Sequence record: OP172796.1
Reading direction: 5' to 3' (one strand)
From: Escherichia phage EF202P1
DNA length: 64,000 nucleotides
Shown: positions 1 through 64,000 of the stretch, in pieces
Position numbering within the stretch: position 1 is the first letter of the stretch
Layout: every line of letters begins with the position of its first letter
The notes under the pieces: generated by a model
Database searches by the model: none
The model's input: the letters and a program-made list of their open reading frames with translations, nothing else
Told to the model about the DNA's origin: nothing
Position numbers and translations under genes: made by a program

Positions 1-50
1 GGGAATGACCTTCCCCACTAAATAAAGTCCTTAAACTAGGAGATTCTAAA

Positions 51-299
51 ATGGCAACTATCCGCGCAACTGTCAATGCTTATGGCTGTTATACTCTGGA
101 CGTTAAATTTGATATTGGTGGAACTGATGAGTGTTTTTCATTAGTGAAGACAGTTATCAAGCAAGTTATCCCAGATTATAACCCTACTGATGACTTCTGG
201 AAAGACGCTGTAAAAGAGGCATTAAACGACGAGCATCACTATCATTACTGGGGTGACTTGATTATCTCACTGTACTACAATAAACAAGGTTACAACTAA
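51..299 (+). CDS. hypothetical protein (82 aa)
   Basis: ORF preceded by AGGAG-like RBS; followed by hairpin terminator at 339-360. Confidence 0.55.
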   Translation: MATIRATVNAYGCYTLDVKFDIGGTDECFSLVKTVIKQVIPDYNPTDDFWKDAVKEALNDEHHYHYWGDLIISLYYNKQGYN

Positions 300-338
300 T
301 CGACGCAACGGGGCTAAATAGCCCCAGATACCTTCACA

Positions 339-360
339 GCCCCATTTAAGGGGCTTTTTT
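339..360 (+). terminator. rho-independent terminator
   Basis: GCCCC-ATTTAA-GGGGC stem-loop followed by T6. Confidence 0.7.
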
Positions 361-809
361 ACGTCTATGTAATAGCCTCTATACAATCCCTTTCCTTTCC
401 TTTCCAGAATCTTACTAGACCTTAAAAGCAATAACTCTATAGCTTACTCTATAACCTTTTATCAAATCAACTTAAATATAAGCCCATAACCCGAAAGGGA
501 AGGGCAACCGTTTAAACGCTCTATAAAGCTCTATAACAGCCTTATCAACCTAACTTAAGGGATTGCATTAACTCACCCTTAAAAGCCCTTTATAAAGCTT
601 CCCAGAGCCTTAAAAGAATCTTATAAGGGTGTAAGCTTTATTATCTCGTTAGTATCTTGTGAACTACTAAAAAGGGGCTTGTTAGTGTCTTAAAAGTATG
701 TTATAGGGGCTATAAAGTTACTTCAAAGTTACGTAAAAGAGGCTATAAAGTTACGTAAATGCTAGCCCCCTTAACATCTTCTTAACAAATTCTTAACAAT
801 CCCTACATA

Positions 810-1720
810 GTTATGCTTGTTAGCAACTTGTTAGCCCCTTGTTAAATCTCTGTTAAAACCACGTAAAAGCCTTGTAAGAGTCTTTGACATAGCCTTTAAA
901 GCTCCTGTAAAGCCTTATAAATAGGTGTCTGTATAGTTGGGGTGTAATTACTAGGAAGAGGCTTAAAAGAGCTTACAAAGAGCTATAGAGAGCTTTTAAA
1001 AGGGCTATTTAAAAGGTCACTAAGAGGGAAAGGGAACGATAAGAAAAGAGATAGTGACCGTGTTAATAGCTTGTTAAAAAGATTAAATACTTGTTAGAGA
1101 CTTGTTAATTATCTTAACAAAATAACTCTTAAAAATTAACTTGTTAGCTCTTGTTAGTCATCTGTTAAGACTCTGTAAAGACCATGTATCGACTGTTAAG
1201 AACTTGTTACAGCCTTGTTAGTTCTGTTAAGAGTCTGTTAAGACCTCTGAAGAGATGTTAAGAGCTTGAGAGAGTTGTTAAGAGATTGTTAATGATATTT
1301 TAAAATTCTGCAAAGGGGATGTTACAGGGATGTTAAGGGCTACCAAGCAGATATACATCCTAATCAGATATTTTTGAGTTCCTTCAAAGACCCTAAAAAA
1401 TGACTTGATAGCTCTATTTTATAAAAATTTTAAAATTCTGAATAATCACCTAGACAGTCTTTTAAAAATACAGGCATAAACAGGCTTATAAGATACCTTG
1501 TTAATACCGTGTTAGACCTTGTGAGATAAGGTCTGTAAAGATATTCCTGTTAAGTTTGTTAAAACAGTCTATATAGAGGCTTAGTAATACCTAGTGAACA
1601 CCTATAGAGTGTCATCTATGTGACATAGAGATTAAGAGGTGTATAGGGGCTTCTAAGAGTGTGTAGAGAGATGGTTAAGGTGATTGTATAGGTTGTTAAG
1701 AAGGCTTGTTAGAAGAGTGT
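810..1720. repeat. array of about 28 degenerate (T)TGTTA(A/G) direct repeats, densest at 1061-1337; candidate iteron/protein-binding array
   Basis: Short motif recurs every 10-20 bp in an ORF-free region (for example ttgttaga, ttgttaat, ctgttaaga, gatgttaaga); also CTATAAAG/GGCTATAAAGTTAC direct repeats at 712-757. Confidence 0.6.
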
Positions 1721-1756
1721 TTAGAAGGGCTATACAGAGGGGCTATTAAGACCACT

Positions 1757-1802
1757 AGATAGATACTAAGATACTATATAGTACTATATAACTATATATA
1801 GA
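1757..1802. repeat. AT-rich ACTATATA/AGATACTA repeat tract (possible DNA unwinding element)
   Basis: agatactaagatactatatagtactatataactatatata lies directly after the repeat array. Confidence 0.45.
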
Positions 1803-1934
1803 GAGTAAGCTTAAGAAGGTTGTTAAGAAGGGTAGATATTTTATTCACATATGATGGTGACCCAGAGGTTGGGACAACCGATAAAATTTTATAAAAATTG
1901 AAAAGCCCCCAATTAAGGAGGCTCTTAAGATATT

Positions 1935-2485
1935 TTAAATCAGTGTTTCCAGAACTGTCTTCAGTGATGACTTGGTTGTTTGATAAAAATGAGTAAATCC
2001 GTTATTGTTATCGAATACCTGCATCATGATATCATCTCCCTTGATTGGATACACTCGGATATCATAGTGAAACCCATTAAATACAGCAGAACCATTACAG
2101 AATGCTCTAAAGTCATCCACTGAGATATACTCTTCATGACCTGTGATTTTTATACAAACACCTTTACTCGGTCTCTTAGGGTTGATATCTTCCATCACAG
2201 ACATACTCTGTCCACCAAGAGAGACCATAGTGACCATTTTACGGTTCTTCTGTCTGAAGTACATCTTAACTTTCTGTAAAGTATCTTCATAGAACGGATA
2301 AGACCTTTCTACAAAGATTCCTTCAAGTGGCTCTTTACCATTTTCAACTTCTCTGTTATGCCGTACTGCAAAGATAATTTGTTGGAACCAGTCAAAATTT
2401 TCTTCGGAGAGTCCTTCCCGAATATCATTCCAGTCAAGGACTAGATAGTTACCTTCAACTTCTTTTAAGTTATCTTTTTTTTCAT
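1935..2485 (-). CDS. hypothetical protein; reading frame interrupted at an A8 run near the start (frameshift or homopolymer length error)
   Basis: ATG at 2485-2483 opens a 6-codon frame (MKKKIT*); the -1 frame is open from there to 1935 with no in-frame ATG/GTG/TTG until 2264; slippery A AAA AAG at 2480-2474. Confidence 0.4.
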
Positions 2486-2498
2486 ATCTATCACACCG

Positions 2499-2963
2499 TT
2501 ATCGTAAAACTTGGTAAGCTGGTACTGCAAACTTGTTGCCGCTGTTCTTAATGAGGTCTTCTTCTGTTACTAAGAATGTAAGACCAAACAAATGTAAATA
2601 GATGCTGTCACACTCAAATATCTTAAATAGGTATTTACCGTCATGATAAACAGACTCTACTACACCTTTTGCAACAACCTCTCCAGTCTTGAAGTCTTTA
2701 AGGCGGTATACATTACCAACTTTAGGGACTGTTTTCATCTCAGGCTCTTTTAGCTTCTCACCAACCTCTACATCACCTAGTAAGTTAGAACTTTCAAAAG
2801 CTATATGGTTCATATAAGCTTCTGAGCATTCCAAGATAAAGCAATGCACAAGAGCCTTAGCAGCATGTCTTGAACAATTCAACTTATCACAAATCTCTTT
2901 GTACATTTTATCTTTAGTTGAATTGTTAAGCATTGCTTTTTGAACTACTACTTTAATTTTCAT
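2499..2963 (-). CDS. hypothetical protein (154 aa)
   Basis: ORF in minus-strand early block; no recognisable motif. Confidence 0.6.
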   Translation of the reverse strand: MKIKVVVQKAMLNNSTKDKMYKEICDKLNCSRHAAKALVHCFILECSEAYMNHIAFESSNLLGDVEVGEKLKEPEMKTVPKVGNVYRLKDFKTGEVVAKGVVESVYHDGKYLFKIFECDSIYLHLFGLTFLVTEEDLIKNSGNKFAVPAYQVLR

Positions 2964-3016
2964 TTCGCTACCTTCTAAGTTCCTACAAAGGGGCTATCAA
3001 GTAACCCCTCAAGTTA

Positions 3017-3241
3017 TTACTCAGACTTTTCAGTCTTCTTATCAGATTTCTTACTAGTCTTCTTCTCAGCTTTCTGCTCAGGTTCCTTCTCAGAAGTTGC
3101 CTTGATAACCATATCGAGAAGCTCTGATAAGTCACTTTTCAGCAAAGTAACAGGCTGCTCATTGTAGAAGTTTTTGTCAAGATAAACTTTGAACTCTTCA
3201 ATAGATGGAAATCCAAAAATTGGTACAGGTGTCTTAATCAT
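3017..3241 (-). CDS. hypothetical protein (74 aa), Lys/Glu-rich C-terminus
   Basis: ORF; C-terminal KAEKKTSKKSDKKTEKSE low-complexity tail. Confidence 0.5.
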   Translation of the reverse strand: MIKTPVPIFGFPSIEEFKVYLDKNFYNEQPVTLLKSDLSELLDMVIKATSEKEPEQKAEKKTSKKSDKKTEKSE

Positions 3242-3317
3242 TATTTAGTTTCTCCATAGGCATCTTTTAAGATTGCCTTGTTAATCATTTCAGCGATTGC
3301 AAAACGAACACATACAG

Positions 3318-3821
3318 CTATAATTGTAGGTTGCATTCTTTACTTACCTCTTCAAGTTTAACCTCAGAGTCCTTGAGTCGTTTCTTATGAACTCTGAATC
3401 TTAGTAGTGCGATGATGATACCAACTAAAGGGACAGCATACAAGTACCAAACATCATATACCTTTGCAGTAATCTGTGTAATGGTTAAGTCTTGAGCTAT
3501 GGAACTGATTGCTGATACTACCAGTAATGTTGCTAGGAAAAATGCCAGTACCATTACCGTACTTAAACAACCTCTGGCATGGTGTTCGTGCTTAATGCAC
3601 TTATTCTTTTCGTCAACAACCCTGTTGTAGTCGTTTGTAAAGTCTCTGTAGAAAGCTTTCAAGTATTCTTTATTGTAGCCTTCAAAGCAACCTGTACCGT
3701 ACCAATAATCACCACCAAAATGTGCTATGATACCGGTATCCCCGTTTGGTTTGGTTACTCTCAAAGAAGTATGATGACGAGTATCCTGATAATCTATCTT
3801 ATATCTTTCTTCGTAAATCAT
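3318..3821 (-). CDS. hypothetical membrane protein
   Basis: ORF with two hydrophobic helices (VMVLAFFLATLLVVSAISSIA; YLYAVPLVGIIIALL); start trimmed to the ATG overlapping the upstream stop (ATGA). Confidence 0.5.
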   Translation of the reverse strand: MIYEERYKIDYQDTRHHTSLRVTKPNGDTGIIAHFGGDYWYGTGCFEGYNKEYLKAFYRDFTNDYNRVVDEKNKCIKHEHHARGCLSTVMVLAFFLATLLVVSAISSIAQDLTITQITAKVYDVWYLYAVPLVGIIIALLRFRVHKKRLKDSEVKLEEVSKECNLQL

Positions 3822-4051
3822 TTTCCAACCCCTCTCAATCGTTTGTTCCACTCAAGGTCAACAAGTCTTTGCAGGACTTTCCCTCTAGGTGTTACACCTT
3901 TTAAATCTGCATCGTAGCAACGGTAAAAGTCACCTTCAGCATGTTTACCATAGCATTTTCTGATATTCTGACTTCTACGGTATTGTTCTAATAGAGACAG
4001 TCTGTAGTAATCTTCAACTGTAGTTAGTTTTTTCATTCTTTCACCACGCAT
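3818..4051 (-). CDS. hypothetical protein (77 aa)
   Basis: ORF, stop overlaps the next start. Confidence 0.5.
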   Translation of the reverse strand: MRGERMKKLTTVEDYYRLSLLEQYRRSQNIRKCYGKHAEGDFYRCYDADLKGVTPRGKVLQRLVDLEWNKRLRGVGK

Positions 4052-4119
4052 CTTCTTAAGAAACTAAAAAGGGAACTACCTCTCGATAGCTCCCATCATA
4101 GTTAGCCTTGTATATTCGG

Positions 4120-4701
4120 TCAAGAGTATTTTTTAGGCAGTAATGCACTACGTTTGTTACTCTCTTCACTCAATAGTGCGATGAAGTCATCACCTTTACC
4201 TTTCCACGGGCTGAATGAAGGGATATGTTCACGAATAGCCTCAATAACCGTCTTAAGTGCTGTATTTTTCATCCACCAATCAGAATCTGCTGATGCTACA
4301 ACATAGTACCCGCCATCATCAGTAAGGATTGGCTCTGAGATACATGGTGAAATCAGAGTGGTGATGATTGAACCATTATTCATGTAGTATGTGCGCTTCA
4401 TAACCTTTTCAAGAAGCTTGTGAAGGTCACCAAACAGTGTTACAAGCTCTTTGTGGTCAATGTCTTTTTCGAGATTTGCTCGATACTTCAAAAGTGCAGC
4501 ATCAACTTCTCTGTCATTAAACTTGAAGTACTGGACTTCCTCAACAAGACAAACACTGATGTTGTTGACATTCATAGTCAACTTGCAGACTTTTGCAGGA
4601 GAATTGATATTTGGTTGAAAAAGTGCAATACACCCTTCAATGTTTCCAAAATGTTGTACTAATGTCACTTGTGGAGTGATACTCTGTTGCTCTTCGGACA
4701 T
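4120..4701 (-). CDS. hypothetical protein (193 aa)
   Basis: ORF in coupled gene series. Confidence 0.6.
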   Translation of the reverse strand: MSEEQQSITPQVTLVQHFGNIEGCIALFQPNINSPAKVCKLTMNVNNISVCLVEEVQYFKFNDREVDAALLKYRANLEKDIDHKELVTLFGDLHKLLEKVMKRTYYMNNGSIITTLISPCISEPILTDDGGYYVVASADSDWWMKNTALKTVIEAIREHIPSFSPWKGKGDDFIALLSEESNKRSALLPKKYS

Positions 4702-5045
4702 TACAGTTTCCTCATTAAATACTTTTTAAGTTGTGTGTTAGGTTTCTCAAAAACTTCTATAGAAGATATCTTGACAGATTCACCACGCATACCTGTATGT
4801 TTGAATATATAGTACTCTAACATCCCTATATACTTTGCTGGTAAGTCATGTTTGACATACACCGTTACAGAATCTTCAAATTCAACAACCTTTGTACCAT
4901 CTTTGTAGTTAAACTCTTTAGGATGGTCGTAGTTGTCGATATCGTACATTAAAAAGAGTCTTTTCCGTTGCATATCAAGCTTATTGGTTAAAGACTCTTT
5001 GATATCTGAGAAGTTTTTGTACACTGTGACATGGAGCTTACTCAT
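4701..5045 (-). CDS. hypothetical protein (114 aa)
   Basis: ORF, start/stop coupled. Confidence 0.6.
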   Translation of the reverse strand: MSKLHVTVYKNFSDIKESLTNKLDMQRKRLFLMYDIDNYDHPKEFNYKDGTKVVEFEDSVTVYVKHDLPAKYIGMLEYYIFKHTGMRGESVKISSIEVFEKPNTQLKKYLMRKL

Positions 5046-5337
5046 CGTTAAACTCTCTGACGAAGAAATAATTGACTTTGTTATTACCTACCATAAGGTC
5101 AAAGCAGGTGTTCTCAAAAGGTTTGTTGTAGGCATCATATGAAGTGTACGTATCAGCTACTTGTTTAGTATTGAGCTTTTTACTTGATGGATTTAAGAGG
5201 CCACCATACAGTTTCTTGATAGCCTCTTCTACAACAGACCAGATGATTTCGTCAGTAATTTCTTCGTACAGGTCAAGTTCACGTTCTAGTGAGAAGTCAC
5301 AAATAGGGAAAATAACCTGTACTTTACTCATTAGCAA
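5038..5337 (-). CDS. hypothetical protein (99 aa)
   Basis: ORF, start/stop coupled. Confidence 0.55.
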   Translation of the reverse strand: MLMSKVQVIFPICDFSLERELDLYEEITDEIIWSVVEEAIKKLYGGLLNPSSKKLNTKQVADTYTSYDAYNKPFENTCFDLMVGNNKVNYFFVREFNDE

Positions 5338-5726
5338 ATGACCTGTGTTACCTGAATAGCTTCAGTTACTGACAAATCACCAACCGTTTCTTCTTTGACG
5401 AAGGTGAAGGTAAGCTCAACAGGCTCTTGTTCTTCCTGCTCAACCGGAATACCGTTAAGCTCATCAAAGATTGATTGAGTTGTCCAGTCTTCTCCACCAT
5501 CTGGATAGTGGATTGCGTAAAGTGGAAACTCTAAATTATACCAAGCAAAAACAGGGCAACCATCTGCATCATCTCGACATCTGTGGAGATATGTGTTTGT
5601 GCCTTCAAAATGCAAATGGAGATTACCATTCTTCTCAAAGAGAAGAGCATCTTGCAGGTCAAGTTCCTCATTTTCGCTGTAACGGCTGACATCAACTTTA
5701 ACGTGAATATGACTGTTATTATTCAT
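5331..5726 (-). CDS. hypothetical protein (131 aa)
   Basis: ORF, start/stop coupled. Confidence 0.6.
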   Translation of the reverse strand: MNNNSHIHVKVDVSRYSENEELDLQDALLFEKNGNLHLHFEGTNTYLHRCRDDADGCPVFAWYNLEFPLYAIHYPDGGEDWTTQSIFDELNGIPVEQEEQEPVELTFTFVKEETVGDLSVTEAIQVTQVIC

Positions 5727-6117
5727 AAAAACCTCTCTCTGCTTGTTCGATTTTCGCTTTTAGAACTTCACACCGTTCAATGTGATATCTGGCTTCATGT
5801 TCATGTGTCGCCAAAGTTCTTTCAAGAATGGTTTTATAGTAACCTGCAAGTTGCTCTCTTGTCAATGGGTTCTCTGAAATAATATCGAGACCACTTTCAC
5901 CAAGAGTATTAAACTGCCCATGTTCATTTACATGATAAGTCTCAAACTTGAATAAACCGTTATTAGCAGATTCAATAGGCGATAGTTCAACCAACTCAAC
6001 AGTGAACATTGTGTGCACCCTATCACCAACTGTAACAATGTTACTTCCAATGATGCGTACAAGCGAACCATTACGAGTGTACTTAAAAGTCCCAAAGTCA
6101 CTAGCCCAAAGCTTCAT
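5719..6117 (-). CDS. hypothetical protein (132 aa)
   Basis: ORF immediately downstream of a minus-strand terminator. Confidence 0.6.
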   Translation of the reverse strand: MKLWASDFGTFKYTRNGSLVRIIGSNIVTVGDRVHTMFTVELVELSPIESANNGLFKFETYHVNEHGQFNTLGESGLDIISENPLTREQLAGYYKTILERTLATHEHEARYHIERCEVLKAKIEQAERGFYE

Positions 6118-6131
6118 AGTTTTCTCCTTAG

Positions 6132-6158
6132 AAAATAAAAAAGGCTCCCGAAGGAGCC
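6132..6158 (-). terminator. rho-independent terminator (minus strand)
   Basis: GGCTCC-CGAA-GGAGCC hairpin with T-run on the minus strand, just after the lysozyme gene. Confidence 0.65.
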
Positions 6159-6168
6159 TATGAAGATA

Positions 6169-6633
6169 TTACTTTGGGTATACACTGTCAAGATAAATGT
6201 CAGCTTCCATTCTACGTCTGTTTTTCAGGCCGTTTGAAGTGACCTTCTTACCTTTGACTGTAACCTTGTTCCACCACTGCATAGCTTCTGCACAACCTAC
6301 CTTATTACCAGCATTGTGGCGCTTGATAAATGTAGAATCCTGCATAGCTGTGATACCGATGTTGTATGTTTCACTTACAAGTGCATCGAACTCGTTCTGA
6401 GAAGTTGGAACCTTGATAGCTTTATTCACTGCTGCAACGAACTTCTCAACATCTGCAAGAAGATACTGTTCAGCTTGTTCAGCAGTAATTTTCATACCCA
6501 TCTTAACAGGTTTTCCGTCAATACGGATTGTACCATACCCGATTGTTGGGATTCCGGCAGAGTCTTCGTAAGCCTCTAACTTCAGACCTTCAAAGAACTT
6601 AATAGCTTCTAAACCTTTTCTTGAGAGTTGCAT
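6169..6633 (-). CDS. phage lysozyme / endolysin (T4 e-type, GH24-like)
   Basis: LEAYEDSAGIPTIGYGT motif typical of T4-type lysozymes; 154 aa. Confidence 0.8.
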   Translation of the reverse strand: MQLSRKGLEAIKFFEGLKLEAYEDSAGIPTIGYGTIRIDGKPVKMGMKITAEQAEQYLLADVEKFVAAVNKAIKVPTSQNEFDALVSETYNIGITAMQDSTFIKRHNAGNKVGCAEAMQWWNKVTVKGKKVTSNGLKNRRRMEADIYLDSVYPK

Positions 6634-7517
6634 TATGCCTCCCCTGTTGGGTTAACTGTAACTGTTGCCGCATTAGATGTTACAGAGCCACCTGCACCAG
6701 TAACTACACAAGTGTAGCTTCCTGCATCAGCAGCAGTTGCACCTTCTTTGGTGTAAGTTGCAGCAGTTGCGTCTGGGATGACTTCCTCACCTTTCTTCCA
6801 CTGGTAACCTGTTGCACCTGTTGCAGTCACTGCTAAGTTGATGTTCCCACCTTCATTGATGGTCTGACTAGAAGGTTGTTTGGTAATCACTGGTAAGGCG
6901 TTCACAGTAACTGTTGCTGCATCTGAGGTAACACTTGTTCCAGCCTCTCCAGATACAACACAAGTGTATGAACCAGCGTCAGAAGGCGCTACAGACTGTT
7001 TTGTGTAAGTTGCAGAAGTGGCACTGGGGATGTCCTCACCATCCTTCTTCCACTGATAGCCAGTGGCGTTAGTTGCTAGAACACTTAGAGTGAGTGTACC
7101 GCCCTCATTGACTGTTTGGCCTGTTGGTTGCTGAGTAATTGCTGGTGGCTTAATAGCATCTTTCAGCTTAGCATTCAACATTGAGAAAGGCTTAACTCTT
7201 GCCAGCCATTCACAATAAACTGTATCAACGTCTTTACCATTGATAATTGCGTATTGTAAATCCATGAAGAAGTCAGAAGTTCTCATTTGAGCACCGATGC
7301 TGTAAAGCAAATCATCACTAAAAGGGACTTTGTAGTCTGGTTTGTAGTCAAACTTCTCAACTTCTGCGATATCAGCTTCAGGCCAATATGAACTATAGGT
7401 AAGTGGTAAAATAGCTTCTTGATATGTTCTAAAATCATACCTCTTACCAGCCTTTACATTTGCAACGAAACCCTTTACAAATTCTTTGAAGTCTGGGTAA
7501 GTCTTTGCTTTAATCAT
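6633..7517 (-). CDS. protein with N-terminal domain paralogous to the 7514-7885 product plus two tandem Ig-like domains
   Basis: Two ~85-aa repeats (YQWKKDGEDIPSATSATYTK...AGSYTCVV) with Ig I-set-like signature; N-terminal ~120 aa resemble the adjacent ORF. Confidence 0.7.
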   Translation of the reverse strand: MIKAKTYPDFKEFVKGFVANVKAGKRYDFRTYQEAILPLTYSSYWPEADIAEVEKFDYKPDYKVPFSDDLLYSIGAQMRTSDFFMDLQYAIINGKDVDTVYCEWLARVKPFSMLNAKLKDAIKPPAITQQPTGQTVNEGGTLTLSVLATNATGYQWKKDGEDIPSATSATYTKQSVAPSDAGSYTCVVSGEAGTSVTSDAATVTVNALPVITKQPSSQTINEGGNINLAVTATGATGYQWKKGEEVIPDATAATYTKEGATAADAGSYTCVVTGAGGSVTSNAATVTVNPTGEA

Positions 7518-7885
7518 TTCTTTTTAGCCTCTAAACGTGCGTTTAATCTAAAATAGCCTTTATGTTGTGGAGACACATCACTAACAACAATACCTTCAAC
7601 TTTATAACCCTTACCAATTACATACTGGATATCCATAAGAAACGTACCAAGCCCAACAATGTGGAACATTGGGTATAGCAACTTATCTGAATCTGGGAGT
7701 TTAATTTCTGGGTTATAGGTGGGTTGTTCGGCGGTTGGTGTAATATCCTCTTCAGGCCATTTACTCATTCTCCATGTTAAAGGTGATGCAACAACATCGT
7801 TAAGATTGTATCTTTCACCATTCTCCACGGAGTGGATATAGGATTGTAGGAAGCAATAAAAGTCTTTTGCACTCTTAGCCTTCAT
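7514..7885 (-). CDS. hypothetical protein, paralog of the N-terminal domain of the 6633-7517 product
   Basis: Shared order of motifs (KDF..F...V..G.RY; WPE(E/A)DI; LLY; FxMD(I/L)QY). Confidence 0.65.
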   Translation of the reverse strand: MKAKSAKDFYCFLQSYIHSVENGERYNLNDVVASPLTWRMSKWPEEDITPTAEQPTYNPEIKLPDSDKLLYPMFHIVGLGTFLMDIQYVIGKGYKVEGIVVSDVSPQHKGYFRLNARLEAKKK

Positions 7886-7899
7886 TAAATATCCTTATA

Positions 7900-7923
7900 A
7901 ACAGATAAAGGGGCATCAGCCCC
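7900..7923 (-). terminator. hairpin terminator (likely minus strand)
   Basis: GGGGC-ATCA-GCCCC hairpin flanked by T-rich sequence on the minus strand. Confidence 0.5.
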
Positions 7924-7932
7924 TGTTTATAC

Positions 7933-8523
7933 TTAAGCTTTGGTCTTAAGTAGGTTCTTAAGTTTTTTGAGATTCATGCTCTCGTCAAACTTAAAACCAA
8001 ATCCATTGACATAATCAATGAACTCGGATTTCTTACTAAGTGATAGTGCGTAACTCATATCAAAGTTATTACTTGTTTCTGCGTCTGGACTAGAGTTCAC
8101 ATCAAATGAAATTTCTGTAGGCTCTTGCTTGCTACTTCTCATATTATCAATCAATAGACAGGTGTAGTTCGCTGGATAGAAGTTAACACTCCCATCAACA
8201 TACCCATACTTATTATTGTGAATAAGGCTGGAAAATACCTTAAGAAATGTTTCTGAGTCGTGGCATACAAGTTTGAATTGACTGCATTCCCCAAGAGCCA
8301 CTAAAGAGTAAGGGCTTTCACTATCAATGTCATAGTTTGGATTTGATGTTGTAACCGTCACACGCATCAAGTTATTAGCAATAGTCTTCTGCTTGAAAGA
8401 ATTTGGGACATAGTGAAGACCTCTATCACACTGATTAACTAGCTCTTTCAATAGGTCATTTGCATATGGTGAATTAATTGATACAGAGCCATCACTATTA
8501 TAATTAAAACTTACTGTTAACAT
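7933..8523 (-). CDS. hypothetical protein (196 aa)
   Basis: ORF. Confidence 0.6.
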   Translation of the reverse strand: MLTVSFNYNSDGSVSINSPYANDLLKELVNQCDRGLHYVPNSFKQKTIANNLMRVTVTTSNPNYDIDSESPYSLVALGECSQFKLVCHDSETFLKVFSSLIHNNKYGYVDGSVNFYPANYTCLLIDNMRSSKQEPTEISFDVNSSPDAETSNNFDMSYALSLSKKSEFIDYVNGFGFKFDESMNLKKLKNLLKTKA

Positions 8524-8750
8524 TTTTCAGTTCTCCTGCGATTTATGATTTTGCTGCAATAGAGAAACGAAGTAAACTCACTGGAAGAAACCATTAAGTG
8601 TTGTTCACTAGATTGAGCCATTGCCCTGAAATACATTCCAGTCAAAGCATCGTAGTGACTATTCTTTCCAATTGAGGTTATATAGCCATGACTCTTTGCA
8701 GTTTTATATAAATCTATAATATCTGCGATTTCTAATTGGGAACTACACAT
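8517..8750 (-). CDS. hypothetical protein (77 aa)
   Basis: ORF overlapping the downstream start. Confidence 0.45.
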   Translation of the reverse strand: MCSSQLEIADIIDLYKTAKSHGYITSIGKNSHYDALTGMYFRAMAQSSEQHLMVSSSEFTSFLYCSKIINRRRTEKC

Positions 8751-8914
8751 AGATAATCCTCTTGTCTTCTGTAATTTTGAAAGAACAGGTACAGACCAAT
8801 TTCAGAGGATGAATAGTAGAGTAACTCTACCCTTTTTGATTCCTTACAGTGATTGGTATTTTTACCTTTCTTCGGGTTGTTTGATTTTCTCATTAAGTCT
8901 CCTTTGTAGAACAA
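8732..8914 (-). CDS. hypothetical small basic protein (60 aa)
   Basis: Short ORF at the head of the minus-strand block. Confidence 0.35.
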   Translation of the reverse strand: MFYKGDLMRKSNNPKKGKNTNHCKESKRVELLYYSSSEIGLYLFFQNYRRQEDYLCVVPN

Positions 8915-8991
8915 GGCAGACCTACAGCTTTAAGTAAGATGGTACAGTAATCCATACAACAAGTCAAGAACTATTGCAAGTTAAAAAAGTT

Positions 8992-9016
8992 GTTGACAAA
9001 GTACTTGACAAGGTGT
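8992..9016 (+). promoter_or_regulatory. conserved 25-bp tandem-TTGACA element (GTTGACAAAGTACTTGACAAGGTGT), candidate early promoter/operator
   Basis: Near-identical copy at 51497-51521; both sit in divergent intergenic regions upstream of the first plus-strand gene of a block. Confidence 0.5.
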
Positions 9017-14562: not shown

Positions 14563-15120
14563 ATGAGATATTTGAAGTATGCTTCATGGATTTTCTTAGC
14601 TTTGTTAGAGCCATTTGCAGCAATCTTAGCAGTTATCTTAGCACCTTTCGTAGTTCCATTCTACAGTGAGAAGAAAGGACATCTCCCTTTTGGATTCAGA
14701 TGGATGGAGACATATGATAACCCAATTGATGGTGATGAAGGCCACGTTAAAAGATGGGCTAAGATTAGAAAGATTGGTAAGCTTGGTGTCTATATGCAGA
14801 GAGTTGGTTGGCTCTGGAGAAACAAAGCTTATAACTTCTCTTACCATGTGTTAGGAAGAGATGTAAAAGATGTTACTAAGTGGAAAGGCAATATCAATGT
14901 AAGTTCTAACCCTGAAGATAATCAGACAGGTTATCTCCTAATGTGGAACAGTAATGCTTGGGGATTATTCGCTTTTGTACCATCAATTAAAATCTTTGGT
15001 AAACAATTCTACTGGAGAATTTATGTTGGGTGGAAACTTAAAAGTGTTGTCCCAGAAGAAAGAGCATTCTCAAGGGAAAGAGTTATGTTGGCATTCTTTA
15101 TTCATCCACTAAGAAAATAA
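14563..15120 (+). CDS. hypothetical membrane-anchored protein (185 aa) embedded in the tRNA cluster
   Basis: N-terminal hydrophobic stretch WIFLALLEPFAAILAVILAPFVVPF; Trp-rich; AGAGG RBS. Confidence 0.65.
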   Translation: MRYLKYASWIFLALLEPFAAILAVILAPFVVPFYSEKKGHLPFGFRWMETYDNPIDGDEGHVKRWAKIRKIGKLGVYMQRVGWLWRNKAYNFSYHVLGRDVKDVTKWKGNINVSSNPEDNQTGYLLMWNSNAWGLFAFVPSIKIFGKQFYWRIYVGWKLKSVVPEERAFSRERVMLAFFIHPLRK

Positions 15121-15128
15121 AGATTTAA

Positions 15129-15204
15129 AGGGGATTAGTTTACAAGGTTAAAACCTCGGTCTTTGAAATCGAAGAAGTTGGTTCAATTCCAACATCCCCC
15201 GCCA
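15129..15204 (+). tRNA. tRNA-Gln (anticodon TTG)
   Basis: Acceptor AGGGGAT/ATCCCCC, anticodon loop CTTTGAA, T-arm GTTGG-TTCAATT-CCAAC, G73, CCA. Confidence 0.6.
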
Positions 15205-15206
15205 AT

Positions 15207-15285
15207 GCTCCATTACTCCAATTGGCAGAGAGGCCAGACTTAAAATCTGTGTTATGTATCGGTTCGAATCCGATATGGAGTACCA
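15207..15285 (+). tRNA. tRNA with Leu-type anticodon (TAA) but short variable arm
   Basis: Acceptor GCTCCAT/ATGGAGT, anticodon loop CTTAAAA, T-arm ATCGG-TTCGAAT-CCGAT, A73, CCA. Confidence 0.5.
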
Positions 15286-15290
15286 AATTT

Positions 15291-15366
15291 AGCGGTATAG
15301 CATAACTGGCAATGCAGCAGTCTCTGAAGCTGTCTTATTAAGGTTCAAATCCTTATGCCGCTGCCA
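15291..15366 (+). tRNA. tRNA-Gln-like (anticodon CTG; register uncertain)
   Basis: Acceptor AGCGGTA/TGCCGCT, D-arm GCAT-AACTGGCA-ATGC, loop CTCTGAA with wobble-paired stem, T-arm TAAGG-TTCAAAT-CCTTA, G73, CCA. Confidence 0.45.
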
Positions 15367-15397
15367 CTTCTAAGGGTTCTTATGAGAGTCCTTAAAT

Positions 15398-15473
15398 GTG
15401 GCCTTATCATAAAAGGTAATGACCCATGCTGTGAACATGGTCTATACGGGTTCAAATCCCGTAGGTCACCCCA
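15398..15473 (+). tRNA. tRNA-His (anticodon GTG)
   Basis: Acceptor GTGGCCT/AGGTCAC, anticodon arm CCATG-CTGTGAA-CATGG, T-arm ACGGG-TTCAAAT-CCCGT, C73, CCA. Confidence 0.7.
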
Positions 15474-15479
15474 ATTTAT

Positions 15480-15555
15480 AGTCCAAGTAGCTTATATGGT
15501 TAAAGCGCGTGTCTGAAAAACATGAGAAGAGGGTTCAAATCCCACTGGACTACCA
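15480..15555 (+). tRNA. tRNA-Phe (anticodon GAA)
   Basis: Acceptor AGTCCAA/CTGGACT, anticodon loop CTGAAAA, T-loop TTCAAAT, A73, CCA. Confidence 0.6.
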
Positions 15556-15571
15556 ATTTCAAAGGTGCTTA

Positions 15572-16306
15572 ATGAAAGAGATGACAGAACAAGGTAAGGA
15601 GATTTTTAATCTCTTAAAAACCGGTAGAGGGTTTTCTAATCCCCTTATTACTGGTGCAGCAGTTCTAGGTGGAACCGTGGCTGCCTCTACATCACTTGTA
15701 AGCTCTATTAGCTCTGTAACAGACCCTACAATGAAGGATAAGCTCATTGCTGCTGGACTTACAACAGTTCTGCTTAATAGCTTTACAACGAGTCTGACAA
15801 GCACTACATCAACTACTAAGACATTGACAGATTATGGTCAAAAGTCTATTGATGAGTTTTCTTCACGTATGCAGGTAGCAAAAGGCTACTCCAATGTTAT
15901 GGGTGCAGCAGGAGAGCAAGTCGGTTGTACACCATTTAGTGGTATTATGGGTGTTGCTACAGAATATGGTCAAAAAGCTATTGACACAATTAACAGTGCA
16001 CTAGATGGTGTTAATGGTGTATTAAGCGACTTACAAGATGCTATTGACAAAGGTCTTGATACTATTTCTGATTTAGCTAACCAAGCTGTTAGCAAGATTA
16101 ATGAGGGTATCTCAAAGATTACAGCTTATGCAGATGAAGTTGTGCAGATGATTGAAGAAGAAGCTGCCCTTATTGCAGAGTACCTTAAAACGAATATCAA
16201 TGGGTTCTTAGCAGGTATCTTACCAGACTGGTTTGATGATGCTTGTAAAACTGGTGTGATTGACACTATTGCAACACCAGAAATGAAGAACGCATTACAG
16301 AAATAA
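15572..16306 (+). CDS. hypothetical protein (244 aa), Ser/Thr-rich N-terminal region
   Basis: ORF; start moved to ATG 15572 because the longer ORF would overlap tRNA-Phe. Confidence 0.6.
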   Translation: MKEMTEQGKEIFNLLKTGRGFSNPLITGAAVLGGTVAASTSLVSSISSVTDPTMKDKLIAAGLTTVLLNSFTTSLTSTTSTTKTLTDYGQKSIDEFSSRMQVAKGYSNVMGAAGEQVGCTPFSGIMGVATEYGQKAIDTINSALDGVNGVLSDLQDAIDKGLDTISDLANQAVSKINEGISKITAYADEVVQMIEEEAALIAEYLKTNINGFLAGILPDWFDDACKTGVIDTIATPEMKNALQK

Positions 16307-16307
16307 T

Positions 16308-16400
16308 GGAAGATTAACCCTAAAAGGTAAGGGAGCAGTTTGCTAAACTGCCAGTAGCTGAGAAATCGGTGTACCAGTTCAAGTCTGGTATCTTCCTCCA
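16308..16400 (+). tRNA. tRNA-Ser (anticodon GCT), long variable arm
   Basis: Acceptor GGAAGAT/ATCTTCC, anticodon arm GCAGT-TTGCTAA-ACTGC, long variable arm, T-arm ACCAG-TTCAAGT-CTGGT, CCA. Confidence 0.7.
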
Positions 16401-16404
16401 ATTT

Positions 16405-16480
16405 GAATCCGTGACAGAAATGGCTATGTGCCTGTCTGCAAAACAGGTTTATAAGGGTTCGAGTCCCTTCGGATTCTCCA
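16405..16480 (+). tRNA. tRNA-Cys (anticodon GCA)
   Basis: Acceptor GAATCCG/CGGATTC, anticodon arm CCTGT-CTGCAAA-ACAGG, T-loop TTCGAGT, U73, CCA. Confidence 0.7.
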
Positions 16481-16517
16481 AGTTATTTTACTCTCTCTCA
16501 ATTAAAATAATAATAAT

Positions 16518-16577
16518 GCCCTGCTATAAGTATTCTTCCTTTCGCTACTGAAGAGTATTTTTAGACAGGGCTTTTTT
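16518..16577 (+). terminator. terminator hairpin with T-run after the tRNA cluster
   Basis: GCCCTG...CAGGGC stem followed by TTTTTT. Confidence 0.55.
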
Positions 16578-16642
16578 ACAGAGTTATACTTTATAAGAAG
16601 CCTTATACAGTATGTCTCTGACGTACATTGTGGTTTCTCCTT

Positions 16643-16666
16643 GACGGTCTCTGCACCGTCTTTTTT
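16643..16666 (+). terminator. rho-independent terminator
   Basis: GACGGT-CTCTGC-ACCGTC followed by T6. Confidence 0.7.
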
Positions 16667-16702
16667 AAGGAGAAACATAATTAATTATTTGGAGAAAACA
16701 TA

Positions 16703-16903
16703 ATGAGCGAGACCGTTTATAAAGAACTTTATGAAGCTAACAAAAAGCTGGAATTTATGCAGAACACTATCATGGCAATTGCAGACAGATTATCTGTAGC
16801 AACAGGTATTGATATTAAAGAGGCATCTATGGATGCACTTCTTGATGCTGTTGATGCTAAATTCGAAGTTAAGAAAGAAGAGACTGCTACAGACTCTGAA
16901 TAA
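16703..16903 (+). CDS. hypothetical protein (66 aa) upstream of terminase; possible small terminase-associated protein
   Basis: ORF with GGAG RBS; position only. Confidence 0.45.
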   Translation: MSETVYKELYEANKKLEFMQNTIMAIADRLSVATGIDIKEASMDALLDAVDAKFEVKKEETATDSE

Positions 16904-16924
16904 TTCTATTTGCGGAGGTGCTTA

Positions 16925-18526
16925 ATGGATTTAAATGCTGTTAAGCAGAAGCGAGTGGAAGATGTTAGGAAAGTCCTAGCTGGAGAGTTGGGGCTTTCTG
17001 ATGAAGTAAAAGAAATTATCAAATCATTCGGTAAAGACCCCTCTAAATTCCTTCCAACTCAAATTCTGACTTTATTAAGATACACACCAGACCAAGTTAG
17101 ACTTATCTTCAAATTGATGACTGATAAGAACTATGTAGCCCCTCAGCCGGGTTCTCAAGAGGTGTTTTTAAATACTAATGCTGACTTGGTTCTATATGGT
17201 GGTGCTGCTGGTGCTGGTAAAACTGCTGCATTGTTAATGGACTCTTTAAGGTTTATTGAAGACCCTAACTATAATGCTGTATATTTCCGTAGAAATACAA
17301 CACAGTTACAAGGTGGTTTATGGCCTGCTGCAAAGAAACTATTTGGTAAGTTTGGCGGGGTTCCTCATGAGCAGAAGATGACTATCACATTCCCTTCTGG
17401 GGCAACTATCAAGTTCACCTACTTAGAACTTGAAAAGCACGCTGAAGGTCATCAGGGTATTGAATACTCAGCTATCTACTTTGACGAAGGTACACACTTC
17501 TCTGCTTCACAGATTTCATACCTACAGACCCGTCTACGTTCTGGTGCTGAAGGTGATTCATACATGAAAATTTCTATGAACCCAGATAGAGACCACTTCA
17601 TTTATGATTGGGTAGAGCCATTCTTAGATGAAGAAGGTTACCCAGACCCTGAGAAATGTGGTCGTATTCGTTGGTATGTTATGAATGATGGTGTGATGGT
17701 TTCTGATTGGGAGAGAGACAAGATTCTTGAAATGTTCCCTCTTGAGATTCCTCAGACATACACCTTCATCTCTGGTACGATTGATGATAACCCAATTCTT
17801 GACTTCTTGGAACCTAAGTATCGTGGTAAGTTGGAAAACAACACACCTGTAAACGTTGCAAGACTTCGTTTCGGTAACTGGAAGGCTCGTGCAGAAGGTT
17901 CAAACTATTGGCAAAGACAGTGGTGTGAGATTGTTGATTCACTCCCAGAAGATGTGTTTGATGTCAGAGCATGGGACTTAGCAGCAACTTTACCATCTGA
18001 AATTAACCCTAACCCAGACTGGACAGCGGGTGTTAAGATGGGTAAATCTAAAAAAGACGGTTGCTATTATATCATTGATGTAGTAAGATTTAGAGATAGA
18101 CCCTCTGGAGTCGAAACACAAATTAATTTGACTGCTGAAAGTGACGGTAAGCGAACTGGTATTTTTATCCCTCAAGACCCAGGCGCTGCTGGTAAATCCT
18201 ATGCAACATCCCTCATCAGGAAACTTGCCGAGAAAGGTTATCGAGCAAGAGCTAAACCAACAAATAAAGATAAAGTTACCCGCTTTGCGGGATTTTCTGC
18301 TGCTTCTGAAGCTGGACTTGTAAAAGTTTTGAGAGGCAGTTGGAACGAAGCTTACTTTCAAGAACTTGAAGGTTTTTGTGGTGATGGTAAAACTAAAGAT
18401 GACCAAGTGGATGCTACCAGTGATGCTTTCAACAGTCTTAACGAAGTTAAATTATTCAAGCCACCATCAATGGGTGCTCACACAGACTTAGTGAGAGGAA
18501 ACCCATATGAGGGGCTTAGACGTTGA
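16925..18526 (+). CDS. terminase large subunit
   Basis: Walker A (LYGGAAGAGKT) in the N-terminal ATPase region, acidic residues in the C-terminal nuclease-like region, located directly before the portal gene; ATG 16925 with GGAGG RBS preferred over TTG 16910. Confidence 0.8.
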   Translation: MDLNAVKQKRVEDVRKVLAGELGLSDEVKEIIKSFGKDPSKFLPTQILTLLRYTPDQVRLIFKLMTDKNYVAPQPGSQEVFLNTNADLVLYGGAAGAGKTAALLMDSLRFIEDPNYNAVYFRRNTTQLQGGLWPAAKKLFGKFGGVPHEQKMTITFPSGATIKFTYLELEKHAEGHQGIEYSAIYFDEGTHFSASQISYLQTRLRSGAEGDSYMKISMNPDRDHFIYDWVEPFLDEEGYPDPEKCGRIRWYVMNDGVMVSDWERDKILEMFPLEIPQTYTFISGTIDDNPILDFLEPKYRGKLENNTPVNVARLRFGNWKARAEGSNYWQRQWCEIVDSLPEDVFDVRAWDLAATLPSEINPNPDWTAGVKMGKSKKDGCYYIIDVVRFRDRPSGVETQINLTAESDGKRTGIFIPQDPGAAGKSYATSLIRKLAEKGYRARAKPTNKDKVTRFAGFSAASEAGLVKVLRGSWNEAYFQELEGFCGDGKTKDDQVDATSDAFNSLNEVKLFKPPSMGAHTDLVRGNPYEGLRR

Positions 18527-18533
18527 TAGCTAG

Positions 18534-20009
18534 GTGAGAAGAATGGCAGAAATTACAGAAACACAAGAAAGCTTACCACCATTTAGAATGGGTGAAGTAG
18601 GTTCTTTGGGTCTGAAGGTTAAGAATGGTAGAATCTATGAAGAACCTCGTCAGGCACTAAGGTTCCCTGAAAGTATTAAAACTTTCCAATTAATGATGCG
18701 TGACCCTGCTGTAGCAGCATCTGTAAATATTATTAAGATGTTTGTCAGAAAAGTCAACTGGAGATTCGTACCTCCAAAGGGAAAAGAGCAAGACCCTAAA
18801 ATGCTTGAAAGAGCAGACTTCTTTAATTCTTTAATGGATGACATGGAGCATGATTGGGCAGATTTTATTAACTCTGTAATGTCATTCTGCACTTATGGAT
18901 TCTGTGTTAACGAAAAGGTTTATAAGAAACGTCAGGGTAAAAAAGGAAAGTACCAGTCAAAATTTGATGATGGTCTAATTGGGTGGGCTAAATTACCAAT
19001 CAGAAACCAGTCAACACTTGATAAGTGGTATTTTGACGAAGACTTTAGAAAAGTTACTGGTGTAAGACAAAATCTAAGAAATGTTTCACATATTGCTGGA
19101 GCAATTAATCTTGGAGAAAGACCACTAACAAGAAAACTCCCACGAGCTAAATTCATGCTGTTTAAGTATGATGATGAGTATGGTAACCCAGAAGGTCGTT
19201 CACCATTGCTTAACGCTTATGTACCGTGGAAGTATAAAGTACAGATTGAAGAGTATGAAGCTGTTGGTGTTTCAAGAGACTTAGTAGGTATGCCAAAGAT
19301 TGGTTTACCACCAGACTATCTAGATGAAAATGCAGAACCTGAAAAGAAAGCTTTCGTACAATACTGCAAAACTGTTGTTAATGATATGATTGCTAATGAC
19401 AGAGCAGGTTTAATCTGGCCTAGATATATCGACCCAGATACTAAAGAGGATATTTTTGAGTTCTCATTAGTTTCTAGACAGGGTGCTAAAGCATATGACA
19501 CAGGCTCTATCATTGACAGATATTCCAAGCAGATTATGATGGCATTTATGTCAGATGTTCTTGCTATGGGTCAATCAAAATATGGTTCATTCTCTCTTGC
19601 AGATTCTAAGACAAGCTTATTAGCAATGTCAGTAGACATTCTGCTGAAGCAAATTAAGAACGTAATTAACCGTGACTTAGTTGCACAGACTTATGCTCTT
19701 AATATGTGGGATGATGAAGAACATGTGCAAATCACATATGATGATATTGAAACTCCAGACCTTGAAGCAATTGGTTCTTATATTCAGAAGACTGTTGCAG
19801 TAGGTGCTTTGGAAGTTGACAAAGAGCTATCTAACAAACTTAGAGAGCATATTGGTCTTCCTCCTGCTGATGAGTCTCAGCCAGTATCTGAAAAGCTTTC
19901 TCCGAATAGCCAAAGCCGTTCAGGAGATGGTTATAAGACCGCTGGAGAAGGTACTGCAAAGACACCTTCAGCGAAAGACCCAAGCACAGCAAATAAGGCA
20001 AATAAATAA
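18534..20009 (+). CDS. portal protein (putative)
   Basis: 491-aa ORF immediately after terminase; size and position typical of portal. Confidence 0.65.
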   Translation: MRRMAEITETQESLPPFRMGEVGSLGLKVKNGRIYEEPRQALRFPESIKTFQLMMRDPAVAASVNIIKMFVRKVNWRFVPPKGKEQDPKMLERADFFNSLMDDMEHDWADFINSVMSFCTYGFCVNEKVYKKRQGKKGKYQSKFDDGLIGWAKLPIRNQSTLDKWYFDEDFRKVTGVRQNLRNVSHIAGAINLGERPLTRKLPRAKFMLFKYDDEYGNPEGRSPLLNAYVPWKYKVQIEEYEAVGVSRDLVGMPKIGLPPDYLDENAEPEKKAFVQYCKTVVNDMIANDRAGLIWPRYIDPDTKEDIFEFSLVSRQGAKAYDTGSIIDRYSKQIMMAFMSDVLAMGQSKYGSFSLADSKTSLLAMSVDILLKQIKNVINRDLVAQTYALNMWDDEEHVQITYDDIETPDLEAIGSYIQKTVAVGALEVDKELSNKLREHIGLPPADESQPVSEKLSPNSQSRSGDGYKTAGEGTAKTPSAKDPSTANKANK

Positions 20010-20509
20010 TGGCTGAAGTTATCTCTATTTCAAATGCTACACGAGTGCATTCGTATAGAGGTGTCCTTATCATTACTGATAAGCTATCTGTAGAGGCTGG
20101 CTCAAGGGTCAGCCTTTCAGGTTATGTTAGTGATGGTGGAGTCTCTGACGTTTTCACTATTTGTAGGTTACTTGATGCACCAATGGGTGGAAAACCGTTT
20201 ATTTCAGGAAATTGTAGTGAAATTGTTAAAATTCCATTTGACAGTTCATGCCTTTTGGGTGTAAAGTTATATAACTGCGAGAATAAACGTATCAATGTTA
20301 ATAGCATTGAAGCCGCTTTCATTACCCTCGACACTGCATTTCAATCTCCAATGACAGTTAATAAAGAAACAAACAGACTTGAATACATTTTTTCACAAAA
20401 TGATTACAAAGTACTTGTCAAAGGTAAAGTATATGATATGATTGTAAATGTGGTAGATGAATCTGGTAACCATTCAACAGTCCTTAAACAAAAAGTAAGG
20501 TTTAATTAA
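20009..20509 (+). CDS. hypothetical head-module protein (166 aa)
   Basis: ORF, start/stop coupled. Confidence 0.55.
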   Translation: MAEVISISNATRVHSYRGVLIITDKLSVEAGSRVSLSGYVSDGGVSDVFTICRLLDAPMGGKPFISGNCSEIVKIPFDSSCLLGVKLYNCENKRINVNSIEAAFITLDTAFQSPMTVNKETNRLEYIFSQNDYKVLVKGKVYDMIVNVVDESGNHSTVLKQKVRFN

Positions 20510-20841
20510 TGGGAACATTAACTATTGATGGTAAGAATAAAATCCTCGCCACGCTAACCCCAACGACTATTATTTTACACAATGTAGACCCAACGGCAGA
20601 CCCTACAGCAAATAAGGTTACTCAGCCAGTGGCTATTTATTTTTCTGAACCGGATAATGGCTTAATTGCCTCAGAAGACACAGTTAATATTACTGTTCCA
20701 GCTTCTGCAACGGTCTCACACTATAGCTTGTGGGATGCTAACGATAAATGCGTGGCAACTGGTGCTCTTAGCAAACCTCAATTCTTTGCTGAAGAAGGTA
20801 TCTATGTTATCTCTTCAGTCTCTGTAGATTTAAACAAATAG
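20509..20841 (+). CDS. hypothetical head-module protein (110 aa)
   Basis: ORF, start/stop coupled. Confidence 0.55.
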   Translation: MGTLTIDGKNKILATLTPTTIILHNVDPTADPTANKVTQPVAIYFSEPDNGLIASEDTVNITVPASATVSHYSLWDANDKCVATGALSKPQFFAEEGIYVISSVSVDLNK

Positions 20842-20852
20842 GGTGAGTAAAA

Positions 20853-22199
20853 ATGAGTTCGAATATCTTCAGACTTGCTGATAGATTATTCAACCAACCT
20901 TTACTAGCCACTGAATCATTAGCTCACTCAGCAGCAACTTATGTGAATAACAGATTGCTGGGTGATGTCCAAGCAGCAGTAAACTTTGATAAACCCAAAG
21001 GTGAAGCAAGAAGTCTTTTAAAAGTAAAAGATGACATTGCTATTATCCCTATTATGGGTGGTTTAACTCATCGTATGACATTCATTGATGCAATGTGTAC
21101 AGGTGGTCTAAGCTCTTATGAAGGTTTACGTAGAGGCTTTGACGAAGCTTTAGCAGATGAGTCAATTAAGACTATTGTTCTGCATATTGATTCTGGTGGT
21201 GGTGAAGCTTCAGGTTGCTTTGAATTAGCACGTCACATTATGGCTTCAAGAGGCCAAAAGAAAATTATTGCTTATGTAGATGAGTTCGCTTGTTCCGCTG
21301 CATATGCTCTTGCATCTTCTGCTGAAGAAATTATTGCATCACCAGATGCAGATGTTGGTTCTATTGGTGTAATCATGGTTCATCAGGAATTAACTAAGGC
21401 ATTTGAAAAGAATGGCGTAACAATTAACGTCATCAAAGCTGGTGAGTTTAAAGGTATGGGTTCACCATTCCAAGCACTTTCAGAAGAAAGCAAAGAAAGA
21501 CTTCAAAAGAGAATTAATGATACCTACGCAACCTTTACAGGTTTTGTAGCCGAATCTCGTAATCTCTCTGAAGAAGCTGTAAAGAATACTGAGGCGAATG
21601 TTTATTCTGCTCAGGAAGCTCTTGAACTTGGTTTAATTAACTCAATCATGTCTCAAGATGATTTCTTAAATTACTTACAAGGTTCTGAAGAGGCTCCTGT
21701 AAGTTTAAACGTTAACAATTCAGGTGAAGAAATGACTGAACAAGAAAAGCAAGAACTAGAAGCTTTGCGTCTTCAGGTTGCTCAAATGAAAGCTAAAGAA
21801 CAGGAAGCTGCTTTGTCAGATTTGACTAATAAGATTTCTGCTTCTGCTGAAGCTTTTGGATTTGATGCAAAAGAAGCTGCAACGACTATTTTAGGTGCTG
21901 GTCTTGATAACCCTCTGAGTGTTCTGTTTATGAATGCTATGGAAGGTGCTAACCAGAAACTTAATGAAACTATCGCATCCCACGCTTCTGCAATGGAAGA
22001 AAAAGAATCAGAAATTACCAAGCTGAAAGAAACTGCTGGTGCTGTTCTTGAACATTCCAACGCTATGGAAGAAATGGGTAATGACGGCGAAGCTGATTTG
22101 GTTGAAGAAGAAAACGAACCAGCTAAGAATGCTTCCGAAGACACCGCTGAACAACGCAAACTGGCTCTCCAGAATGCTCTAAAATCTCTTATTAAATAA
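20853..22199 (+). CDS. prohead protease (S49/SppA-like) fused to scaffold-like C-terminal domain
   Basis: ClpP/S49-fold motifs (LHIDSGGGEASG...AYVDEFACSAAYALAS) followed by Ala/Glu/Lys-rich helical C-terminus. Confidence 0.75.
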   Translation: MSSNIFRLADRLFNQPLLATESLAHSAATYVNNRLLGDVQAAVNFDKPKGEARSLLKVKDDIAIIPIMGGLTHRMTFIDAMCTGGLSSYEGLRRGFDEALADESIKTIVLHIDSGGGEASGCFELARHIMASRGQKKIIAYVDEFACSAAYALASSAEEIIASPDADVGSIGVIMVHQELTKAFEKNGVTINVIKAGEFKGMGSPFQALSEESKERLQKRINDTYATFTGFVAESRNLSEEAVKNTEANVYSAQEALELGLINSIMSQDDFLNYLQGSEEAPVSLNVNNSGEEMTEQEKQELEALRLQVAQMKAKEQEAALSDLTNKISASAEAFGFDAKEAATTILGAGLDNPLSVLFMNAMEGANQKLNETIASHASAMEEKESEITKLKETAGAVLEHSNAMEEMGNDGEADLVEEENEPAKNASEDTAEQRKLALQNALKSLIK

Positions 22200-22210
22200 G
22201 GAACACAATA

Positions 22211-22588
22211 ATGGCATATGAAGGTTTTACTAAGCTAGGTAAAAGAGAACCTCTGAATGATATCATTCTTTGGGAACAGATTACCCCAACAGGCCACTCT
22301 CGTAAAGAGTACACTCCAGTTGCTTCAACAGAATACCGTGTAGGTGAAGTTCTGAAAGCAGATGGTACTAAAGTTGCAGCAGGGGAAGAAACTCAGGCTG
22401 ATTCTGTATGTATCGTTAACTTTTATGCAGACCTGCAACTGTCTTACCACGGTCAGTTGAAAGTTGTTGGTATTTACCGCGACGCAGAACTGAAAGACAT
22501 GCTTACTCTTGAGTCCGGTGTTAATGCTGAGAACGTCAAGAAAGCTCTGGCTGCTAAAGGTATTGATTTCGTACCAACTGGCCTGTAA
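22211..22588 (+). CDS. head decoration-like protein (putative)
   Basis: 125-aa ORF between protease and major capsid gene (lambda D-like position). Confidence 0.4.
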   Translation: MAYEGFTKLGKREPLNDIILWEQITPTGHSRKEYTPVASTEYRVGEVLKADGTKVAAGEETQADSVCIVNFYADLQLSYHGQLKVVGIYRDAELKDMLTLESGVNAENVKKALAAKGIDFVPTGL

Positions 22589-22621
22589 TAACAATAATAA
22601 GACATTCTGGAGAATTTTACA

Positions 22622-23725
22622 ATGTTGACTAATTCTGAAAAAAGCAGATTTTTCCTTGCTGACCTGACTGGTGAAGTCCAGTCTATCCCAAATACTTATG
22701 GGTATATTTCCAACTTAGGTCTGTTCCGTTCAGCACCAATCACCCAAACCACTTTCCTTATGGACTTGACTGATTGGGATGTTAGCTTGCTTGATGCGGT
22801 AGACCGTGATAGCCGTAAAGCAGAGACTAGCGCACCTGAGCGTGTTCGTCAAATCAGCTTCCCAATGATGTACTTCAAAGAAGTTGAAAGCATCACTCCT
22901 GATGAAATTCAGGGTGTACGTCAGCCAGGCACTGCAAACGAGCTTACTACTGAAGCTGTAGTACGTGCTAAGAAGCTGATGAAGATTCGTACCAAGTTCG
23001 ATATTACTCGTGAGTTCCTGTTTATGCAAGCTCTGAAGGGTAAAGTTGTCGATGCTCGTGGTACTCTGTACGCTGACCTGTACAAGCAGTTCGATGTTGA
23101 GAAGAAGACTGTTTACTTCGACCTTGACAACCCTAATGCTGATATCGACGCTTCTATTGAAGAACTGCGTATGCACATGGAAGATGAAGCTAAGACTGGC
23201 ACTGTAATCAACGGTGAAGAAATTCACGTAGTTGTTGACCGTGTGTTCTTCAGCAAGCTGACTAAACATCCTAAGATTCGTGATGCTTATCTTGCACAGC
23301 AGACTCCGCTGGCTTGGCAACAGATTACTGGTTCTCTGAGAACTGGTGGTACTGACGGCGTTCAGGCTCATATGAACACCTTCTACTACGGTGGTGTTAA
23401 GTTTGTCCAGTACAACGGTAAGTTCAAAGACAAGCGCGGTAAGGTTCACACTCTGGTGAGCATTGATGGTGCAGCAGCAACTGTTGGTGTTGGTCATGCC
23501 TTCCCTAACGTTTCTATGCTGGGTGAAGCAAACAACATCTTCGAAGTGGCTTATGGTCCATGTCCTAAGATGGGTTACGCAAATACACTTGGTCAGGAAC
23601 TGTACGTATTCGAATACGAAAAAGACCGTGACGAAGGTATTGACTTCGAAGCTCACTCTTACATGCTGCCATACTGTACTCGTCCTCAGTTGCTGGTAGA
23701 TGTTCGTGCTGACGCCAAAGACTAA
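22622..23725 (+). CDS. major capsid protein (putative)
   Basis: 367-aa ORF after protease/decoration genes; synonymous-codon bias typical of a highly expressed gene. Confidence 0.7.
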   Translation: MLTNSEKSRFFLADLTGEVQSIPNTYGYISNLGLFRSAPITQTTFLMDLTDWDVSLLDAVDRDSRKAETSAPERVRQISFPMMYFKEVESITPDEIQGVRQPGTANELTTEAVVRAKKLMKIRTKFDITREFLFMQALKGKVVDARGTLYADLYKQFDVEKKTVYFDLDNPNADIDASIEELRMHMEDEAKTGTVINGEEIHVVVDRVFFSKLTKHPKIRDAYLAQQTPLAWQQITGSLRTGGTDGVQAHMNTFYYGGVKFVQYNGKFKDKRGKVHTLVSIDGAAATVGVGHAFPNVSMLGEANNIFEVAYGPCPKMGYANTLGQELYVFEYEKDRDEGIDFEAHSYMLPYCTRPQLLVDVRADAKD

Positions 23726-23746
23726 TATTCTTAAGGAGGGTTATGA

Positions 23747-24196
23747 ATGTGTTATACAGGCGACCCAGCCAATAACCCTCTTGATAGAGTAAGAATCCTC
23801 TGCACAGACACCAATAATGATGAAATTCTTATTGAGCAGTCTGTGCTAGAGTGGTTCTATCTAGAATCTGGAAAGGATGAAAAGAAAGCAGCCATCAAAG
23901 CTCTTAAATATTTACTCTTTCAAGTAGCCAAGATGGGAGATGAGAAGGTTGGTGGTGTTTATTTACGTAACTCTTCCAGATTCAAATCTCTGAAAGCTGT
24001 TTATGATGACCTTGTTAAAAGCTCTGTTTCAGGACTACCCTATGCAGGTGGTATTAATCAGTGCGATATTGATATGCGTCGTCAGAATCCTTGCTCTGTC
24101 AAGAAATACACAGAATATGGTGATGCTGCCAGATACGAAGGCAGAGATTACTGCAACCGTGTTAATGGCGTATTTATTATCGAGCGAGATGAATAA
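23747..24196 (+). CDS. hypothetical head-tail connector region protein (149 aa)
   Basis: ORF. Confidence 0.5.
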   Translation: MCYTGDPANNPLDRVRILCTDTNNDEILIEQSVLEWFYLESGKDEKKAAIKALKYLLFQVAKMGDEKVGGVYLRNSSRFKSLKAVYDDLVKSSVSGLPYAGGINQCDIDMRRQNPCSVKKYTEYGDAARYEGRDYCNRVNGVFIIERDE

Positions 24197-24678
24197 TGGT
24201 TAAAAGGGTTATTCACCCCGCTAGAGCAAAATTAGTCGGGGCTATGAAGAACTTGCAAACGGCTAATGCTCAAGTTGGGTATTTTCAAGAACAAGGTCAA
24301 CATAGCTCTGGTTTTTCTTATCCTGCTTTAATGTATTTACAAGAAGTTATTGGGGTTCCTTCAGCTTCTGGTAAAGTATATCGTAGGTTGTTTGAAATCA
24401 CTATGATGCTAAACAGACAGGCCTTGTTAGAGCAGACTAAGAAGAATCTATATAAGCAACTTAGCAGTCTCAATACAGACCCTTCAAACACCTTAGAAGC
24501 ATTTGCAAAGAATGCTCAGAAGGCAATTAAAAGAGGTTTTGGTAATTCTGCTATCCTCCCTCCTAACGCACCTTCCACAGTCAAGAAAAAAGGCTTTAAT
24601 GCACCTCTTGTTGAGACAGGTGACTTAAGGGATAACCTTGCTTATAAAATTTCTACTAAGAAGGGTATTAAAAAATGA
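24196..24678 (+). CDS. hypothetical head-tail connector region protein (160 aa)
   Basis: ORF, coupled. Confidence 0.5.
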   Translation: MVKRVIHPARAKLVGAMKNLQTANAQVGYFQEQGQHSSGFSYPALMYLQEVIGVPSASGKVYRRLFEITMMLNRQALLEQTKKNLYKQLSSLNTDPSNTLEAFAKNAQKAIKRGFGNSAILPPNAPSTVKKKGFNAPLVETGDLRDNLAYKISTKKGIKK

Positions 24679-25076
24679 GGCTCTTAAACAGACACAGCTT
24701 TGTAGTAAAGCGTAAAGTCTCTGAAGACGGTTATTATAATGATGATGGTGATTGGGTAGCTTCACAAGATATTGTAGAGGTTAACTGCAAAGGTAATATC
24801 CAGCCATACATTAAAGGTTCTGTAAAGAACGGTACACAGATTGCTTTACCGGAAGGTATTAGGCTAACCGATACAAGAATCCTATATACCACATATAAAC
24901 TTAGAACTTCAGATGATGTAGAGTGGAATGAGTCTGATATTGTTATGATTGATGGTCATGAGTATGAAGTATTTATGACTATGGATTGGTCACAGCAATT
25001 AGCCCATACGTCCCATTATGAATATATCATTATTAGAAGGGATAAAATGAATGCAGTTAGAAACAGCAGAACTTGA
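24675..25076 (+). CDS. hypothetical head-tail connector region protein (133 aa)
   Basis: ORF, coupled. Confidence 0.5.
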   Translation: MRLLNRHSFVVKRKVSEDGYYNDDGDWVASQDIVEVNCKGNIQPYIKGSVKNGTQIALPEGIRLTDTRILYTTYKLRTSDDVEWNESDIVMIDGHEYEVFMTMDWSQQLAHTSHYEYIIIRRDKMNAVRNSRT

Positions 25077-25650
25077 AAAAGGTCTAGTTAGAACCTTAGT
25101 GGATGTTATTGGTCACAGACTAGCTCGTGATAAGAATAATAGACCAAATGTAATTAGAGCTTACCCTTCTGATAACTCAAATGACAAAGGTTTAAAACCT
25201 GACCAGCCATTTATTACCGTATATTGTCAAGATGCTGCAACACCTTATGGTTGGGTTCTTGATAAGTTTGTTGAGGATGATGTAGTTTGCTACAGAATTG
25301 CTTTTCAGATTCCAGTATTAATTACGGTGAATGGTAAAGGTGCTCACAGTATTATGCTTGAGCTTAAACAACGATTAGAGATGAGTTCAGTCAGAGATTT
25401 AATCCTTGAAGAAACAGGAGCTACAGTATTAGACACTGGAGCAATCCCTAATGATTACACTTATCTCAATACAGATTTCGAAAATTCTGCACCTCTTGTT
25501 GTAACTCTTGTAAAAAACTCAGTCCTGAAAGATGAACGTGGAAGTATTATCGAGCGTGTCATTGTTGATGGTGAGTTAGTTTATGAAGAAGGACAAGAGC
25601 CACCAGAATATATTATCCATCTAGATGTAGACTCCAAAGGGGTAAAATAA
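25051..25650 (+). CDS. hypothetical tail completion/neck protein (199 aa)
   Basis: ORF, coupled. Confidence 0.5.
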   Translation: MQLETAELEKGLVRTLVDVIGHRLARDKNNRPNVIRAYPSDNSNDKGLKPDQPFITVYCQDAATPYGWVLDKFVEDDVVCYRIAFQIPVLITVNGKGAHSIMLELKQRLEMSSVRDLILEETGATVLDTGAIPNDYTYLNTDFENSAPLVVTLVKNSVLKDERGSIIERVIVDGELVYEEGQEPPEYIIHLDVDSKGVK

Positions 25651-27003
25651 ATGTGGAATCCAATTGTTAATGTAGATATTACATTGAACACCGCAGGAAC
25701 TACAAGAGAAGGTTTTGGTTTACCACTATTCTTAGCTTCAACAGATAACTTTGAAGAAAGAGTACGTGGCTACACTTCCTTAACTGAAGTTGCTGAAGAT
25801 TTCGATGAGAATACTGCTGCATATAAGGCTGCTAAACAACTTTGGAGTCAGACTCCTAAAGTAACTCAGCTTTATATTGGTAGACGTGCTATGCAGTACA
25901 CTGTATCAATTCCTGATGCCGTTACCGAAAGTACAGACTACTCGATTACTGTAGCTGCTGGCGGTGGAATTTCTCAACCATACCAGTATACAGCGCAAGA
26001 CTCAGACACTGCTGAAGTAGTGTTGCAACAGTTTAAAACACAGATTGAAGCTGACCCAACAATCAAAGATAAGGTTTCTGTGAACGTAACTGGTAGCAAT
26101 GGTTCTGCCACAATGATTATCACTAAAGCTGGTGACAATGATTTTGTGAAGGTAACCACTACAGCACAGACTGTATCTATTGCAAGCACAACTGCCGATA
26201 CAGCATCAACTGCTCTGGCAGCCATTGAAGCTTATTCTACTGACTGGTATTTCATTGCAGCAGAAGATAGAACTCAACAGTTTGTCCTAGCAATGGCTTC
26301 TGAGATTCAGGCTCGTAAGAAAATCTTCTTCACTGCTAACTCTGATGTATCAGCACTACAAGGTACAGAATTAAACAGTGCAAACGATGTTCCAGCACAG
26401 CTTGCTAAGAGTATGTATACTCGCACAGTTTGCTTGTGGCATCACACAGCAGCAGAAGACTATCCAGAGATGGCATACATTGCTTATGGTGCTCCATACG
26501 ATGCAGGGTCAATTGCTTGGGGTAATGCTCAGTTGACTGGTGTAGCTGCTTCTCTACAGCCAGCTAATAAGAGACCTCTGACAAGTATTCAGAAGTCAGC
26601 TTTAGATGCACGTCACTGTAACTTTATTGACCTTGATGGTGGTGTTCCAGTGGTTCGTAGAGGGATTACTTCTGGTGGGGAATGGATTGATATCATCCGT
26701 GGCGTTGACTGGTTAGAATCAGACCTGAAAACTTCTCTGAGAGACTTGCTAATTAACCAGAAGGGTGGTAAGATTACTTATGATGATACTGGTATTACCC
26801 GTATTCGTCAAGTCATTGAAACCTCTCTACAAAGAGCAGTCAACAGAAACTTCCTGTCATCTTACACAGTTAATGTTCCTAAAGCCTCTCAAGTTGCTTT
26901 GGCAGACAAGAAAGCTCGTATCCTGAAAGACGTTACCTTCGCAGGTATCTTAGCAGGGGCTATCTTGGATGTTGACTTGAAAGGTACAGTGGCTTACGAA
27001 TAA
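25651..27003 (+). CDS. tail sheath protein (putative)
   Basis: 450-aa ORF followed by a ~150-aa ORF, chaperone pair and tape measure (sheath-tube-chaperone-TMP order). Confidence 0.5.
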   Translation: MWNPIVNVDITLNTAGTTREGFGLPLFLASTDNFEERVRGYTSLTEVAEDFDENTAAYKAAKQLWSQTPKVTQLYIGRRAMQYTVSIPDAVTESTDYSITVAAGGGISQPYQYTAQDSDTAEVVLQQFKTQIEADPTIKDKVSVNVTGSNGSATMIITKAGDNDFVKVTTTAQTVSIASTTADTASTALAAIEAYSTDWYFIAAEDRTQQFVLAMASEIQARKKIFFTANSDVSALQGTELNSANDVPAQLAKSMYTRTVCLWHHTAAEDYPEMAYIAYGAPYDAGSIAWGNAQLTGVAASLQPANKRPLTSIQKSALDARHCNFIDLDGGVPVVRRGITSGGEWIDIIRGVDWLESDLKTSLRDLLINQKGGKITYDDTGITRIRQVIETSLQRAVNRNFLSSYTVNVPKASQVALADKKARILKDVTFAGILAGAILDVDLKGTVAYE

Positions 27004-27018
27004 TAGAGGTAAATTGGA

Positions 27019-27465
27019 ATGGCTATGTATCAGCAATATTCCCCTAAAGACGTTGTGTGTAGCTGGAATGGTATTGCCATTGAAGGCTTTGCCCCAGACT
27101 CATTCTTACGTCTACAGAGAACATCACCACTTGTGACACCAGTTGTTGGTGCAGGTGGTCAAGTTGCTCTGACTAGAAATGCAGACAAGACAGGTACTAT
27201 TGAGATTGAGCTAATGCAGACTTCTCTCTCTAATCAGATGCTTTCTGCAATTCAAGCTAAACAAGACAATATGGAACTTGAAGAAGATATCTCTTCTAAC
27301 TTCGTAATCTACGACCCATCAGGCTCTGTTCTGGCAACTGGTATCAATGCTTGGTTGCAGGAACTACCACAGATTGAACTTGGTCGTGACCAGAACTCTA
27401 AAACTTGGATTTTTGGTTGTGAGAAGCTAGACTACACTTCTACAATTCCAGCGTCAAGTGTTTAA
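27019..27465 (+). CDS. tail tube protein (putative)
   Basis: 148-aa ORF between sheath-like gene and chaperones; followed by terminator. Confidence 0.5.
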   Translation: MAMYQQYSPKDVVCSWNGIAIEGFAPDSFLRLQRTSPLVTPVVGAGGQVALTRNADKTGTIEIELMQTSLSNQMLSAIQAKQDNMELEEDISSNFVIYDPSGSVLATGINAWLQELPQIELGRDQNSKTWIFGCEKLDYTSTIPASSV

Positions 27466-27477
27466 TAAATCCTATAA

Positions 27478-27509
27478 GGGGGAGACTTTAAAAGGTCTTC
27501 CCCTTTTTT
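27478..27509 (+). terminator. rho-independent terminator
   Basis: GGGGGAGAC...GTCTTCCCC hairpin plus T6. Confidence 0.65.
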
Positions 27510-27538
27510 GTTTCTTTTAAAAGTATTAAGGAATCACA

Positions 27539-27937
27539 ATGAAAACAGAATCTAGAGTAATTAATGGTAAGAAAGTAAATATTGTTCTGCTTGGGGCAAG
27601 AGATGGTATTAAGATGTCTATGAAGTTGGGTAAAATTGTTGTTCCAACTTTTGCACAGATGCTATCAAGTCTGACTGATAAAGATAAGAAAGAAGCTCCA
27701 ATGGTTCCATTTAAAGAACTTGTTGAAGCTTGTTTTGACAGAATTGAAGAAATTAACCTTGAAGAAATGGCTACCCTATTATTTCAAGGGGCAACTGTTG
27801 ATGACTTCCCACTTAATATTGATACATACTTCCAAGCAAACTATGGTGAATTTATTGATTACTTAGCATTTGCGCTGGAGGCAAATTTCGGAAGTTTTTT
27901 CGAAGCAAGCATTTTCAAAAGCCTAACTTCTCAGTAA
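27539..27937 (+). CDS. tail assembly chaperone (G-like)
   Basis: ORF immediately upstream of tape measure; slippery T_TTT_TTC at 27895-27901. Confidence 0.55.
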   Translation: MKTESRVINGKKVNIVLLGARDGIKMSMKLGKIVVPTFAQMLSSLTDKDKKEAPMVPFKELVEACFDRIEEINLEEMATLLFQGATVDDFPLNIDTYFQANYGEFIDYLAFALEANFGSFFEASIFKSLTSQ

Positions 27938-27939
27938 AC

Positions 27940-28178
27940 ATGGGTAACACTCTACAGACACCACTAACTGATGCTGCTGTAGAGGCAACCTATGAAGAAG
28001 CAGACGAGATGAAATTTGTGCTTGCTATTTATGGTATGGAAGGGTGTAAAGAAACACTTGACCAACTCTTTGCTATGACATTCTCTGATTTATTATCATT
28101 GAGACAATTTCTTGAAATTCAGAGGTCGTATAAAGAGGAAATTGCTTACAACGAACTTAGAAGAGCAGGAAAAATGTA

Positions 28179-28179
<1 letters not shown>
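27940..28179 (+). CDS. tail assembly chaperone frameshift extension (GT-like); probably expressed as a 27539-28179 fusion by -1 frameshift
   Basis: ORF lies in the -1 frame relative to 27539-27937 and is continuous with it after a slip at 27895-27901. Confidence 0.5.
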
Positions 28180-36198
<8,019 letters not shown>

Positions 36199-36200
36199 TA

Positions 36201-37388
36201 ATGGCAGTAGGTGAAATTCAAATTAGTGCCTTGCCTCAAGCAGCCTTACCAATTGACCTTAGTGATATCTTCCATCTTAAGCAGGGTATTGAGGATAAGA
36301 GGTGTACTCTTGAGCAATTACTTGCTCCACACTCAAGCCTAAAAAATAACCCTCATGGTGTTACTAAAACACAAATTGGTTTAGATAATGTTATTAATGC
36401 TCTTCAGTTAGTCGCTGCAAATAACTTATCAGATATTGTTAATGTAGCTGAGGCAAGAGCAAATCTACAGATTATGTCTTCAGAAGAGGTTAATAACCTT
36501 GTTCAGCAACATATCAAGGACAAGAGTAACCCACACAATACAACTAAGGCACAGGTTGGTTTAAGTAATGTTCAGAACTGGACAACATCTAACCTGTATA
36601 ATGAAGATGCAGATAAGTATGCTACAGCAAGAGCAGTAAATAATTTGTACAAGGCTGTTCAGGCTTCTTATCCAGTAGGTACTATCCATCTTTCTATGAA
36701 CTCTGCAAACCCTTCTACATACTTAATTTGTGGAGGTACTTGGGAGTTGGTTTCAAAAGGTAGGGCATTGGTTGGCTATGACTCTGATACAAGGCCAGCA
36801 GGTTCTGTATTTGGTGCTTCGACTGTCACTTTGTCAGTTAATAACATGCCTCAACACTCACACTCTGTATCTCTTAGTGGTGGTGGTCACACTCATAATG
36901 CAACTGTTTCAATTTCAGCTTTTGACTATGGAACAAAGACTACCAACTCTTTTGACTATGGAACAAAGACTACTAACACAACTGGTAACCACAATCACGT
37001 TGGTAGTGGGTCAACAAGTGCTGCTGGTGCTCACAACCACAGATTGACCTATGAAGCGGGTGGTGGCCTATCGGAGAGACCTGCAATGGTTTGGTCTACA
37101 AGAAATGACCAATCATGGTACTCAGCAGATGCTGTCTGTGAAGTCGCTGGTTCGCACACCCACTCTTTTAGCGTTACCACTAACACAACTGGTAACCATA
37201 ATCATACGGTGGGTATTGGTGCTCATAGCCATACAGTTGGTATTGGTTCACACACACACAATGGTACTGTGGCAGTTTCTTCTTCTGAGCATACACATAG
37301 TGGAAACACTAATAGTGTTGGTGGTGGACAAGCTTTCAACATTGAGCAGCCATCATTCGTGCTGTATGTATGGCAGAGAACAGCTTAA
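36201..37388 (+). CDS. tail fiber protein with His-rich HxH repeat tip
   Basis: Tandem FDYGTKTTN repeats and multiple HxH/HxHxH motifs (GNHNHV, AHNHRL, GSHTHSF, GAHSHTVGIGSHTHNG); C-terminus resembles that of the 37435-39819 product. Confidence 0.65.
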   Translation: MAVGEIQISALPQAALPIDLSDIFHLKQGIEDKRCTLEQLLAPHSSLKNNPHGVTKTQIGLDNVINALQLVAANNLSDIVNVAEARANLQIMSSEEVNNLVQQHIKDKSNPHNTTKAQVGLSNVQNWTTSNLYNEDADKYATARAVNNLYKAVQASYPVGTIHLSMNSANPSTYLICGGTWELVSKGRALVGYDSDTRPAGSVFGASTVTLSVNNMPQHSHSVSLSGGGHTHNATVSISAFDYGTKTTNSFDYGTKTTNTTGNHNHVGSGSTSAAGAHNHRLTYEAGGGLSERPAMVWSTRNDQSWYSADAVCEVAGSHTHSFSVTTNTTGNHNHTVGIGAHSHTVGIGSHTHNGTVAVSSSEHTHSGNTNSVGGGQAFNIEQPSFVLYVWQRTA

Positions 37389-37398
37389 TTTCTTTACA

Positions 37399-37418
37399 GG
37401 GGCTTTATAGCCCCTTTT
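37399..37418 (+). terminator. rho-independent terminator
   Basis: GGGGC-TTTATA-GCCCC plus TTTT. Confidence 0.65.
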
Positions 37419-37434
37419 AAGAGGAAAATTTATA

Positions 37435-39819
37435 ATGGCAGATTACAAATTGAGTGAATTAAACTCAATCGATACAATCCGTTCAGATGACCTTCTTCAT
37501 GTCAGAGTTAAAAAGAGACCTGAAATGCTGGGTGATGAAGACCGTCGAATGACCTATCAAGATTTCTTAGCATCTTTTAAGCTTGAGAGATTTGTTCAGA
37601 TTATTGGTAGTACCATGACGGGTGATTTAGGTATTGTTAAGTTACTTTATGGTGGTAAGACAGTATTTGACCCTACAGGCTCTTCTGAGATTAATATTGG
37701 GGATGTTTTAAAGACTTTTAAAATTAACGCAAACGGTCTTAAGCTAACTATTGCAGATGCTTCAAGGTCGGCAACTGTTTACCATACCCTGAATAAGCCA
37801 AGTCCTAATGAGCTTGGGATGAGAACTAATGAAGAGAATGATGCAAGATACTCAAGATTAGCTGCAAATAACATCTTTACCTTCCAACAGGTTATTCAAG
37901 CAAATGGCGAAGCTATTAGACTAAAAAATTCTTCTGAGAACTCACCGTTGTATATTAGAGGTCAGGACAGCACTGGTGCTAATAGGTGGTATGTAGGTAA
38001 TGGTTCAGGGAATGATGATGTTATTATCCACAACTACAAGACAGGTTGTGAAGTGAATCTGTCTAGTGTTGCTGCTATCAGTAAAACACTTAGAATCACT
38101 GGTCAAGTCCAACCTTCTGACTTCTCTAACTTAGATGCTAGATACTTCACACAGACAGTTGCTAATCAGAGATTTGCACAGTTAGCTGCTAATAACAATT
38201 TCACTGGCACTAACACGTTTAGCAGAAACCTACTTATTATTAGTGACAGTGCTGCTTTAAGGTTGAAAAATACTGTAGCAAATGCTGCACTATACGTTAA
38301 AGCCGAAGCTAATGATGGTTCTGGTAAGTGGTATGTAGGAAATGGTGATAATACACCTGCTGTATTCATCAGCAACTATGTGTATGGTTCTTATCTTAGA
38401 CTTGACAATGGTCATGTCGCAGTAAACAAGGACTTCAGAATCACTGGTCAAGTTCAACCTTCAGATTGGGCTAACATCGACTCTAGATACATCCCAGCAG
38501 CAACTTTGAGTAACCTACCTAAACTTAATGTTGCTAACACATTTGTGAATGTGCAAACTATTGTATCAAATAATGAAGGCGTAGTATTAAGAAACTTAAC
38601 ACAGGGACAGCCACAATATATCCGTGGTGTTGATACCCAGAATGTATCTAGGTGGTGGGTAGGTGTGGGTGGCACAAATTCTACTGATGTAGCATTAAAC
38701 AACAGCTACTCTGGGACTCAAATTACTCTTATGTCCTCAGCGATTAAGGCTAATAAGAATCTAACCATTACTGGTCAAGTACAACCTTCTGATTGGTCTA
38801 ACTTAGATGCTAGATATTTTGTTAAAACTCAGTTATTAAATCAATCCTTAATGACTGTCTCTGTAGATAACCTTGAAAACCCTTCAGCATTTAATCTTGG
38901 ATATTCAGGTTTTGTCAGAAACAACAGTGTGACTAGTGGTCTGAAAGAGTTGGCAATTCATGTTGCTCACTCTAGTAAGTCTGCTGCACATGCAAGGGGT
39001 ATCTCTTTTGTATACGGTTCAAACGGTTTGGCAACATTCACCTATGCCTATGACAAAGACGGCAGATATGCTGGGGAAGCACAGCTTTACACAACTGATT
39101 TTAAACCAACCCCTTCAGATATTGGTGCATACACTAAAGCTGAAACTGACCAGAAGATTGCACAGGCAGTAAGTGACTCTACAGACCTTAACAAAATCTA
39201 TCCAGTTGGTATTGTAACGTGGTTTAACAGTAATGTTGACCCTAATACAGCACTTCCTGGTCTAACTTGGACGTACCTGAACAATGGTGTTGGTAGAACT
39301 ATCAGAATCGCAGCAGCAAACGGTTCAGATGTTGCTACAACTGGTGGTTCAGACTCTGTAACTTTAGCTGTTGGTAACTTACCATCACACACTCACAGTT
39401 TCTCTGCTACCACTTCATCTTTTGATTATGGTACGAAGGGCACTAATAGTACTGGTGGTCATACTCACTCTGTAAGTGGTACAACAAGTGCTGCTGGTAA
39501 CCACGCTCACCACTTAGGTTTGTTATTAGTTAATGGTGGCGATGCTTTGTACGGTTATACAACAGTTGGTAACAATAAGACAAGGACTCTTGACTGGCTT
39601 GACAGAACTGATAACAAGTTCCCTAACACTAACACAACTGGTAACCATACACACACATGGTCTGGTACTACAAGCAACACTGGTGCTCACACCCACTCTG
39701 TAGGTATCGGTGCTCACACTCATACAGTTAGTGGTAACACTGGTGGTACAGGTTCTGGTTCAGCATTTAGTGTTACTAACCAGTTCTACAAGTTAATGGC
39801 TTGGGTAAGAACTGCTTAA
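37435..39819 (+). CDS. long tail fiber protein with three internal ~110-aa repeats and His-rich tip
   Basis: Repeats containing [10 protein letters not shown](F/W)(S/A)N(L/I)D(A/S)RY; C-terminal FDYGTKGTN plus HxH motifs shared with the 36201-37388 product. Confidence 0.7.
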
Positions 39820-39898
39820 TCCCTTGTTGACTGATTGTTAAGATGGTGTTAATATTCTTTATGGGTATTCTCACCATCTTGGCTGATGAGGTGATTAA

Positions 39899-40096
39899 AT
39901 GCCTACAATCCTAGCAATTCTTCTAAAAAATCTAGGTAGCTTCTTCTGGAAACTCATTTTATCCCTTCTAAGTGAATACATGATTGAGAAAGTGTTCTTT
40001 AGGCTTGCAAGATACCTTGCGAGTAAAACAGACACACCTATTGATGATGAGTTCGTAGATAACTTAGAAAAAGCTTTTAAGGGGGAGAATAAATGA
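39899..40096 (+). CDS. small membrane protein (65 aa)
   Basis: Single hydrophobic helix (ILAILLKNLGSFFWKLILSLL). Confidence 0.45.
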   Translation: MPTILAILLKNLGSFFWKLILSLLSEYMIEKVFFRLARYLASKTDTPIDDEFVDNLEKAFKGENK

Positions 40097-40464
40097 AGTG
40101 GCTAGAGGAAGCTTTTAAAAATAATATTGGTGCAATTGTAGTTGGTATTTTTAGTGTTATTGGGATGTATACCACCATGCAAGTTTCGGATGGTAAACAA
40201 GAAGTGTCTATCACAACAAAGTTACAGCAGTTGGATAATTATTCCAAAAGTAATTATTCAGCTATCCGTGATTTACAGTCTGATATGAGGTTGCTTCAGC
40301 TAGGGATGGAGAACCAGAAAGTCCAGTTAGAGAATGTTAAGGGTGAGAACGCAAAACTTACTAAGACTCTTGATAAATTCTCTGATAGTGTGAACAATCT
40401 GGCTCAATCAGTATCAGCCCTCCAAGCTATTACTGAAAAGAACACAAAGAATACTGAAAAGTAA
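40093..40464 (+). CDS. membrane-anchored coiled-coil protein (123 aa)
   Basis: N-terminal hydrophobic helix followed by Q/L-rich helical region. Confidence 0.5.
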   Translation: MKWLEEAFKNNIGAIVVGIFSVIGMYTTMQVSDGKQEVSITTKLQQLDNYSKSNYSAIRDLQSDMRLLQLGMENQKVQLENVKGENAKLTKTLDKFSDSVNNLAQSVSALQAITEKNTKNTEK

Positions 40465-40471
40465 AGTTTAA

Positions 40472-40497
40472 GGCTCCTTTTTACGGGAGCCTTTTTT
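40472..40497. terminator. terminator hairpin between convergent blocks
   Basis: GGCTCC-TTTTTAC-GGGAGCC followed by T6. Confidence 0.6.
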
Positions 40498-40500
40498 GTT

Positions 40501-41400
40501 TTATTTACCTACTGACAAAGGTGCTTCAATCTTTCCTGCATGTTGGTAATTGTTAATACCACCAATAAAGTCACTTGCAGTGAGATGTTTTAAGTCACTT
40601 AAAGTGTTAAGTGGGATACCAATCTCAAAAGTTGGTGCATGGAACTCTTCATTGTTCATCAGTTCATAAACCTGCTTCATATGGTTCTGATAAATCTGGG
40701 TATCTCCAAAAACACCTATCAAGTACCGTGGAGTGTATCCAGCCATCTTACAAAGAACTTCCAGAATAAAGCCATAAGATGCAATGTTAAAGGGAAGTCC
40801 TAAAAAGGTGTCTACAGAACGCTGATACCATTGTAAGTCAACTTCACCCTCGTTAGTGATATAAATCTGAAACAGAACATGACAAGGTGCTAAAGCCATT
40901 GAGTTAGCTGCAATATCTGCTGCATTCCAAGCATTAACAAGCATGTAACGGTCTGTGATATCACCCTTCATCTTCGTTACTAAGGTATCTAACTGGTCTA
41001 CAACACAACCATTATGACCTTCAAAGTTCCTCCACTGAACCCCATAAATCCTTCCACCTGCATCTTCTAACCAATCTTGTTCAGAAGAATAATTAGAGCT
41101 TAACCAGCGTTTGAAATCATCTGACCAGATTGTCCAACGTTCTCCGTCATTTTCACCCCAAGTACGGTAACGGAGTTCACCCAGTTTATTCTCACCGTTC
41201 AGGAACCATAAAGCTTCCCCAATAACTTGCCGTGTAAACACCTGTTTAGATGTTAAAAGTGGGAAACCAGTTCTCATATCAAAACGAAATTGTGGTGGAG
41301 CAAATGCAGAGATAACAGCTCCAGTTCGTGTAGTACGCAGTTCACCGACTGATAAAACATGGTTCAGGATATTTTTGTAACTTGTATCTGCTTGTGACAT
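40501..41400 (-). CDS. thyA: thymidylate synthase
   Basis: 299 aa; sequence resembles ThyA throughout, including the catalytic Cys region (ALAPCHVLFQIY) and C-terminal motifs. Confidence 0.85.
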   Translation of the reverse strand: MSQADTSYKNILNHVLSVGELRTTRTGAVISAFAPPQFRFDMRTGFPLLTSKQVFTRQVIGEALWFLNGENKLGELRYRTWGENDGERWTIWSDDFKRWLSSNYSSEQDWLEDAGGRIYGVQWRNFEGHNGCVVDQLDTLVTKMKGDITDRYMLVNAWNAADIAANSMALAPCHVLFQIYITNEGEVDLQWYQRSVDTFLGLPFNIASYGFILEVLCKMAGYTPRYLIGVFGDTQIYQNHMKQVYELMNNEEFHAPTFEIGIPLNTLSDLKHLTASDFIGGINNYQHAGKIEAPLSVGK

Positions 41401-41401
41401 A

Positions 41402-41947
41402 TCAAAAGTGTCCTTTTACTTGTGGAACATAAATTTCAAAAGTTGCTTTACCATCCTCTGATGGTTTTGACTGTACCTTTGTAAATACACGGTTATCATA
41501 CAGCTTCTCAAAGAAGTTTTCAAAAGGTAAATGCACAGTGGCCTCTTCAGTAACTTTATGGAAAACAGTATGGAACACCACACCAGCATACGGTAAAGCA
41601 TTGACAAGGATACCTGCACCACCAATTACAAAGACATCTTCATCAATAGAGCTATCAAGATACTTCAAAAATGCTCCAAATGAATCTTTACTGGCTTTAG
41701 CATACATTACATCATCTTTGCCAAAGTCTATGCCTAAGTATGGTACAGAATTTGTTAAGATGAGGTTTGCACGTTCTGGTAAAGGCTTACTCCCCAGAGT
41801 CTTGAAAGTCTCATTCCCCATCACTACTAAGTTATTTTTAGTGAGTCTCTTAAACTCTTGCATGTCCTGTTTATGTCGAGGCCACGGCATACCAGTTGGA
41901 GTACCAAACTCACCATTTTCACCACTTGCAAAGATTAATTTAATCAT
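41402..41947 (-). CDS. folA: dihydrofolate reductase
   Basis: 181 aa; N-terminal MIKLIFASGENGEFGT..MPW and VVMGNETFK..LP.R motifs; adjacent to thymidylate synthase. Confidence 0.8.
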   Translation of the reverse strand: MIKLIFASGENGEFGTPTGMPWPRHKQDMQEFKRLTKNNLVVMGNETFKTLGSKPLPERANLILTNSVPYLGIDFGKDDVMYAKASKDSFGAFLKYLDSSIDEDVFVIGGAGILVNALPYAGVVFHTVFHKVTEEATVHLPFENFFEKLYDNRVFTKVQSKPSEDGKATFEIYVPQVKGHF

Positions 41948-42204
41948 TTTGTAAACCCTCTCTTAATGAACCAGTTGATAACAGTCTTCACAGCTTTATT
42001 GCTATGGTAGATTAAGTGTGGTGTAGGTTGGTATGAACCATAAGCCCAGAATGATAGGTGCTCACCACAACCAACACATGTAGTACTCTCTTCAGCTATA
42101 TGACCATTAACAATCATATGAACTTCACCTTGCAAGTCTGTACATCCACAATGTGGACAACGAATGGGTGTTCCATCAGACTCATAACAGTGTTCAATTT
42201 TCAT
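41944..42204 (-). CDS. zinc-ribbon protein (86 aa)
   Basis: CPHCGC...CVGCGEH cysteine pairs. Confidence 0.55.
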   Translation of the reverse strand: MKIEHCYESDGTPIRCPHCGCTDLQGEVHMIVNGHIAEESTTCVGCGEHLSFWAYGSYQPTPHLIYHSNKAVKTVINWFIKRGFTK

Positions 42205-42720
42205 TTATTTAACCTCAAAAACTGGTTCAAGAACCAATATAAAGTCTACACAGTCATCTTCTTCATCCAGAATACCATCAAAGTTCTTAGGAACGAAGTC
42301 GAAGAGGCTCATAGAGTAGCGGTCAGAAGTAATCCTGATAGCCCCTCCGATATTCTCTACAGTTAATATTGTACGGCTTTCTGTTACCTCACTAAGAAGA
42401 TTACTTACAAAGTCATCCAAGAAGTACTTCATCAGTGACTTAAAACCTTTAGGATAATCTGTACCAGAGTATGTTTCAATCTGCGGAACAAGCTTAACAT
42501 TTATACTAGTCTTTGTTAAGAATGTGCTAGAGAACATACTATCAGGTAACTTACAAACAGTCTTTCCAGTACCTTCATGTTCAATCTCAACAAAACCAGC
42601 TTCGTCGCCACATGTAACTATTTTAAAAGATGCTTCATTCTCATACTGTGAAGCCATAAACTTTTTAAGCATCACTTTAAGAAAGTCTGCATGAGCATCT
42701 TGTAAGTAGATATCAATCAT
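42205..42720 (-). CDS. hypothetical protein (171 aa)
   Basis: ORF. Confidence 0.55.
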   Translation of the reverse strand: MIDIYLQDAHADFLKVMLKKFMASQYENEASFKIVTCGDEAGFVEIEHEGTGKTVCKLPDSMFSSTFLTKTSINVKLVPQIETYSGTDYPKGFKSLMKYFLDDFVSNLLSEVTESRTILTVENIGGAIRITSDRYSMSLFDFVPKNFDGILDEEDDCVDFILVLEPVFEVK

Positions 42721-42733
42721 AGTTAATCACCTA

Positions 42734-43093
42734 TTATGGGAACAGACACTTAATGTCATCATTTTTGAAAACGAAACTTGTGTAGTTGTGACCATCAACA
42801 TCCAGCCAAACAGCCTGAACATCTACACCATCAAGATTCTGGTAAAGCTCTTTGATGAAGTGGTCTTTTACAATCTGACTGCTAGTGGTTTCCAGCTTAA
42901 TGTTTGAGATTGCTGAACCTACAGCCATATAACCCATGACACGTTTCTTCTCAGTATGCTTAATCTTACCATCTTTGTAAGCCATAATGAGATTGGAAAG
43001 AATCTTCACACCGTAATACTTTTCAAGGTGTGTAGGTACACCATAAAAGCCTAATGCGAAGTTTTCAGAGTGGATAATGTTTTCACGTTTCAT
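42734..43093 (-). CDS. hypothetical protein (119 aa)
   Basis: ORF. Confidence 0.55.
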   Translation of the reverse strand: MKRENIIHSENFALGFYGVPTHLEKYYGVKILSNLIMAYKDGKIKHTEKKRVMGYMAVGSAISNIKLETTSSQIVKDHFIKELYQNLDGVDVQAVWLDVDGHNYTSFVFKNDDIKCLFP

Positions 43094-43094
43094 A

Positions 43095-43394
43095 TTAATC
43101 TGCCAACCTTAAATTAAAATTAACACCAAATTTTTCACATACTTCCAACATAAACTCAAGAGAGACATTACCAGTGAGATTGATTATGTTGGATACACGA
43201 GCCTGAGAGATACCACAAATTTTAGCAACTTGCTCTTGAGAAAGACCTCTGGATTTAATCTCTCTCTTAAAACGATGTGCAACGAAGTCTCGCATTTCGT
43301 CTACATCCATTGGACAAATATAACTCTCCATTTCAGCCTCTCTGTCAGCCTCCCAATCATCTTGTGGAGCATAAGGGTCAAAAACCTCATTCAT
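43095..43394 (-). CDS. XRE-family helix-turn-helix DNA-binding protein
   Basis: HTH motif LSQEQVAKICGISQARVSNIIN; start taken at the internal Met to limit overlap. Confidence 0.6.
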   Translation of the reverse strand: MNEVFDPYAPQDDWEADREAEMESYICPMDVDEMRDFVAHRFKREIKSRGLSQEQVAKICGISQARVSNIINLTGNVSLEFMLEVCEKFGVNFNLRLAD

Positions 43395-43599
43395 CTTTCT
43401 TCTTCCGTTTGCGTGAAGTGTCAATCAATGAATCTATGTTTGTAGCCCTAACCTTTTCACGTTCATCGTTAAGATAATCGTCGAGAGCCTTTTCAATCTG
43501 TGAATCATCTTGACAGATAACTGTAAAGACTGTAAAGCCGTCTGTATCATCAATTATCTTACCATAACCGCTTCTGGGATGTAACTTTTTAAGAGCCAT
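43387..43599 (-). CDS. hypothetical protein (70 aa)
   Basis: ORF. Confidence 0.45.
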   Translation of the reverse strand: MALKKLHPRSGYGKIIDDTDGFTVFTVICQDDSQIEKALDDYLNDEREKVRATNIDSLIDTSRKRKKKDE

Positions 43600-43600
43600 A

Positions 43601-43984
43601 TCAAATACCTGTGCAGCTTCTGTTTTCTAAGAAATACTCAACACCATACATAGCTTTTTGCATCAAATCTTCTTTAAACTGAATACGATGATTAAGCATA
43701 GCCTGTACATCAATATCATCATGGTGCTTCTCTTTAATATTTGCAGATTGCAGGAAATACTCTGCAAGAACACGATACTGATAGTCAGTTACCTTGTCAG
43801 TCATCTCTGTTAAAGACTCTTCAGAGATTGGTTTAAGTAACTCACCATTAGCCAAAGCAACACCTTTTACAATCTGGCAAGTGTCTTCTGGAACACCTGA
43901 TAAGTCCACATTTGGAAGTTCTGTTGCATTGACTGGTAAATTCATTGCCATAACCATTGCAGCAGCTAATAAAATCTTTTTCAT
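43601..43984 (-). CDS. secreted/periplasmic protein with signal peptide
   Basis: N-terminal MKKILLAAAMVMAMNLPVNA signal-peptide-like sequence. Confidence 0.6.
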   Translation of the reverse strand: MKKILLAAAMVMAMNLPVNATELPNVDLSGVPEDTCQIVKGVALANGELLKPISEESLTEMTDKVTDYQYRVLAEYFLQSANIKEKHHDDIDVQAMLNHRIQFKEDLMQKAMYGVEYFLENRSCTGI

Positions 43985-44513
43985 AATGACCTCAAAGTTA
44001 TATTAAATTTTGTATTACATTGAGTATAAAAATAAGCTATAACACCTGACTTGTCAACAGATTTTATAGCTTATTTGGCAGATTTTTTATAAGGCTACTG
44101 CCATCCTTCCATACCTTACTTTACCGTACCTGACAGTACAACACTTCAACTTACCCAACCACATAATACCCCACCTTATTAAAAGACCCTCTTAAAGACC
44201 TTTTAAAAAGGTAAGTCTCATTTTAATGTAGCTGAGACTAACTACCCATACTTTACCTCGCCTAACCGCACCCGAATCAACCGGACTAGACCAAGCCCCA
44301 CTGCACATCACCGAACCAAACATTACTTAAAAACCCTTTTAAAAGACTCTTAAGTGATGTAATCGAATTTTTATGTAGTTCCGATTAACTACCCTTACCA
44401 GACATTACCGTACCTGACCCTACATAACCACTCCTTACCAAGCTCAACCTCATTAAAAGACCCTGTTTAAAGACCTTTTAAAAAGGAGCCTCCGAAGAGG
44501 CTACCTAGTCAAC
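43985..44513. repeat. structured intergenic repeat region R1 (conserved-loop hairpins, C/A-rich spacers, terminator)
   Basis: Hairpins at 44077-44102, 44214-44239, 44360-44387 share loop ATTTT(T)ATGTAG; 35-nt motif TTAAAAGACCCTNTTAAAGACCTTTTAAAAAGG at 44178-44210 and 44454-44486; ~70-nt G-poor spacers. Confidence 0.6.
44476..44502 (-). terminator. rho-independent terminator (minus strand) after the two-gene cassette
   Basis: AGCCTC-TTCG-GAGGCT hairpin followed by T5 on the minus strand. Confidence 0.6.
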
Positions 44514-44954
44514 TTAGAAAGGCTTTCTACGTTGCTTGTTAATATTAGCTTTCATAGCAGCTAAGTGGTTTTGCTGTTCAATCAGTCGTGAACGTTCTTG
44601 ATGACTAAGTGCCATAGTGTTCACATTCTCAATCGCTTGAGTGGCTTGCTTTAAAGCACGACCAATCTTACCAGACATTTTGCGTTTTGCAATAGTTGCT
44701 TGATGCTTAGGTTCAACCACACGATAACCAACACCCATTGAAGCAACCAGATAAATCTTCTCTTCTTTAAGAAGCTTCTCAATAAACTTCTCAAGTCGGT
44801 TTAGACGTGTAAGTGCATAAGCCTTCATTTCATCTTCGTACTTAACAATGTCACCTTGATAAGTTGGCTTCACAATACCTAAGAAGGTATCCATCTCAGA
44901 ATGTGATACAGTGTCACCGTAACTAAACTTTGCTGCTAATGCTTTTGTATTCAT
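44514..44954 (-). CDS. hypothetical protein (146 aa)
   Basis: ORF flanked by repeat regions R1/R2. Confidence 0.6.
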   Translation of the reverse strand: MNTKALAAKFSYGDTVSHSEMDTFLGIVKPTYQGDIVKYEDEMKAYALTRLNRLEKFIEKLLKEEKIYLVASMGVGYRVVEPKHQATIAKRKMSGKIGRALKQATQAIENVNTMALSHQERSRLIEQQNHLAAMKANINKQRRKPF

Positions 44955-44956
44955 AA

Positions 44957-45953
<997 letters not shown>

Positions 45954-47090
45954 TTATTCATAATCTCGTATAACCAGCCCAACAGGGAACTGTAAAGACC
46001 CCTTACGAGTCATCTTCTGGAACTGTACCGTTAAAGGTTTCCCGATAAACTCTTCAGGATGCTCAGCAAGATACTGTTTCTTCTCATGAGTAGTCTTCCA
46101 TGAGACATCTACAAAGACATTAGGAAGAGTCTCTACAACGAACTTGCCATGACCACGTTTATCTGTCTTTACACCAGTCACTTTAAACTCTTCAGTGTGC
46201 ATCTTCTTGTGCTTAATCAAGAAGTATGAACGGTGACAACACTCATAGAAGGAGTCTTCAGAGATTGAACGGTACATTGCACCTTCAAACTTAGCTTCAA
46301 CCCACTTATCATGAGCTTCATCAAACTCTTCCCAAGAATTTACACGACGAGACTTAACAGGAACAACTTTACAGCTGTCTCTGAAGTCATTCAATGGTGA
46401 AGTCTCAATAATATCTCTACGCTCAGGCCACGTCATAGTACTGTCACAGATATCGTACCAGTAGAACTGGAGTAGATGTCGGTCTGGATTGTCAGCATTC
46501 TTAATCATAGACACAATATCTTCTAAGTCCCAACCATGAGCATAAATCTCACCATCAAAGTCTTCGACTTGTGGATGCAATTTAAGCAACAAAAGCAAAT
46601 CTGGGATTAGTTCTTCTGGGACGTTGTAAATAGTATTCTCACGAGAATAAGCCGTGAAGCTAACTAAATCAGCATCTCTTGAAATTCTACAACGAACACC
46701 ATCAAGTTTTGGTTGAGCATCAGCAGGGAATATCAAATACTTTGCATGACTAACCTTTGCAGCATCATGAGCAAGCTGCACACCTACCTTCTCAGTATTC
46801 TGTGCAGACTCTTTTGTGTAAGCATAACCTTTGCGGTCAACCTGCTTTTTATACTTTGCAGCAACTTCAAAGAGAGCTTGCTGTTCAGCGTTACGCTCAT
46901 TCTTTTTACCGATGTTTTTAGGTTCTGCTGTATACTCTTCAAACATCATCTTGCCATTTTCTTTACCGTAGGTTGTAATAACTTTGTCACCTACAGCAAC
47001 ACATGACCAGACGTTAAAAGAGCCGTCTTTATTTTGTTTGTACAGAATTGTCATTTTTAACCTCTGAGTGATACCAAGTATTGCAAGCAT
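45954..47090 (-). CDS. ATP-dependent DNA ligase
   Basis: Adenylation motif I KLDGVRC (KxDG); ~370 aa; true start may be the internal Met. Confidence 0.75.
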   Translation of the reverse strand: MLAILGITQRLKMTILYKQNKDGSFNVWSCVAVGDKVITTYGKENGKMMFEEYTAEPKNIGKKNERNAEQQALFEVAAKYKKQVDRKGYAYTKESAQNTEKVGVQLAHDAAKVSHAKYLIFPADAQPKLDGVRCRISRDADLVSFTAYSRENTIYNVPEELIPDLLLLLKLHPQVEDFDGEIYAHGWDLEDIVSMIKNADNPDRHLLQFYWYDICDSTMTWPERRDIIETSPLNDFRDSCKVVPVKSRRVNSWEEFDEAHDKWVEAKFEGAMYRSISEDSFYECCHRSYFLIKHKKMHTEEFKVTGVKTDKRGHGKFVVETLPNVFVDVSWKTTHEKKQYLAEHPEEFIGKPLTVQFQKMTRKGSLQFPVGLVIRDYE

Positions 47091-47247
47091 TACATGCGTA
47101 AAGTTCTAAGTCATTTTTATCTGGTTTATGAAAACAGTTTGCTCCACAGTGGCAACGAAACGGCTTTCCACCAACTGTCAGGATGAAGGATTGAACCTTT
47201 CCATCAGGAGTCCGTACAGCATTTTTATGCTTATCTTCTTTATTCAT
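47029..47247 (-). CDS. zinc-finger protein (72 aa)
   Basis: CHCGANC...CNAC cysteine cluster. Confidence 0.4.
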   Translation of the reverse strand: MNKEDKHKNAVRTPDGKVQSFILTVGGKPFRCHCGANCFHKPDKNDLELYACNACNTWYHSEVKNDNSVQTK

Positions 47248-47403
47248 TTGTGATATTGCCTTTGTCAGATTTCATATAGGACATGTTACTATGCCTTTTA
47301 ATAAAATGTACAACGCATTTTGGTGTATCTTTTGTGTCTTTGATGTGCAATCTATCGAAACTGTGTACTGTGAAGGTTGCATCTGTCATTGTCTGCTTAG
47401 ATT

Positions 47404-47709
47404 TCATTTTCTCTTACCACCAATCTCTACGTCAATGACTTGAACATCACCAGCAACATCAAACTTATGAATGATGCTTTCCACAGTGTAAGTCCAACCC
47501 TCGATTCGAACCAACTCACCTTCTCGTGGGACGATTGGGTTACGTTGAGCTACGGTTGTAGTGGAGTGAACAACATCATAACAGTAGATATAGTTTACTA
47601 GGACTTCCATCTTGAAAACCTCACTCAATAACAGTAGTGTGTGATTGACCATTTTTGCCATAGCTATAAGATGTTGTTGTTTGAGAGTTTGGACATCTGA
47701 CAACAACAA
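47404..47709 (-). CDS. hypothetical protein (start uncertain)
   Basis: ORF overlapping the upstream ORF in another frame. Confidence 0.4.
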   Translation of the reverse strand: MLLSDVQTLKQQHLIAMAKMVNHTLLLLSEVFKMEVLVNYIYCYDVVHSTTTVAQRNPIVPREGELVRIEGWTYTVESIIHKFDVAGDVQVIDVEIGGKRK

Positions 47710-47881
47710 TATCTCTGCTTATGGCATCACCATGTAACTTATAGACTTTGCAATCTTGCATCTCTGGTGGGAGGCTATAAGAAGCATTTTTGTCCTCGTA
47801 AGAGGGATTACAGCCAGATAGAAGGATAACACTAAGCACAATTACTGCTTTCCACATAATACTTCTCCTATTACTGTTCAC
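47621..47881 (-). CDS. putative lipoprotein
   Basis: Signal peptide with lipobox-like LSGC (MWKAVIVLSVILLSGC). Confidence 0.45.
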   Translation of the reverse strand: MNSNRRSIMWKAVIVLSVILLSGCNPSYEDKNASYSLPPEMQDCKVYKLHGDAISRDIVVVRCPNSQTTTSYSYGKNGQSHTTVIE

Positions 47882-48043
47882 GATGTTCTACTTCTCTGTA
47901 CGTTCGTCGATAGTTTATAATAAGCTGTGCTAACTCGTTGCTTTTAACATCTGAACGTAGAAGTTGCCAATCAAAACCTTTACCGACTCTTCCATACAAA
48001 CTAAAGAATTTTACTTTGCGTTTCATTTTGGTATCTCCAATAC

Positions 48044-48271
48044 TCAGATGTCAATGCTAATACGTTCACCCTTAAGGACTCCTGTACGGTCCCTTGCAAT
48101 CTTACCGTCAACAATAAGGATATGTGCAGACCTTAAAGATTCGCCATTAAAAGCTTTTACGAACTTACAAGGCATTACCACAATAGACATCTCCTGAATC
48201 AACTCTGGAGTATAGCAATTGTCGTGAAGTTGCTGAATAACGTCTGCAAGTGTCATTTTTGATGTCTCCAA
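48044..48271 (-). CDS. hypothetical protein (75 aa), paralog of the 48459-48677 product
   Basis: Shared C-terminal motif (I.DGKIARDRTGVLKGERISI vs IAGGKIAKDKTGYLKGERVNI). Confidence 0.5.
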   Translation of the reverse strand: METSKMTLADVIQQLHDNCYTPELIQEMSIVVMPCKFVKAFNGESLRSAHILIVDGKIARDRTGVLKGERISIDI

Positions 48272-48462
48272 TATTCAATGTCAATAAGTTCTTGTGCAAT
48301 GCTTTTCAGATTACCTTTCAAGAAAACCTTCTCAGAACCTGAAAGAGATGAATTGTCAATTAACCTGTTCATTCTCTCAAACAACTTCTGCTTACGGTTC
48401 TTGATAGTTTCCTTTGAAGCACCTTTCATCATCGCTGCATGGGTTCTTCCACGGTGGCTCAT
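48253..48462 (-). CDS. hypothetical basic protein (69 aa)
   Basis: ORF between the two paralogs. Confidence 0.45.
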   Translation of the reverse strand: MSHRGRTHAAMMKGASKETIKNRKQKLFERMNRLIDNSSLSGSEKVFLKGNLKSIAQELIDIEYWRHQK

Positions 48463-48677
48463 AGTAAACTCTCAATATTTACACGCTCACCTTTTAAGTA
48501 GCCTGTCTTATCTTTTGCGATTTTACCTCCAGCAATAAAGATATCTACTCTACGTAGAACTTCAGGGTTTACCTTCAAATTCCTACAGCTACTGCAAAGA
48601 ACAATAAACATCCCTTCAATCTCTTTTTGAGAATAACCTGCACATTGCAACTGAACTTCAATCTCTGAAAGTGTCAT
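48459..48677 (-). CDS. hypothetical protein (72 aa), paralog of the 48044-48271 product
   Basis: See 48044-48271. Confidence 0.5.
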   Translation of the reverse strand: MTLSEIEVQLQCAGYSQKEIEGMFIVLCSSCRNLKVNPEVLRRVDIFIAGGKIAKDKTGYLKGERVNIESLL

Positions 48678-48738
48678 GTGACCTCCTATACAAGATATAG
48701 TATAAGGTACTCTTCCATGAGCACCTTGTCAATACTAA

Positions 48739-51468
48739 TTAGTGTACTTCAAGCCAGCTTTTGCCAACCTTACCAGTGCCTGTAACAAGCGTTTCTTTCT
48801 TAAGACCTAAGTTTTTAGAAGCTTGTCCATAATACCAGTCAGTAACTGCTTTCACATCTGCCGTCATACTCTCTGGACATTCCCAACTCGTCTCGTCGTG
48901 ATATGCGCAGAGCAAACGAGCACCAATAGCTGGTTGACGACCATTCAACTTCATCAAACCTTCGTCAATCATACGACGACAAGCAAGGTTAATCGCCTCA
49001 TTTTGAATCTGAGCCTCTGAACCCATCAAAAGATAGTTCAACAGCTTGTGTGGAGATTTACACCACAACCAAGCTCCAGCAACCTTTACAAAACCCCCTT
49101 TAGAGATTGCAGCGGTCTTACCAAACACCTCTTCAAGTGCCTTCTTAGTCGCTTTGTAGTCAGCTTCCAAGTCATCTAGCAGCTTCTTAATTTTAGGCAA
49201 ACGAATAAAGTAAGTCTGTTTAGTCAGTGCACCTTCCTGAGTAGTTGCAGCTTTAATCGTCTTAGCAAACTTCTCGTCACCTGCACCGAACAGTAGTGCA
49301 TAGATACCATTCTTAGCTTTCTTACGACCCTTGCTAATCTCATGAAGAAGGTTCTCATCCTGAGTAGCTCGACAAGTCAAGATATCCTGCTCATCATTCA
49401 AGCTAAAGTAAATACTGTTCAGTGTGTGTGCATCAGTCCCTGAATAGACAACGTAAAGGTCGTTCTCAGAGTCATAGCGAAGGTACTTATCAATCTCTGG
49501 GTTGAGGTACTCATCAAAGTGTTTGCAGTAATAGCGTCCATCTTCTTGACGAATAAACTCAATCTCTTCTTTACCTTGCGTTACCGCTTTGGTGAAGTCT
49601 TTGTCACCCATAAAGTTACAAAGAAGAACTAGCTGGGCTGAGTTCATGTCTACAGATACAACGTTAGTACCTTCTTCACAAATCCACACTGCCCTCATTG
49701 GTTCCCCATAGACAGCAGCACCAGACGGTACGTTTACAATACCATATTGTGTCATACGTCCAGTTGAAGTACCAAACACCATTGCACCAGCACTAAGGCG
49801 ACCATCAGGACGAATCTGGTTCAACCAACCTTTTTCATCATCCTTTGAGTTCTCAATAGTTCTGCGTCGGTGCATCAAAGTATAGTATTTCGCAATCTTC
49901 TGTCCAAGCTCACCTTCAATCGTATCATAAGATGATTCAGTAAGTTTTGGTGAAGTACGGATTAAACAAGGTTCAAGCAAATCTGTGTACTTCTTCACAG
50001 ACCAGTTATGTTCAATGTACTGGACACCTTCATGTTCAACATAACTCAAACCGCACCGTTCAACCATCTCCTGCCATTTAGGATGCTTTGTAATCATCTT
50101 TTTGTTGTCTTTGAAGCGACAAACCTTAACAGGACGACCATCAGAGTCTTTCTTATAGTTCCAGTCATCTGGAATCCAACCAACTGATTTCAAGTAGTCT
50201 TTAACAACTGCTACCTGAGTCATACGAGAAACTTCGAACTCAATTGGTGTATATGGTGCATCAATCAAACCTGTGTAGCGACTTGACTCAAGTTCAAAGT
50301 GGTTAACAATATGACTGTTATAGTACTTCACAGTTTTAACTGTTTTTACTGGCTTCCAGTCTTTGCATTTCTTACCAATCTTTGCGTTCAACTCATTGCA
50401 AATTGCACGAGCATCCTTCATTGCTACAAAACCTTCTTTGTACTCTTCACCAGTTACAGAGTTGGTTGGTGTATAGCAATTCCGCTTTTCAATGTTAAAA
50501 ATCTTTGTAGTTGGCTTACCAAATGGCTTGATTTCGTATGTCTGCATCTCACCGTTACGTACCTGCTGACGATACTTCGTCTTAGGGTACTTGGTAATTC
50601 TCTTCAGTCCATCTGCATGACCGAATGCTTCAACATACTCATTCCAAGCTTTTGCAAATTCTTCTCCAGTGACTTTACCTTTAGTCTTAATAGTTGGAGG
50701 AAGATGTGGTTCAACTTCTGAAGCAAGCTCGTTAGTCAACTTGTCAAGTTCCTTTACATGAAACTCCATAAGCTCTTTATCAGCTTTCCAACCATTGATA
50801 GCTTGTTGACTCATCCAGAAAGATGTTTCTTTAGCTCGCATGTAGGTTTCATAGGTGTCTATGCCACACTTCTTTAGCTTCAGATATTCATTATCCAATG
50901 CACGTTTAGTTTTGGCGTTAATACGGATATCTTCCACAACACGAGTGAAGATTTCTGCATTCCACACACCCCAATGTTCAATCTCTGGTTTACGGACACC
51001 AACACGAGCACCCCATGCTGCCAAGCCATGAGCACCTTTATAGCCTTTTGGAGTTGGTCTATCCATCCACTGAACACGAGACTGGATAAGAGAATCCTGA
51101 AAGAAATTACTCCACGGCTTACACTTTGGATTATCAAAGTTCCACAAATCAGGTGCAATGTGATTGAAAACCCACCAGTCATACCCTAAACCATTATGGA
51201 TGCAAAGTCGTTTTGCCTTTAACGCAAACTCAATACCTTCACGCAAACCACCCTTAATGTACTTGGTATACTTGTGACCGAGGATAGGCTCATCTGTAAA
51301 GACCCATACAGGTGGCTCTTCATCGTCAGATTTATAGTCTGCGAAAGCCATTACGTGCACTTTAGTGAACTCAAGGAGTAAACCATCAGTTTCTGTATCA
51401 CCAACTAAATGTAAGTTTTTAAAATCTACGTTTTCCATTTTTACTCCCTCTAAAATCATTAACCTCAT
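48739..51468 (-). CDS. DNA polymerase, family A, with 3'-5' exonuclease domain
   Basis: Exo I motif VGDTETDGL near the N-terminus; motif C-like CAYHDE near the C-terminus; 909 aa. Confidence 0.85.
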   Translation of the reverse strand: MRLMILEGVKMENVDFKNLHLVGDTETDGLLLEFTKVHVMAFADYKSDDEEPPVWVFTDEPILGHKYTKYIKGGLREGIEFALKAKRLCIHNGLGYDWWVFNHIAPDLWNFDNPKCKPWSNFFQDSLIQSRVQWMDRPTPKGYKGAHGLAAWGARVGVRKPEIEHWGVWNAEIFTRVVEDIRINAKTKRALDNEYLKLKKCGIDTYETYMRAKETSFWMSQQAINGWKADKELMEFHVKELDKLTNELASEVEPHLPPTIKTKGKVTGEEFAKAWNEYVEAFGHADGLKRITKYPKTKYRQQVRNGEMQTYEIKPFGKPTTKIFNIEKRNCYTPTNSVTGEEYKEGFVAMKDARAICNELNAKIGKKCKDWKPVKTVKTVKYYNSHIVNHFELESSRYTGLIDAPYTPIEFEVSRMTQVAVVKDYLKSVGWIPDDWNYKKDSDGRPVKVCRFKDNKKMITKHPKWQEMVERCGLSYVEHEGVQYIEHNWSVKKYTDLLEPCLIRTSPKLTESSYDTIEGELGQKIAKYYTLMHRRRTIENSKDDEKGWLNQIRPDGRLSAGAMVFGTSTGRMTQYGIVNVPSGAAVYGEPMRAVWICEEGTNVVSVDMNSAQLVLLCNFMGDKDFTKAVTQGKEEIEFIRQEDGRYYCKHFDEYLNPEIDKYLRYDSENDLYVVYSGTDAHTLNSIYFSLNDEQDILTCRATQDENLLHEISKGRKKAKNGIYALLFGAGDEKFAKTIKAATTQEGALTKQTYFIRLPKIKKLLDDLEADYKATKKALEEVFGKTAAISKGGFVKVAGAWLWCKSPHKLLNYLLMGSEAQIQNEAINLACRRMIDEGLMKLNGRQPAIGARLLCAYHDETSWECPESMTADVKAVTDWYYGQASKNLGLKKETLVTGTGKVGKSWLEVH

Positions 51469-51496
51469 ACATTACTGCAAAAAATTATAAAAAGCA

Positions 51497-51521
51497 AGTT
51501 GACAATGTACTTGACAAGGTG
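51497..51521 (+). promoter_or_regulatory. conserved 25-bp tandem-TTGACA element (second copy)
   Basis: GTTGACAATGTACTTGACAAGGTGT, 24 of 25 identical to 8992-9016. Confidence 0.5.
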
Positions 51522-51695
51522 TTAATCTTTGCGAAGTGGGTTTTTACTTAAAAGGTTACTTAACAGTTTAACTATACAGATACTTTAAAACTCTTAAAAG
51601 ATTATTTAATAGCTTTTAAAAAGCTTTAAAGTATAACGTATAGAATACGTTAAGATAAAAGATTAAAACTTAATAGTTACTTAAAAGAGGCTTAC

Positions 51696-52118
51696 ATGCA
51701 GAAAATGTTTGTTCACCCAGACATAGCTGACTTTGTTAGAGCTTTGCAGAAGTTGGAAGAACTTGACATTGCTGCTCAACGGGAATATGCTCACCATCAC
51801 AGGAGAATGGTTGATATACAACATGAAATAGAGTTGTCTGAAAACTATGAAGATGACTTAAAATGCTCTGTATTTGAGCATATGAAAGATGTTGCTACAG
51901 CGAGACGTAAAGCTAAAGATACAGTTGCTTTACTAGATTCTCTTAAAAAGAGGTTGCAAAGTGGTACAGACCTGTGTAATCTAGCATCACTGATTAACGA
52001 TGTTGAAACTTCTTGGGATAGACATTACTATCCACGTTCTGAAAAGACACTTGACTTTTCTTCGTCAGAAAACTTAAAATGTTCTAGAAAGAAACTTAAC
52101 CAACTGAGAGAGAAATAA
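51696..52118 (+). CDS. hypothetical protein (140 aa)
   Basis: ORF. Confidence 0.55.
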   Translation: MQKMFVHPDIADFVRALQKLEELDIAAQREYAHHHRRMVDIQHEIELSENYEDDLKCSVFEHMKDVATARRKAKDTVALLDSLKKRLQSGTDLCNLASLINDVETSWDRHYYPRSEKTLDFSSSENLKCSRKKLNQLREK

Positions 52119-52119
52119 T

Positions 52120-52932
52120 ATGAATATCGATGTAGAAAAGATGCTTGAAGAAAAAGGTGTTGACGAAGCGTTCTTAATCAATGCCGTAGAAAGCATGGCT
52201 ATGATTCTTCGTGGCAACAACTACACAGAACAGTTTATGCCTGCAAGCTATAACTTGCCTGAAGACAAGTCTGATAACGGTGCTTTTGCAGAACAGGTTA
52301 ATATGATGCTGTGTGACAAAAAGCTTGCCTTAGCATCTATTGTTGTAGGTGTTGATGCTCTTGCAGAGTTCATTTTTTATGAGATGCAGAAAAATGACTA
52401 TATTGCCATGACACCTGAAGAAAAAGACTCACTACTACTCTTAGATAATAATGAGCTAGTTGACCTGTTAATTTCGTCAACGAGTGCTGTTATGGCTGCT
52501 CTTGAGAAGCGAATGGAAGAGAATCTGTCACGATATGAAAAACTTGATTGGGGTGTAGAAGAGTTAAACCCACGAATCAAAGAGATTATCCAGCAAACTA
52601 AAGACTCTTTAGCAGAAGCTGTGAAAGATGACTCTGTAGCTGATGTAGAACCACTACAGGTGAAGGTTGCTCTGATGATTCCCGCTATCTCTACAATGAT
52701 GAATATCGTTGCACTAATCCAACTTTCTCAGATGTTGGGTGTAACCATTGAGTTTGTTGAGGAGATGACTGGTGGTGTCAGTATGCAAGCAATCAATGAT
52801 GTTTTGGTAAACATTGGTGCTTCAATCATTGAAGAGAAGCTGCGTATTAACTTCGGTGATGATTTTGTGAAGCAAATCTCAGCTATGGCTGAAAAAGAGC
52901 ATTCACAGATTACCAGTGACCAACTGCACTAA
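52120..52932 (+). CDS. hypothetical acidic protein (270 aa)
   Basis: ORF followed by terminator. Confidence 0.55.
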   Translation: MNIDVEKMLEEKGVDEAFLINAVESMAMILRGNNYTEQFMPASYNLPEDKSDNGAFAEQVNMMLCDKKLALASIVVGVDALAEFIFYEMQKNDYIAMTPEEKDSLLLLDNNELVDLLISSTSAVMAALEKRMEENLSRYEKLDWGVEELNPRIKEIIQQTKDSLAEAVKDDSVADVEPLQVKVALMIPAISTMMNIVALIQLSQMLGVTIEFVEEMTGGVSMQAINDVLVNIGASIIEEKLRINFGDDFVKQISAMAEKEHSQITSDQLH

Positions 52933-52951
52933 GTCTTTATAAATCTTACAA

Positions 52952-52975
52952 GCCTCCTTAGTTGGGGGCTTTTTA
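52952..52975 (+). terminator. rho-independent terminator
   Basis: GCCTCC-TTAGTT-GGGGGC plus T-run. Confidence 0.6.
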
Positions 52976-52993
52976 GTAATTAAGGGAGACAAA

Positions 52994-53737
52994 ATGAGTA
53001 ATATTATTGCATTTACTGGAAAGGCACGTTCTGGAAAAGATACCTCATGCTCTATTGTTAAGAATATCCTAGAAGATGAGTATGGCTACAATGTTGCAGT
53101 AATGGCCTATGCAGACAATCTTAAGCTATCTGCATCAAAGATATTTGACTTGACATGGAATGACCTGTACGGCGAAACTAAAGAGACTCCACAGGTTTTT
53201 GATTTATCATACTCTGAACTTATGGGTAAAGTTACGGAAGCTATGGAGTTCACCTTCAGAGATGAACGTTACCATATGGACTTTAAGCTTATGTCGGAGT
53301 TAACCGGACGATTAATCATGGAACTTAAGAAGGTTGCCAAGCCAACTCTATTGACACGTCTGGGATTTAGTAAGAAGTATAAATTCTCATCAAGACAAAT
53401 TCAACAGATTTGGGGCACTGAAGTAATCCGTAAAGTTATGGGTGACAAATTCTGGGCTAAAGACCTTGAAAAACGAATGGCTCGCTTCTTTGAATCTTGT
53501 TCACTTATGAATCAAGAGGGTGTTGTTTTAATCAGTGACTTAAGGTTTGACTCTGAAGCTGAGTGGCTGAGTAGATTTGCACACCAGATTATTGAAGTAA
53601 AAAGAGACAATGTGGACAAGGTTTCATCACATGTTTCAGAAAATGGAATTTCTACCAAATATGCGCGTGACATTATCCATAATAATGGTACTCTTGCAGA
53701 CCTTGAAAGCAAGCTAAGAGCTATCCTGAAAATTTAA
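52994..53737 (+). CDS. deoxynucleoside monophosphate kinase-like P-loop protein
   Basis: N-terminal P-loop FTGKARSGKDT resembling phage dNMP kinases. Confidence 0.5.
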   Translation: MSNIIAFTGKARSGKDTSCSIVKNILEDEYGYNVAVMAYADNLKLSASKIFDLTWNDLYGETKETPQVFDLSYSELMGKVTEAMEFTFRDERYHMDFKLMSELTGRLIMELKKVAKPTLLTRLGFSKKYKFSSRQIQQIWGTEVIRKVMGDKFWAKDLEKRMARFFESCSLMNQEGVVLISDLRFDSEAEWLSRFAHQIIEVKRDNVDKVSSHVSENGISTKYARDIIHNNGTLADLESKLRAILKI

Positions 53738-53745
53738 AAGAGAGA

Positions 53746-53946
53746 ATGAAGATGAGAGTAAAAGATAATTTCAAAGTTATTGACCATCGTTTAGTGGAAC
53801 TCTCATCTCTTTCCAATGAGGTAATGATTGAACGTCTTAAGAGAGTTGAATCACGAAGGAAAGAGATTGCAGATGAGATTCATGAACTGGACAAGATTGA
53901 AAATGGATTGAAGGCAGAACTACAACGAAGAGGTGCTAATGTCTAA
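53746..53946 (+). CDS. hypothetical protein (66 aa)
   Basis: ORF. Confidence 0.45.
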   Translation: MKMRVKDNFKVIDHRLVELSSLSNEVMIERLKRVESRRKEIADEIHELDKIENGLKAELQRRGANV

Positions 53947-55924
53947 AGGTCGTAAATTGAAAGAGGCTGGTCAGTTTATTGGTCATTGTGCATGTCCACG
54001 TTGTGGTTCATCAGATGCTGGTTCAATCTACCATCATGACGATGATTCTTATTCGATGACTTGCTTTAGCTGTAACAAAGGTTTCCCAGAGTGGGATTTT
54101 GATAAAGGACAAATCGTGAGCACTTATTCTACTGGTTCAGATAATAAAAACCGTACTTTCCGTGGAATGGATTTAGATGATGTAAAAGAAAACCTAGAAG
54201 CAATGGACTTGAAAGATAGGAAGATTCCTGCAAAAGTCCTTGAACGTTTAGGTATCAAGGTTGACATTGATAGTGACGGTGAAATTGATGCACATTTCTA
54301 TCCGACTTACAAACGTAATGAAGATGGTAAGCTAGAACATGTTGGCTACCGTGTTCGTCACCGTTACCCAGAAGACCATCCAAAAGAACACCTACGTGGT
54401 AAGTTAAAAGACTTTTCAGGTGGTGTTGGAGACATTAAAGGTGAACTAGCAATGTTTGGTTCATGGATTGCTCCAGAAGGTGGGAATCGTCTGTTCATCT
54501 GGGAAGGTGAGATGGAATGTGCCACAGCAATCTACATGACTTCTTTGGCGATTAAAGATAAGTCTCGTCGTAAGAATTACTGTCACGTATCTGTTCCATC
54601 AGGCGCAAACATTAAATCTATCAAAGACAACTATCAGTACATCACATCATTTGATGAGATTTACTTGTGCTTTGATAACGATGAAGCTGGTGCTAAAGCT
54701 ACCAAAGAGGCTGCTGGTATCCTACCTATTGAGAAGGTTCGTTTATTCCAGTATCCAGAAGGTGTAAAAGACCTTAACGAATGGTGGACAAAGTTCTATA
54801 AAGAGAAAGATACAGTTCTGGAAGGATTTAAGCAGCGTATCTACAATGCACCTCGTTACTGCCCTGCTGGTATCAAGAACTTTGCAGATGGTTTTGAGGC
54901 AATGAAGAATCGTGGTCAGATTCCATTGATTCCTTTCCCAGAATCTTTCGGGGATTTGAACAGGTTGACTTATGGTGGTTACGGTTTAGGTGAGATTACA
55001 ACTCTGGCAGCACCATCTTCAGTAGGTAAATCAGCATATACCCGTGAAATGATTTACACTGCTTGGAAAGAAACTGATTATAATATCGGTGTAATTCCTG
55101 TAGAAGATACCTATGAAGAGTTGATGGAGATGCTCTGTGCAATCCATCTAAGCAAGCAGATTTCTGAGATTCCTTATGATGAACGAGATTGGGATGAACT
55201 AAAGGGAGCGCACGCCGAGCTTTCAAAAGGTCGTCGCATCCATATCGTTGACCATCAAGGGGCAATTGACCAAGATAACCTGCTGGAGTTTGTTGACTAT
55301 CTTGTTAATAGTTTAGACTGTAAGATTATCATTCTTGACCCTATTACGTTGGCTCTGTCACGTTCTGATACGGATGAAGAGGAAGTCTTGTCTGAACTGC
55401 TACGTCGTTGCAAACGCTACCAGTACGCACAGGTGAACGTCTGTCACGTTCGTAAGAGTGCAGGTGGTCAGAAAGCTAACTCTGAAGGTGGAGATATCTC
55501 TGAAGAGGACATTAAAGGTTCTGGTGCGTATTTCCAGATTTCCATGAACAACATTCTGTTAATGCGTAACAAGGTTGACCCAGACCCTGTTAAGAAAAAC
55601 TTGACAAAAATCAAGTTAACCAAGTGTCGTCGTCATGGTAAGTCAACAGGTATTGCTGGTCATACATGGTACAATCCAGACACAGGACGTCTTATCAAAG
55701 CTTCTGGATGTGGTGTTGACATTGATGGTGCAGCAGAAAATATTCGTCAACAGTTTGGTATTGGTGAAGCTGAAGACCATTATGACGACTCTTTACCTCA
55801 TTATGAGGATGAAGTGTTTGACCGTGAGACTGGTGAAGTCTATACTGAAGAGCAACGTCAAAGCTCAACAATTCCACCTGTATTAAGTGAGGATGCAGAT
55901 GACTGCCCGTTTGAAACTGAGTGA
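53933..55924 (+). CDS. DNA primase-helicase (T7 gp4-like)
   Basis: Zn-binding CPRCGS...CFSCNK, TOPRIM-like WEGEMECA / FDNDEAG, helicase Walker A AAPSSVGKS and Walker B IIILDP. Confidence 0.85.
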   Translation: MLMSKGRKLKEAGQFIGHCACPRCGSSDAGSIYHHDDDSYSMTCFSCNKGFPEWDFDKGQIVSTYSTGSDNKNRTFRGMDLDDVKENLEAMDLKDRKIPAKVLERLGIKVDIDSDGEIDAHFYPTYKRNEDGKLEHVGYRVRHRYPEDHPKEHLRGKLKDFSGGVGDIKGELAMFGSWIAPEGGNRLFIWEGEMECATAIYMTSLAIKDKSRRKNYCHVSVPSGANIKSIKDNYQYITSFDEIYLCFDNDEAGAKATKEAAGILPIEKVRLFQYPEGVKDLNEWWTKFYKEKDTVLEGFKQRIYNAPRYCPAGIKNFADGFEAMKNRGQIPLIPFPESFGDLNRLTYGGYGLGEITTLAAPSSVGKSAYTREMIYTAWKETDYNIGVIPVEDTYEELMEMLCAIHLSKQISEIPYDERDWDELKGAHAELSKGRRIHIVDHQGAIDQDNLLEFVDYLVNSLDCKIIILDPITLALSRSDTDEEEVLSELLRRCKRYQYAQVNVCHVRKSAGGQKANSEGGDISEEDIKGSGAYFQISMNNILLMRNKVDPDPVKKNLTKIKLTKCRRHGKSTGIAGHTWYNPDTGRLIKASGCGVDIDGAAENIRQQFGIGEAEDHYDDSLPHYEDEVFDRETGEVYTEEQRQSSTIPPVLSEDADDCPFETE

Positions 55925-55994
55925 TAGTTATAAAAGAGAGGGGTTCATACCCTTCTTTGAAGAAAAAAGTTTAAATGAATTTCAGGAAGAGTGT

Positions 55995-56023
55995 TTGACA
56001 AAGGTTGATAGGTTCTATAGAAT
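55995..56023 (+). promoter_or_regulatory. sigma70-like promoter
   Basis: TTGACA, 17 bp, TAGAAT. Confidence 0.55.
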
Positions 56024-56176
56024 GCTCTACATGAAATGCGATGGGGAGGTTGCCATAAAAGAAGATTCCTACCAAAGCACGATTACAGTCATCATTACAC
56101 TGCCTCAGCATAATATTAGTTGGCTGTTTATAATTAAAGAAAATGTGTTTGAATATCAAGTATATCGGAGAATATT

Positions 56177-56326
56177 ATGAAACACTCTAAAGCATTTGAA
56201 AAAGTTTTTGGGGATTCCTTAAAAGCCACTGCTGGTAAACCAGCAAAATACTATGAAGAGAAGCGTGTAAGAACTGGAAAAACTGCACGTAAAGCAGCTT
56301 CTAAAGATAAGCACAACTTCCAGTAA
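56177..56326 (+). CDS. small basic protein (49 aa), not in the ORF track
   Basis: ATG with GGAG RBS; MKHSKAFEKVF...KDKHNFQ. Confidence 0.3.
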   Translation: MKHSKAFEKVFGDSLKATAGKPAKYYEEKRVRTGKTARKAASKDKHNFQ

Positions 56327-56333
56327 TTAATGT

Positions 56334-56362
56334 TTGACAATAGAGTATCAACAAATTAGAAT
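56334..56362 (+). promoter_or_regulatory. sigma70-like promoter upstream of the SSB-like gene
   Basis: TTGACA, 17 bp, TAGAAT. Confidence 0.6.
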
Positions 56363-56398
56363 TGGTACTCTTCATAAATTGAGATAGAGGTTTAAATA

Positions 56399-57256
56399 AT
56401 GTCTAAAGTTGTTAAAATGAAAGCTCCGGTAGAGAAGTACAATGGTACTGAACGTCAAACTCTGCGTTACCTTCTGAAAGATGTTTGGTTTTATTACCTG
56501 AACACTTCACCACGTCCGGGAAAAGGTAAATCCATTGATAAGAAATTCCCAGGCAAAGACTGTAACTACAGTGTTTCAATTCTGGCAGAAGATGGTAACA
56601 AGCTGTTTAAAGAGTTTACTAAGTCTAAGAAAAACCCAGAAGGTTGGGATAAAGTTACTACTGAAGCAGTTGATGCAGATGACTTCGAAGAGAAGTTTGG
56701 TTGCAAACCACCATTTGAAGCAGACACTTACTACATCTTGAAAGTAAGTCGTGCAGCAGCTTATAAAGATGGTGCTGTGTGGACAGCTAAACAGTCATTC
56801 CCTGTAATGCTGATTGAAGAAGTAAATGGTAAGCGTGTAGCTGTTAAACAGCCGATGAAGAAAATCAAAGCTCAAGCATCTGACAAACATGAAGATGACA
56901 AGAACTATGATGTAATTCATCCAGATATTGCAGTTGGTAACGGTTCTTTTGGTAGTGTGATTCTTTCTACTCACTTCTACACTTTTGAGAACAATGTTCT
57001 GACAAAACCTATTCAGGAACAGTTTATCATTGATACCCTTGTACCTTACACTGGTGGTAACGGTGCTAACGGCGAACCTGAACTGGATGAAGATGAACTG
57101 GCTATGCTTGGTCTTGATGGTGTTGAAGATAACGGTGAAATCACTGAAGAAGATGCAAAAGACCACAAACCTTCGAATGATTCTGATGATGGTGACGATG
57201 AAGACTTGCCAGACCCAGATGACGAAGAAGATGAAGACTTCGATACAGAAGACTAA
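56399..57256 (+). CDS. single-stranded DNA-binding protein-like (acidic C-terminal tail)
   Basis: Highly acidic C-terminus DDGDDEDLPDPDDEEDEDFDTED as in T7 gp2.5-type SSBs; own promoter and terminator. Confidence 0.5.
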   Translation: MSKVVKMKAPVEKYNGTERQTLRYLLKDVWFYYLNTSPRPGKGKSIDKKFPGKDCNYSVSILAEDGNKLFKEFTKSKKNPEGWDKVTTEAVDADDFEEKFGCKPPFEADTYYILKVSRAAAYKDGAVWTAKQSFPVMLIEEVNGKRVAVKQPMKKIKAQASDKHEDDKNYDVIHPDIAVGNGSFGSVILSTHFYTFENNVLTKPIQEQFIIDTLVPYTGGNGANGEPELDEDELAMLGLDGVEDNGEITEEDAKDHKPSNDSDDGDDEDLPDPDDEEDEDFDTED

Positions 57257-57275
57257 TCTCTAAAAGTTAATTTAA

Positions 57276-57302
57276 AGCCCTGTACTTAGTATGGGGCTTT
57301 TT
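57276..57302 (+). terminator. rho-independent terminator
   Basis: AAGCCC...GGGGCTT hairpin plus T-run. Confidence 0.55.
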
Positions 57303-57318
57303 CATATGGAGAGCCACA

Positions 57319-58359
57319 ATGGAGAAGTATACGCTAACAAAACTTCCCGATTCAGTTACACATGTCTTTATTGACTCTGATAGTATTGCCTATAAAGGTG
57401 CTTGTGTAGTTGAGAAAGCAAAATATAAGTATGTCAATAAACTCACAGCAGAAGAATCTGAACCATTTGAGAATGCAAAAGATGCTGCAAGATGGTTAGC
57501 AGACCAGAGAATCCTTGTGGAAGAACTTGGCCTGACATTTGATGAAGATGAATGGGAAAGACAGACTTGGAAAGAAGCTAAGAGTGAAAAAGAAGCTATC
57601 ATGGCTACTCAGCAGGTTCTTCAGGAATGGCTTAAGGTTGTTGGTAAAGAAAGAACTTGGGTAGGTTACTTAACAGAGAAAGGTGTACATAAACATAAAG
57701 ATATTAAAGGTCTTGAGCACCAATATCAAGGTAACCGTAAAGAGGCTGTCACACCAACACACTTAGTTGCTTGTCGTGAATATCTTCTATCAAGACCAGA
57801 GTTCAAGCTCTTAAAGGGAGGCTTCGAAGCCGATTCCATCGTAATTGCTAAAGCTGAAAAGATGGGTAAGAAGGCTGCTCTTATGAGTATTGACAAAGAC
57901 CTTCGACAAGCTGAAGGGACTTATTGTATTGATATGACTTATGAAAAGTCACCACTAATTTTTATTGCTGATAATAATGTTGGTGATATCTGGGATTGTC
58001 CTATCAAATCAAAACCAAAAGCTGCAAAAACTGTTGGTGTAGGTTTTAAATTTTTGTGTTATCAGGCTGTTGCTGGAGATAATGCAGACAACTACTTCGG
58101 CCTTAAAGGTGCTGGCAAAGTAGCTGTGATGAATGCTTTAGATGGTAAAGAGACCTATAAAGAGTGTCTTGACGCTATCTATGAACTCTATGCTAAAAAA
58201 GAGTCTTACACCTATGTGTCATGGGATGGACAGACTGTCACAAAGACACCATTAGAACTAATGGAACAGCATTTCTGGATAGCATATCAAGAGAGAAATC
58301 CAAAAGATAATTTCTCTTTTAAGAAATATAATTGGGAGCCGTGTATGAATGAAGATTAA
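57319..58359 (+). CDS. 5'-3' exonuclease / flap endonuclease (FEN-like)
   Basis: N-terminal FIDSDSIAYKG, EADSIVIAKAE and H3TH-like GDNADNYFGLKGAGKV motifs. Confidence 0.6.
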   Translation: MEKYTLTKLPDSVTHVFIDSDSIAYKGACVVEKAKYKYVNKLTAEESEPFENAKDAARWLADQRILVEELGLTFDEDEWERQTWKEAKSEKEAIMATQQVLQEWLKVVGKERTWVGYLTEKGVHKHKDIKGLEHQYQGNRKEAVTPTHLVACREYLLSRPEFKLLKGGFEADSIVIAKAEKMGKKAALMSIDKDLRQAEGTYCIDMTYEKSPLIFIADNNVGDIWDCPIKSKPKAAKTVGVGFKFLCYQAVAGDNADNYFGLKGAGKVAVMNALDGKETYKECLDAIYELYAKKESYTYVSWDGQTVTKTPLELMEQHFWIAYQERNPKDNFSFKKYNWEPCMNED

Positions 58360-58846
58360 AGGATTTGGCAATTGTCCCACCTATGGTCATTGGGTATCTT
58401 TATGTGGGGAAGTTGACCCCACTAAACATTTTGGTTTTGTCTATTTAGTACACTGTAAGAAAACCGGACAATACTATATTGGAAAGAAACAGCTTAATAG
58501 TGTGACCAAAAGAAAAGTTGCTGGTAAGACTCGGAAGAAGGTAGTCACTAAGGAAAGTGATTGGATGACTTATGAGACTTCTTCTGAGTATATTAAAAAA
58601 GATATTGAGAGTTTTGGAAAAGAGTTTTTTGACTTTTACATTATTCAAACCTACTACACAAAAGGTGGTCTAGTTTATGGTGAAGCAAACCTTCAACATA
58701 AATTTGATGTAATGACAAAAAGGATTGACTCTAAGCTCAGACTCTTCTACAATGCCAATATTGCAGCAATTAAGTTTATTACTAAAGAAACTTATGAAGA
58801 TGCTGAAAAAAGAATCCATAAGGTAATGAAAGCAAACTGTGCTTGA
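58349..58846 (+). CDS. GIY-YIG endonuclease-like protein
   Basis: GFVYLVHCKKTGQYYIGKK matches the GIY...YIG signature. Confidence 0.5.
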   Translation: MKIKGFGNCPTYGHWVSLCGEVDPTKHFGFVYLVHCKKTGQYYIGKKQLNSVTKRKVAGKTRKKVVTKESDWMTYETSSEYIKKDIESFGKEFFDFYIIQTYYTKGGLVYGEANLQHKFDVMTKRIDSKLRLFYNANIAAIKFITKETYEDAEKRIHKVMKANCA

Positions 58847-58852
58847 TAACTA

Positions 58853-59098
58853 TTGAGAGAGAATAAAATGTTTAACAAAAGTAAAGCTGTGGGTCATGTA
58901 GCAAAGGTTGACAGCAAGATTGAAGAACTTGAGCGCATTCTTGCAAATGCCAGAGAGTCAATAATTAAAGAAGTTGAAGCTGTTGAGTCTCAAATGCAGC
59001 ACCTAATGCTTAAACGTCAAGAGTTACGTGAGCATCTGGAATATATTGAAACACGAGAGCTAAAAGTTAACAGATTTTTAAGGAGTCCAAATGTTTAA
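58853..59098 (+). CDS. hypothetical coiled-coil protein (81 aa)
   Basis: ORF. Confidence 0.45.
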   Translation: MRENKMFNKSKAVGHVAKVDSKIEELERILANARESIIKEVEAVESQMQHLMLKRQELREHLEYIETRELKVNRFLRSPNV

Positions 59099-59846
59099 CT
59101 CAAGAGAAGCAGTAAAAAACTGGAATCTTCGTTGTGGAAACACTCAAAAGCAACCTTACAGTGATGAGTATTGGGAATCTTTAAAATCCCAGTCTCTGTG
59201 TATGCTTGAAGAAGCAAAAGAGCTTGTAAAAGCAATTGAAGAGAAAGACCCCATTGAGACACTGGATGCTCAGGCAGATTTGCAATATGTTCTTGATGGT
59301 CTGATTTATCTGTCACAACATGACCATAATGGTGCTATGAAAGCTGTTTGCCATAATAATGACCTGAAGTACACAGATGACTATGAAGAAGCTTTAAAGC
59401 GTCTTGCAGATGTTGAGAAGCGTACTGGTCAAGAGTGTATCATCAGAATGTCAGTGGTTGATGGTAAAGAGTGGTATGCGATTGTCCGTGCAGCCGATGG
59501 GAAGATTATGAAGCAATCAAATCTCCCTAAAGTACAGCTTGGTGAATACATTGTAGAGCTTGAAAGCCAAGAACTTTTTGTGGTAGTATCTGAGACATGC
59601 GTTATCTGCAAAGGTATTGTAGATAGCTTAAAGGATTTGGGTGTAGATGGTTTTGTAGAAGTTAATCCAATTACCTCTAAAGCAGATAAAGATTTCTGTA
59701 AAGAGAATGGACTATGGATTGCAGATATTGTCTACTACGATGGTGAGCAGTTCCATGTAACCTCATACCCGAAACTGAATTATGATGCTAATAACCTGAA
59801 GTGCTGGTTAAAAGGGGTTGGTTATAATGGATTCACAGAACATTAA
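59091..59846 (+). CDS. MazG-like nucleotide pyrophosphohydrolase domain protein with extra C-terminal domain
   Basis: N-terminal EEAKELVKAIEEKDPIETLDAQADLQYVLDGL resembles the MazG/HisE EExxE...D helices. Confidence 0.45.
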   Translation: MFNSREAVKNWNLRCGNTQKQPYSDEYWESLKSQSLCMLEEAKELVKAIEEKDPIETLDAQADLQYVLDGLIYLSQHDHNGAMKAVCHNNDLKYTDDYEEALKRLADVEKRTGQECIIRMSVVDGKEWYAIVRAADGKIMKQSNLPKVQLGEYIVELESQELFVVVSETCVICKGIVDSLKDLGVDGFVEVNPITSKADKDFCKENGLWIADIVYYDGEQFHVTSYPKLNYDANNLKCWLKGVGYNGFTEH

Positions 59847-60150
59847 TAAAGAAGGTGTGGCTCAGAAGAGCCACTTCTCAAACTACAATATCTCTATGAC
59901 GGTGTTTATGAATGACCCGTTACTTGAGAAGTATGGTGAGACTCCAGATACACTTCTGGATAATGAACAAGTTTTAAAAGCAGTCCTGTATAAATACGGG
60001 ATTGATATTGAGAAAGAATATTCTTTTGAAATCTGCCAACACAGAAATACTTTTGGTAAAGTTGTGATGGCTCCACTCTTCATGGGTGTAGAAAGAACTG
60101 ACTATGGTTGGTTATATCTAAAAAGAAACTTGGAGAAATACCGTGTCTAA
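59818..60150 (+). CDS. hypothetical protein (110 aa)
   Basis: ORF. Confidence 0.45.
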   Translation: MVIMDSQNINKEGVAQKSHFSNYNISMTVFMNDPLLEKYGETPDTLLDNEQVLKAVLYKYGIDIEKEYSFEICQHRNTFGKVVMAPLFMGVERTDYGWLYLKRNLEKYRV

Positions 60151-60481
60151 AGCAAAAAAGCTATCTTATGATGACATTATCTCAGGTGCTAAGTTAGGTG
60201 TTGACAGTATCGGACAAGATGTTAAGCACGGAGACACAGTTATGTACTGTGATGACCGAAGAGGGAGAAGTGCAATCTTGTTTGGAAGAATTGTTTGCAA
60301 GATGCGAGGTAATTACGTTGTTGCAGACATGGATGTGAACGTTACACAAAAACTTGAAACAATTATAGATAATAATACATCATCATGGTTCTCCCTGAAT
60401 TGTATGCACACTTCTTCAGTCACAAAGGTAAGTGATAAGTTTTACGATATGTGGCAGAATGAGCAAATTTTCAAGATTTAA
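60143..60481 (+). CDS. hypothetical protein (112 aa)
   Basis: ORF followed by terminator. Confidence 0.45.
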   Translation: MSKAKKLSYDDIISGAKLGVDSIGQDVKHGDTVMYCDDRRGRSAILFGRIVCKMRGNYVVADMDVNVTQKLETIIDNNTSSWFSLNCMHTSSVTKVSDKFYDMWQNEQIFKI

Positions 60482-60486
60482 ACTAG

Positions 60487-60509
60487 GGAGCCTCTTCGGA
60501 GGCTCTTTT
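60487..60509 (+). terminator. rho-independent terminator
   Basis: GGAGCCTC-TTCG-GAGGCTC plus TTTT. Confidence 0.7.
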
Positions 60510-60527
60510 CATCTGTAGGACTTAAAA

Positions 60528-62762
60528 ATGATTAAGACAATTAAAAAATCAAACGGTACAGTAGTAAACTTTGACCCAGAAAGACTGAATAAGTGGGCAT
60601 CATGGGCAGATAAGCGTGGAATTATCTGGTCAGAAGTTACTATGGAAGCCATGAAACGTGTCTATGAGGGTTGCACTACAAAAGAGATGCACCAAGCCAT
60701 GATTGATGTTTGTGTTGATAAGCAAACTCAAGAGTACTCAGACATGGCTGGACGGCTACTTCTGGGGATTATCTACAAAGAAGCCTTTGGAGGCTTTACT
60801 AAGGTTCCTACGCTGGTTACCTTCGTTAAAAATATGGAGAGAGCAGGACTTTGGGAGAAGATGGACTATTCTCAGGAAGAGCTTGAATACCTGCAAGGGT
60901 ACATTGTGCACTCAAAAGATATCTCTTATGGTTATGCAGTCCTGAAACAGTTCAGAGACAAGTATGGTATCCGTGATATTAAAACGGGAAGACTTTTTGA
61001 GTCACCACAATTTATGTTTATGGGTATGGCTATGAAAGCCTTCGAGAAGCAACCAAAGCACCGTAGACTGCAAGATGTTATCAAGCTGTACACTTACCTA
61101 TCTGACCTGAAGATTAATGCTCCTACGCCTTATCTGAATGGTTTAAGAGCTACTAAATCAGGTTATGCGTCATGCTGTTTGATTAAGGCGAATGATACCG
61201 CTGAATCTCTCGGTATTGCTGCAAAGGTTGCTTATGATATGACTACAAAGCAAGCTGGCATTGGGATGCTGATGGAGACTCGTACTATTGGTGATGGTAT
61301 CCGTCAAAATACTATTGAGCACATGGGTAAACTGCCTTATTACAAGCTTGTACGTTCATCTGTAGAGGCAAACAAACAGAAGAGCCGTGGTGGTTCAGCT
61401 AACAACTTCTACACCGCTCTAGACCCGCAGATTGAAGATTTACTGCGTTTGAAGCACCCTACAACGGTTCCTTCGAAACGTATTAACGAGATGGACTACT
61501 CATTTGGTACAAATGATTATTTCTGGCAGTGTGTTCAATATGATACAGACTGGTTGCTATTCTCTTACAAGGATGCACCAAAGCTCTATGACATGTTCTA
61601 CACAGCATCTGCTGATGAGTTTGCTATGGCAGTTGGTCATGCAGTACATTCAGGTGTTAAGCACAGACGGGTGAAGGCTCGTGAAATTGCTAAACTGTTT
61701 ATCCAGCAGCGTTATGCAACAGGCCGTGTGTATCCATTCTTCACAAATAATGCAAACACACATACACCATTTAAAGAGCCTTTGAAGATGTCAAACCTTT
61801 GTATGGAAATTGTGTTGCCAGTGTACGGCTTTGAGAAAGAGACAGACCTTTACAGAGATGATGCTGTGAAAGAGGATGGTGAGGTAGCTCTTTGCTTCCT
61901 AGCTAGTTTGGTTGCAGGGAGAATTTCAGAAGATGAATACGCTGACGTTGCTTATTATGCTCTTGCAATGGTTGACTCCGTTATTGACCTTATGGATTAT
62001 CCGTATCCGTCGATGCGCAACCATGTTCAGAAGCGTCGTTCTGTTGGGATTGGCCTTACAAATGTGGCTCATTACCTTGCGAAAAACTACGTGAACTACT
62101 CTTCAAGAGCAGGCAAGACAAAGCTTCACGAACTTGCAGAGATGCACTCTTACTATCTGCATGAAGCTTCTCTAAGACTTGCTAAAGAGCGCGGTGTACC
62201 TGAATACATGAAGTTCACTAAGTATCCTGAAGGTTGGGTTCCTCCGAAGACAGCTAACAAGAAGATTGATGAGAAGCATGATGCAAAACTAAGATATGAT
62301 TGGGATGACTTAGCACAACGTATTAAAGAAAATGGTGGAATCCGTAACTCTGTATTAGAAGCTTACATGCCTAATGAGAGTTCTTCACTGGCAACTAATA
62401 CGACAAATGGCTTGTACCCAATTCGTGACTTTATTTTAACTAAAAAGTCTGCAACTGGTAACGTACTGTTTATTGTTCCAGATTACGAAGAGTTGAAGTA
62501 TGTCTATGAAATTGCTTGGGATATTGACACCTTTGACCTAATTGATTGCTATGCAATTGTTCAAAAGTTCACTGGTCAAGCTATCTCTTCAGATTTCTAT
62601 GTTGACTACGCAAAAGCTAAGAAGGTATCATTGGCTCAAGCTTTGAAGTACATGATTTATGCCAACTCAGTAGGTATGAAAACCATGTACTACCTTAACA
62701 GTCGCATTGGTGTAGGTAAATCTGCACTGCAAGATGCTTATTGCGAGGGTTGTGGTGTTTAG
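60528..62762 (+). CDS. nrdA: ribonucleoside-diphosphate reductase large subunit
   Basis: 744 aa; NLCMEIVLP active-site region and C-terminal Cys pair (CEGCG). Confidence 0.85.
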   Translation: MIKTIKKSNGTVVNFDPERLNKWASWADKRGIIWSEVTMEAMKRVYEGCTTKEMHQAMIDVCVDKQTQEYSDMAGRLLLGIIYKEAFGGFTKVPTLVTFVKNMERAGLWEKMDYSQEELEYLQGYIVHSKDISYGYAVLKQFRDKYGIRDIKTGRLFESPQFMFMGMAMKAFEKQPKHRRLQDVIKLYTYLSDLKINAPTPYLNGLRATKSGYASCCLIKANDTAESLGIAAKVAYDMTTKQAGIGMLMETRTIGDGIRQNTIEHMGKLPYYKLVRSSVEANKQKSRGGSANNFYTALDPQIEDLLRLKHPTTVPSKRINEMDYSFGTNDYFWQCVQYDTDWLLFSYKDAPKLYDMFYTASADEFAMAVGHAVHSGVKHRRVKAREIAKLFIQQRYATGRVYPFFTNNANTHTPFKEPLKMSNLCMEIVLPVYGFEKETDLYRDDAVKEDGEVALCFLASLVAGRISEDEYADVAYYALAMVDSVIDLMDYPYPSMRNHVQKRRSVGIGLTNVAHYLAKNYVNYSSRAGKTKLHELAEMHSYYLHEASLRLAKERGVPEYMKFTKYPEGWVPPKTANKKIDEKHDAKLRYDWDDLAQRIKENGGIRNSVLEAYMPNESSSLATNTTNGLYPIRDFILTKKSATGNVLFIVPDYEELKYVYEIAWDIDTFDLIDCYAIVQKFTGQAISSDFYVDYAKAKKVSLAQALKYMIYANSVGMKTMYYLNSRIGVGKSALQDAYCEGCGV

Positions 62763-62775
62763 TTTTAATAACTAT

Positions 62776-62800
62776 GAGGGTCGTAAAAGACCCTCTAAAA
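62776..62800 (+). terminator. weak hairpin terminator/attenuator
   Basis: GAGGGTC-GTAAAA-GACCCTC followed by A/T-rich sequence. Confidence 0.35.
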
Positions 62801-62817
62801 TTAACTTTGGAGAAACT

Positions 62818-63093
62818 ATGAAAGAACTCATTGAAGATGCAAAAAACAGGGAACCAAACTGTGCTTTGTATCTGTATTATACTCCAAGAGAGTCTTTATA
62901 TTATATTGCAGATTATCACCTGAAAGTTAAAATGCCAGATGGTTCTTGGAAAGAACATCTTCGTTACATTGATTGCTTTAATCCAAGCAATACTTATGCA
63001 AGGTCTCTTGACATGTTTAAAGTTGACCGCTGGCAAGTTTTAACAGCGTCAGAAGCCAGAGAATTTTACGAAACAGGAAAATTACCAGAATGA
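62818..63093 (+). CDS. hypothetical protein (91 aa) between nrdA and nrdB
   Basis: ATG 62818 with GGAG RBS; stop overlaps the nrdB start (ATGA). Confidence 0.5.
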   Translation: MKELIEDAKNREPNCALYLYYTPRESLYYIADYHLKVKMPDGSWKEHLRYIDCFNPSNTYARSLDMFKVDRWQVLTASEAREFYETGKLPE

Positions 63094-64000
63094 TTAACCA
63101 ACACCCAATCTTTTTAGGTGGTGAGAGAAAGACGTTTGACTCACTTAATAAACACTACCCAAAAATCTTTGAACTATATAAACAACAAAAAGCACAAGAC
63201 TGGTCAGAAGATGAGTTCCCTTTTGAACAATCACGTCTTGATTTTGAAAGTGTCCCAGCATCAATGTCAGGTGTAATGCTTGAGATTCTTAAGTGGCAGT
63301 GGGAAGCAGATACCCAAGTTGCTAAGAGTTTAGCGTTTGCCTTTGCACCATTCATCTCTGATGACATTTATGCAACTGCAATTATGAAGCAGTCTGAGAT
63401 TGAAAACCTACATGCTCTTACTTACTCGGAGATTGTAAGACAATGTATTAAAAATCCTGAAACAATCTTAGATGAGATTAACCAGAACATTGCTGTACAA
63501 GACCGATTAAAAACTGTGAATCGTGTTCTTGAAGAATTACTGGATGAAGGTATAAACTATCGGCTGAGTTATGTTCGTGACTCACTTCTGGACAAAGACC
63601 CTTTACACTTCCATAAAGTGATTCTAAAAGGTCTATTTGCAGTGACTGCACTTGAAGGTATCTCTTTTATGGCATCCTTTGCATGTACTTTTGCACTTGA
63701 TGCTCAAGATAAATTTCAAGGTATTGCTCAAGCTGTACAGAAAATTATGCTTGACGAAATCCTTCACACTAAAATTGATATTGAAGTTTTAAAAGAAACT
63801 TTAAGAGATGATGAGTGGCAAAAAGCTTTCCAACAAATTCTTCCAGAGATTAAAGTAATCTTAGATGAAGTAGTTGAAAGTGAAGAAAAATGGTCGTATT
63901 ATATCTTCTCCGAAGGACGTGCTGTAGTTGGTTTAAATACAAAGCTTCTTCATGAGTGGGTTTACTATAATGCTGCCCCACTGTATGATATGTTTGGCAT
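63090..64000 (+). CDS. nrdB: ribonucleotide reductase small subunit-like diiron protein (partial, runs off the window end)
   Basis: Frame open from ATG 63090 to the window end; ferritin-like E..H motifs (EIENLHALTYSE; DEILHTKI); not listed in the ORF track because no stop is reached. Confidence 0.65.
   Translation, partial: MINQHPIFLGGERKTFDSLNKHYPKIFELYKQQKAQDWSEDEFPFEQSRLDFESVPASMSGVMLEILKWQWEADTQVAKSLAFAFAPFISDDIYATAIMKQSEIENLHALTYSEIVRQCIKNPETILDEINQNIAVQDRLKTVNRVLEELLDEGINYRLSYVRDSLLDKDPLHFHKVILKGLFAVTALEGISFMASFACTFALDAQDKFQGIAQAVQKIMLDEILHTKIDIEVLKETLRDDEWQKAFQQILPEIKVILDEVVESEEKWSYYIFSEGRAVVGLNTKLLHEWVYYNAAPLYDMFG

Follow-up and report, generated by a model that had tools for sequence, protein, structure and literature searches.

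The gene-free stretch near the beginning of the window (the whole 64,000-nucleotide sequence of Escherichia phage EF202P1, record OP172796.1, that was analyzed) most likely represents the concatemer junction of a Felix O1-like phage, with a probability that we put at about 60%. According to this reading, the stretch is both the beginning and the end of the linear chromosome, and an array of TGTTA words within it would, as far as the sequence suggests, consist of helically phased protein-binding sites that organize end cutting and packaging. A direct terminal repeat (DTR) known from relatives maps to this stretch and is bracketed by an inverted repeat, and the motif is enriched, phased with the helix, polar and conserved. 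The array is probably a docking track for a protein helping to cut and package the DNA.

The window comes from a Felixounavirus (a Felix O1-like myovirus); the region is 94.7% identical to that of AYO145A, and 256 phage records match it. No open reading frame (ORF) of at least 30 aa was found on either strand at 432-1897, in line with an earlier note on this DNA that had called the region gene free. The same note had placed a terminator at 339-360, which was confirmed at 338-355 plus a T-run. The flanking transcription units, described there as divergent, in fact converge on the region: the plus-strand gene at 51-299 has its own terminator, and the minus-strand gene on the other side stops at 1935 and is followed by a terminator at 1926-1901. 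The argument drawn from divergent transcription therefore fails. The region is organized as follows.

338-361, plus strand: intrinsic terminator (338-355 and the T-run) closing the gene at 51-299, the last plus-strand gene of the right arm; also annotated in AYO145A
361-764, no strand: sub-terminal non-coding stretch preceding the right-hand DTR copy in virion DNA, with near-invariant blocks at 455-512 and 596-643
692-757, plus strand: 33-nt direct repeat immediately beyond the left DTR boundary, with GGCTATAAAGTTAC at 708-721 and again at 741-754
763-778, plus strand: element TAGCCCCCTTAACATC at the left boundary, forming one of the two inverted-repeat arms; cut mapped between 764 and 765
765-1344, no strand: DTR of 580 bp, with physical ends at 765 (left) and 1344 (right), placed from the ends of relatives
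771-798, minus strand: three inverted motif copies (TTAACA on the plus strand; hits at 772, 783 and 794), with 11-bp spacing, facing the left boundary
816-856, plus strand: four direct CTTGTTA copies (818, 829, 840 and 851), with a spacing of exactly 11 bp
857-1060, no strand: central DTR segment without TGTTA, with six copies of the TAAA(A)G family
1061-1340, plus strand: main array of 17 TGTTA copies, consensus roughly CTTGTTA(A/G)nA
1095-1140, no strand: invariant AT-rich block (15% G+C) with the palindrome TTGTTAA-ttatc-TTAACAA (1102-1120), which contains the sole internal inverted copy
1308-1362, no strand: right boundary block, the most conserved part of the region, with the arm GATGTTAAGGGCTA (1329-1342) followed by AAGCAGATATACA; cut mapped at 1344/1345
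1345-1934, plus strand: sub-terminal non-coding stretch that comes after the left-hand DTR copy, with seven further TGTTA copies
1901-1926, minus strand: intrinsic terminator closing the left-arm minus-strand gene cluster; annotated in AYO145A too

The sequence represents the genome in collapsed or permuted form, which is why the DTR is seen once in the window. With this single copy, the ends of this phage were deduced from those of relatives. Exact DTRs were found at both record ends of I14.1 (581 bp), CRP22 (579 bp), E9 (580 bp) and SeKF_63 (613 bp), four records from three sources. They all begin with GCCCCCTTAACAT and finish with TGTTAAGGGCTACC, and their identical boundaries correspond to positions 765 and 1344 of the window; therefore, the core of the array sits inside the DTR. 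In a sample of 60 records, five opened at window position 765 and one at 1344. The FIfi106 record (OR284297.1) was rejected as an end marker, as it is not opened at the termini. The same sequence thus stands at both ends, as in T7-type genomes, in four Felixounavirus records and also in Kolesnikvirus M7, and would do so in this phage.

Short DTRs in Felix O1-like phages have already been published. UAB_Phi87 was assigned a 608-bp DTR by Bal31 digestion and run-off sequencing, its terminal fragments being Bal31 sensitive (PMC4837284), and its record has 614 bp in the homologous interval. PhageTerm called a 613-bp DTR in vB_EcoM-Ro111lw (PMC6454146), and "short terminal repeats" were described for Felix O1 (PMC3185647). 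PhageTerm DTRs were also given for six coliphages in one announcement, with the accessions of I14.1, E9 and H12 among them (PMC11737134), and in a further report (PMC11984208); the majority of the mapped boundaries are PhageTerm-style assignments. Judging from the published passages on UAB_Phi87, Ro111lw and Felix O1, their DTRs are the same element, agreeing in length and position with the interval in the window. Those passages give the length and type of the ends and describe no TGTTA array, phasing, polarity or boundary inverted repeat. The array polarity, the boundary inverted repeat, the column conservation and the recurrence in Kolesnikvirus reported here are new detail. The published SpeI fragments of UAB_Phi87 were not exactly reproduced: the boundaries predict terminal fragments of 2747 and 4435 bp versus the published 2819 and 4322 bp, a deviation of 72 and 113 bp (~3%). 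One possible reason is a different sequence version, the record having 87,603 bp and the paper giving 87,669 bp (PMC4837284). The earlier note had proposed an origin, a partition site or a genome-end/packaging region. The last of these options is supported by the exact DTRs of relatives, whose ends map to 765 and 1344, and by the published DTRs of 608 to 613 bp; the other two gained no positive support (see below).

The array was then quantified. The earlier note had counted about 28 densely packed repeats, and this density is real: 27 TGTTA copies lie on the plus strand at 810-1720 versus 1.55 expected from the remaining window (Poisson P = 3e-24), far above what local composition predicts. 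Within the DTR (765-1344), 21 copies were found versus 0.98 expected (P = 6e-21), an enrichment of about 20-fold. Dinucleotide-preserving shuffles of the local sequence (n = 2000) gave a mean of 1.5 to 3.2 copies and a maximum of 7 to 10. The densest 300 nt (1032-1331) have 17 plus-strand copies, and elsewhere in the 64 kb there are at most 3 per 300 nt. Neighboring sites are most commonly spaced by exactly 11 bp (12 of 29 cases), the best period over all site pairs within 66 nt is 10 to 10.5 bp (R = 0.71 to 0.73), and the mean phasing of the main array over 1194-1287 is ~10.3 bp per unit. The polarity of the motif flips at about 800-815, so that the copies point outward to both DTR boundaries; the inverted copies at 771-798 are kept in all seven aligned genomes. 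Beyond the DTR, 7 TGTTA copies occur at 1345-1934 versus 1.0 expected (P = 8e-5), mostly in pairs (1499/1510, 1548/1557, 1694/1707 and the single copy at 1821).

Other repeats accompany the array. The central DTR segment contains an inverted repeat formed by GGTCACTA (1015-1022) and TAGTGACC (1052-1059). A second repeat family with two copies, placed at 712-757 in the earlier note, was located as GGCTATAAAGTTAC at 708-721 and 741-754. A family ending with TAAAG or TAAAAG, a pattern picked after the data had been viewed, is carried by 361-764, with nine copies of the family versus 0.6 expected. A CRISPR array, which needs 24- to 50-bp repeats with unique spacers of similar length, was ruled out, as the note had also concluded: the units are ~11 bp long with a 5-bp core, and there are no spacers. 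The intrinsic curvature of the array, calculated with a wedge model, was unremarkable (end-to-end/contour ratio of 0.868 versus a genome mean of 0.899 +/- 0.054).

The DTR is bracketed by the inverted repeat TAGCCC(CC)TTAACATC, with one arm at each boundary. The sequence ATGTTAAGGG is present at both boundaries in inverted orientation, and only one other exact copy exists in the 64 kb. Each boundary has two outward-facing motif copies no more than ~25 nt away, in addition to this inverted element, an arrangement like that of the elements flanking pac and cos sites. The cuts are not strictly symmetric about the inverted repeat, the first TTAACA being 6 nt away on one side and 8 nt on the other.

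We also compared the region among relatives. Across Felixounavirus, Mooglevirus and Suspvirus, 90% of the motif columns are invariant versus 58% of the remaining DTR columns (Fisher P = 4e-12), and the TGTTA copy number stays at 19 to 22 in seven genomes. The indels among relatives come in units of 11 and 22 nt, and DTR length ranges from 579 to 614 bp. The non-coding DNA is ~80% identical between genera, and the adjacent 82-aa protein only 49 to 52%. In the Erwinia phages of the genus Kolesnikvirus, M7 has an exact 444-bp DTR whose ends lie 2 to 3 nt from the homologous positions, and eleven of the records listed open at most 10 nt from the predicted left boundary. The array recurs there with the same motif and boundary positions (20 TGTTA copies versus 1.9 expected), and part of the right boundary block is retained (TTTGCAAAGG ... 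AAGCAGATATACA). Megablast with the region of either group retrieved no phages of the other. No comparable array was found in the first 26 kb of Pakpunavirus JG004, from a related terminase lineage, and no DTR was located in this phage. The helical phasing and the higher conservation of the motif columns lend indirect support to the suggestion in the earlier note that the repeats are protein-binding sites.

Taken as a T7-type junction, the region could work as follows. The interval 765-1344 would be a single collapsed DTR copy, with 361-764 and 1345-1934 as the right-end and left-end sub-terminal DNA. The TGTTA words, lying on one face of the helix and facing outward, would be bound by a sequence-specific phage protein. 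In this way, a nucleoprotein complex would form that marks the junction and places the large terminase at the two inverted boundary elements TAGCCC(CC)TTAACATC, leading to staggered, opposite-strand nicks at 764/765 and 1344/1345. Strand-displacement synthesis across the repeat after nicking would then provide each packaged chromosome with its own DTR copy. Duplication of the DTR by nicking and strand displacement has been proposed for T7-type phages.

The likeness to T7 and T3 includes a short, exact and probably non-permuted DTR at the junction and a short word repeated in one orientation with regular spacing in and around it. T7 has 13 copies of CCTAAAG, three of them inside the DTR and many at 13-bp spacing, and the TAAAG core recurs with the same 13-bp spacing just inside its left arm; a second Felix O1-type family likewise ends with TAAAG or TAAAAG. 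The T7 arrays beside the 160-bp DTR were reportedly named SRL and SRR by Dunn and Studier in 1983. However, here the DTR itself contains the main array, whereas in T7 most of it flanks the repeat. The spacing is ~10.4 bp, i.e., the helical repeat, instead of 13 bp, the polarity changes close to the left boundary, and the DTR is 3.6 times longer. Moreover, the phage, a myovirus, has a large terminase of the T4 type and no recognized small subunit, and we know of no phage RNA polymerase promoter here such as that used in T7 packaging. In the pac site of P1, 7 copies of the PacA-bound hexamer TGATCA/G are distributed over 162 bp to either side of the cleavage point, and packaging is by headful and under Dam control. 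The two systems share a short word on both sides of the terminase cut, but about 25 copies and two fixed cuts 580 bp apart are found here, and GATC is absent from the whole window. P2 Cox boxes, lambda Xis sites and the ribbon-helix-helix arrays of ParR and omega are bound cooperatively, with 3 to 10 sites at promoters, attachment sites or centromeres. They resemble the present array in having short cores about one turn apart whose orientation matters; in contrast, our search turned up no homologous protein in this phage. None of those systems is known to fill a phage terminal repeat.

The proteins that might act on the junction are encoded elsewhere in the window.

9143-9514, plus strand: DUF5681 protein (123 aa; pI 9.95), whose N-terminal arm is very basic
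16910-18526, plus strand: large terminase TerL (Terminase_6N/6C), expected to make the cuts at both DTR boundaries

The TerL sequences of 201 records match this TerL with an identity of 99% or more, and the Kolesnikvirus TerL does so with 69%. To our knowledge, no subunit that recognizes DNA has been described for the terminase of Felix O1-like phages. The TerL clade is tied to T7-type ends, being placed in a "Felixounalikevirus DTR group" (PMC4837284). Upstream of TerL, no match to a TerS family was found, and no small subunit of the kind usually encoded beside TerL in pac and cos phages was identified there; the same paper also remarks on the lack of a recognized small terminase (PMC4837284). 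A 66-aa ORF upstream of TerL, without a family, is an improbable DNA binder because it is strongly acidic by residue count. For the N-terminal 110 residues of TerL, the single-sequence model was unusable (pLDDT 41.7), Pfam gave no match, and a homologue search returned three fragments only. The DUF5681 protein is a weak candidate for the array binder, as suggested by its sequence. It has a 60% identical counterpart at the equivalent position in SunLIRen; its model (pLDDT 68.5) had no PDB fold match with E < 2, and no sequence match was found in PDB or NCBIfam.

The right boundary block is also partly retained in an 11.6-kb E. coli chromosomal island, which in addition has tape-measure and Dit-like genes of the Felix O1 type. 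In the island, the block sits upstream of a Dam-Rep gene pair, and an adjoining second segment is homologous to the 9-kb intergenic region of the phage. The TGTTA array is absent from the island. Therefore, if the block is the terminase signal, the array may be dispensable for recognition. CAGATAT boxes common to phage and island were not clearly enriched (17 versus 10 +/- 3.2). A more speculative extension, which we regard as tentative, is that the packaging machine includes a cryptic DNA-recognition subunit specific to Ounavirinae, for which the array would be the loading track. Candidates would be the DUF5681 protein, which is basic, and the ~70 N-terminal residues of TerL, which are lineage specific. 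An oriented filament growing from the polarity switch would set both cuts and hence the length of the DTR, the right block would be the minimal terminase signal, and the island would represent a new kind of satellite exploiting these phages.

We considered it unlikely that the array is instead a replication or recombination element, in which TGTTA sites would act like iterons for a phage initiator or annealing protein and 1095-1140 would be the unwinding element, so that replication or concatemers start from the DTR. The phased direct repeats do adjoin an invariant block with 15% G+C, the motif is conserved across the subfamily, and T7-type phages use their DTRs as the substrate for forming concatemers. 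However, scans for DnaA, IHF, Fis and Chi consensus sequences found nothing in the DTR, and none of the four neighboring ORFs matched an initiator family, their matches being families of unknown function. The array unit, a 5- to 8-bp core at one-turn spacing, differs from the 17- to 22-bp iterons of known origins, and neither such iterons nor an adjacent initiator gene was found; the outward polarity and the boundary inverted repeat suit cutting better than initiation. Thus, the replication origin suggested in the earlier note found no positive support, with no DnaA or IHF consensus in the DTR and no initiator among the eight ORFs scanned. Outside the DTR, one DnaA-like box is present at 1841.

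A function in DNA entry or regulation, such as coating of the entering DNA, end protection, a pause in ejection or transcription control near the ends, also appears improbable. Phage T5 offers an example, its first-step-transfer stop pausing ejection. Motif pairs reach ~500 bp past the DTR into the left-end sub-terminal DNA, and the shared block immediately beyond the right boundary, upstream of the Dam-Rep gene pair in the island, together with the second shared segment looks regulatory. Against this, sigma-70-like sites were not above chance (11 versus 7.4 +/- 2.4 expected), which left the promoter scan uninformative, and a search of the region against Rfam gave a single sub-threshold chance match and no family. 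Both flanks close with inward-facing terminators and there is no downstream plus-strand gene, and the literature cited here contains no report of stepwise ejection in the Felix O1-like group.

It is very improbable that the repeats are functionless by-products of slippage in unconstrained terminal DNA. Slippage does happen: relatives differ by indels in 11- and 22-nt steps, and their DTRs are between 579 and 614 bp long. However, the motif columns are far more invariant than the rest of the DTR (90% versus 58%), the copy number is steady (19 to 22 in the seven genomes), the phase follows the helical repeat, the motif persists in Kolesnikvirus in spite of divergence, and the region is more conserved than the neighboring protein gene. 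By analogy, the phased short repeats may recall ParR-type centromeres, such as R1 parC with its 11-bp repeats. A plasmid-type centromere with a ParR- or ParB-like adaptor, the partition site of the earlier note, can nevertheless be dismissed as having no positive support: none of the eight ORFs scanned (four beside the region and four around TerL) matched a partition-gene family, neither an adjacent operon nor a plasmid-like state was found, no plasmid records matched the region, the array coincides with the DTR, and published work calls the Felix O1-like phages strictly virulent (PMC7764154).

Even for T7, it is poorly understood how short terminal repeats are recognized, cut on two sides and duplicated. 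In the concatemer junction proposed here, the DTR offers unusually regular and strongly conserved candidate sites, a clear polarity and symmetric boundary elements, so footprinting, junction-plasmid packaging assays and targeted mutagenesis are easy to design. The Felix O1-like group is widely used in Salmonella typing and biocontrol, and the two boundary sequences allow assemblies of these phages to be opened at their true ends. A few GenBank records carry unnamed "repeat_region" features in the region.

The region was 94.7% identical to that of Escherichia phage vB_EcoM_AYO145A and matched 256 phage records, nearly all from Felixounavirus or close relatives. Together with 25 tRNA genes, the window carries the following two genes, and this organization is that of a Felix O1-like myovirus.

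16910-18526, T4-type large terminase (TerL)
18534-20009, Mu-type portal

Neither strand has an ORF of at least 30 codons from the terminator at 338-355 to the stop codon of the first minus-strand gene at 1935, in agreement with the ORF-free stretch described in the earlier note. The flanking transcription units, described there as divergent, in fact converge on the region, with an inward-facing terminator at the end of each; both terminators are annotated in AYO145A as well. The claimed motif enrichment held: TGTTA occurred on the plus strand 27 times in 810-1720 and 21 times in 765-1344, whereas its density elsewhere in the window predicts 1.55 and 0.98 copies, and local dinucleotide-preserving shuffles contained at most 10. 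The densest 300-nt stretch (1032-1331) held 17 plus-strand copies, compared with no more than 3 anywhere else in the 64 kb. A second repeat family, GGCTATAAAGTTAC, was likewise present, at 708-721 and 741-754. The array consensus was approximately CTTGTTA(A/G)nA. Of 29 spacings between neighboring motifs, 12 were exactly 11 bp, and over all pairs of sites up to 66 nt apart, a period of 10 to 10.5 bp fitted best (R = 0.71 to 0.73). Therefore, the motif copies lie on one face of the helix.

The physical genome ends were located by comparison with relatives. Of 60 sampled records, 5 with a match split by the record ends started exactly at the homologue of window position 765, and one ended at that of 1344. 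Exact repeats at both ends were found in four records (I14.1, 581 bp; CRP22, 579 bp; E9, 580 bp; SeKF_63, 613 bp), all beginning with GCCCCCTTAACAT and finishing with TGTTAAGGGCTACC; the matching interval in the window is 765-1344 (580 bp). According to a genome announcement listing the accessions of I14.1, E9, and H12 among others, PhageTerm gave direct terminal repeats (DTRs) in its six coliphages (PMC11737134). For UAB_Phi87, independent experiments, with Bal31 digestion followed by run-off sequencing, are described as giving a DTR of 608 bp (PMC4837284); in its record, the homologous interval spans 614 bp. From the mapped boundaries, terminal SpeI fragments of 2747 and 4435 bp were predicted for UAB_Phi87, an inexact match, to about 3%, with the two Bal31-sensitive bands given as 2819 and 4322 bp (PMC4837284). 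A T7-like DTR of 613 bp is described for Ro111lw (PMC6454146), and a mismatch of genome size with sequence length led the authors of the Felix O1 genome paper to infer short terminal repeats (PMC3185647). These results fix the position of the genome ends, and 765-1344 is almost certainly the DTR. Of the origin, partition, and packaging or genome-end roles suggested earlier, it was thus the last that these terminal repeats and published DTRs bore out. The window thus shows the genome in collapsed form, with a single copy of the DTR; in virion DNA, 361-764 lies ahead of the right-hand copy, and 1345-1934 comes after the left-hand one. The features of the DTR are as follows.

771-798, three inverted motif copies (TTAACA) with 11-bp spacing, just inside the left boundary
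About 800-815, switch of motif polarity
818-851, four direct motif copies with exactly 11-bp spacing
Central 200 bp, without TGTTA, with a second family ending in TAAAG or TAAAAG and an inverted repeat, GGTCACTA / TAGTGACC
1061-1335, main array of 17 direct copies
1102-1120, palindrome TTGTTAA-ttatc-TTAACAA, the single break in the main array

With inverted copies on the left and direct copies on the right, the motif thus faces outward to both boundaries. The two boundaries carry the same element in opposite orientations (TAGCCCCCTTAACATC at 763-778 and GATGTTAAGGGCTA at 1329-1342), and the 10-mer ATGTTAAGGG, present at both, has just one further exact copy in the 64 kb. The cuts as mapped fall 6 and 8 nt beyond the final motif copy. 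Seven more TGTTA copies, mostly paired, were found in 1345-1934.

We then aligned the region with two other Felixounavirus, three Mooglevirus, and one Suspvirus genomes. Invariant columns made up 90% of the motif columns in the DTR versus 58% of the others (Fisher P = 4e-12), motif copy number was 19 to 22, and indels came in units of 11 and 22 nt. The best-conserved blocks were 455-512, 596-643, 1095-1140, 1308-1362 (across the right boundary), and 1774-1804. The noncoding DNA was about 80% identical between genera, whereas the adjacent 82-aa protein was merely 49 to 52% identical, and only about 60% even among Felixounavirus genomes with a 92%-identical noncoding region. SunLIRen, a Kolesnikvirus phage infecting Erwinia whose TerL is 69% identical to that of the window, has an equivalent ORF-free gap between convergent genes, with 20 TGTTA copies (1.9 expected), a switch from inverted to direct copies, and the right-boundary words TTTGCAAAGG and AAGCAGATATACA. 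Its right-end flank (16380-16730 of the examined locus) repeats CTTCTAA(G/A), with TTCTAA found 12 times against 0.9 expected; the flank word is thus CTTCTAA in Kolesnikvirus where Felixounavirus has the TAAA(A)G family, while the TGTTA array is common to both. Homology predicted the left end of SunLIRen at about 16833, and at least 11 Kolesnikvirus records open within 10 nt of it; Kolesnikvirus phage M7 has an exact 444-bp DTR ending 2 to 3 nt from the homologous positions. Megablast with either region returned no phages of the other group, so the common motif has outlasted the surrounding sequence. The enrichment, phasing, polarity, and conservation of the array and the inverted repeat at the boundaries are established features.

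We examined the T7 sequence directly: 13 CCTAAAG copies surround its 160-bp DTR or, in three cases, lie within it, and the TAAAG core recurs at a regular 13-bp spacing just within the left arm. The junction architecture is of the same kind, but the T7 array lies mostly beside the DTR instead of inside it, its spacing is 13 bp rather than the helical repeat, the window array has a polarity switch, and the terminases differ in kind. The retrieved passages of papers on Felix O1-like termini give solely the length and type of end, with no description of a TGTTA array; a few GenBank records have unnamed repeat_region features at the DTR site. We therefore take the element as the already known short DTR of Felix O1-like phages, and its internal organization and conservation across four genera as new.

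The array is likely a protein-binding track. A sequence-specific phage protein would load cooperatively onto the phased sites along a single helical face of the DTR, and the resulting complex would mark the concatemer junction and place TerL at both boundary elements. Their inverted orientation would lead the same enzyme to nick one strand at 764/765 and the opposite strand at 1344/1345. Strand-displacing extension from both 3' ends would then copy the DTR, so that each daughter chromosome would have one. Duplication by nicking and strand displacement has been proposed as a general scheme for phages of the T7 type. For the whole statement, a DTR whose phased protein-binding array organizes end cutting and packaging, we estimate a probability of about 0.6. 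An unsurprising kind of element, the DTR offers a clean, testable entry point to the recognition and duplication of short terminal repeats.

A replication or recombination element is an unlikely alternative, to which the invariant AT-rich block would be suited; the DTR has no DnaA or IHF site, a scan of the four neighboring ORFs gave no match to an initiator family, and the geometry is wrong for iterons. Slightly less probable is a role in entry, end protection, or regulation. The motif pairs outside the DTR fit this role, as does the regulatory look of a sequence shared with an E. coli island (see below), but promoter-like sites were not above chance and transcription would have no downstream target. 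Neutral slippage is improbable, being contradicted by the conservation data, and a partition site, with nothing but a general resemblance in its favor, is highly improbable.

We next considered which protein could bind the array as a packaging track. No family match was obtained for a small terminase, the ORF upstream of TerL encodes an acidic product of 66 aa, and the N-terminal 70 or so residues of TerL could be aligned within Ounavirinae only. A weak candidate for the binder is the product of the following ORF.

9143-9514, plus strand, basic DUF5681 protein of 123 aa with the invariant arm KKGxSGNPxGRPKGSRN

It is conserved from Felixounavirus to Kolesnikvirus, where a protein at the same position is 60% identical, and Pectobacterium phages; searches for structural and functional matches returned none. 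The intergenic DNA upstream (9000-9140) contains the word family CTTAAAAG / CTTATAAG / GCTATTTAAA, as in the DTR flanks, and a palindrome, CAGATATCTTTCTGGATATCT, 84% identical to one directly upstream of a Dam gene in the E. coli island.

When E. coli genomes were searched for distant matches, three chromosomes had the right-boundary block, two of them as a weak match. In strain 40EC, it lies within an island of 11.6 kb integrated into a DUF72 gene (NZ_CP070920.1, about 1957285-1968884; about 886-12485 of the extracted locus), with a DNA invertase and a large serine recombinase at its edges. The island is homologous to window 1281-1442, 9056-9111, and 28169-31012, and has the following genes.

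Dam-type methylase
O-like replication initiator
Felix O1-type tape-measure protein, related to window 28179-30410
Dit-like protein, with 71.5% identity to that encoded at window 30410-31207

It retains GATATTTTAAAATTCTGCAAAGGGG (25/25 bases) and the cut-site-like GGGTACTAAACACATATACAT, followed by the next words, and contains no TGTTA array or left-boundary element. The island resembles a satellite of Felix O1-like phages, a candidate for which no paper joining a phage satellite with Felixounavirus was found. If so, the transferable signal may be the boundary block and not the array. Retention of the block without the array weakens the case for an array requirement in terminase recognition, and this evidence counts against a role of the array in end cutting and packaging.

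GATC was absent from both strands of the 64 kb, against 183.9 ± 12.1 sites expected from dinucleotide-preserving shuffles, which implies strong avoidance of a GATC-specific restriction or Dam-linked system. The 25-tRNA cluster (11178-16480) lies upstream of the terminase, with a 265-aa DUF7217 ORF (15509-16306) between tRNA genes. Phage I14.1 (PP892526.1) is filed as Tequintavirus, and its ends and genes are Felix O1-like; Felixounavirus sequence also occurs in one phage record labeled "Staphylococcus" and in a protein entry labeled "Staphylococcus aureus", which suggests contamination or mislabeling. The first gene within the left end (1935-2264, with 2309-2437, both minus strand) is probably truncated or split in EF202P1: the 1935-2264 product is only 109 aa long, compared with 182 aa in relatives, and covers only positions 92-200 of the 200-position phrog_4330 profile.

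Follow-up and report, generated by a model that had tools for sequence, protein, structure and literature searches.

A conserved, easily melted TA-rich tract in the terminal control region of Felix O1-like phages as a possible unwinding element near the genome end

In phage T7, the genome ends reportedly comprise a 160-bp terminal repeat, the SRL and SRR arrays of short repeats and pac signals, and the secondary origins of this phage, phiOL and phiOR, are said to consist of a promoter combined with AT-rich DNA. Origins of the iteron type with a repeated unwinding element are found in lambda (ori) and in the plasmids RK2, P1 and pSC101, comparable repeated units being the 13-mers of oriC; iterons are present in 3-7 copies of 17-22 bp. 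In T5, the terminal repeat contains a non-coding, repeat-rich 'injection stop signal' region, and in Twort-like phages inverted repeats are located at the borders of the long terminal repeats; the repeats of both kinds of phage are 8-10 kb long, carry genes and have proposed roles in two-step DNA transfer and in border recognition. In T7 phagemids, ori, pac and the terminal repeat were all required (PMC13236587). Here, we analyse a TA-rich tandem tract found in a stretch of 64,000 nt from Escherichia phage EF202P1 (OP172796.1; hereafter, the window). We interpret the tract as a cis-acting element that is conserved within the terminal control region, an untranscribed part of the genome of this Felix O1-like phage. 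It can be classified with the terminal control regions of phages with short direct terminal repeats (DTRs), the T7 ends being the closest analogue.

The tract lies in a gap of approximately 1.6 kb that contains no ORF of at least 40 aa (Table 1). A plus-strand gene with its terminator is found on the left and a minus-strand gene with its terminator on the right, therefore two transcription units converge on the gap; their last genes, homologues of Felix O1 gp23 and gp24, belong to PHROGs of unknown function. The Felix O1 genome paper described the same four transcription units without comment on the gap, and suspected "short terminal repeats" solely from the genome size (PMC3185647). For the non-coding stretch 300-2000 of the window, matches were found in 262 phage records, and almost all of these belong to Felixounavirus, the Felix O1-like myophages that infect Escherichia, Salmonella and Shigella; vB_EcoM_P54 is the best match (94% identity), and Felix O1 is at 90%. 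The right-end flank holds blocks conserved across three genera, and two of its repeated words, CTTAAAAG and CTATAAAG, are related to the TGTTAR-type words described below. As a separate observation, the frame of the gp24 homologue is intact over 182 codons with the start codon out of frame at an A8 run, ATGAAAAAAAAGAT (2468-2484, minus strand). An A7 in place of A8 would give an in-frame ATG, and Felix O1 has ATGGAAAAAGAT there; the A8 run is either a homopolymer sequencing error or a real change of the start site.

Table 1. Features of the gap and its borders in the window (Escherichia phage EF202P1, OP172796.1).
Feature	Position	Strand	Basis
gp23 homologue of Felix O1, 82 aa, last gene of rightward unit	51-299	+	ORF list; annotated in Felix O1, AYO145A and finno
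Intrinsic terminator ending rightward unit	338-355	+	Terminator scan; terminator annotated at same place in AYO145A
Right-end flank, ORF-free, left of DTR, with CTTAAAAG / CTATAAAG / CTTATAAG repeats	360-764	.	k-mer enrichment; families D9, D10, D12, D14
Inferred DTR, 580 bp, single copy in collapsed sequence	765-1344	.	Homology to records with repeat at both ends
11-bp inverted motif, left copy CCCTTAACATC, 3 bp inside left DTR boundary	768-778	+	Inverted repeat I13
11-bp inverted motif, right copy GATGTTAAGGG, 5 bp inside right DTR boundary	1329-1339	+	Inverted repeat I13
Left-end flank, ORF-free, from DTR to end of leftward operon; contains tract	1345-1900	.	Conservation
Composite motif CTATATAG-N3-CTTAGTA, copy 1	1569-1586	+	Motif search; three-genus alignment
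Direct repeat AGGTTGTTAAGAAGG, left of tract	1690-1704	+	Repeat family D6
TA-rich tandem tract	1757-1802	.	Repeat anatomy, duplex energy, cross-genus alignment
Composite motif CTATATAG-N3-CTTAGTA, copy 2, inverted, overlaps left half of tract	1764-1781	-	Inverted repeat I20
Direct repeat AGGTTGTTAAGAAGG, right of tract	1817-1831	+	Repeat family D6
Intrinsic terminator ending leftward unit, ~100 bp from tract	1901-1926	-	Terminator scan; terminator annotated in AYO145A
gp24 homologue of Felix O1, last gene of leftward unit	1935-2483	-	ORF list

A preliminary description of this DNA had pointed to a low-stability, AT-rich tandem-repeat tract, and our analysis bears this out: the string quoted there, agatactaagatactatatagtactatataactatatata, occupies positions 1761-1800 exactly, the repeats are seen, and the tract is the least stable duplex of the window, far beyond chance. 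With SantaLucia nearest-neighbour energies, the least stable 30-bp (1771-1800) and 46-bp (1756-1801) duplexes rank first among approximately 64,000 positions (z 4.5-4.7), as does the 60-bp minimum (1744-1803). TRF reports an array of period 8 at 1759-1800 (4.8 copies, 80% matches, score 47). The left part of the tract is formed by two copies of AGATACTA (1761-1776), while three ACTATATA units of about 10 bp start at 1773, 1783 and 1791 and together span 1773-1801; this word has six copies per 64 kb, four of which fall inside 26 bp of the tract. Moreover, the tract contains a 16-bp perfect palindrome, TATATAGTACTATATA (1775-1790), and a (TA)4 run (1793-1800). Strand separation is easiest here because the tract is a run of TA steps organised as three to four tandem CTATATA decamers. 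The 18-bp composite motif CTATATAG-N3-CTTAGTA has just two matches in the 64 kb, both in the gap, where they form an inverted pair 177 bp apart; a count of two was reached in none of 100 shuffles, and in Felixounavirus, Mooglevirus and Suspvirus both halves of the motif are conserved with a variable N3 spacer. A related family, CTATAGAG (D7), is scattered across the gap.

With a 101-bp query, the tract was found in 219 phage records, and coverage of the query was 80% or more in 214 of them. Common variation among 19 Felixounavirus sequences is limited to the length of the (TA)n run and to one or two variable bases near 1763-1764. Among 18 distinct Felixounavirus rows, the mean pairwise identity of the right flank (1345-1935) amounts to 0.89-0.99 and mostly exceeds that of the coding DNA on either side (0.74-0.95). 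In the three-genus alignment (Felixounavirus, Mooglevirus and Suspvirus), where non-coding DNA elsewhere is only about 60% invariant, the fraction of invariant columns is 0.80 at 1770-1799 versus 0.17-0.37 at 1695-1755. The conserved unit is the CTATATA decamer, of which Felixounavirus and Mooglevirus have three copies and SUSP1 (Suspvirus) has four, and a 1-bp insertion breaks the 16-bp palindrome in Mooglevirus. The Erwinia phage Pistou (Kolesnikvirus) possesses an analogous 1.4-kb ORF-free gap between convergent genes (locus positions 160-1567), with TGTTAAGA arrays (CTGTTAAGA / TTGTTAAGA), CTTCTAA repeats and the AAGCAGATATACA box; the CTATATA tract is absent from this gap, which has a different A/T-rich patch. 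Since Pistou keeps the arrays without the tract, the repeat architecture is subfamily-wide and the tract is limited to the three genera. We also considered a natural deletion of the tract in phage dune (MN850636.1) and rejected it: the 106 missing bp (window 1708-1813) coincide with the record ends, both flanking GGTTGTTAAGAAGG copies are retained, and the records of ekra and BPS17W1, which also open nearby, carry the tract. The loss in dune probably reflects an assembly that broke within the TA-rich tract and not a viable deletion, hence this "complete genome" is likely to be about 100 bp short.

Many GenBank records begin or end within the gap. An identical 579-bp repeat at both ends of the CRP22 record maps to the proposed DTR of the window, and Mooglevirus HP1 has an annotated 570-bp repeat_region at both ends with the same boundary bases; aligned to the window, the two repeats start at G765 (GCCCCCTTAACAT...) and end at C1344 (...GTTAAGGGCTACC). 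Position 1345 aligns with base 614 of Ro111lw, for which a 613-bp DTR was published (PMC6454146), and with base 582 of I14.1. PhageTerm studies reported DTRs of 570-613 bp in the Felix O1-like group (PMC8303462, PMC6454146, PMC11984208), as well as 581-bp and short DTRs in other members (PMC8303462, PMC11984208, PMC11737134). Given these matching boundaries in relatives, the window would hold a collapsed 580-bp DTR, and the gap would thus contain the physical genome ends; this mapping is based on homology to four independently ordered records from two genera and not on reads of the EF202P1 isolate. Record breakpoints at approximately 1670-1730 were also considered as physical ends and were judged to be arbitrary openings. 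By the same homology, the tract lies 412 bp to the right of the DTR and about 1 kb from the left end of virion DNA, and in PhageTerm-ordered records it is located at about 980-1110.

Between 680 and 1830, TGTTAR occurs 27 times on the plus strand and four times on the minus strand, with approximately one occurrence expected, often at a spacing of 10-11 bp. Twenty-three of the 31 copies are located within the DTR, the main arrays occupying 816-1340, and the left DTR border carries three reversed TGTTAR-type copies. The preliminary description placed the tract directly downstream of an iteron array. Single AGGTTGTTAAGAAGG copies do flank the tract on both sides, but the main arrays lie more than 400 bp away. 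Moreover, the term iteron does not suit them: the supposed array is mostly the 580-bp DTR and, with its 8-bp core (TGTTAAGA / CTTGTTAG), 10-11-bp phase and more than 27 copies, is unlike iterons of 17-22 bp. The origin picture drawn there was incomplete because the array largely represents the terminal repeat of the chromosome. At the DTR borders, CCCTTAACATC recurs as its reverse complement GATGTTAAGGG, therefore both virion ends, read inward, would show the same word, which makes this inverted 11-mer a candidate terminase or nuclease recognition or cut-site motif. Both border copies are conserved in Mooglevirus and Suspvirus, and the box AAGCAGATATACA just past the right boundary is still recognisable in Pistou. 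Two further repeats were observed in this region, both conserved across the three genera: a 14-bp exact direct repeat, ATTTTAAAATTCTG, whose copies (1297-1310 and 1427-1440, 130 bp apart) straddle the right DTR border, and a palindromic box, TTTTATAAAA, found twice in the left-end flank (1417-1426 and 1888-1897).

With the T7 ends this region shares a short non-permuted DTR, untranslated DNA with short, mostly one-orientation repeats in and beside the DTR, an AT-rich element less than about 1 kb from the left end and, if the replication role proposed below holds, replication and packaging signals placed together at the concatemer junction; in addition, the CCTAAAG-type words of T7 resemble CTTAAAAG / CTGTAAAG / CTGTTAAG. 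Unlike T7, however, this phage is a myovirus without a phage RNA polymerase, no promoter was detected beside the tract, and transcription converges on the ends rather than starting there; the 580-bp DTR and the tandem CTATATA decamer array also set this region apart, and it has no sequence homology to T7. The likeness to iteron origins consists of direct repeats near an AT-rich, internally repeated segment that is easily melted by nearest-neighbour energy and whose repeat units are conserved in sequence. In contrast to those origins, the repeats number more than 27 over 1.1 kb, most of them within the DTR, and have an 8-bp core phased at 10-11 bp, and neither an adjacent Rep- or O-type gene nor a conserved DnaA box or IHF site is found. 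T5 and Twort-like phages likewise have untranslated, repeat- and palindrome-rich DNA associated with terminal repeats and short inverted border motifs; however, their repeats are 8-10 kb long with genes, and the roles proposed for them would be conjectural in Felix O1-like phages.

The tract is real, conserved and physically unusual, and the origin reading offered in the preliminary description is reasonable but unproven. Building on the observed position of the tract relative to the ends, its conservation, repeat anatomy and low stability, we infer a role in replication, and our leading, although tentative, reading is that the tract may be the unwinding element of an origin near the genome end. 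The duplex-stability check proposed earlier was carried out in simplified form, with our own implementation of a Benham-type superhelical model (single-run states, 5-kb domains). When nearest-neighbour energetics are used, no other site of the window opens before the tract (P 0.97 at sigma -0.05), whereas with A+T/G+C copolymer energetics it stays closed (P of at most 0.02) and 1063-1146 and 1405-1448 in the same gap open. Given these opposite outcomes, superhelical opening at the tract is model-dependent. In the nearest-neighbour model, approximately 20 further sites of the 64 kb also open once sigma reaches -0.06. One of them lies in the divergent promoter region at 51.56-51.69 kb, beside a 909-aa gene that presumably encodes the DNA polymerase; strong opening of this AT-rich DNA (51560-51686), which follows the second copy of the early promoter word, is predicted with both sets of energies and makes the region an alternative origin candidate.

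No initiator gene was detected near the tract: the seven flanking ORFs gave no Pfam match except one sub-threshold hit to DUF5092, and they fall only in PHROGs of unknown function. For Felix O1, a DNA polymerase, a primase/helicase and a ligase are listed, with no recognised initiator (PMC3185647). The gap contains neither a conserved DnaA box nor an IHF core; the single one-mismatch DnaA-like box at 1841 (17 such boxes per window correspond to the chance level) is not kept in Mooglevirus or Suspvirus, and for want of conserved sites we rejected dependence on DnaA or IHF. No sigma-70 promoter scoring at least 9/12 was found in the tract and none above 9/12 in the gap, where nearby matches are weak, and the early promoter motif of the phage is absent from the gap, its sole occurrences being at 8993 and 51499. 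Other candidate functions were also rejected. A structured RNA found no match to an Rfam family at E <0.5. As to a general phage promoter motif, ACTATATA and CTATATAG do not lie upstream of genes elsewhere in the window and TATAAATA is unenriched. A cruciform or hairpin is disfavoured by an unremarkable single-stranded DNA fold (z -1.2) and by the broken palindrome of Mooglevirus. GC skew, tried as an origin marker, just tracks the direction of transcription, and an origin or pac site borrowed by plasmids found no match in PLSDB. A search of the available literature yielded no paper on the gap, the origin, transcription start sites or satellites for Felixounavirus.

Several observations speak for an origin, namely the lowest duplex stability of the 64 kb, the early opening in the nearest-neighbour superhelical model, the discrete peak of conservation, the presence in 219 records and the setting in ORF-free, promoter-poor DNA between convergent terminators with phased short repeats on the flanks of the tract. 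The decamer number, which differs between genera (three versus four), and the variation of (TA)n, with the units kept intact, would fit a repeated unwinding element. Since the tract lies among phased short repeats in an untranscribed gap, its resemblance to an origin built of iterons and an unwinding element is real; the 'classic origin layout' claimed for it holds as far as ease of melting, conservation and phased repeats are concerned, but not in that the repeats mostly belong to the DTR and no initiator, DnaA box or IHF site accompanies them. The coincidence of these "iterons" with the DTR and the cut sites points to packaging, and the TGTTAAGA arrays kept by Kolesnikvirus without the CTATATA tract also argue against an origin. 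We speculate that the tract could be opened by proteins bound to the phased TGTTAAG-type repeats, by negative supercoiling and/or by transcription of the leftward operon, which stops at a terminator about 100 bp from the tract and could therefore extend into it by read-through only; the opened site would then be where the primase-helicase and the DNA polymerase of the phage are loaded. Such an origin would be closer to the secondary origins at the T7 ends, made of a promoter and AT-rich DNA, than to a plasmid iteron origin. With no known initiator, opening by transcription or supercoiling, as in a T7-like origin, is a better fit than a plasmid-type iteron origin.

A packaging or terminus role accounts for the location of the tract equally well, and we consider it a serious, although less probable, rival explanation of the tract. 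The gap would then be the concatemer-junction control region of a short-DTR phage, in which a terminase or a small-subunit-like protein is proposed to read the TGTTAAG-type repeats and to cut at 764/765 and 1344/1345, while the tract, as a flexible hinge or a protein-wrapped segment, is proposed to help the assembly of the packaging complex or the duplication of the DTR. This proposal is consistent with untranslated DNA carrying short-repeat arrays in and around the DTR, a layout shared by Mooglevirus, Suspvirus and Kolesnikvirus, with the DTR adjoining the region of the tract, with the accumulation of TGTTAR copies inside the DTR (23 of 31) and with the CCCTTAACATC 11-mer, inverted and placed 3-5 bp inside both boundaries. 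The PhageTerm DTRs of 570-613 bp in the group (PMC8303462, PMC6454146, PMC11984208) and the requirement of T7 for a pac site and a terminal repeat (PMC13236587, citing Chung and Hinkle 1990) point in the same direction, as do the TGTTAAGA arrays and the box right of the boundary that persist in Kolesnikvirus, and the copying of 1281-1442, which straddles the right boundary, in an E. coli island with Felix O1-like tail genes (see below). However, the tract is missing both from Kolesnikvirus, presumed to package its DNA alike, and from the island copy. Moreover, it is 412 bp away from the nearest cut site, and most characterised terminase recognition elements lie closer than this to the cut. Slippage at (TA)n also changes the distance between the two AGGTTGTTAAGAAGG copies by about 6 bp from isolate to isolate, which argues against a strict looping geometry.

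It is unlikely, though conceivable, that the tract is read as duplex DNA, in the manner of an operator or insulator, by a sequence-specific protein recognising CTATATAG-N3-CTTAGTA and the CTATATA decamers, for example a regulator acting where the leftward operon ends, a nucleoid-associated protein or, at a start site for an unannotated RNA, a modified host polymerase. The rarity of the composite motif, present only twice in 64 kb as an inverted pair with conserved halves and a variable spacer in three genera, would suit such a protein, as would units conserved in sequence beyond mere composition and the spread of the CTATAGAG family (D7) through the gap. On the other hand, the tract has no sigma-70 promoter at 9/12 and no Rfam match, the early promoter motif is absent from the gap, ACTATATA and CTATATAG do not precede other genes of the window, the length of (TA)n is free to vary, and the 1-bp insertion of Mooglevirus breaks the palindrome. 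That the tract has no function, being a slippage-prone TA microsatellite kept by descent in AT-rich non-coding DNA, seems very improbable to us. Its (TA)n length is indeed polymorphic among isolates, the TRF score of 47 is modest and the single-stranded fold is unremarkable (z -1.2); however, the tract is a local peak of conservation in three genera, against about 60% invariance in other non-coding DNA, and among Felixounavirus it is more conserved than the adjacent coding DNA. Its unit structure, kept despite differing unit number, and its presence in 219 records, 214 of them with at least 80% query coverage, also contradict a mere microsatellite.

A weak match to window 1281-1442, including an exact 25-mer, turned up in 13 of the 5,426 complete E. 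coli genomes; this segment crosses the right DTR border and reaches into the left-end flank. An island of about 11.5 kb inserted in yecE accounts for these 13 occurrences. In strain 40EC (NZ_CP070920.1, approximately 1957.3-1968.9 kb; locus positions about 300-11900), the match sits in 513 bp of non-coding DNA within the island, which splits yecE and encodes a large serine recombinase, a small resolvase-type recombinase, a Dam-like methylase, an HTH protein and a transposase, as well as tape-measure and baseplate proteins. The tape-measure and baseplate genes are syntenic with window 28179-31195 (29% and 67% aa identity, respectively), and a copy of the palindrome located downstream of the early promoter (window 9056-9111) is present in the 513-bp stretch as well; the ATTTTAAAATTCTG pair is recognisable in the island as well, and the AT tract is absent from it. 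Felix O1-like phages have a virulent lifestyle, which makes it odd to find their tail genes and non-coding signals in an integrated element. Judging from these sequence likenesses, the island may be a satellite that mimics the helper signals of virulent Felix O1-like phages; a literature search found nothing on such an island. As a separate observation, the early promoter word TTGACAnnGTACTTGACAAGGTGT occurs in tandem and is identical in both divergent intergenic regions (8993-9016 and 51499-51522).

A joint reading, which we regard as quite improbable, would make the gap a combined replication and packaging centre, in which TGTTAAG-type sites both set the ends and drive melting, the island, possibly a satellite, having copied the signals. 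The inverted CCCTTAACATC at each DTR border would define the ends, replication would begin at the melted decamers, about 1 kb inside the left end, and the island, with its large serine recombinase, would have taken part of these signals together with an operator-like palindrome at about 9.0-9.1 kb. Felix O1-like phages are widely used in Salmonella typing, biocontrol and therapy, and the DTR, the border motifs and the most easily melted site are found in one conserved block of 1.6 kb, a small target for experiments. For engineering, this block shows where cargo must stay out and what a transducible plasmid would need. If the island truly mimics part of the block, one may ask whether virulent myoviruses have satellites in E. 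coli.

An additional observation concerns the composition of the window as a whole. GATC is missing from all 64,000 nt, although dinucleotide-preserving shuffles predict 184 +/- 12 occurrences and a Markov estimate gives 210; the window likewise lacks ATGCAT, CTGCAG, GAATTC and GGTACC, and CAGCTG occurs once, with 9-26 of each expected. The lack of GATC and of the other palindromes is a strong avoidance of restriction and Dam sites.

Follow-up and report, generated by a model that had tools for sequence, protein, structure and literature searches.

The window analyzed here, the whole 64,000-nucleotide stretch of Escherichia phage EF202P1, probably carries a conserved Felixounavirus gene in a frameshifted form that is real, very recent and strain-specific, and any rescue of the full-length protein would be incidental. 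By sequence similarity, the window is a genome segment of a Felixounavirus (Felix O1-like myovirus), as a 1.6-kb query around the altered tract matched 211 phage records at 80-97% identity, nearly all of them from Escherichia or Salmonella Felixounavirus. Over 25 kb, vB_EcoM-LTH02 was the closest record of the GenBank phage collection, at 97.0%.

On the minus strand, the start codon of the affected gene, a member of the PHROG 4330 family (ATG, 2483 to 2485), is followed by a run of eight A residues (2475 to 2482; T8 on the plus strand) and a G at 2474. Read from this ATG, frame 0 is ATG AAA AAA AAG ATA ACT TAA and gives MKKKIT before the TAA at 2465 to 2467. The -1 frame has no stop between 2498 and the TAA at 1937-1935 (187 codons) and holds the gene body, 179 codons (DNLKEV…ETLI) plus stop, between 1935 and 2474. 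Its first ATG, GTG or TTG is the ATG at 2262 to 2264, from which a 109-aa C-terminal fragment could be read. The run of eight also places the heptamer A_AAA_AAG (2474 to 2480) in phase with frame 0. A preliminary description of this DNA had reported the stop after six codons, the -1 frame open to 1935 with no start codon before 2264, and the identity of the heptamer with the slippery sequence of E. coli dnaX, and translation, ORF listing and codon phase bear out all three.

A Shine-Dalgarno-like sequence, GGTGTGAT (2490 to 2497, minus strand), which we read as the ribosome-binding site of the gene itself, is 4 nt away from the ATG and lies 9-13 nt before the heptamer. The minus-strand junction reads …TAA CGGTGTGATAGAT ATG AAAAAAAA GATAACTTAAAAG…, with the stop codon of the upstream gene 14 nt before the ATG. 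This upstream gene (2499 to 2963, minus strand; 154 aa, PHROG 4713) is in the same frame as the open frame of the broken gene, with a TAA between them, and it shares that frame because of the two additional bases, as the two genes are in different frames in relatives with A6. On the other side, the promoter and terminator scan revealed a terminator-like hairpin with a T-tract (1901 to 1926, minus strand) 9 nt past the stop codon, suggesting that the PHROG 4330 gene is the last of its transcription unit and that a frameshift in it would have no polar effect.

The state of the gene in relatives is what identifies the lesion. The relatives SP22, MBP4696116, CL1 and nataliec have an intact 549-nt (182-aa) CDS annotated from the same ATG, 14 nt past the upstream stop, and the initial Met is conserved in the protein alignment. 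Where the window has ATG AAAAAAAA GAT, relatives have ATG AAAAAA GAT or ATG GAAAAA GAT, so that ATG AAA AAA GAT is translated straight through, with no slippery heptamer. A variable-gap pattern scan found the 6-base tract in all 14 IMG/VR contigs, and a pattern scan found it in six of the six relevant JGI metagenome contigs, two further matches being due to chance; a pattern scan for the tract region had no match in GTDB bacterial genomes. In the GenBank phage collection, a 131-nt query centered on the tract gave 146 matches with megablast and 201 with blastn. Among the matches listed, 111 rows (~96 distinct records) cover the tract, and by span arithmetic all are two bases shorter than the query, except for Salmonella phages D1-2 and NJ12. 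Three records that seemed off by one in this arithmetic (KEP1, ECML-1 and nataliec) proved to have a normal tract on reading.

The closest haplotypes came from Logan contigs. All seven contigs whose upstream protein is identical to that of the window have A6 and an intact 182-aa gene, and three of them (L040, L041 and L044) differ from the window over 0.8-1.26 kb by only 1-2 substitutions in addition to the gap of two bases (99.6-99.8% identity), and yet are A6. The 6-base tract with an uninterrupted 182-aa ORF thus extends over ~96 GenBank Felixounavirus records, 20 IMG/VR and metagenome contigs and seven Logan contigs, with three variant records excepted. The A8 allele was found nowhere else in IMG/VR, the JGI metagenomes, GTDB or the GenBank phage collection, where no record exceeded 96.2% identity to the 131-nt query. 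A protein starting with MKKKD, as expected from an in-frame A9 allele, was absent from 61 protein representatives, and an exact protein look-up returned no record of the 109-aa product from the ATG at 2264.

As near-identical relatives have A6, the tract of the window is best read as a very recent +2 expansion of A6, and not as A9 minus one base. The preliminary description had pointed out that one extra A would restore a single ORF, and this arithmetic is correct, but the lost base that it implied is at odds with the A6 of the relatives, against which the lesion is a gain of two. It had also called for a comparison of orthologs, which we carried out: the intact gene body is shared by the relatives, but the two-frame layout is not, as they have a single ORF behind a 6-base tract. 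The feature is an indel in a mononucleotide run, of a length that is not a multiple of three, in a gene that is intact in relatives 99.6-99.8% identical to it. What fits best is an option absent from the preliminary description, namely that a dispensable gene has recently undergone a genuine frameshift mutation.

The disrupted gene encodes a member of a conserved and uncharacterized phage protein family. The reconstructed protein matched PHROG 4330 with E = 1.8e-107 (residues 2-183 against profile positions 19-200 of 200), and the match also spans the 74 residues upstream of the ATG at 2264. Homologs fall into 61 clusters, mostly of 182 aa or longer calls from upstream starts, and are 80-95% identical to the gene body. 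The 179 downstream codons of the window have a single lineage-unique substitution and zero internal stops. In the alignment, homologs begin with M-[E/K]-K and continue with a short segment of varying length, suggesting that one added Lys should be harmless. No significant Pfam family was found for this protein or its neighbor, and Rfam had no match in 1-3300. The AF2 model has a confident fold at residues 80-179, where a Whirly-like C-terminal domain is predicted that may be of the Whirly / MRP / SsgB type; as a structural lead, a Whirly-like fold hints at single-stranded nucleic acid binding.

A 109-aa NCBI protein (P0037) was considered as another 5'-disrupted allele and rejected, as it is a short gene call on an intact gene. 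A complete Felixounavirus-sized contig of 88.4 kb (L032; JBANCJ010000010.1, in GCA_046062545.1) carries an intact copy that is annotated only as a 109-aa fragment. This contig is part of an assembly labelled Methanobrevibacter gottschalkii, presumably because of contamination or mislabelling.

We propose that replication slippage lengthened A6 at codons 2-3 (ATG AAA AAA GAT…) to A8. Most ribosomes starting at 2485 would then read MKKKIT and stop at 2467-2465, and the 182-aa protein would be largely lost. The allele would be tolerated, with the gene last before the terminator and evidently dispensable, as judged from a small number of disrupted alleles that may in part be errors. In this scheme A_AAA_AAG falls in phase by accident of the expansion and would open two routes to rescue: -1 tandem tRNA-Lys slippage from a P site occupied by AAA (2479-2477) and an A site occupied by AAG (2476-2474), or addition of one A to the transcript by RNA polymerase. 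Both routes would lead to the same 183-aa product, MKKK-DNLKEV…, and would represent incidental leakiness instead of an evolved signal.

By analogy with published systems, rescue at a low, incidental level is plausible. Unstimulated A_AAA_AAG shifted >0.1% in an E. coli reporter with a background of 0.055%, and unstimulated heptamers reach ~0.1-0.5% in reporter data (PMC4066793). Much higher values are known from the attB1 sequence of pDEST17, where C-AAA-AAA near the start codon gives 25-60% frameshifting (PMC1851650). The pDEST17 case and the present one both have a run of lysine codons near the start that would let some ribosomes bypass a lesion with no evolved stimulator, but the pDEST17 figure was measured in one context of an overexpression vector and is strongly context-dependent. 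On the transcriptional side, single-A insertions by RNA polymerase rise exponentially with the length of an A/T run, and insertions are the dominant slippage product in such runs (PMC5574713). The human apoB A8 tract, with ~10% corrected product, and bacterial ORFs with runs of 9A or 9T resemble our case in that a sense-strand A run can be restored to frame by one added A (PMC1088944); the difference is that the bacterial threshold is mostly ~9, which makes 8 borderline. The closest concept in the literature is a frameshift indel compensated by low-level frameshifting (PMC5009743). Among its examples are the G-run mutants of HSV thymidine kinase, called "savior indel", in which a homopolymer indel likewise inactivates a viral gene and slippage at the run leaves a trickle of product (PMC5009743). 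There, unlike here, both selection by an antiviral drug and residual activity are documented.

By inference, this is a true change and not a miscall, the phage can dispense with the gene, and any rescue is small. The main alternative to a real mutation, which we consider possible but clearly less likely, is that the true tract is A6 or has another in-frame length and that the consensus was overcalled by two bases. The preliminary description had rated a homopolymer miscall as equally plausible with its other readings; a miscall as such stays in consideration at that lower level, but the form that it had proposed, an A9 read as A8, does not agree with the A6 of the relatives. Several observations are consistent with an overcall. 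The A8 run is the only A/T run of at least 7 in 64 kb, where Markov models of order 1 to 5 predict 8-31, and at each of these orders none of 100 simulations had one or fewer such runs, so the suspect run stands in a genome that otherwise avoids them. The downstream ORF is perfectly intact, the nearest haplotypes differ from the window by essentially these two bases alone, and A8 is present in no other record of the collections searched. As a lone long A/T run with a pristine ORF behind it, the allele equally fits a very young mutation and an artefact.

The quality of the remaining assembly argues against an artefact. An overcall would need +2, where the usual error is ±1, and no other frame-breaking indel was found: against LTH02 (97% identical), the window has 81 indels in 63 kb, and the +2 at 2475 is the only one that breaks a frame. 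All others are intergenic or in the tRNA or repeat regions, come in multiples of three, lie immediately behind a stop codon, or are offset by another indel a few bases away. When three genomes were compared, with D1-2 included, A8 was the only window-specific coding homopolymer indel. We also anchored homopolymers of at least 5 by their flanks across four genomes (the window, LTH02, D1-2 and NJ12). Lineage-unique length changes were no more numerous in the window (2/223, both non-coding, at 669 and 11010) than in LTH02 (0/333), D1-2 (2/377) or NJ12 (1/365), and there is no sign of systematic homopolymer miscalling in the window assembly. Tracts of 7 and 13 in other records also make real length instability plausible. 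A clean assembly with no excess of homopolymer changes favors a real mutation over an artefact.

Long A/T homopolymers are strongly avoided in the window, which has 48 A6/T6 runs and a single run of at least 7, the A8 itself. In 85 kb of LTH02 there are only two T7 runs and a single G7, and D1-2 and NJ12 have a few runs of at least 7 each, among them a run of 13 in D1-2 and a run of 16 near a genome end of NJ12.

Three other records have an altered tract. Salmonella phage D1-2 (MN481367.1) has A7, in which frame 0 ends after 4 codons and a truncated CDS is annotated. Salmonella phage NJ12 (OQ845959.1) has A13 together with two further homopolymer indels within 62 nt of the tract: one base is missing from an A4 run that lies 12 nt downstream, and the upstream gene has C4→C3 in its tail. 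Logan contig L033 (SRR22424541) has GA4 and a second frameshift at the 3' end of the gene. The A7, A13 and GA4 alleles each need a frame shift different from that of A8. D1-2 and NJ12 are 96.4% identical genome-wide and have the local haplotype in common, so their expansions may have one origin, and some of the tract-length and broken variants may be sequencing errors. Taken together, the variants suggest that the PHROG 4330 gene bears disruption and that its A6 tract is a weak spot. Tract lengths of 8 and 13 fit better with stepwise replication slippage than with single-base miscalls.

Annotation masks some of these broken copies, as the upstream gene of NJ12 has been extended through the junction and the downstream CDS is truncated in both NJ12 and D1-2 (L036, locus 800-930; L018, locus 746-780). 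In four sequences from Logan and ENA assemblies (P0036, P0039, P0043 and P0044), an apparent frameshift is at a second run inside the gene, ATAAAAATC, through A5→A4 or A5→A6, and the products read …CIKSQVMKS… or …CIKNHRS*.

The recurrence of length changes in one tract raises a second alternative, a functional one, to which we give little credence: that the tract is a hypermutable contingency switch, or a used site of -1 programmed frameshifting or transcriptional slippage, setting the level of the Whirly-like protein. It would be an improbable extension of this idea that the off or low states (A7, A8 and A13) are selected on some hosts, for example, as an escape from a defense that senses the protein. 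In its most specific and similarly doubtful form, the A-tract at codons 2-3 of this Whirly-like early gene would be a genuine mutational switch in A6-allele Felixounaviruses, repeatedly expanded under selection, with A8 as a "leaky-off" setting because A8 alone puts A_AAA_AAG in phase behind the gene's own Shine-Dalgarno sequence. The run does vary in four records (GA4, A7, A8 and A13), against 0-2 other unique homopolymer changes in each of the GenBank genomes among them, and a tract at codons 2-3 is what bacterial contingency genes have. A8 is also the length at which the best E. coli -1 heptamer appears, with the gene's Shine-Dalgarno sequence 9-13 nt upstream. A precedent for hypermutability inside phage genes is given by the polyG tracts of Campylobacter phages (Sørensen et al. 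2021, Cell Rep 35:109214, as cited in PMC10877375), where, as here, a homopolymer in a phage CDS differs in length among isolates. However, as that work is cited, the polyG tracts are long, are present in all members and switch at high frequency, whereas the present tract is a stable 6-base run, often interrupted by G, with variants in ~3% of records. More than 97% of records have the short 6-base tract, mostly as the interrupted GAAAAA, which is not hypermutable, and GA4, A7, A8 and A13 each occur in a single record. The in-frame expanded allele (A9, MKKKD) was found in none of the 61 protein representatives, D1-2 and NJ12 may share one origin, and some variants may be errors. This variation is not enough to name the locus phase-variable.

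The recoding part of this alternative overlaps with the proposal in the preliminary description of a dnaX-like programmed frameshift, which did not hold up. The likeness to E. coli dnaX consists of the identical heptamer of type X_XXY_YYZ in phase with the ATG at 2485, a Shine-Dalgarno-like sequence 9-13 nt upstream, where the dnaX stimulator has a spacing of 10 nt (PMC1851650), and an enterobacterial host whose sole tRNA-Lys is tRNA-Lys(UUU). However, dnaX also has a stem-loop 5 nt downstream of A_AAA_AAG, and here the 84 nt past the heptamer, where a stimulator would be sought at a spacing of 5-8 nt, contain no stem-loop or pseudoknot that would stand out (-15.5 kcal/mol, z = -0.23 against shuffles). 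The upstream GGTGTGAT might act as a stimulator, for which a spacing of about 10-14 nt would be expected, but it is the ordinary ribosome-binding site of the gene and is present in all relatives. The heptamer is at codons 2-4, its frame-0 product would be only 6 aa, and the two-frame layout is unconserved, as relatives other than D1-2, NJ12 and L033 have a single 182-aa ORF. The string AAAAAAG itself is common, with 22 copies on both strands of the 64-kb window.

The tRNA complement of the phage bears on the same question. A_AAA_AAG is shifty in E. coli because its sole tRNA-Lys pairs weakly with AAG, and an AAG-cognate isoacceptor is expected to hold AAG tightly (PMC5009743). ARAGORN identified such a gene in the window, tRNA-Lys(CUU) (13891 to 13966, plus strand), in addition to tRNA-Lys(UUU) (12301 to 12376, plus strand), so -1 slippage on the heptamer is expected to be reduced (PMC5009743). 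Both genes are part of a cluster of 25 tRNA genes (11178-16480, plus strand) that has both lysine (UUU and CUU) and both glutamine isoacceptors.

For transcriptional slippage, also raised in the preliminary description, only the incidental part stands. Productive slippage usually needs ~9 A/T, with 8 being effective only sometimes or borderline in most bacteria (PMC1088944). A programmed site would combine that length with a conserved split ORF, whereas the run here is 8 in the window and 6 in relatives; low-level rescue of the broken allele by this route may still occur. The sequence comparisons do not support a dnaX-like programmed recoding signal at this site.

The weakest alternative, which we regard as very unlikely, is that the only product of the gene is the 109-aa protein from the ATG at 2264, which is little more than the Whirly-like domain, or a fusion made by readthrough from the upstream gene. 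In its favor, this ATG is the first canonical start in the open frame, the confident domain (model residues 80-179) lies downstream of it, and the annotators of D1-2 called a truncated CDS, but the 74 N-terminal codons are conserved family-wide and within the PHROG profile, and no strong Shine-Dalgarno sequence was seen by eye before 2264. Similarly, the upstream gene and the ORF share one frame with a single TAA between them, but the fusion would be an unnatural 340-aa product, and TAA readthrough in E. coli is very inefficient. Designed stop-codon readthrough from the upstream gene was rejected, as the frames are shared only through the +2 and differ in relatives. A non-canonical start in the open frame was also rejected as the main route, as the stretch from the TAA at 2501-2499 down to the ATG at 2264 has a single near-cognate codon, ATT (2426-2424), with no obvious Shine-Dalgarno sequence.

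As a probable recent two-base expansion, or less likely a miscall, this feature is essentially an ordinary strain-specific homopolymer frameshift allele; only mildly unusual is the recurrent length change in one tract (A7, A8, A13 and GA4). Annotators should describe the locus as a conserved 182-aa gene that is frameshifted in this copy, and not as a programmed frameshift, and should not read the 109-aa ORF from the ATG at 2264 as a native protein. The case also illustrates how a homopolymer indel can create a textbook slippery heptamer by chance, so that programmed and accidental cases have to be told apart by comparing orthologs. A real allele would make the strain a natural near-knockout of an uncharacterized Whirly-like phage protein, which could help in finding its function.

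Two neighboring regions have features of their own. Just upstream of the PHROG 4713 gene, a 142-aa gene is present in SP22 and in the near-identical Logan contigs and absent in the window, MBP4696116 and CL1; this polymorphism corresponds to 2964-3016 in the window, 839-1267 in L001 and 1083-1511 in L039-L044. On the other side, just downstream of the terminator of the PHROG 4330 gene, ~1.5 kb (431-1935) are free of ORFs of at least 40 aa and dense in the motif CTTGTTAA / CTTGTTAG. Of its 22 matches in the window, against 9.3 expected per 64 kb, 12 fall within ~1 kb, being densest at 678-1712. Copies are often 11 nt apart, and reverse complements of the TTAACAA type at 767-811 form inverted repeats with blocks at ~1181-1340. 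The region has no Rfam match and is the most indel-rich stretch of the LTH02 alignment. From its sequence, it looks like a putative iteron or protein-binding array, in an origin or regulatory region.

Follow-up and report, generated by a model that had tools for sequence, protein, structure and literature searches.

The closest described relatives of the locus studied here are capsid decoration proteins of Felix O1-like phages, namely Hex-Dec of Bas63 (9NCF chain S), gp20 of Sf14 (9C2D/9C3A chain S) and gp36 of Felix O1. The Bas63 and Sf14 proteins were placed in their capsids by cryo-EM in 2025, with the capsid-binding domain (CapBD) located only in the edge/pentamer-proximal hexamers of the T=9 capsid, and one to four Ig domains have been predicted across the genus (PMC12609058, PMC11821841). 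In Sf14, Arg79 and Arg107 of this domain are salt-bridged to Asp221 of the major capsid protein (MCP) (PMC11821841). Felix O1 gp36 (31.6 kDa) was detected by mass spectrometry in CsCl-purified virions with 44% coverage (2010).

The window analyzed in this work is a stretch of 64,000 nucleotides from Escherichia phage EF202P1 (OP172796.1), which is matched by about 250 Felixounavirus records at 93-96% nucleotide identity; its source is a Felix O1-like myophage (Felixounavirus). Our analysis confirmed both tandem open reading frames that the original prediction had placed upstream of a lysozyme gene, at 7514-7885 (minus strand, 123 aa) and 6633-7517 (minus strand, 294 aa). The features of the locus, with the evidence for each of them, are as follows.

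7909..7924, minus strand: conserved GC-rich hairpin with a weak T-run, between the ORF38 ortholog and the paralog (terminator scan, RNA fold)
7514..7885, minus strand: stand-alone CapBD paralog, 123 aa (CapBD similarity; ortholog of Felix O1 ORF37 and Bas63 bas63_0125)
6633..7517, minus strand: predicted Hex-Dec, Hoc-like hexamer-centre capsid decoration protein, 294 aa (PDB, PHROG and Felix O1 ORF36 matches)
7152..7517, minus strand: CapBD of Hex-Dec, aa 1-122, with Arg79 and Arg107 (identity to Bas63 and Felix O1)
6894..7145, minus strand: Ig-like domain 1, aa 125-208, equivalent to Bas63 repeat 1 (Pfam Ig_3/I-set; pLDDT ~95)
6642..6893, minus strand: Ig-like domain 2, aa 209-292, chimera with a repeat-2 head and a repeat-4 tail, as numbered in the four-repeat form (sliding DNA identity)
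6169..6633, minus strand: GH24 endolysin, ortholog of Felix O1 gp35 (Pfam PF00959, E 6.6e-41; Felix O1 ORF35 annotation)
6142..6159, minus strand: intrinsic-terminator-like hairpin with a T-run, directly 3' of the endolysin gene (terminator scan, RNA fold)
22622..23720, plus strand: major capsid protein gene, the predicted binding partner of Hex-Dec (blastn with Felix O1 ORF58, 96% identity; annotation)

The 294-aa product matched the Bas63 chain 9ncf_S (E 2.4e-247) and the Sf14 chain 9c2d_S (E 2.6e-185) in phmmer searches against the PDB, as well as phrog_3995 (E 1.7e-168), and its ORF equals Felix O1 ORF36 in length and position. Over the N-terminal domain and the first Ig domains, the product is ~97-99% identical to Bas63 Hex-Dec, the chain in capsid map 9NCF. 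Identity of the CapBD amounts to 99% with Bas63, 98% with Felix O1, ~82-88% with Sf14 and 82-90% with Suspvirus/Mooglevirus loci. Arg79 and Arg107 are present in the window CapBD, conserved in all three described proteins and invariant across 25 distinct CapBDs, and the domain evolves with an omega of 0.043. As judged from these matches, the 294-aa protein is an ortholog of Felix O1 gp36, Bas63 Hex-Dec (gp124) and Sf14 gp20, and the decoration role of the Ig-domain gene product is already known in Felix O1-like phages. Hence, one of two readings originally proposed, that of a decoration protein whose gene lies apart from the structural module, proved correct, given the identity with solved orthologs and an MCP gene located ~15 kb from the Hex-Dec gene on the opposite strand. 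For the orthologs, mass spectrometry and cryo-EM reveal essentially a virion decoration component only, an outcome that the original prediction had itself named as speaking against its lysis reading.

By the orthologous structures, the Hex-Dec CapBD would be a monomeric plug in the middle of those T=9 head hexamers that lie next to pentamers, where Arg79 and Arg107 would anchor it to capsid protein Asp221; with one copy per asymmetric unit, symmetry would bring the total to 60 on each capsid. The pair of acidic Ig-like domains (pI 4.8 for the whole protein) would project outward from the capsid, and their probable role, by analogy with proposals for T4 Hoc, is weak surface adhesion or the control of particle aggregation. 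We infer the capsid location in EF202P1 itself from the solved orthologs. AlphaFold2 modelled the Ig domains of the full 294-aa protein well (pLDDT ~95 over residues 125-290) and the CapBD poorly (pLDDT 30-55), a modelling problem that was also met by the authors of the Sf14 structure (PMC11821841). The two halves of the CapBD, for which a pseudo-C2 internal duplication has been described, showed no trace of it in sequence when compared by hhalign (probability 0.1%). Most GenBank records still mis-annotate the Hex-Dec gene as 'tail protein'.

The presence of two Ig-like repeats of ~85 aa, as originally proposed, was upheld by structure prediction and by profile search, with Pfam Ig_3 (5e-22), Ig_2 (3.5e-19) and I-set (1.4e-15) each matching two stretches. 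The two repeats of the window are identical at 56 of 85 residues. Sliding DNA identity revealed that the first ~90 nt of the second repeat are 87% identical to Bas63 repeat 2 and the remainder 90-97% identical to Bas63 repeat 4, with the switch located at the ATGYQWKK motif. The number of repeats per protein is two in the window and Felix O1, three in Sf14 and four in Bas63. In-register homologous recombination between repeats is the process that changes the Ig copy number (1-4) of the group, which includes at least two independent two-Ig architectures. Recombination at a conserved motif answers the question of Ig number left open by both structural papers.

Genes of the locus are tightly packed, with the junction ATGA formed by the paralog stop and the Ig-gene start, and TAATG at 6633 formed by the Ig-gene stop and the lysozyme start; the latter, in which the endolysin start overlaps the Hex-Dec stop by 1 nt, bears out the overlap claimed earlier. 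The same or near-equivalent gene overlaps were found in 29 related loci of three genera. The order of an ORF38-like gene, Hex-Dec and endolysin is conserved, on the strand opposite to the structural module. The hairpin at 7909..7924 (RNA fold -15 kcal/mol), whose stem persists in four lineages despite changes to both loop and stem, is predicted to be a leaky terminator or an RNA stability element. A sequence scan between this hairpin and the paralog start found no sigma-70-like promoter. The hairpin at 6142..6159 (RNA fold -12.9 kcal/mol) is followed by UUUUUUAUUUU and, as a terminator-like element, is predicted to close a three-gene unit of paralog, Hex-Dec and endolysin; for Felix O1, a complement-strand terminator is listed as t35. 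The early/lysis-type operon initially suspected was not borne out: RT-PCR in Felix O1 assigned ORF36 and ORF37 to the late class, alongside portal, sheath and fibre genes, in a noisy timing table that places capsid gene ORF58 in the 5-min class.

The 123-aa paralog shares 36% identity over 121 residues with the 294-aa product (BLASTP, E 7e-17), and PHROGs and PDB-sequence searches link both proteins independently, thus confirming the predicted common N-terminal domain of ~120 aa. Its only relatives in the PDB are Hex-Dec chains (phmmer E 7.6e-14), and its model, which is of moderate confidence (pLDDT 67), matched only 9ncf_S and 9c2d_S in Foldseek (TM 0.61, prob 1.0). The protein belongs to phrog_4463, annotated as unknown function; the searchable literature holds no description of it, and neither structural paper mentions it (PMC12609058, PMC11821841). 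Word-indexed searches for wider relatives of the CapBD retrieved near-orthologs only. As an exhaustive profile search yielded only 13 representatives among 1.84 billion, the CapBD family appears to be confined to Ounavirinae-like phages.

Paralogs were monophyletic in 199 of 200 bootstraps and go back to a single CapBD duplication. In the NJ tree used to place the duplication relative to the Kolesnikvirus split, paralogs and ingroup CapBDs were grouped against the outgroups in none of the 200 bootstraps. The tandem layout of paralog and Hex-Dec recurs in a fourth, deeply divergent lineage. Thirty invariant positions are common to paralog and CapBD. The position of Arg79 is occupied in paralogs by an invariant Gly78 and that of Arg107 by Gln, His or Arg, and the Arg79 loop of the CapBD is replaced by the invariant hydrophobic motif LLYPMFHIVGLG.

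The paralog is missing from published lists of confidently identified virion proteins: gp37 is not among the proteins detected in Felix O1 virions, and the VpaE1 virion proteome likewise lacks the paralog. The wV8 and UAB_Phi87 papers contain no usable virion proteomics on these genes. We tentatively regard the paralog as a dispensable, non-structural late protein, translationally coupled to Hex-Dec, that may have gained a new role from the capsid-binding fold, either as a transient factor or as a decoy, two options that together amount to a minority expectation. As a transient factor, it might act on the capsid protein or Hex-Dec during head maturation, which is a guess that we would put at well below even chances; by binding to Hex-Dec itself, or to capsomers that are immature or of a particular kind, it may set the site and time of Hex-Dec loading (60 of 80 hexamers). 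Alternatively, the paralog may act as a decoy against host sensing of the capsid or the decoration protein. If either option is true, the paralog would represent a duplicate of a decoration domain recruited to regulation and not to display.

Somewhat less likely, the paralog could be a second, Ig-less decoration protein on sites unused by Hex-Dec, e.g., the 20 true three-fold hexamers, and missed at low affinity or occupancy. The retained CapBD fold with its shared invariant positions, the late expression alongside Hex-Dec in Felix O1 and the occurrence of two Hoc-like proteins with a common capsid-binding domain in T4-like phages (PMC10385173) are in line with such a role. Moreover, the most distant proteins with a CapBD in the alignment lack a conserved Arg79, and the absence of this residue from the paralog is therefore no proof against capsid binding. 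However, the anchoring arginines are replaced, the Felix O1 and VpaE1 lists lack the paralog though proteins down to 9.7 kDa were detected, and no density on other hexamers was reported for Bas63 and Sf14, whose genomes carry intact paralogs (PMC12609058, PMC11821841). In addition, a gentle method, differential centrifugation, had been used to prepare the Sf14 sample (PMC11821841).

It is improbable that a partial tandem duplication left the paralog behind as a remnant that has no function and is drifting to loss. Its ~3-fold faster evolution than that of the CapBD, and its state as a pseudogene in one viable sub-lineage, would fit such a fate: an intact copy is missing in ~20 of 252 records, and the three compared (Tf, REP5 and FGS030) share one lesion. 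Nevertheless, the omega of the paralog (0.126 vs 0.043 for the CapBD) is far below 1, and the gene is maintained by purifying selection. Four lineages, with identity falling to 48%, all retain an unbroken ORF of 122-124 aa whose start/stop overlaps are also conserved, and the protein has its own invariant motif of 12 residues.

A holin/antiholin-like lysis protein acting as partner of the endolysin is very unlikely and was rejected: no holin has yet been assigned in Felix O1 and segment 73-91 of the paralog is far more hydrophobic than its CapBD counterpart (KD 1.34 vs 0.45), but this maximum 19-residue score is below the usual transmembrane threshold of ~1.6, so that the Kyte-Doolittle scan found no transmembrane-grade segment, the segment contains His, Asp and Gln, its counterpart in the globular CapBD fold is a helix, and outgroup phages with the same endolysin arrangement (Kolesnikvirus M7, Yersinia P778 and Pectobacterium Arno162, in which the endolysin gene follows a Hex-Dec-like gene) lack the paralog. 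Equally little credit can be given to the original proposal that the Ig-domain protein is an envelope- or peptidoglycan-binding accessory of the co-translated lysozyme, a proposal favoured by the 1-nt overlap and by an endolysin adjacency conserved across Ounavirinae, behind which some functional coupling could lie; this reading was rejected because Pfam and NCBIfam gave no match to LysM, SH3, PG_binding, SPOR or any other envelope-binding domain, and two cryo-EM structures show the orthologs as part of the capsid, while virion proteomes contain them as well. Furthermore, the endolysin is by itself a complete GH24 enzyme, the Hex-Dec-like and endolysin genes of the outgroups are ~50 nt apart and not coupled, and Bas63 g124 was non-essential on three of four hosts tested; E. 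coli S17-1 is a host on which it matters. The endolysin adjacency is most likely late-gene synteny conserved across Ounavirinae and not a functional lysis link. Taken jointly, the explanation that combines Hex-Dec decoration, repeat recombination, a CapBD duplicate and late-gene synteny is highly probable.

The corrected reading assigns the Ig-domain gene beside the lysozyme gene of Felix O1-like phages to head decoration and brings to light a separate, conserved gene in which the capsid-binding domain is duplicated without Ig domains. Felix O1-like phages are used in Salmonella typing, biocontrol and phage display, and display engineering may benefit from a known capsid-anchoring gene that tolerates an I-set Ig, Big_2 or disordered tail as its C-terminal cargo.

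Among known systems, the nearest precedent for the paralog pair is provided by the second Hoc-like proteins of the T4-like phages Muldoon and PG7, where two genes per genome share a capsid-binding domain and differ in cargo (PMC10385173). These second copies keep a display module (Ig or GDSL lipase), whereas the window paralog has none and, unlike them, has diverged at the anchoring residues and is not found on virions. The decoration protein pb10 of T5 (PDB 5LXK, 8ZVI) matches in its Ig part (E ~1e-12), but its capsid-binding domain is absent from the fold matches of the paralog model and from the exhaustive profile search. T4 Hoc resembles Hex-Dec as a non-essential monomer at the hexamer centre with an acidic string of Ig-like domains of variable number (PMC10385173). 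In contrast, the capsid-binding domain is C-terminal in Hoc and N-terminal in Hex-Dec, has a distinct topology with no detectable sequence similarity (PMC12609058), and Hex-Dec is limited to a subset of hexamers. Membership in the T4 Hoc family was rejected on the reversed domain order and on PHROG matches to 'Hoc-like head decoration' that cover only residues ~120-292, the Ig part; Hex-Dec is an analogue of T4 Hoc and not a member of its family. Bas63 Hex-Dec, Sf14 gp20 and Felix O1 gp36 are orthologous to the window protein and occupy the same genomic position, and their I-set-like C-terminal repeats are alike, with only the number and make-up of the Ig domains differing.

Two minus-strand reading frames with a common N-terminal domain, as the original prediction had it, were recovered with exact coordinates, the ~120 shared residues aligning at 36% identity (E 7e-17). 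The shorter frame (the short paralog) meets the Ig-domain gene at an ATGA junction, and the proposed overlap of the Ig-gene stop with the lysozyme start was found as TAATG, the product of the downstream gene matching Phage_lysozyme (PF00959, Pfam E 6.6e-41). The region shares 93-96% DNA identity with ~250 Felix O1-like phages whose hosts are E. coli, Salmonella, Shigella and Citrobacter, and its Felix O1 equivalents are ORF37 (123 aa), ORF36 (294 aa, labelled 'tail protein') and ORF35 (endolysin). Two terminator-like hairpins bracket this three-gene unit.

Features of the locus and the capsid gene
7924-7909, minus strand: terminator-like hairpin upstream of the short paralog
7514-7885, minus strand: short paralog, ORF of 123 aa
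6633-7517, minus strand: Ig-domain protein (Hex-Dec), ORF of 294 aa
6159-6142, minus strand: terminator-like hairpin at the downstream end of the unit
22622-23720, plus strand: capsid protein gene, ~15 kb from the Hex-Dec gene, past a cluster of 25 tRNA genes

Four lineages keep the upstream GC hairpin (7909-7924) despite substitutions in its stem and loop, and there is no room for a conventional promoter between it and the short paralog start. A second inverted repeat, ACTTAAG...CTTAAGT (about 7931-7953, minus strand), lies across the stop codon of the Felix O1 ORF38 ortholog (7933-8523, minus strand; 196 aa, phrog_4034, no Pfam or NCBIfam match), a gene that borders the Hex-Dec locus immediately upstream in all Ounavirinae genomes examined, including those lacking the short paralog. 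The tRNA genes are clustered at 11178-16480 (plus strand), with a divergent promoter region on one side and the packaging/structural module on the other. Just upstream of them, 9596-11011 (plus strand) codes for a protein of 471 aa that matches DUF2828, DUF7788 and, weakly, VWA_2; it is called 'RNA-binding protein' in relatives and is kept in position in Yersinia phage P778.

The Ig protein, the main component of the observation, is already known and structurally characterised. Its predicted Ig-like domains were borne out by Pfam (Ig_3 5e-22, Ig_2 3.5e-19 and I-set 1.4e-15, two stretches each) and by AlphaFold2, which modelled residues 125-290 as two beta-sandwiches (pLDDT about 95); the two repeats have 56 of 85 residues in common. 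Sequence search of the PDB returned capsid chains, namely chain S of 9NCF, the 'immunoglobulin-like domain protein' of Escherichia phage Bas63 (E 2.4e-247), and chain S of 9C2D/9C3A from Shigella phage Sf14 (E 2.6e-185), which supports a decoration protein coded away from the structural module, the capsid gene lying ~15 kb off on the other strand. In Bas63 this Hoc-like protein was named Hex-Dec; the domain at its N-terminus that binds the capsid (CapBD) sits tightly in the centres of facet-edge hexamers only, the Ig domains are flexible and unresolved in the map, and one to four of them were predicted across the genus (PMC12609058). Sf14 gp20 was found by particle MS with one monomer per asymmetric unit; it binds through its first 118 residues, Arg79 and Arg107 forming salt bridges to capsid protein Asp221, and is missing from true three-fold hexamers (PMC11821841). 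Both arginines occur in the window protein and are invariant among 25 distinct CapBDs, and the window CapBD shares 99% identity with the Bas63 domain, 98% with the Felix O1 one and 82-90% with those of Suspvirus and Mooglevirus loci. In 2010, gp36 was identified in Felix O1 virions banded in CsCl (44% coverage, reported mass 31.6 kDa; calculated for the window protein, 31.3 kDa). By PhageMaP, three hosts tolerated loss of Bas63 g124, the Hex-Dec gene, which mattered more on S17-1, and an adsorption role was suggested by the PhageMaP authors.

The alternative proposal of a cell-envelope-binding accessory to the lysozyme is not supported, as no link to lysis was found beyond position and no peptidoglycan- or envelope-binding domain was detected in the Ig protein by Pfam/NCBIfam. 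A Felix O1 RT-PCR survey assigns the peaks of ORF36 and ORF37 to the 60-min class, alongside the portal, sheath and fibre genes, and that of lysin ORF35 to 25 min; the table is noisy, since its 5-min class includes the capsid gene. The order of a Hex-Dec-like gene followed by the endolysin, ~50 nt apart, recurs in Kolesnikvirus M7, Yersinia phage P778 and Pectobacterium phage Arno162, and the adjacency is therefore an old synteny of the subfamily.

Hex-Dec measured 210, 294, 377 or 460 aa in 29 loci, corresponding to one, two, three or four repeats, and the head and tail of each repeat were compared separately with the four Bas63 repeats. Bas63 repeats 1, 2 and 4 make up the three-repeat forms; in the window and Felix O1, repeat 1 is followed by a chimera of a repeat-2 head (85-87%) and a repeat-4 tail (90-97%); the remaining two-repeat forms carry repeats 1 and 4, and one-repeat forms join a repeat-1 head to a repeat-4 tail. 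The first head and last tail are kept in every form and the chimeras switch at the conserved ATGYQWKK motif, so in-register recombination has removed (or added) repeats on several independent occasions; both structural papers left the mechanism open (PMC12609058, PMC11821841). Among non-phage PDB entries, the repeats (6642-7145, minus strand) came closest to GhpA, a grappling-hook protein from Aureispira, which is a predatory bacterium (E 2e-29); they matched T5 pb10 and animal Ig proteins less strongly, a hint that the repeats originated in a bacterial surface protein.

Searched exhaustively with a profile, 1.84 billion representative proteins yielded only 13 members of the CapBD family. Such narrowness is consistent with the poor AlphaFold2 model of the window CapBD (7152-7517, minus strand; pLDDT 30-55), though the domain is ordered in two cryo-EM maps. 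Its C-terminal cargo comprises I-set Ig repeats in the window's group; in distant relatives (Erwinia phage vB_EamM-M7 gp008, L033 2501-3121, and proteins P0099-P0103) it is fused to other cargo, namely a Big_2 domain (Pfam 8.5e-21) in Erwinia Kolesnikviruses, a single I-set domain (P0101) and a K/S-rich low-complexity tail (P0102; nearest phage relatives in Pectobacterium and Yersinia phages, 37% identity). The short paralog carries no cargo. This variety suggests that the CapBD may be a modular display scaffold.

The short paralog is a real gene. It matches no Pfam or NCBIfam family, forms its own PHROG (phrog_4463, function class unknown), and is not mentioned in PMC12609058, PMC11821841 or any other paper found. 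Pairwise Nei-Gojobori omega was 0.126, compared with 0.043 for CapBD, 0.126 for Ig1 and 0.081 for lysozyme. Its length stays at 122-124 aa and its overlap with the start of Hex-Dec is retained across Felixounavirus, Suspvirus and Mooglevirus, and likewise in a fourth lineage (an 87-kb metagenomic contig) at only about 48% identity; it is absent from more distant Ounavirinae. Short paralogs form a single clade (199/200 bootstraps). The AlphaFold2 model (pLDDT 67, pTM 0.69) had no PDB matches other than the two solved CapBDs of Hex-Dec (TM 0.61, probability 1.0), and 30 positions hold one and the same residue throughout both groups. In place of Arg79 the paralog has an invariant Gly, set in a motif of its own that is likewise invariant, LLYPMFHIVGLG; the residue at the Arg107 position varies, and the protein is near-neutral (pI 7.8; CapBD 5.45). 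Its maximum hydropathy of 1.34 makes a membrane role unlikely.

Of 252 phage records, about 20 have no intact short paralog. Tf, REP5 and FGS030, the three examined, have in common a ~220-bp deletion and an ATG-to-ATA start change, plus frameshifts; the loss is one ancestral event, in a viable lineage. The pseudogene of this Felixounavirus sub-lineage (2806-2997 of L003, Shigella phage Tf; also L036 and L037) keeps the last ~45 nt, which hold the Hex-Dec ribosome-binding site.

The short paralog is not among the reported virion proteins of VpaE1, nor among those of Felix O1, though a 9.7-kDa protein was detected there. Both Bas63 and Sf14 code for it, and their capsids show no density on the remaining hexamers (PMC12609058, PMC11821841). 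In the reading that we tentatively prefer, it might be a dispensable, late, non-structural derivative of the CapBD fold, acting transiently when heads mature or Hex-Dec is loaded. That it is a second decoration protein, bound weakly, would suit the fold but has the virion lists and maps against it, and is unlikely. A drifting remnant, with the loss in a viable lineage on its side and the omega and invariant motif against it, seems improbable. For two capsid-binder paralogs in a single genome, the nearest precedent is found in the T4-like phages Muldoon and PG7 (PMC10385173).

What the first reader, a model, noticed from the sequence alone, without database searches (positions are those of the whole stretch)
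14563..15120. Membrane-anchored Trp-rich protein gene embedded among tRNA genes
A 185-aa ORF with an N-terminal transmembrane helix and its own RBS interrupts the tRNA array (14467-14542 upstream, 15129-15204 downstream). Protein-coding moron genes inside tRNA clusters are often superinfection-exclusion or host-takeover factors; the function here is unknown.
Basis: inference. Interest (0 to 1): 0.4.

Follow-up and report, generated by a model that had tools for sequence, protein, structure and literature searches.

The report
Phage membrane protein inside tRNA array
A real, strongly conserved gene for a membrane-anchored, tryptophan-rich protein of unknown function (family DUF7338) sits between two tRNA genes of a Felix O1-like phage; in many other phages its relatives sit next to the cell-lysis genes, so it is probably an uncharacterised part of the lysis machinery.

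Summary
The 185-aa ORF at 14563-15120 (+) has a Shine-Dalgarno site, one N-terminal transmembrane helix and 10 Trp. It lies 20 nt after tRNA-Arg and 8 nt before tRNA-Gln in a 25-tRNA array of a Felixounavirus. It is a full-length DUF7338 / phrog_2143 protein under strong purifying selection (dN/dS about 0.06). The family has at least 881 clusters, almost all phage-borne. A confident AlphaFold model matches no solved structure. There is no sequence or fold similarity to the T4 holin T. The "holin" label in a few GenBank records rests on topology alone.

New here: in 10 of 25 lineages the gene lies within four genes of an endolysin, and these endolysins belong to at least four or five families. 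It is usually the first gene of a holin/endolysin/spanin cluster. Aeromonas phage Aeh1 has no T holin and carries DUF7338 in the t slot beside lysozyme e. Elsewhere it coexists with canonical holins. In 6 of 25 lineages it lies just downstream of same-strand tRNAs.

Best reading (about 0.4): an N-in/C-out inner-membrane lysis factor, either a non-T class-III-like holin or a holin-independent auxiliary. It is co-transcribed with the tRNAs. A superinfection-exclusion role is not excluded. Interest is moderate.

The parts
14563..15120 (+). DUF7338 / phrog_2143 gene, 185 aa plus stop codon
   Evidence: ORF. Pfam PF24027 E = 5e-62 over the full length. phrog_2143 E = 3e-81. dN/dS 0.063.
14548..14554 (+). 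Shine-Dalgarno sequence AAAGAGG, 8 nt upstream of the ATG
   Evidence: Read directly from the sequence.
14581..14661 (+). Codons 7-33: the single N-terminal transmembrane helix (signal anchor). It includes the conserved W9, the acidic residue at 15/16, P28 and the LAPFVVPF motif.
   Evidence: Hydropathy. AF2 helix 2-33. Conservation. 95% of 170 family members have exactly one such segment.
14668..15117 (+). Codons 36-185: basic, Trp-rich alpha/beta domain, predicted to be periplasmic. Invariant residues are T50, D52, G57, W83, W85, R86, N87, Y90, R152, G156, W157 and K158.
   Evidence: AF2 pLDDT 90.5. Invariant columns. No PDB fold match. Topology inference.
14467..14542 (+). tRNA-Arg(acg). 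Its encoded CCA end lies 20 nt before the ORF start.
   Evidence: ARAGORN.
15129..15204 (+). tRNA-Gln(ttg). It starts 8 nt after the ORF stop codon.
   Evidence: ARAGORN.
11178..16480 (+). Array of 25 same-strand tRNA genes that contains the ORF. This is the likely common transcription unit.
   Evidence: No promoter- or terminator-like site was found on the + strand between 13067 and 16610.
12550..12578 (+). Best sigma-70-like promoter match upstream of the ORF (TTGACA-17-TATAGT, 11 of 12). Candidate promoter for the tRNA and ORF transcript.
   Evidence: This is a consensus match only, and the total number of matches in the region is no more than chance.
16643..16660 (+). Terminator-like hairpin plus T-run just after the last tRNA (tRNA-Cys ends at 16480)
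   Evidence: consensus match only.
6169..6633 (-). Context: the phage endolysin, about 8 kb away on the other strand. It is not adjacent to the ORF.
   Evidence: phrog_7 endolysin, E = 2e-57.
39899..40464 (+). Context: a cluster after the tail-fibre gene. It holds a 65-aa ORF (39899-40096; hydrophobic N-terminus, charged C-terminus), a 123-aa TM plus coiled-coil protein (40093-40464) and an embedded 48-aa ORF with an LLGC lipobox (40142-40288). These are rival holin candidates and probable spanins.
   Evidence: PHROGs gives phrog_402 and phrog_4038, both of unknown function. Some GenBank records call the 123-aa gene a holin.

Best explanation
The ORF encodes a single-pass inner-membrane protein. 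It has a short cytoplasmic N-terminus, one transmembrane helix, and a basic, Trp-rich alpha/beta DUF7338 domain of about 150 aa facing the periplasm.

In this Felix O1-like phage the gene has no promoter or terminator of its own. It is therefore made from the polycistronic tRNA transcript. The mRNA ends would be set by tRNA processing: 3' maturation of tRNA-Arg leaves a 20-nt leader carrying the Shine-Dalgarno site, and RNase P cleavage at tRNA-Gln cuts 8 nt after the stop codon.

The protein belongs to a large phage family whose members are recurrent components of lysis modules. I propose that it acts in the envelope as part of host lysis.
- Most likely it is a T4-T-unrelated, class-III-like holin in phages that lack another recognisable holin (Aeh1, perhaps Felixounavirus).
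- Alternatively it is a holin-independent auxiliary that acts on a conserved membrane or periplasmic target, in phages that already have a canonical holin.

Shown here: the gene is real and under selection, its family membership, the single TM segment, a confident model with no known fold, no T homology, and the genomic linkage to lysis genes and to tRNA arrays.

Inferred: the topology, co-transcription and processing with the tRNAs, and the lysis role itself.
For: **The gene is real.**

**Topology.**
- 95% of 170 family members have one N-terminal hydrophobic segment.
- The N-flank is more positive than the C-flank in 62% of members, against 16% the other way.
- In the two-TM variant P0175 the inter-TM loop has 15 K+R against 6 D+E. 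That loop should be cytoplasmic, which places the DUF7338 domain outside.

**Lysis linkage.** An endolysin lies within four genes in 10 of 25 lineages (binomial P about 8e-5 at p0 = 0.1) and within two genes in 8 of 25.
- Aeh1: tail fibre, DUF7338, lysozyme e, Rz-like protein.
- L068 group: 13 of 14 loci have DUF7338 followed directly by Phage_holin_4_1, with an endolysin further downstream.
- L079: DUF7338, GTA_holin_3TM, GH108 endolysin.
- L057: DUF7338, lysozyme, small membrane protein, Rz.
- L081: DUF7338, small TM protein, lysozyme with a hydrophobic N-terminal (SAR-like) segment.
- L059 group: GH19-like protein, then DUF7338.
- P0021, lambdoid: holin_2, lysozyme, i-spanin, o-spanin, DUF7338, with a 0-nt gap.
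- P0033: DUF7338, 96-aa protein, GH108 endolysin, then Rz.
- P0029: DUF7338, 114-aa protein, M15_4 peptidase.

**Aeh1 lacks a T holin.** tblastn best E = 3.3 and phmmer best E = 0.81 over the whole genome, and DUF7338 occupies the t slot.

**Late expression in one lineage.** A perfect T4 late promoter, TATAAATA, lies at -34 in the T4-like locus L040.

**Co-transcription.** The flanking gaps are 20 nt and 8 nt, and no promoter- or terminator-like site lies between 13067 and 16610 on the + strand.

**The holin of Felix O1-like phages is unresolved in the literature.** See PMC3185647 and PMC6486253. PMC4392139 called this gene a class-III holin from topology.
Against: - In the window itself the gene is not next to any lysis gene. 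The endolysin is 8 kb away on the opposite strand.
- The window has other holin candidates next to the probable spanins, at 39899-40464.
- The tRNA array is preceded by host-type sigma-70-like promoters. If these are early promoters, the timing would be wrong for a holin.
- DUF7338 coexists with canonical holins in the same cassette (holin_4_1, GTA_holin_3TM, holin_2). It also coexists with a true T homolog in KP15 (50% identity to T4 T). It is therefore not generally the only holin.
- The invariant polar and aromatic residues of the soluble domain look more like a ligand-binding or catalytic site than a typical holin.
- Module boundaries such as tail fibre/lysis junctions and the position after Rz1 are also classic insertion sites for accessory genes, so adjacency is not proof of function.
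- Lineages are not fully independent, so the binomial P values are optimistic.
- No experiment exists for any family member.
Confidence: 0.4

Rival explanations
1. It is a superinfection-exclusion or injection-blocking envelope protein, functionally like T4 Imm/Sp or the Cor/Llp proteins. In this reading it is an inner-membrane-anchored periplasmic domain made from early in infection. It would alter a conserved envelope step, such as DNA passage, the action of a tail lysozyme, or a shared periplasmic component, to keep out competing phages.
For: - Patchy distribution across unrelated phage groups, and placement in hyperplastic regions such as tRNA arrays and directly after tail-fibre or tail-fibre-assembly genes, where Cor/Llp-type genes often lie.
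- It coexists with complete holin/endolysin/spanin sets.
- In the window it lies downstream of strong host-type promoter matches and among tRNAs, which are early in T4 according to PMC3185647.
- The strongly conserved soluble domain suggests a conserved host target.
Against: - No similarity to any known exclusion protein (Pfam, PHROGs, NCBIfam).
- Tight, often overlapping, coupling to lysis genes in many lineages.
- In the lambdoid phage it is inside the late operon, with a 0-nt gap after the o-spanin gene. It is not an independently expressed prophage gene.
- A T4 late promoter precedes it in L040.
- It is conserved across phages that use very different receptors.
Confidence: 0.22
2. It is a holin-specific antiholin or lysis-timing regulator, analogous to T4 RI. 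A membrane-tethered periplasmic domain would bind the phage's holin and delay or tune triggering.
For: - RI-like architecture: an N-terminal membrane segment plus a periplasmic domain.
- Its position directly upstream of holin genes in several cassettes.
- Felix O1-like phages carry rIIA/rIIB homologs (PMC3185647).
Against: - The co-occurring holins belong to at least four unrelated families: holin_2, holin_4_1, GTA_holin_3TM and T4 T. A domain with invariant residues is unlikely to bind them all.
- Aeh1 has DUF7338 but no recognisable holin partner.
- The TM segment is strongly hydrophobic (H19 = 2.4) and is not a releasable SAR-type segment.
Confidence: 0.08
3. It is a membrane-anchored enzyme or binding protein that remodels an envelope component, such as peptidoglycan, a lipid-linked glycan or a phospholipid. 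Its purpose could be unrelated to lysis timing, or it could remove an extra mechanical barrier in the way the actinophage protein LysZ does.
For: - Invariant D, N, R, K, Y and W residues, typical of sugar- or head-group-binding sites.
- A basic, aromatic-rich domain.
- Precedent for unrecognised accessory lysis-cassette membrane proteins (LysZ, bioRxiv 10.1101/2025.06.24.661397).
- One family member, P0074, carries a C-terminal extension with a GCGP...CDKHDNCY motif. From memory this resembles phospholipase A2.
Against: - No fold or sequence match to any enzyme.
- The PLA2-like motif got no support from Pfam or PDB searches and occurs in a single representative.
- No catalytic motif was identified.
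Confidence: 0.2

Closest known systems
Pfam DUF7338 (PF24027) / PHROG phrog_2143
   Same: Full-length, high-scoring member (209 bits and 273 bits). Same length and the same single-domain architecture as the rest of the family.
   Different: Nothing differs. However, both are catalogue entries with no assigned function, so membership says nothing about mechanism.
T4 holin T (gpt; class IIIa holin, also found in T5-like phages)
   Same: - Predicted gross topology: one TM helix, N-in/C-out, with a large periplasmic domain.
- In Aeh1 it occupies the same genomic slot, between the tail-fibre genes and asiA and next to e, and that genome has no T homolog.
- Comparable level of sequence conservation across distant phages.
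   Different: - No sequence similarity (BLASTP E = 1.4; no Pfam holin-T hit).
- The cytoplasmic N-terminus is only about 6 residues, against about 34 in T.
- It coexists with a true T in KP15-like phages.
- Holin activity is untested.
T4 RI antiholin
   Same: An N-terminal membrane segment plus a periplasmic globular domain, with a link to lysis genes.
   Different: - About twice the size, with no homology.
- A strongly hydrophobic anchor rather than a SAR segment.
- It co-occurs with unrelated holin families, so a holin-specific interaction is unlikely.
LysZ of coryne- and mycobacteriophages (bioRxiv 10.1101/2025.06.24.661397)
   Same: A previously unannotated single-pass membrane protein recurrently encoded in lysis cassettes alongside a holin and an endolysin. 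This is the precedent for a "fifth" lysis function aimed at a conserved envelope component.
   Different: - LysZ has a TM helix plus a long alpha-helical body and a proline-rich linker, not an alpha/beta globular domain.
- Its hosts are Actinomycetota.
- No homology.
- The TM plus coiled-coil proteins of about 100 aa that neighbour DUF7338 resemble LysZ more than DUF7338 does.
Accessory (moron-type) envelope genes at module boundaries (lambda bor, T1/phi80 cor, T5 llp, T4 imm/sp)
   Same: A small envelope-located protein with a patchy distribution. It sits after Rz1, after tail-fibre genes, or in hyperplastic regions.
   Different: - No homology, and not a lipoprotein.
- No promoter or terminator of its own here.
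- Host-phage-like base composition.
- Core-like conservation within Felixounavirus.

Membership tests
Pfam DUF7338 (PF24027) | Score above the curated gathering threshold (27 bits) over the whole domain | tested here: met
   209.1 bits, E = 5.3e-62, residues 1-184 against profile positions 1-176 of 180.
PHROG phrog_2143 | Significant full-length match to the PHROG profile | tested here: met
   272.6 bits, E = 3.2e-81, residues 1-185 against profile positions 1-183 of 186. The PHROG category is 'unknown function'.
T4 gpt holin family (class IIIa) | Sequence homology to gpt (all known class IIIa holins are close gpt homologs, PMC12894885) | tested here: not met
   BLASTP against T4 T gives a best E of 1.4. 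Pfam lists no family other than DUF7338 at E <= 1. The same T query finds T5-type holins at 28% identity.
T4 gpt holin family (class IIIa) | Fold of the periplasmic domain resembles the solved T periplasmic domain | tested here: not met
T4 gpt holin family (class IIIa) | Single TM helix, N-in/C-out, with a large periplasmic domain | tested here: met
   By prediction only. There is one hydrophobic segment, positive-inside statistics favour N-in, and the basic inter-TM loop of the two-TM variant P0175 agrees. No experimental topology exists.
Holins (functional class) | Timed, PMF-sensitive lethal permeabilisation of the inner membrane that releases the endolysin | not testable with these tools
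   Needs complementation of a lambda S-null lysogen and triggering by an energy poison.
Holins (functional class) | Encoded next to the endolysin or spanin genes | tested here: inconclusive
   Not met in the window, where the endolysin at 6169-6633 (-) is 8 kb away. Met in 10 of 25 lineages of the family. In several of those lineages another canonical holin is also present.
RI-type antiholin | Specific partnership with one cognate holin family | tested here: not met
   It co-occurs with holin_2, holin_4_1, GTA_holin_3TM and T4 T, and in Aeh1 with no recognisable holin.
Moron (independent accessory transcription unit) | Own promoter and terminator, often with atypical base composition | tested here: not met
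   The gaps are 20 nt after tRNA-Arg and 8 nt before tRNA-Gln, with no promoter- or terminator-like site there. G+C is 36.9% and GC3 32.8%, against 39.4% and 32.5% for the late genes.
Moron (independent accessory transcription unit) | Patchy presence among otherwise related genomes | tested here: inconclusive
   The family is patchy across phage groups: present in KP15, RB43 and Aeh1, and in lambdoid, Mu-like and jumbo phages. Within Felixounavirus it is present in more than 200 records at 93% identity or higher.
Known anti-phage defence or exclusion proteins | Match to a curated defence or exclusion model | tested here: not met
   No PADLOC hit and no NCBIfam hit at E <= 0.1 for four family members.

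The most novel reading that the evidence does not exclude
DUF7338 founds a large family (at least 881 clusters) of phage lysis effectors with a previously unseen fold. It would be a second, T-unrelated lineage of class-III (N-in/C-out, large periplasmic domain) holins, or a holin-independent membrane-permeabilising or barrier-removing factor. It would be the missing holin of Felix O1-like phages and of Aeh1. In Felixounavirus its mRNA would be carved out of a tRNA precursor by RNase P and tRNA 3' processing, a bacterial-virus version of the 'tRNA punctuation' seen in mitochondria.
Probability: 0.2. Interest if true: 0.65.

Novelty: new variant of a known kind. Interest (0 to 1): 0.4.

Why it matters
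- The holin of Felix O1-like phages has been unresolved since the 2010 genome paper, and these phages are widely used for Salmonella and E. coli typing, biocontrol and therapy.
- GenBank records currently give the "holin" label to two different genes.
- According to the 2026 phiKZ lysis paper, every known class-III holin with a periplasmic domain is a T4 gpt homolog. A second, structurally unrelated family present in hundreds of phage lineages would therefore widen the known repertoire of lysis proteins.
- If the protein is instead an auxiliary acting on a conserved envelope target, it could reveal a further barrier to lysis in Gram-negative cells, as LysZ did for corynebacteria.
- The test is cheap: complementation of a lambda holin mutant plus a phage deletion.
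- The recurrent embedding in tRNA arrays also offers a simple system for studying how an mRNA is expressed from a tRNA precursor.

Tried and rejected
1. **Homology to T4 T.** Rejected: BLASTP E = 1.4, no Pfam hit, no PDB fold match.
3. **Defence or naming libraries.** No hit in PADLOC or NCBIfam.
4. **A structured RNA element (tRNA or GC hairpin plus U-run) always directly upstream of DUF7338 genes.** It is visible in many T4-like loci. It is not significantly stronger than for other genes preceded by intergenic DNA (Mann-Whitney p = 0.06), so I do not claim it.
5. **T4 late promoters upstream in T4-like loci.** A perfect TATAAATA was found only in L040, with partial matches elsewhere. This is too weak to generalise.
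6. **Fused domains that might reveal the compartment or the target.** Ten long family members show only DUF7338 in Pfam. The PLA2-like motif in P0074 is unsupported. P0030 has a Gp53-like_C tail-fibre domain after a truncated DUF7338. I could not tell whether this is a real fusion or an assembly or gene-calling artefact.
7. **Literature.** No paper mentions DUF7338. I found no transcriptome of a Felix O1-like phage.
8. **Bacterial genomes.** Only 6 loci were found. One looks like a contaminating phage genome, and I did not characterise the genomic setting of most of the others.

Full report
**1. What is there**

The window is a Felix O1-like myovirus (Felixounavirus). The ORF product is 100% identical to that of Escherichia phage vB_EcoM_I14.1 and 96-99% identical to those of wV8, FO1a, Mushroom and about 200 other records. 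The surrounding order is RNA-binding protein, tRNA array, terminase, portal, which is the Felix O1 arrangement.

- The ORF runs from 14563 to 15120 on the + strand and encodes 185 aa.
- AAAGAGG lies 8 nt before the ATG.
- ARAGORN finds 25 same-strand tRNAs between 11178 and 16480. tRNA-Arg(acg) ends 20 nt before the start codon and tRNA-Gln(ttg) begins 8 nt after the stop codon.
- The protein has one hydrophobic segment (residues about 7-33), 10 Trp, 18% aromatic residues, pI about 10 and no Cys.

**2. It is a real gene of a catalogued but uncharacterised family**

- It matches Pfam DUF7338 end to end (E = 5e-62) and phrog_2143 (E = 3e-81, "unknown function").
- Among 22 distinct Felixounavirus alleles the median dN/dS is 0.063.
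- A profile search of 1.84 billion cluster representatives finds 881 members at E <= 1e-3. Nearly all are 165-200 aa single-domain proteins.
- Only six loci turned up among the representative genomes of 185,579 bacterial species.
- No paper mentions DUF7338. NCBIfam and PADLOC have nothing.

**3. Structure and topology**

With a 29-sequence alignment AlphaFold2 gives a confident model (pLDDT 90.5, pTM 0.81). It has a 32-residue N-terminal helix, a small helical bundle (residues 43-96) and an antiparallel sheet (residues 106-184).

The invariant residues are T50, D52, G57, W83, W85, R86, N87, Y90, R152, G156, W157 and K158. The TM motif LAPFVVPF is as conserved as the soluble domain.

- Foldseek against the whole PDB gives no match below E = 1e-3.
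- BFVD returns only unannotated family members.
- The fold therefore has no solved counterpart.

For topology, 95% of 170 members have exactly one hydrophobic segment. The N-flank is more positive than the C-flank in 62%, against 16% the other way. In the two-TM variant P0175 the loop preceding the family's TM has 15 K+R against 6 D+E. This points to N-in/C-out with a periplasmic domain. It remains a prediction.

**4. The "holin" label**

A few GenBank records call this gene a holin. [quoted passage not shown]

- The Felix O1 paper listed other candidates, and a later paper from the same centre said no holin was identified (PMC3185647, PMC6486253).
- Other records give the "holin" label to a different gene, the 123-aa TM plus coiled-coil gene after the tail fibre.
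- The protein is not related to the T4 holin T. BLASTP gives E = 1.4, whereas the same T query detects T5-type holins at 28% identity, and there is no fold match.
- The 2026 phiKZ lysis paper states that all known class-III holins with a periplasmic domain are gpt homologs (PMC12894885). Membership of that family fails here.

**5. Genomic context across the family: the main new result**

I grouped about 100 loci into 25 lineages at 70% identity.

An endolysin lies within four genes in 10 lineages and within two genes in 8. The binomial P is about 8e-5 and 2e-5 for conservative background rates. The lineages are not fully independent, so these values are optimistic.

The endolysins belong to different families: GH24, GH108, a GH19-like family, M15_4 and a phrog_873 transglycosylase-like family.

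| Lineage | Gene order |
|---|---|
| Aeh1 | tail fibre, DUF7338, lysozyme e, Rz-like protein |
| L068 group | in 13 of 14 loci DUF7338 then Phage_holin_4_1, with an endolysin further downstream |
| L079 | DUF7338, GTA_holin_3TM, GH108 |
| L057 | DUF7338, lysozyme, 84-aa membrane protein, Rz |
| L081 | tail fibre, DUF7338, TM/coiled-coil protein, lysozyme with a hydrophobic N-terminal (SAR-like) segment |
| Lambdoid phage (P0021) | holin_2, lysozyme, i-spanin, o-spanin, DUF7338, terminase |
| P0033 and P0029 | tail-fibre-type genes, DUF7338, small TM/coiled-coil protein, GH108 or M15_4 endolysin, spanins |

Genes are often separated by 0-4 nt or overlap, which suggests co-expression with the lysis genes.

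**6. Holin or something else?**

For a holin role:
- Aeh1 has no T homolog anywhere in its 233 kb (tblastn E = 3.3, phmmer E = 0.81). Its single DUF7338 gene occupies the slot held by t in T4, in the canonical holin-endolysin-spanin order.
- In L057 it also takes the holin position.

Against a general holin role:
- Canonical holins sit in the same cassette in several lineages.
- KP15 has both a true T (50% identity to T4 T, E = 3e-70) and DUF7338.

That diversity of co-occurring holins also argues against a holin-specific antiholin.

The invariant polar and aromatic residues suggest binding of a conserved host ligand. The recently described LysZ shows that lysis cassettes can hold unrecognised accessory membrane proteins that remove an additional envelope barrier (bioRxiv 10.1101/2025.06.24.661397).

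I therefore commit to [quoted passage not shown] at about 0.4. Superinfection exclusion stands at about 0.2, an unrelated envelope-remodelling function at about 0.2, and an antiholin at about 0.1.

**7. The tRNA linkage**

Same-strand tRNAs lie 17-30 nt upstream in:
- Felixounavirus (window, L008);
- a Felix O1-like relative with 88% protein identity (L029);
- Pseudomonas Otagovirus M5.1 (L006);
- an unclassified metagenomic group (L063, L067).

They lie 200-1,200 nt upstream in a more divergent Felix O1-like relative (L030, about 350 nt) and in KP15/RB43-like, L040/L055, S13 and L077 loci.

This amounts to 6 of 25 lineages (P about 1e-3 at a generous 5% background). Shared ancestry among T4-like phages reduces the number of independent events to roughly four.

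In L055 the gene lies between the tRNAs and the lysozyme gene e. The tRNA linkage and the lysis linkage may therefore be one and the same in T4-like phages.

In the window the best promoter matches precede tRNA blocks (11122-11151; 12550-12578, 11 of 12). A terminator-like hairpin follows the last tRNA (16643-16660), and nothing lies in between. The ORF must then be co-transcribed with the tRNAs, and its mRNA ends would be defined by tRNA processing. This is an inference. I found no transcriptome for this phage group.

**8. The window's other lysis genes**

- The endolysin is at 6169-6633 on the minus strand (phrog_7).
- After the tail-fibre gene (37435-39819) come three ORFs:
  - a 65-aa ORF with a hydrophobic N-terminus and a charged C-terminus (39899-40096);
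  - a 123-aa TM plus coiled-coil protein that the 65-aa ORF overlaps by 4 nt (40093-40464);
  - an embedded 48-aa ORF with an LLGC lipobox (40142-40288).
- This looks like a holin-like gene plus an i-spanin with an embedded o-spanin. It provides rival holin candidates for this phage.

**9. Verdict**

The finding is real and more interesting than a random hypothetical ORF, but the sequence and the family are already catalogued.

New here:
- it is not a T-type holin;
- it has no known fold;
- it is a recurrent lysis-module component across unrelated phages;
- it recurrently sits in or beside tRNA arrays.

Its function remains untested.

Noticed in passing
window 14543-14562, compared with L001 5744-6000 and other Felixounavirus loci: Presence/absence polymorphism. 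About half of the Felix O1-like genomes carry an extra stretch of about 237 bp encoding a soluble 80-aa ORF (phrog_14202, unknown function). It lies between tRNA-Arg and the DUF7338 gene and overlaps the DUF7338 start (ATGA). The window has the short form, with a 19-20 nt gap.
   Followed up: partly
window 15572-16306 (+): A second protein gene is embedded in the tRNA array, between tRNA-Phe and tRNA-Ser. It is about 244 aa, rich in Ser and Thr, and belongs to phrog_2114 (unknown function), with a weaker match to a PHROG labelled 'GTP-binding domain'.
   Followed up: no
window 12828-13226 (+): An HNH homing endonuclease gene lies inside the tRNA array (phrog_2255). Pseudomonas phage M5.1 also has an HNH gene in its array. 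Such elements may explain why tRNA arrays collect accessory genes.
   Followed up: no
window 39899-40464 (+): A compact cluster lies after the tail-fibre gene: a 65-aa holin-like ORF (phrog_402), a 123-aa TM plus coiled-coil protein (phrog_4038), and an embedded 48-aa ORF with an LLGC lipobox. GenBank records disagree on the holin: some label the 123-aa gene 'holin', others label the DUF7338 gene.
   Followed up: partly
L003 6018-6323 (Aeh1p340); L100 4398-4742; L098 2877-3167; L081 6583-6852: A protein of about 90-115 aa with an N-terminal TM segment and a coiled coil recurs next to DUF7338 in several lineages. Aeh1p340 matches an Rz-like spanin PHROG. The architecture also recalls LysZ. It may be a functional partner.
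   Followed up: partly
P0074, residues about 185-288: One family member has a C-terminal extension with the motifs GCGP and CDKHDNCY, followed by a second TM segment. From memory this resembles the phospholipase A2 Ca-loop and HD catalytic motif. Pfam and PDB sequence searches gave no support.
   Followed up: partly
L086 (NZ_JBHSCL010000010.1, 'Flagellimonas marina', 178,077 bp): This contig's length and its DUF7338 identity (58%, as in KP15-like phages) look like a complete Slopekvirus-type phage genome. In a flavobacterial assembly it is probably a contaminant rather than a prophage.
   Followed up: no
Public records PP892526.1 and MG065664.1: PP892526 (vB_EcoM_I14.1, 89 kb, Felix O1-like gene order) is filed under Demerecviridae/Tequintavirus in its taxonomy line. 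'Campylobacter phage A132' (MG065664) encodes a 97.8% identical protein. Both look like mislabelled records.
   Followed up: no
Aeh1 genome (L101-L105): Aeh1 is annotated with rIII (in T4, the cytoplasmic antiholin that acts on T), rI.1 and rI.-1. It has no detectable T and no annotated rI.
   Followed up: partly
BFVD entry A0A8S5USC5: This family member (29% identity) is named 'Envelope protein'. The profile search against PDB sequences gave a chance-level match to the JEV M protein (E = 0.5). The name may stem from that kind of spurious hit.
   Followed up: no
L002, L031, L036, L040, L049, L003, L056: 10-35 nt upstream of the DUF7338 start: Many T4-like loci have a GC-rich hairpin plus U-run directly before the gene's RBS. 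L040 adds a perfect T4 late promoter, TATAAATA, at -34. Against background genes the structure signal is not significant (p = 0.06).
   Followed up: yes
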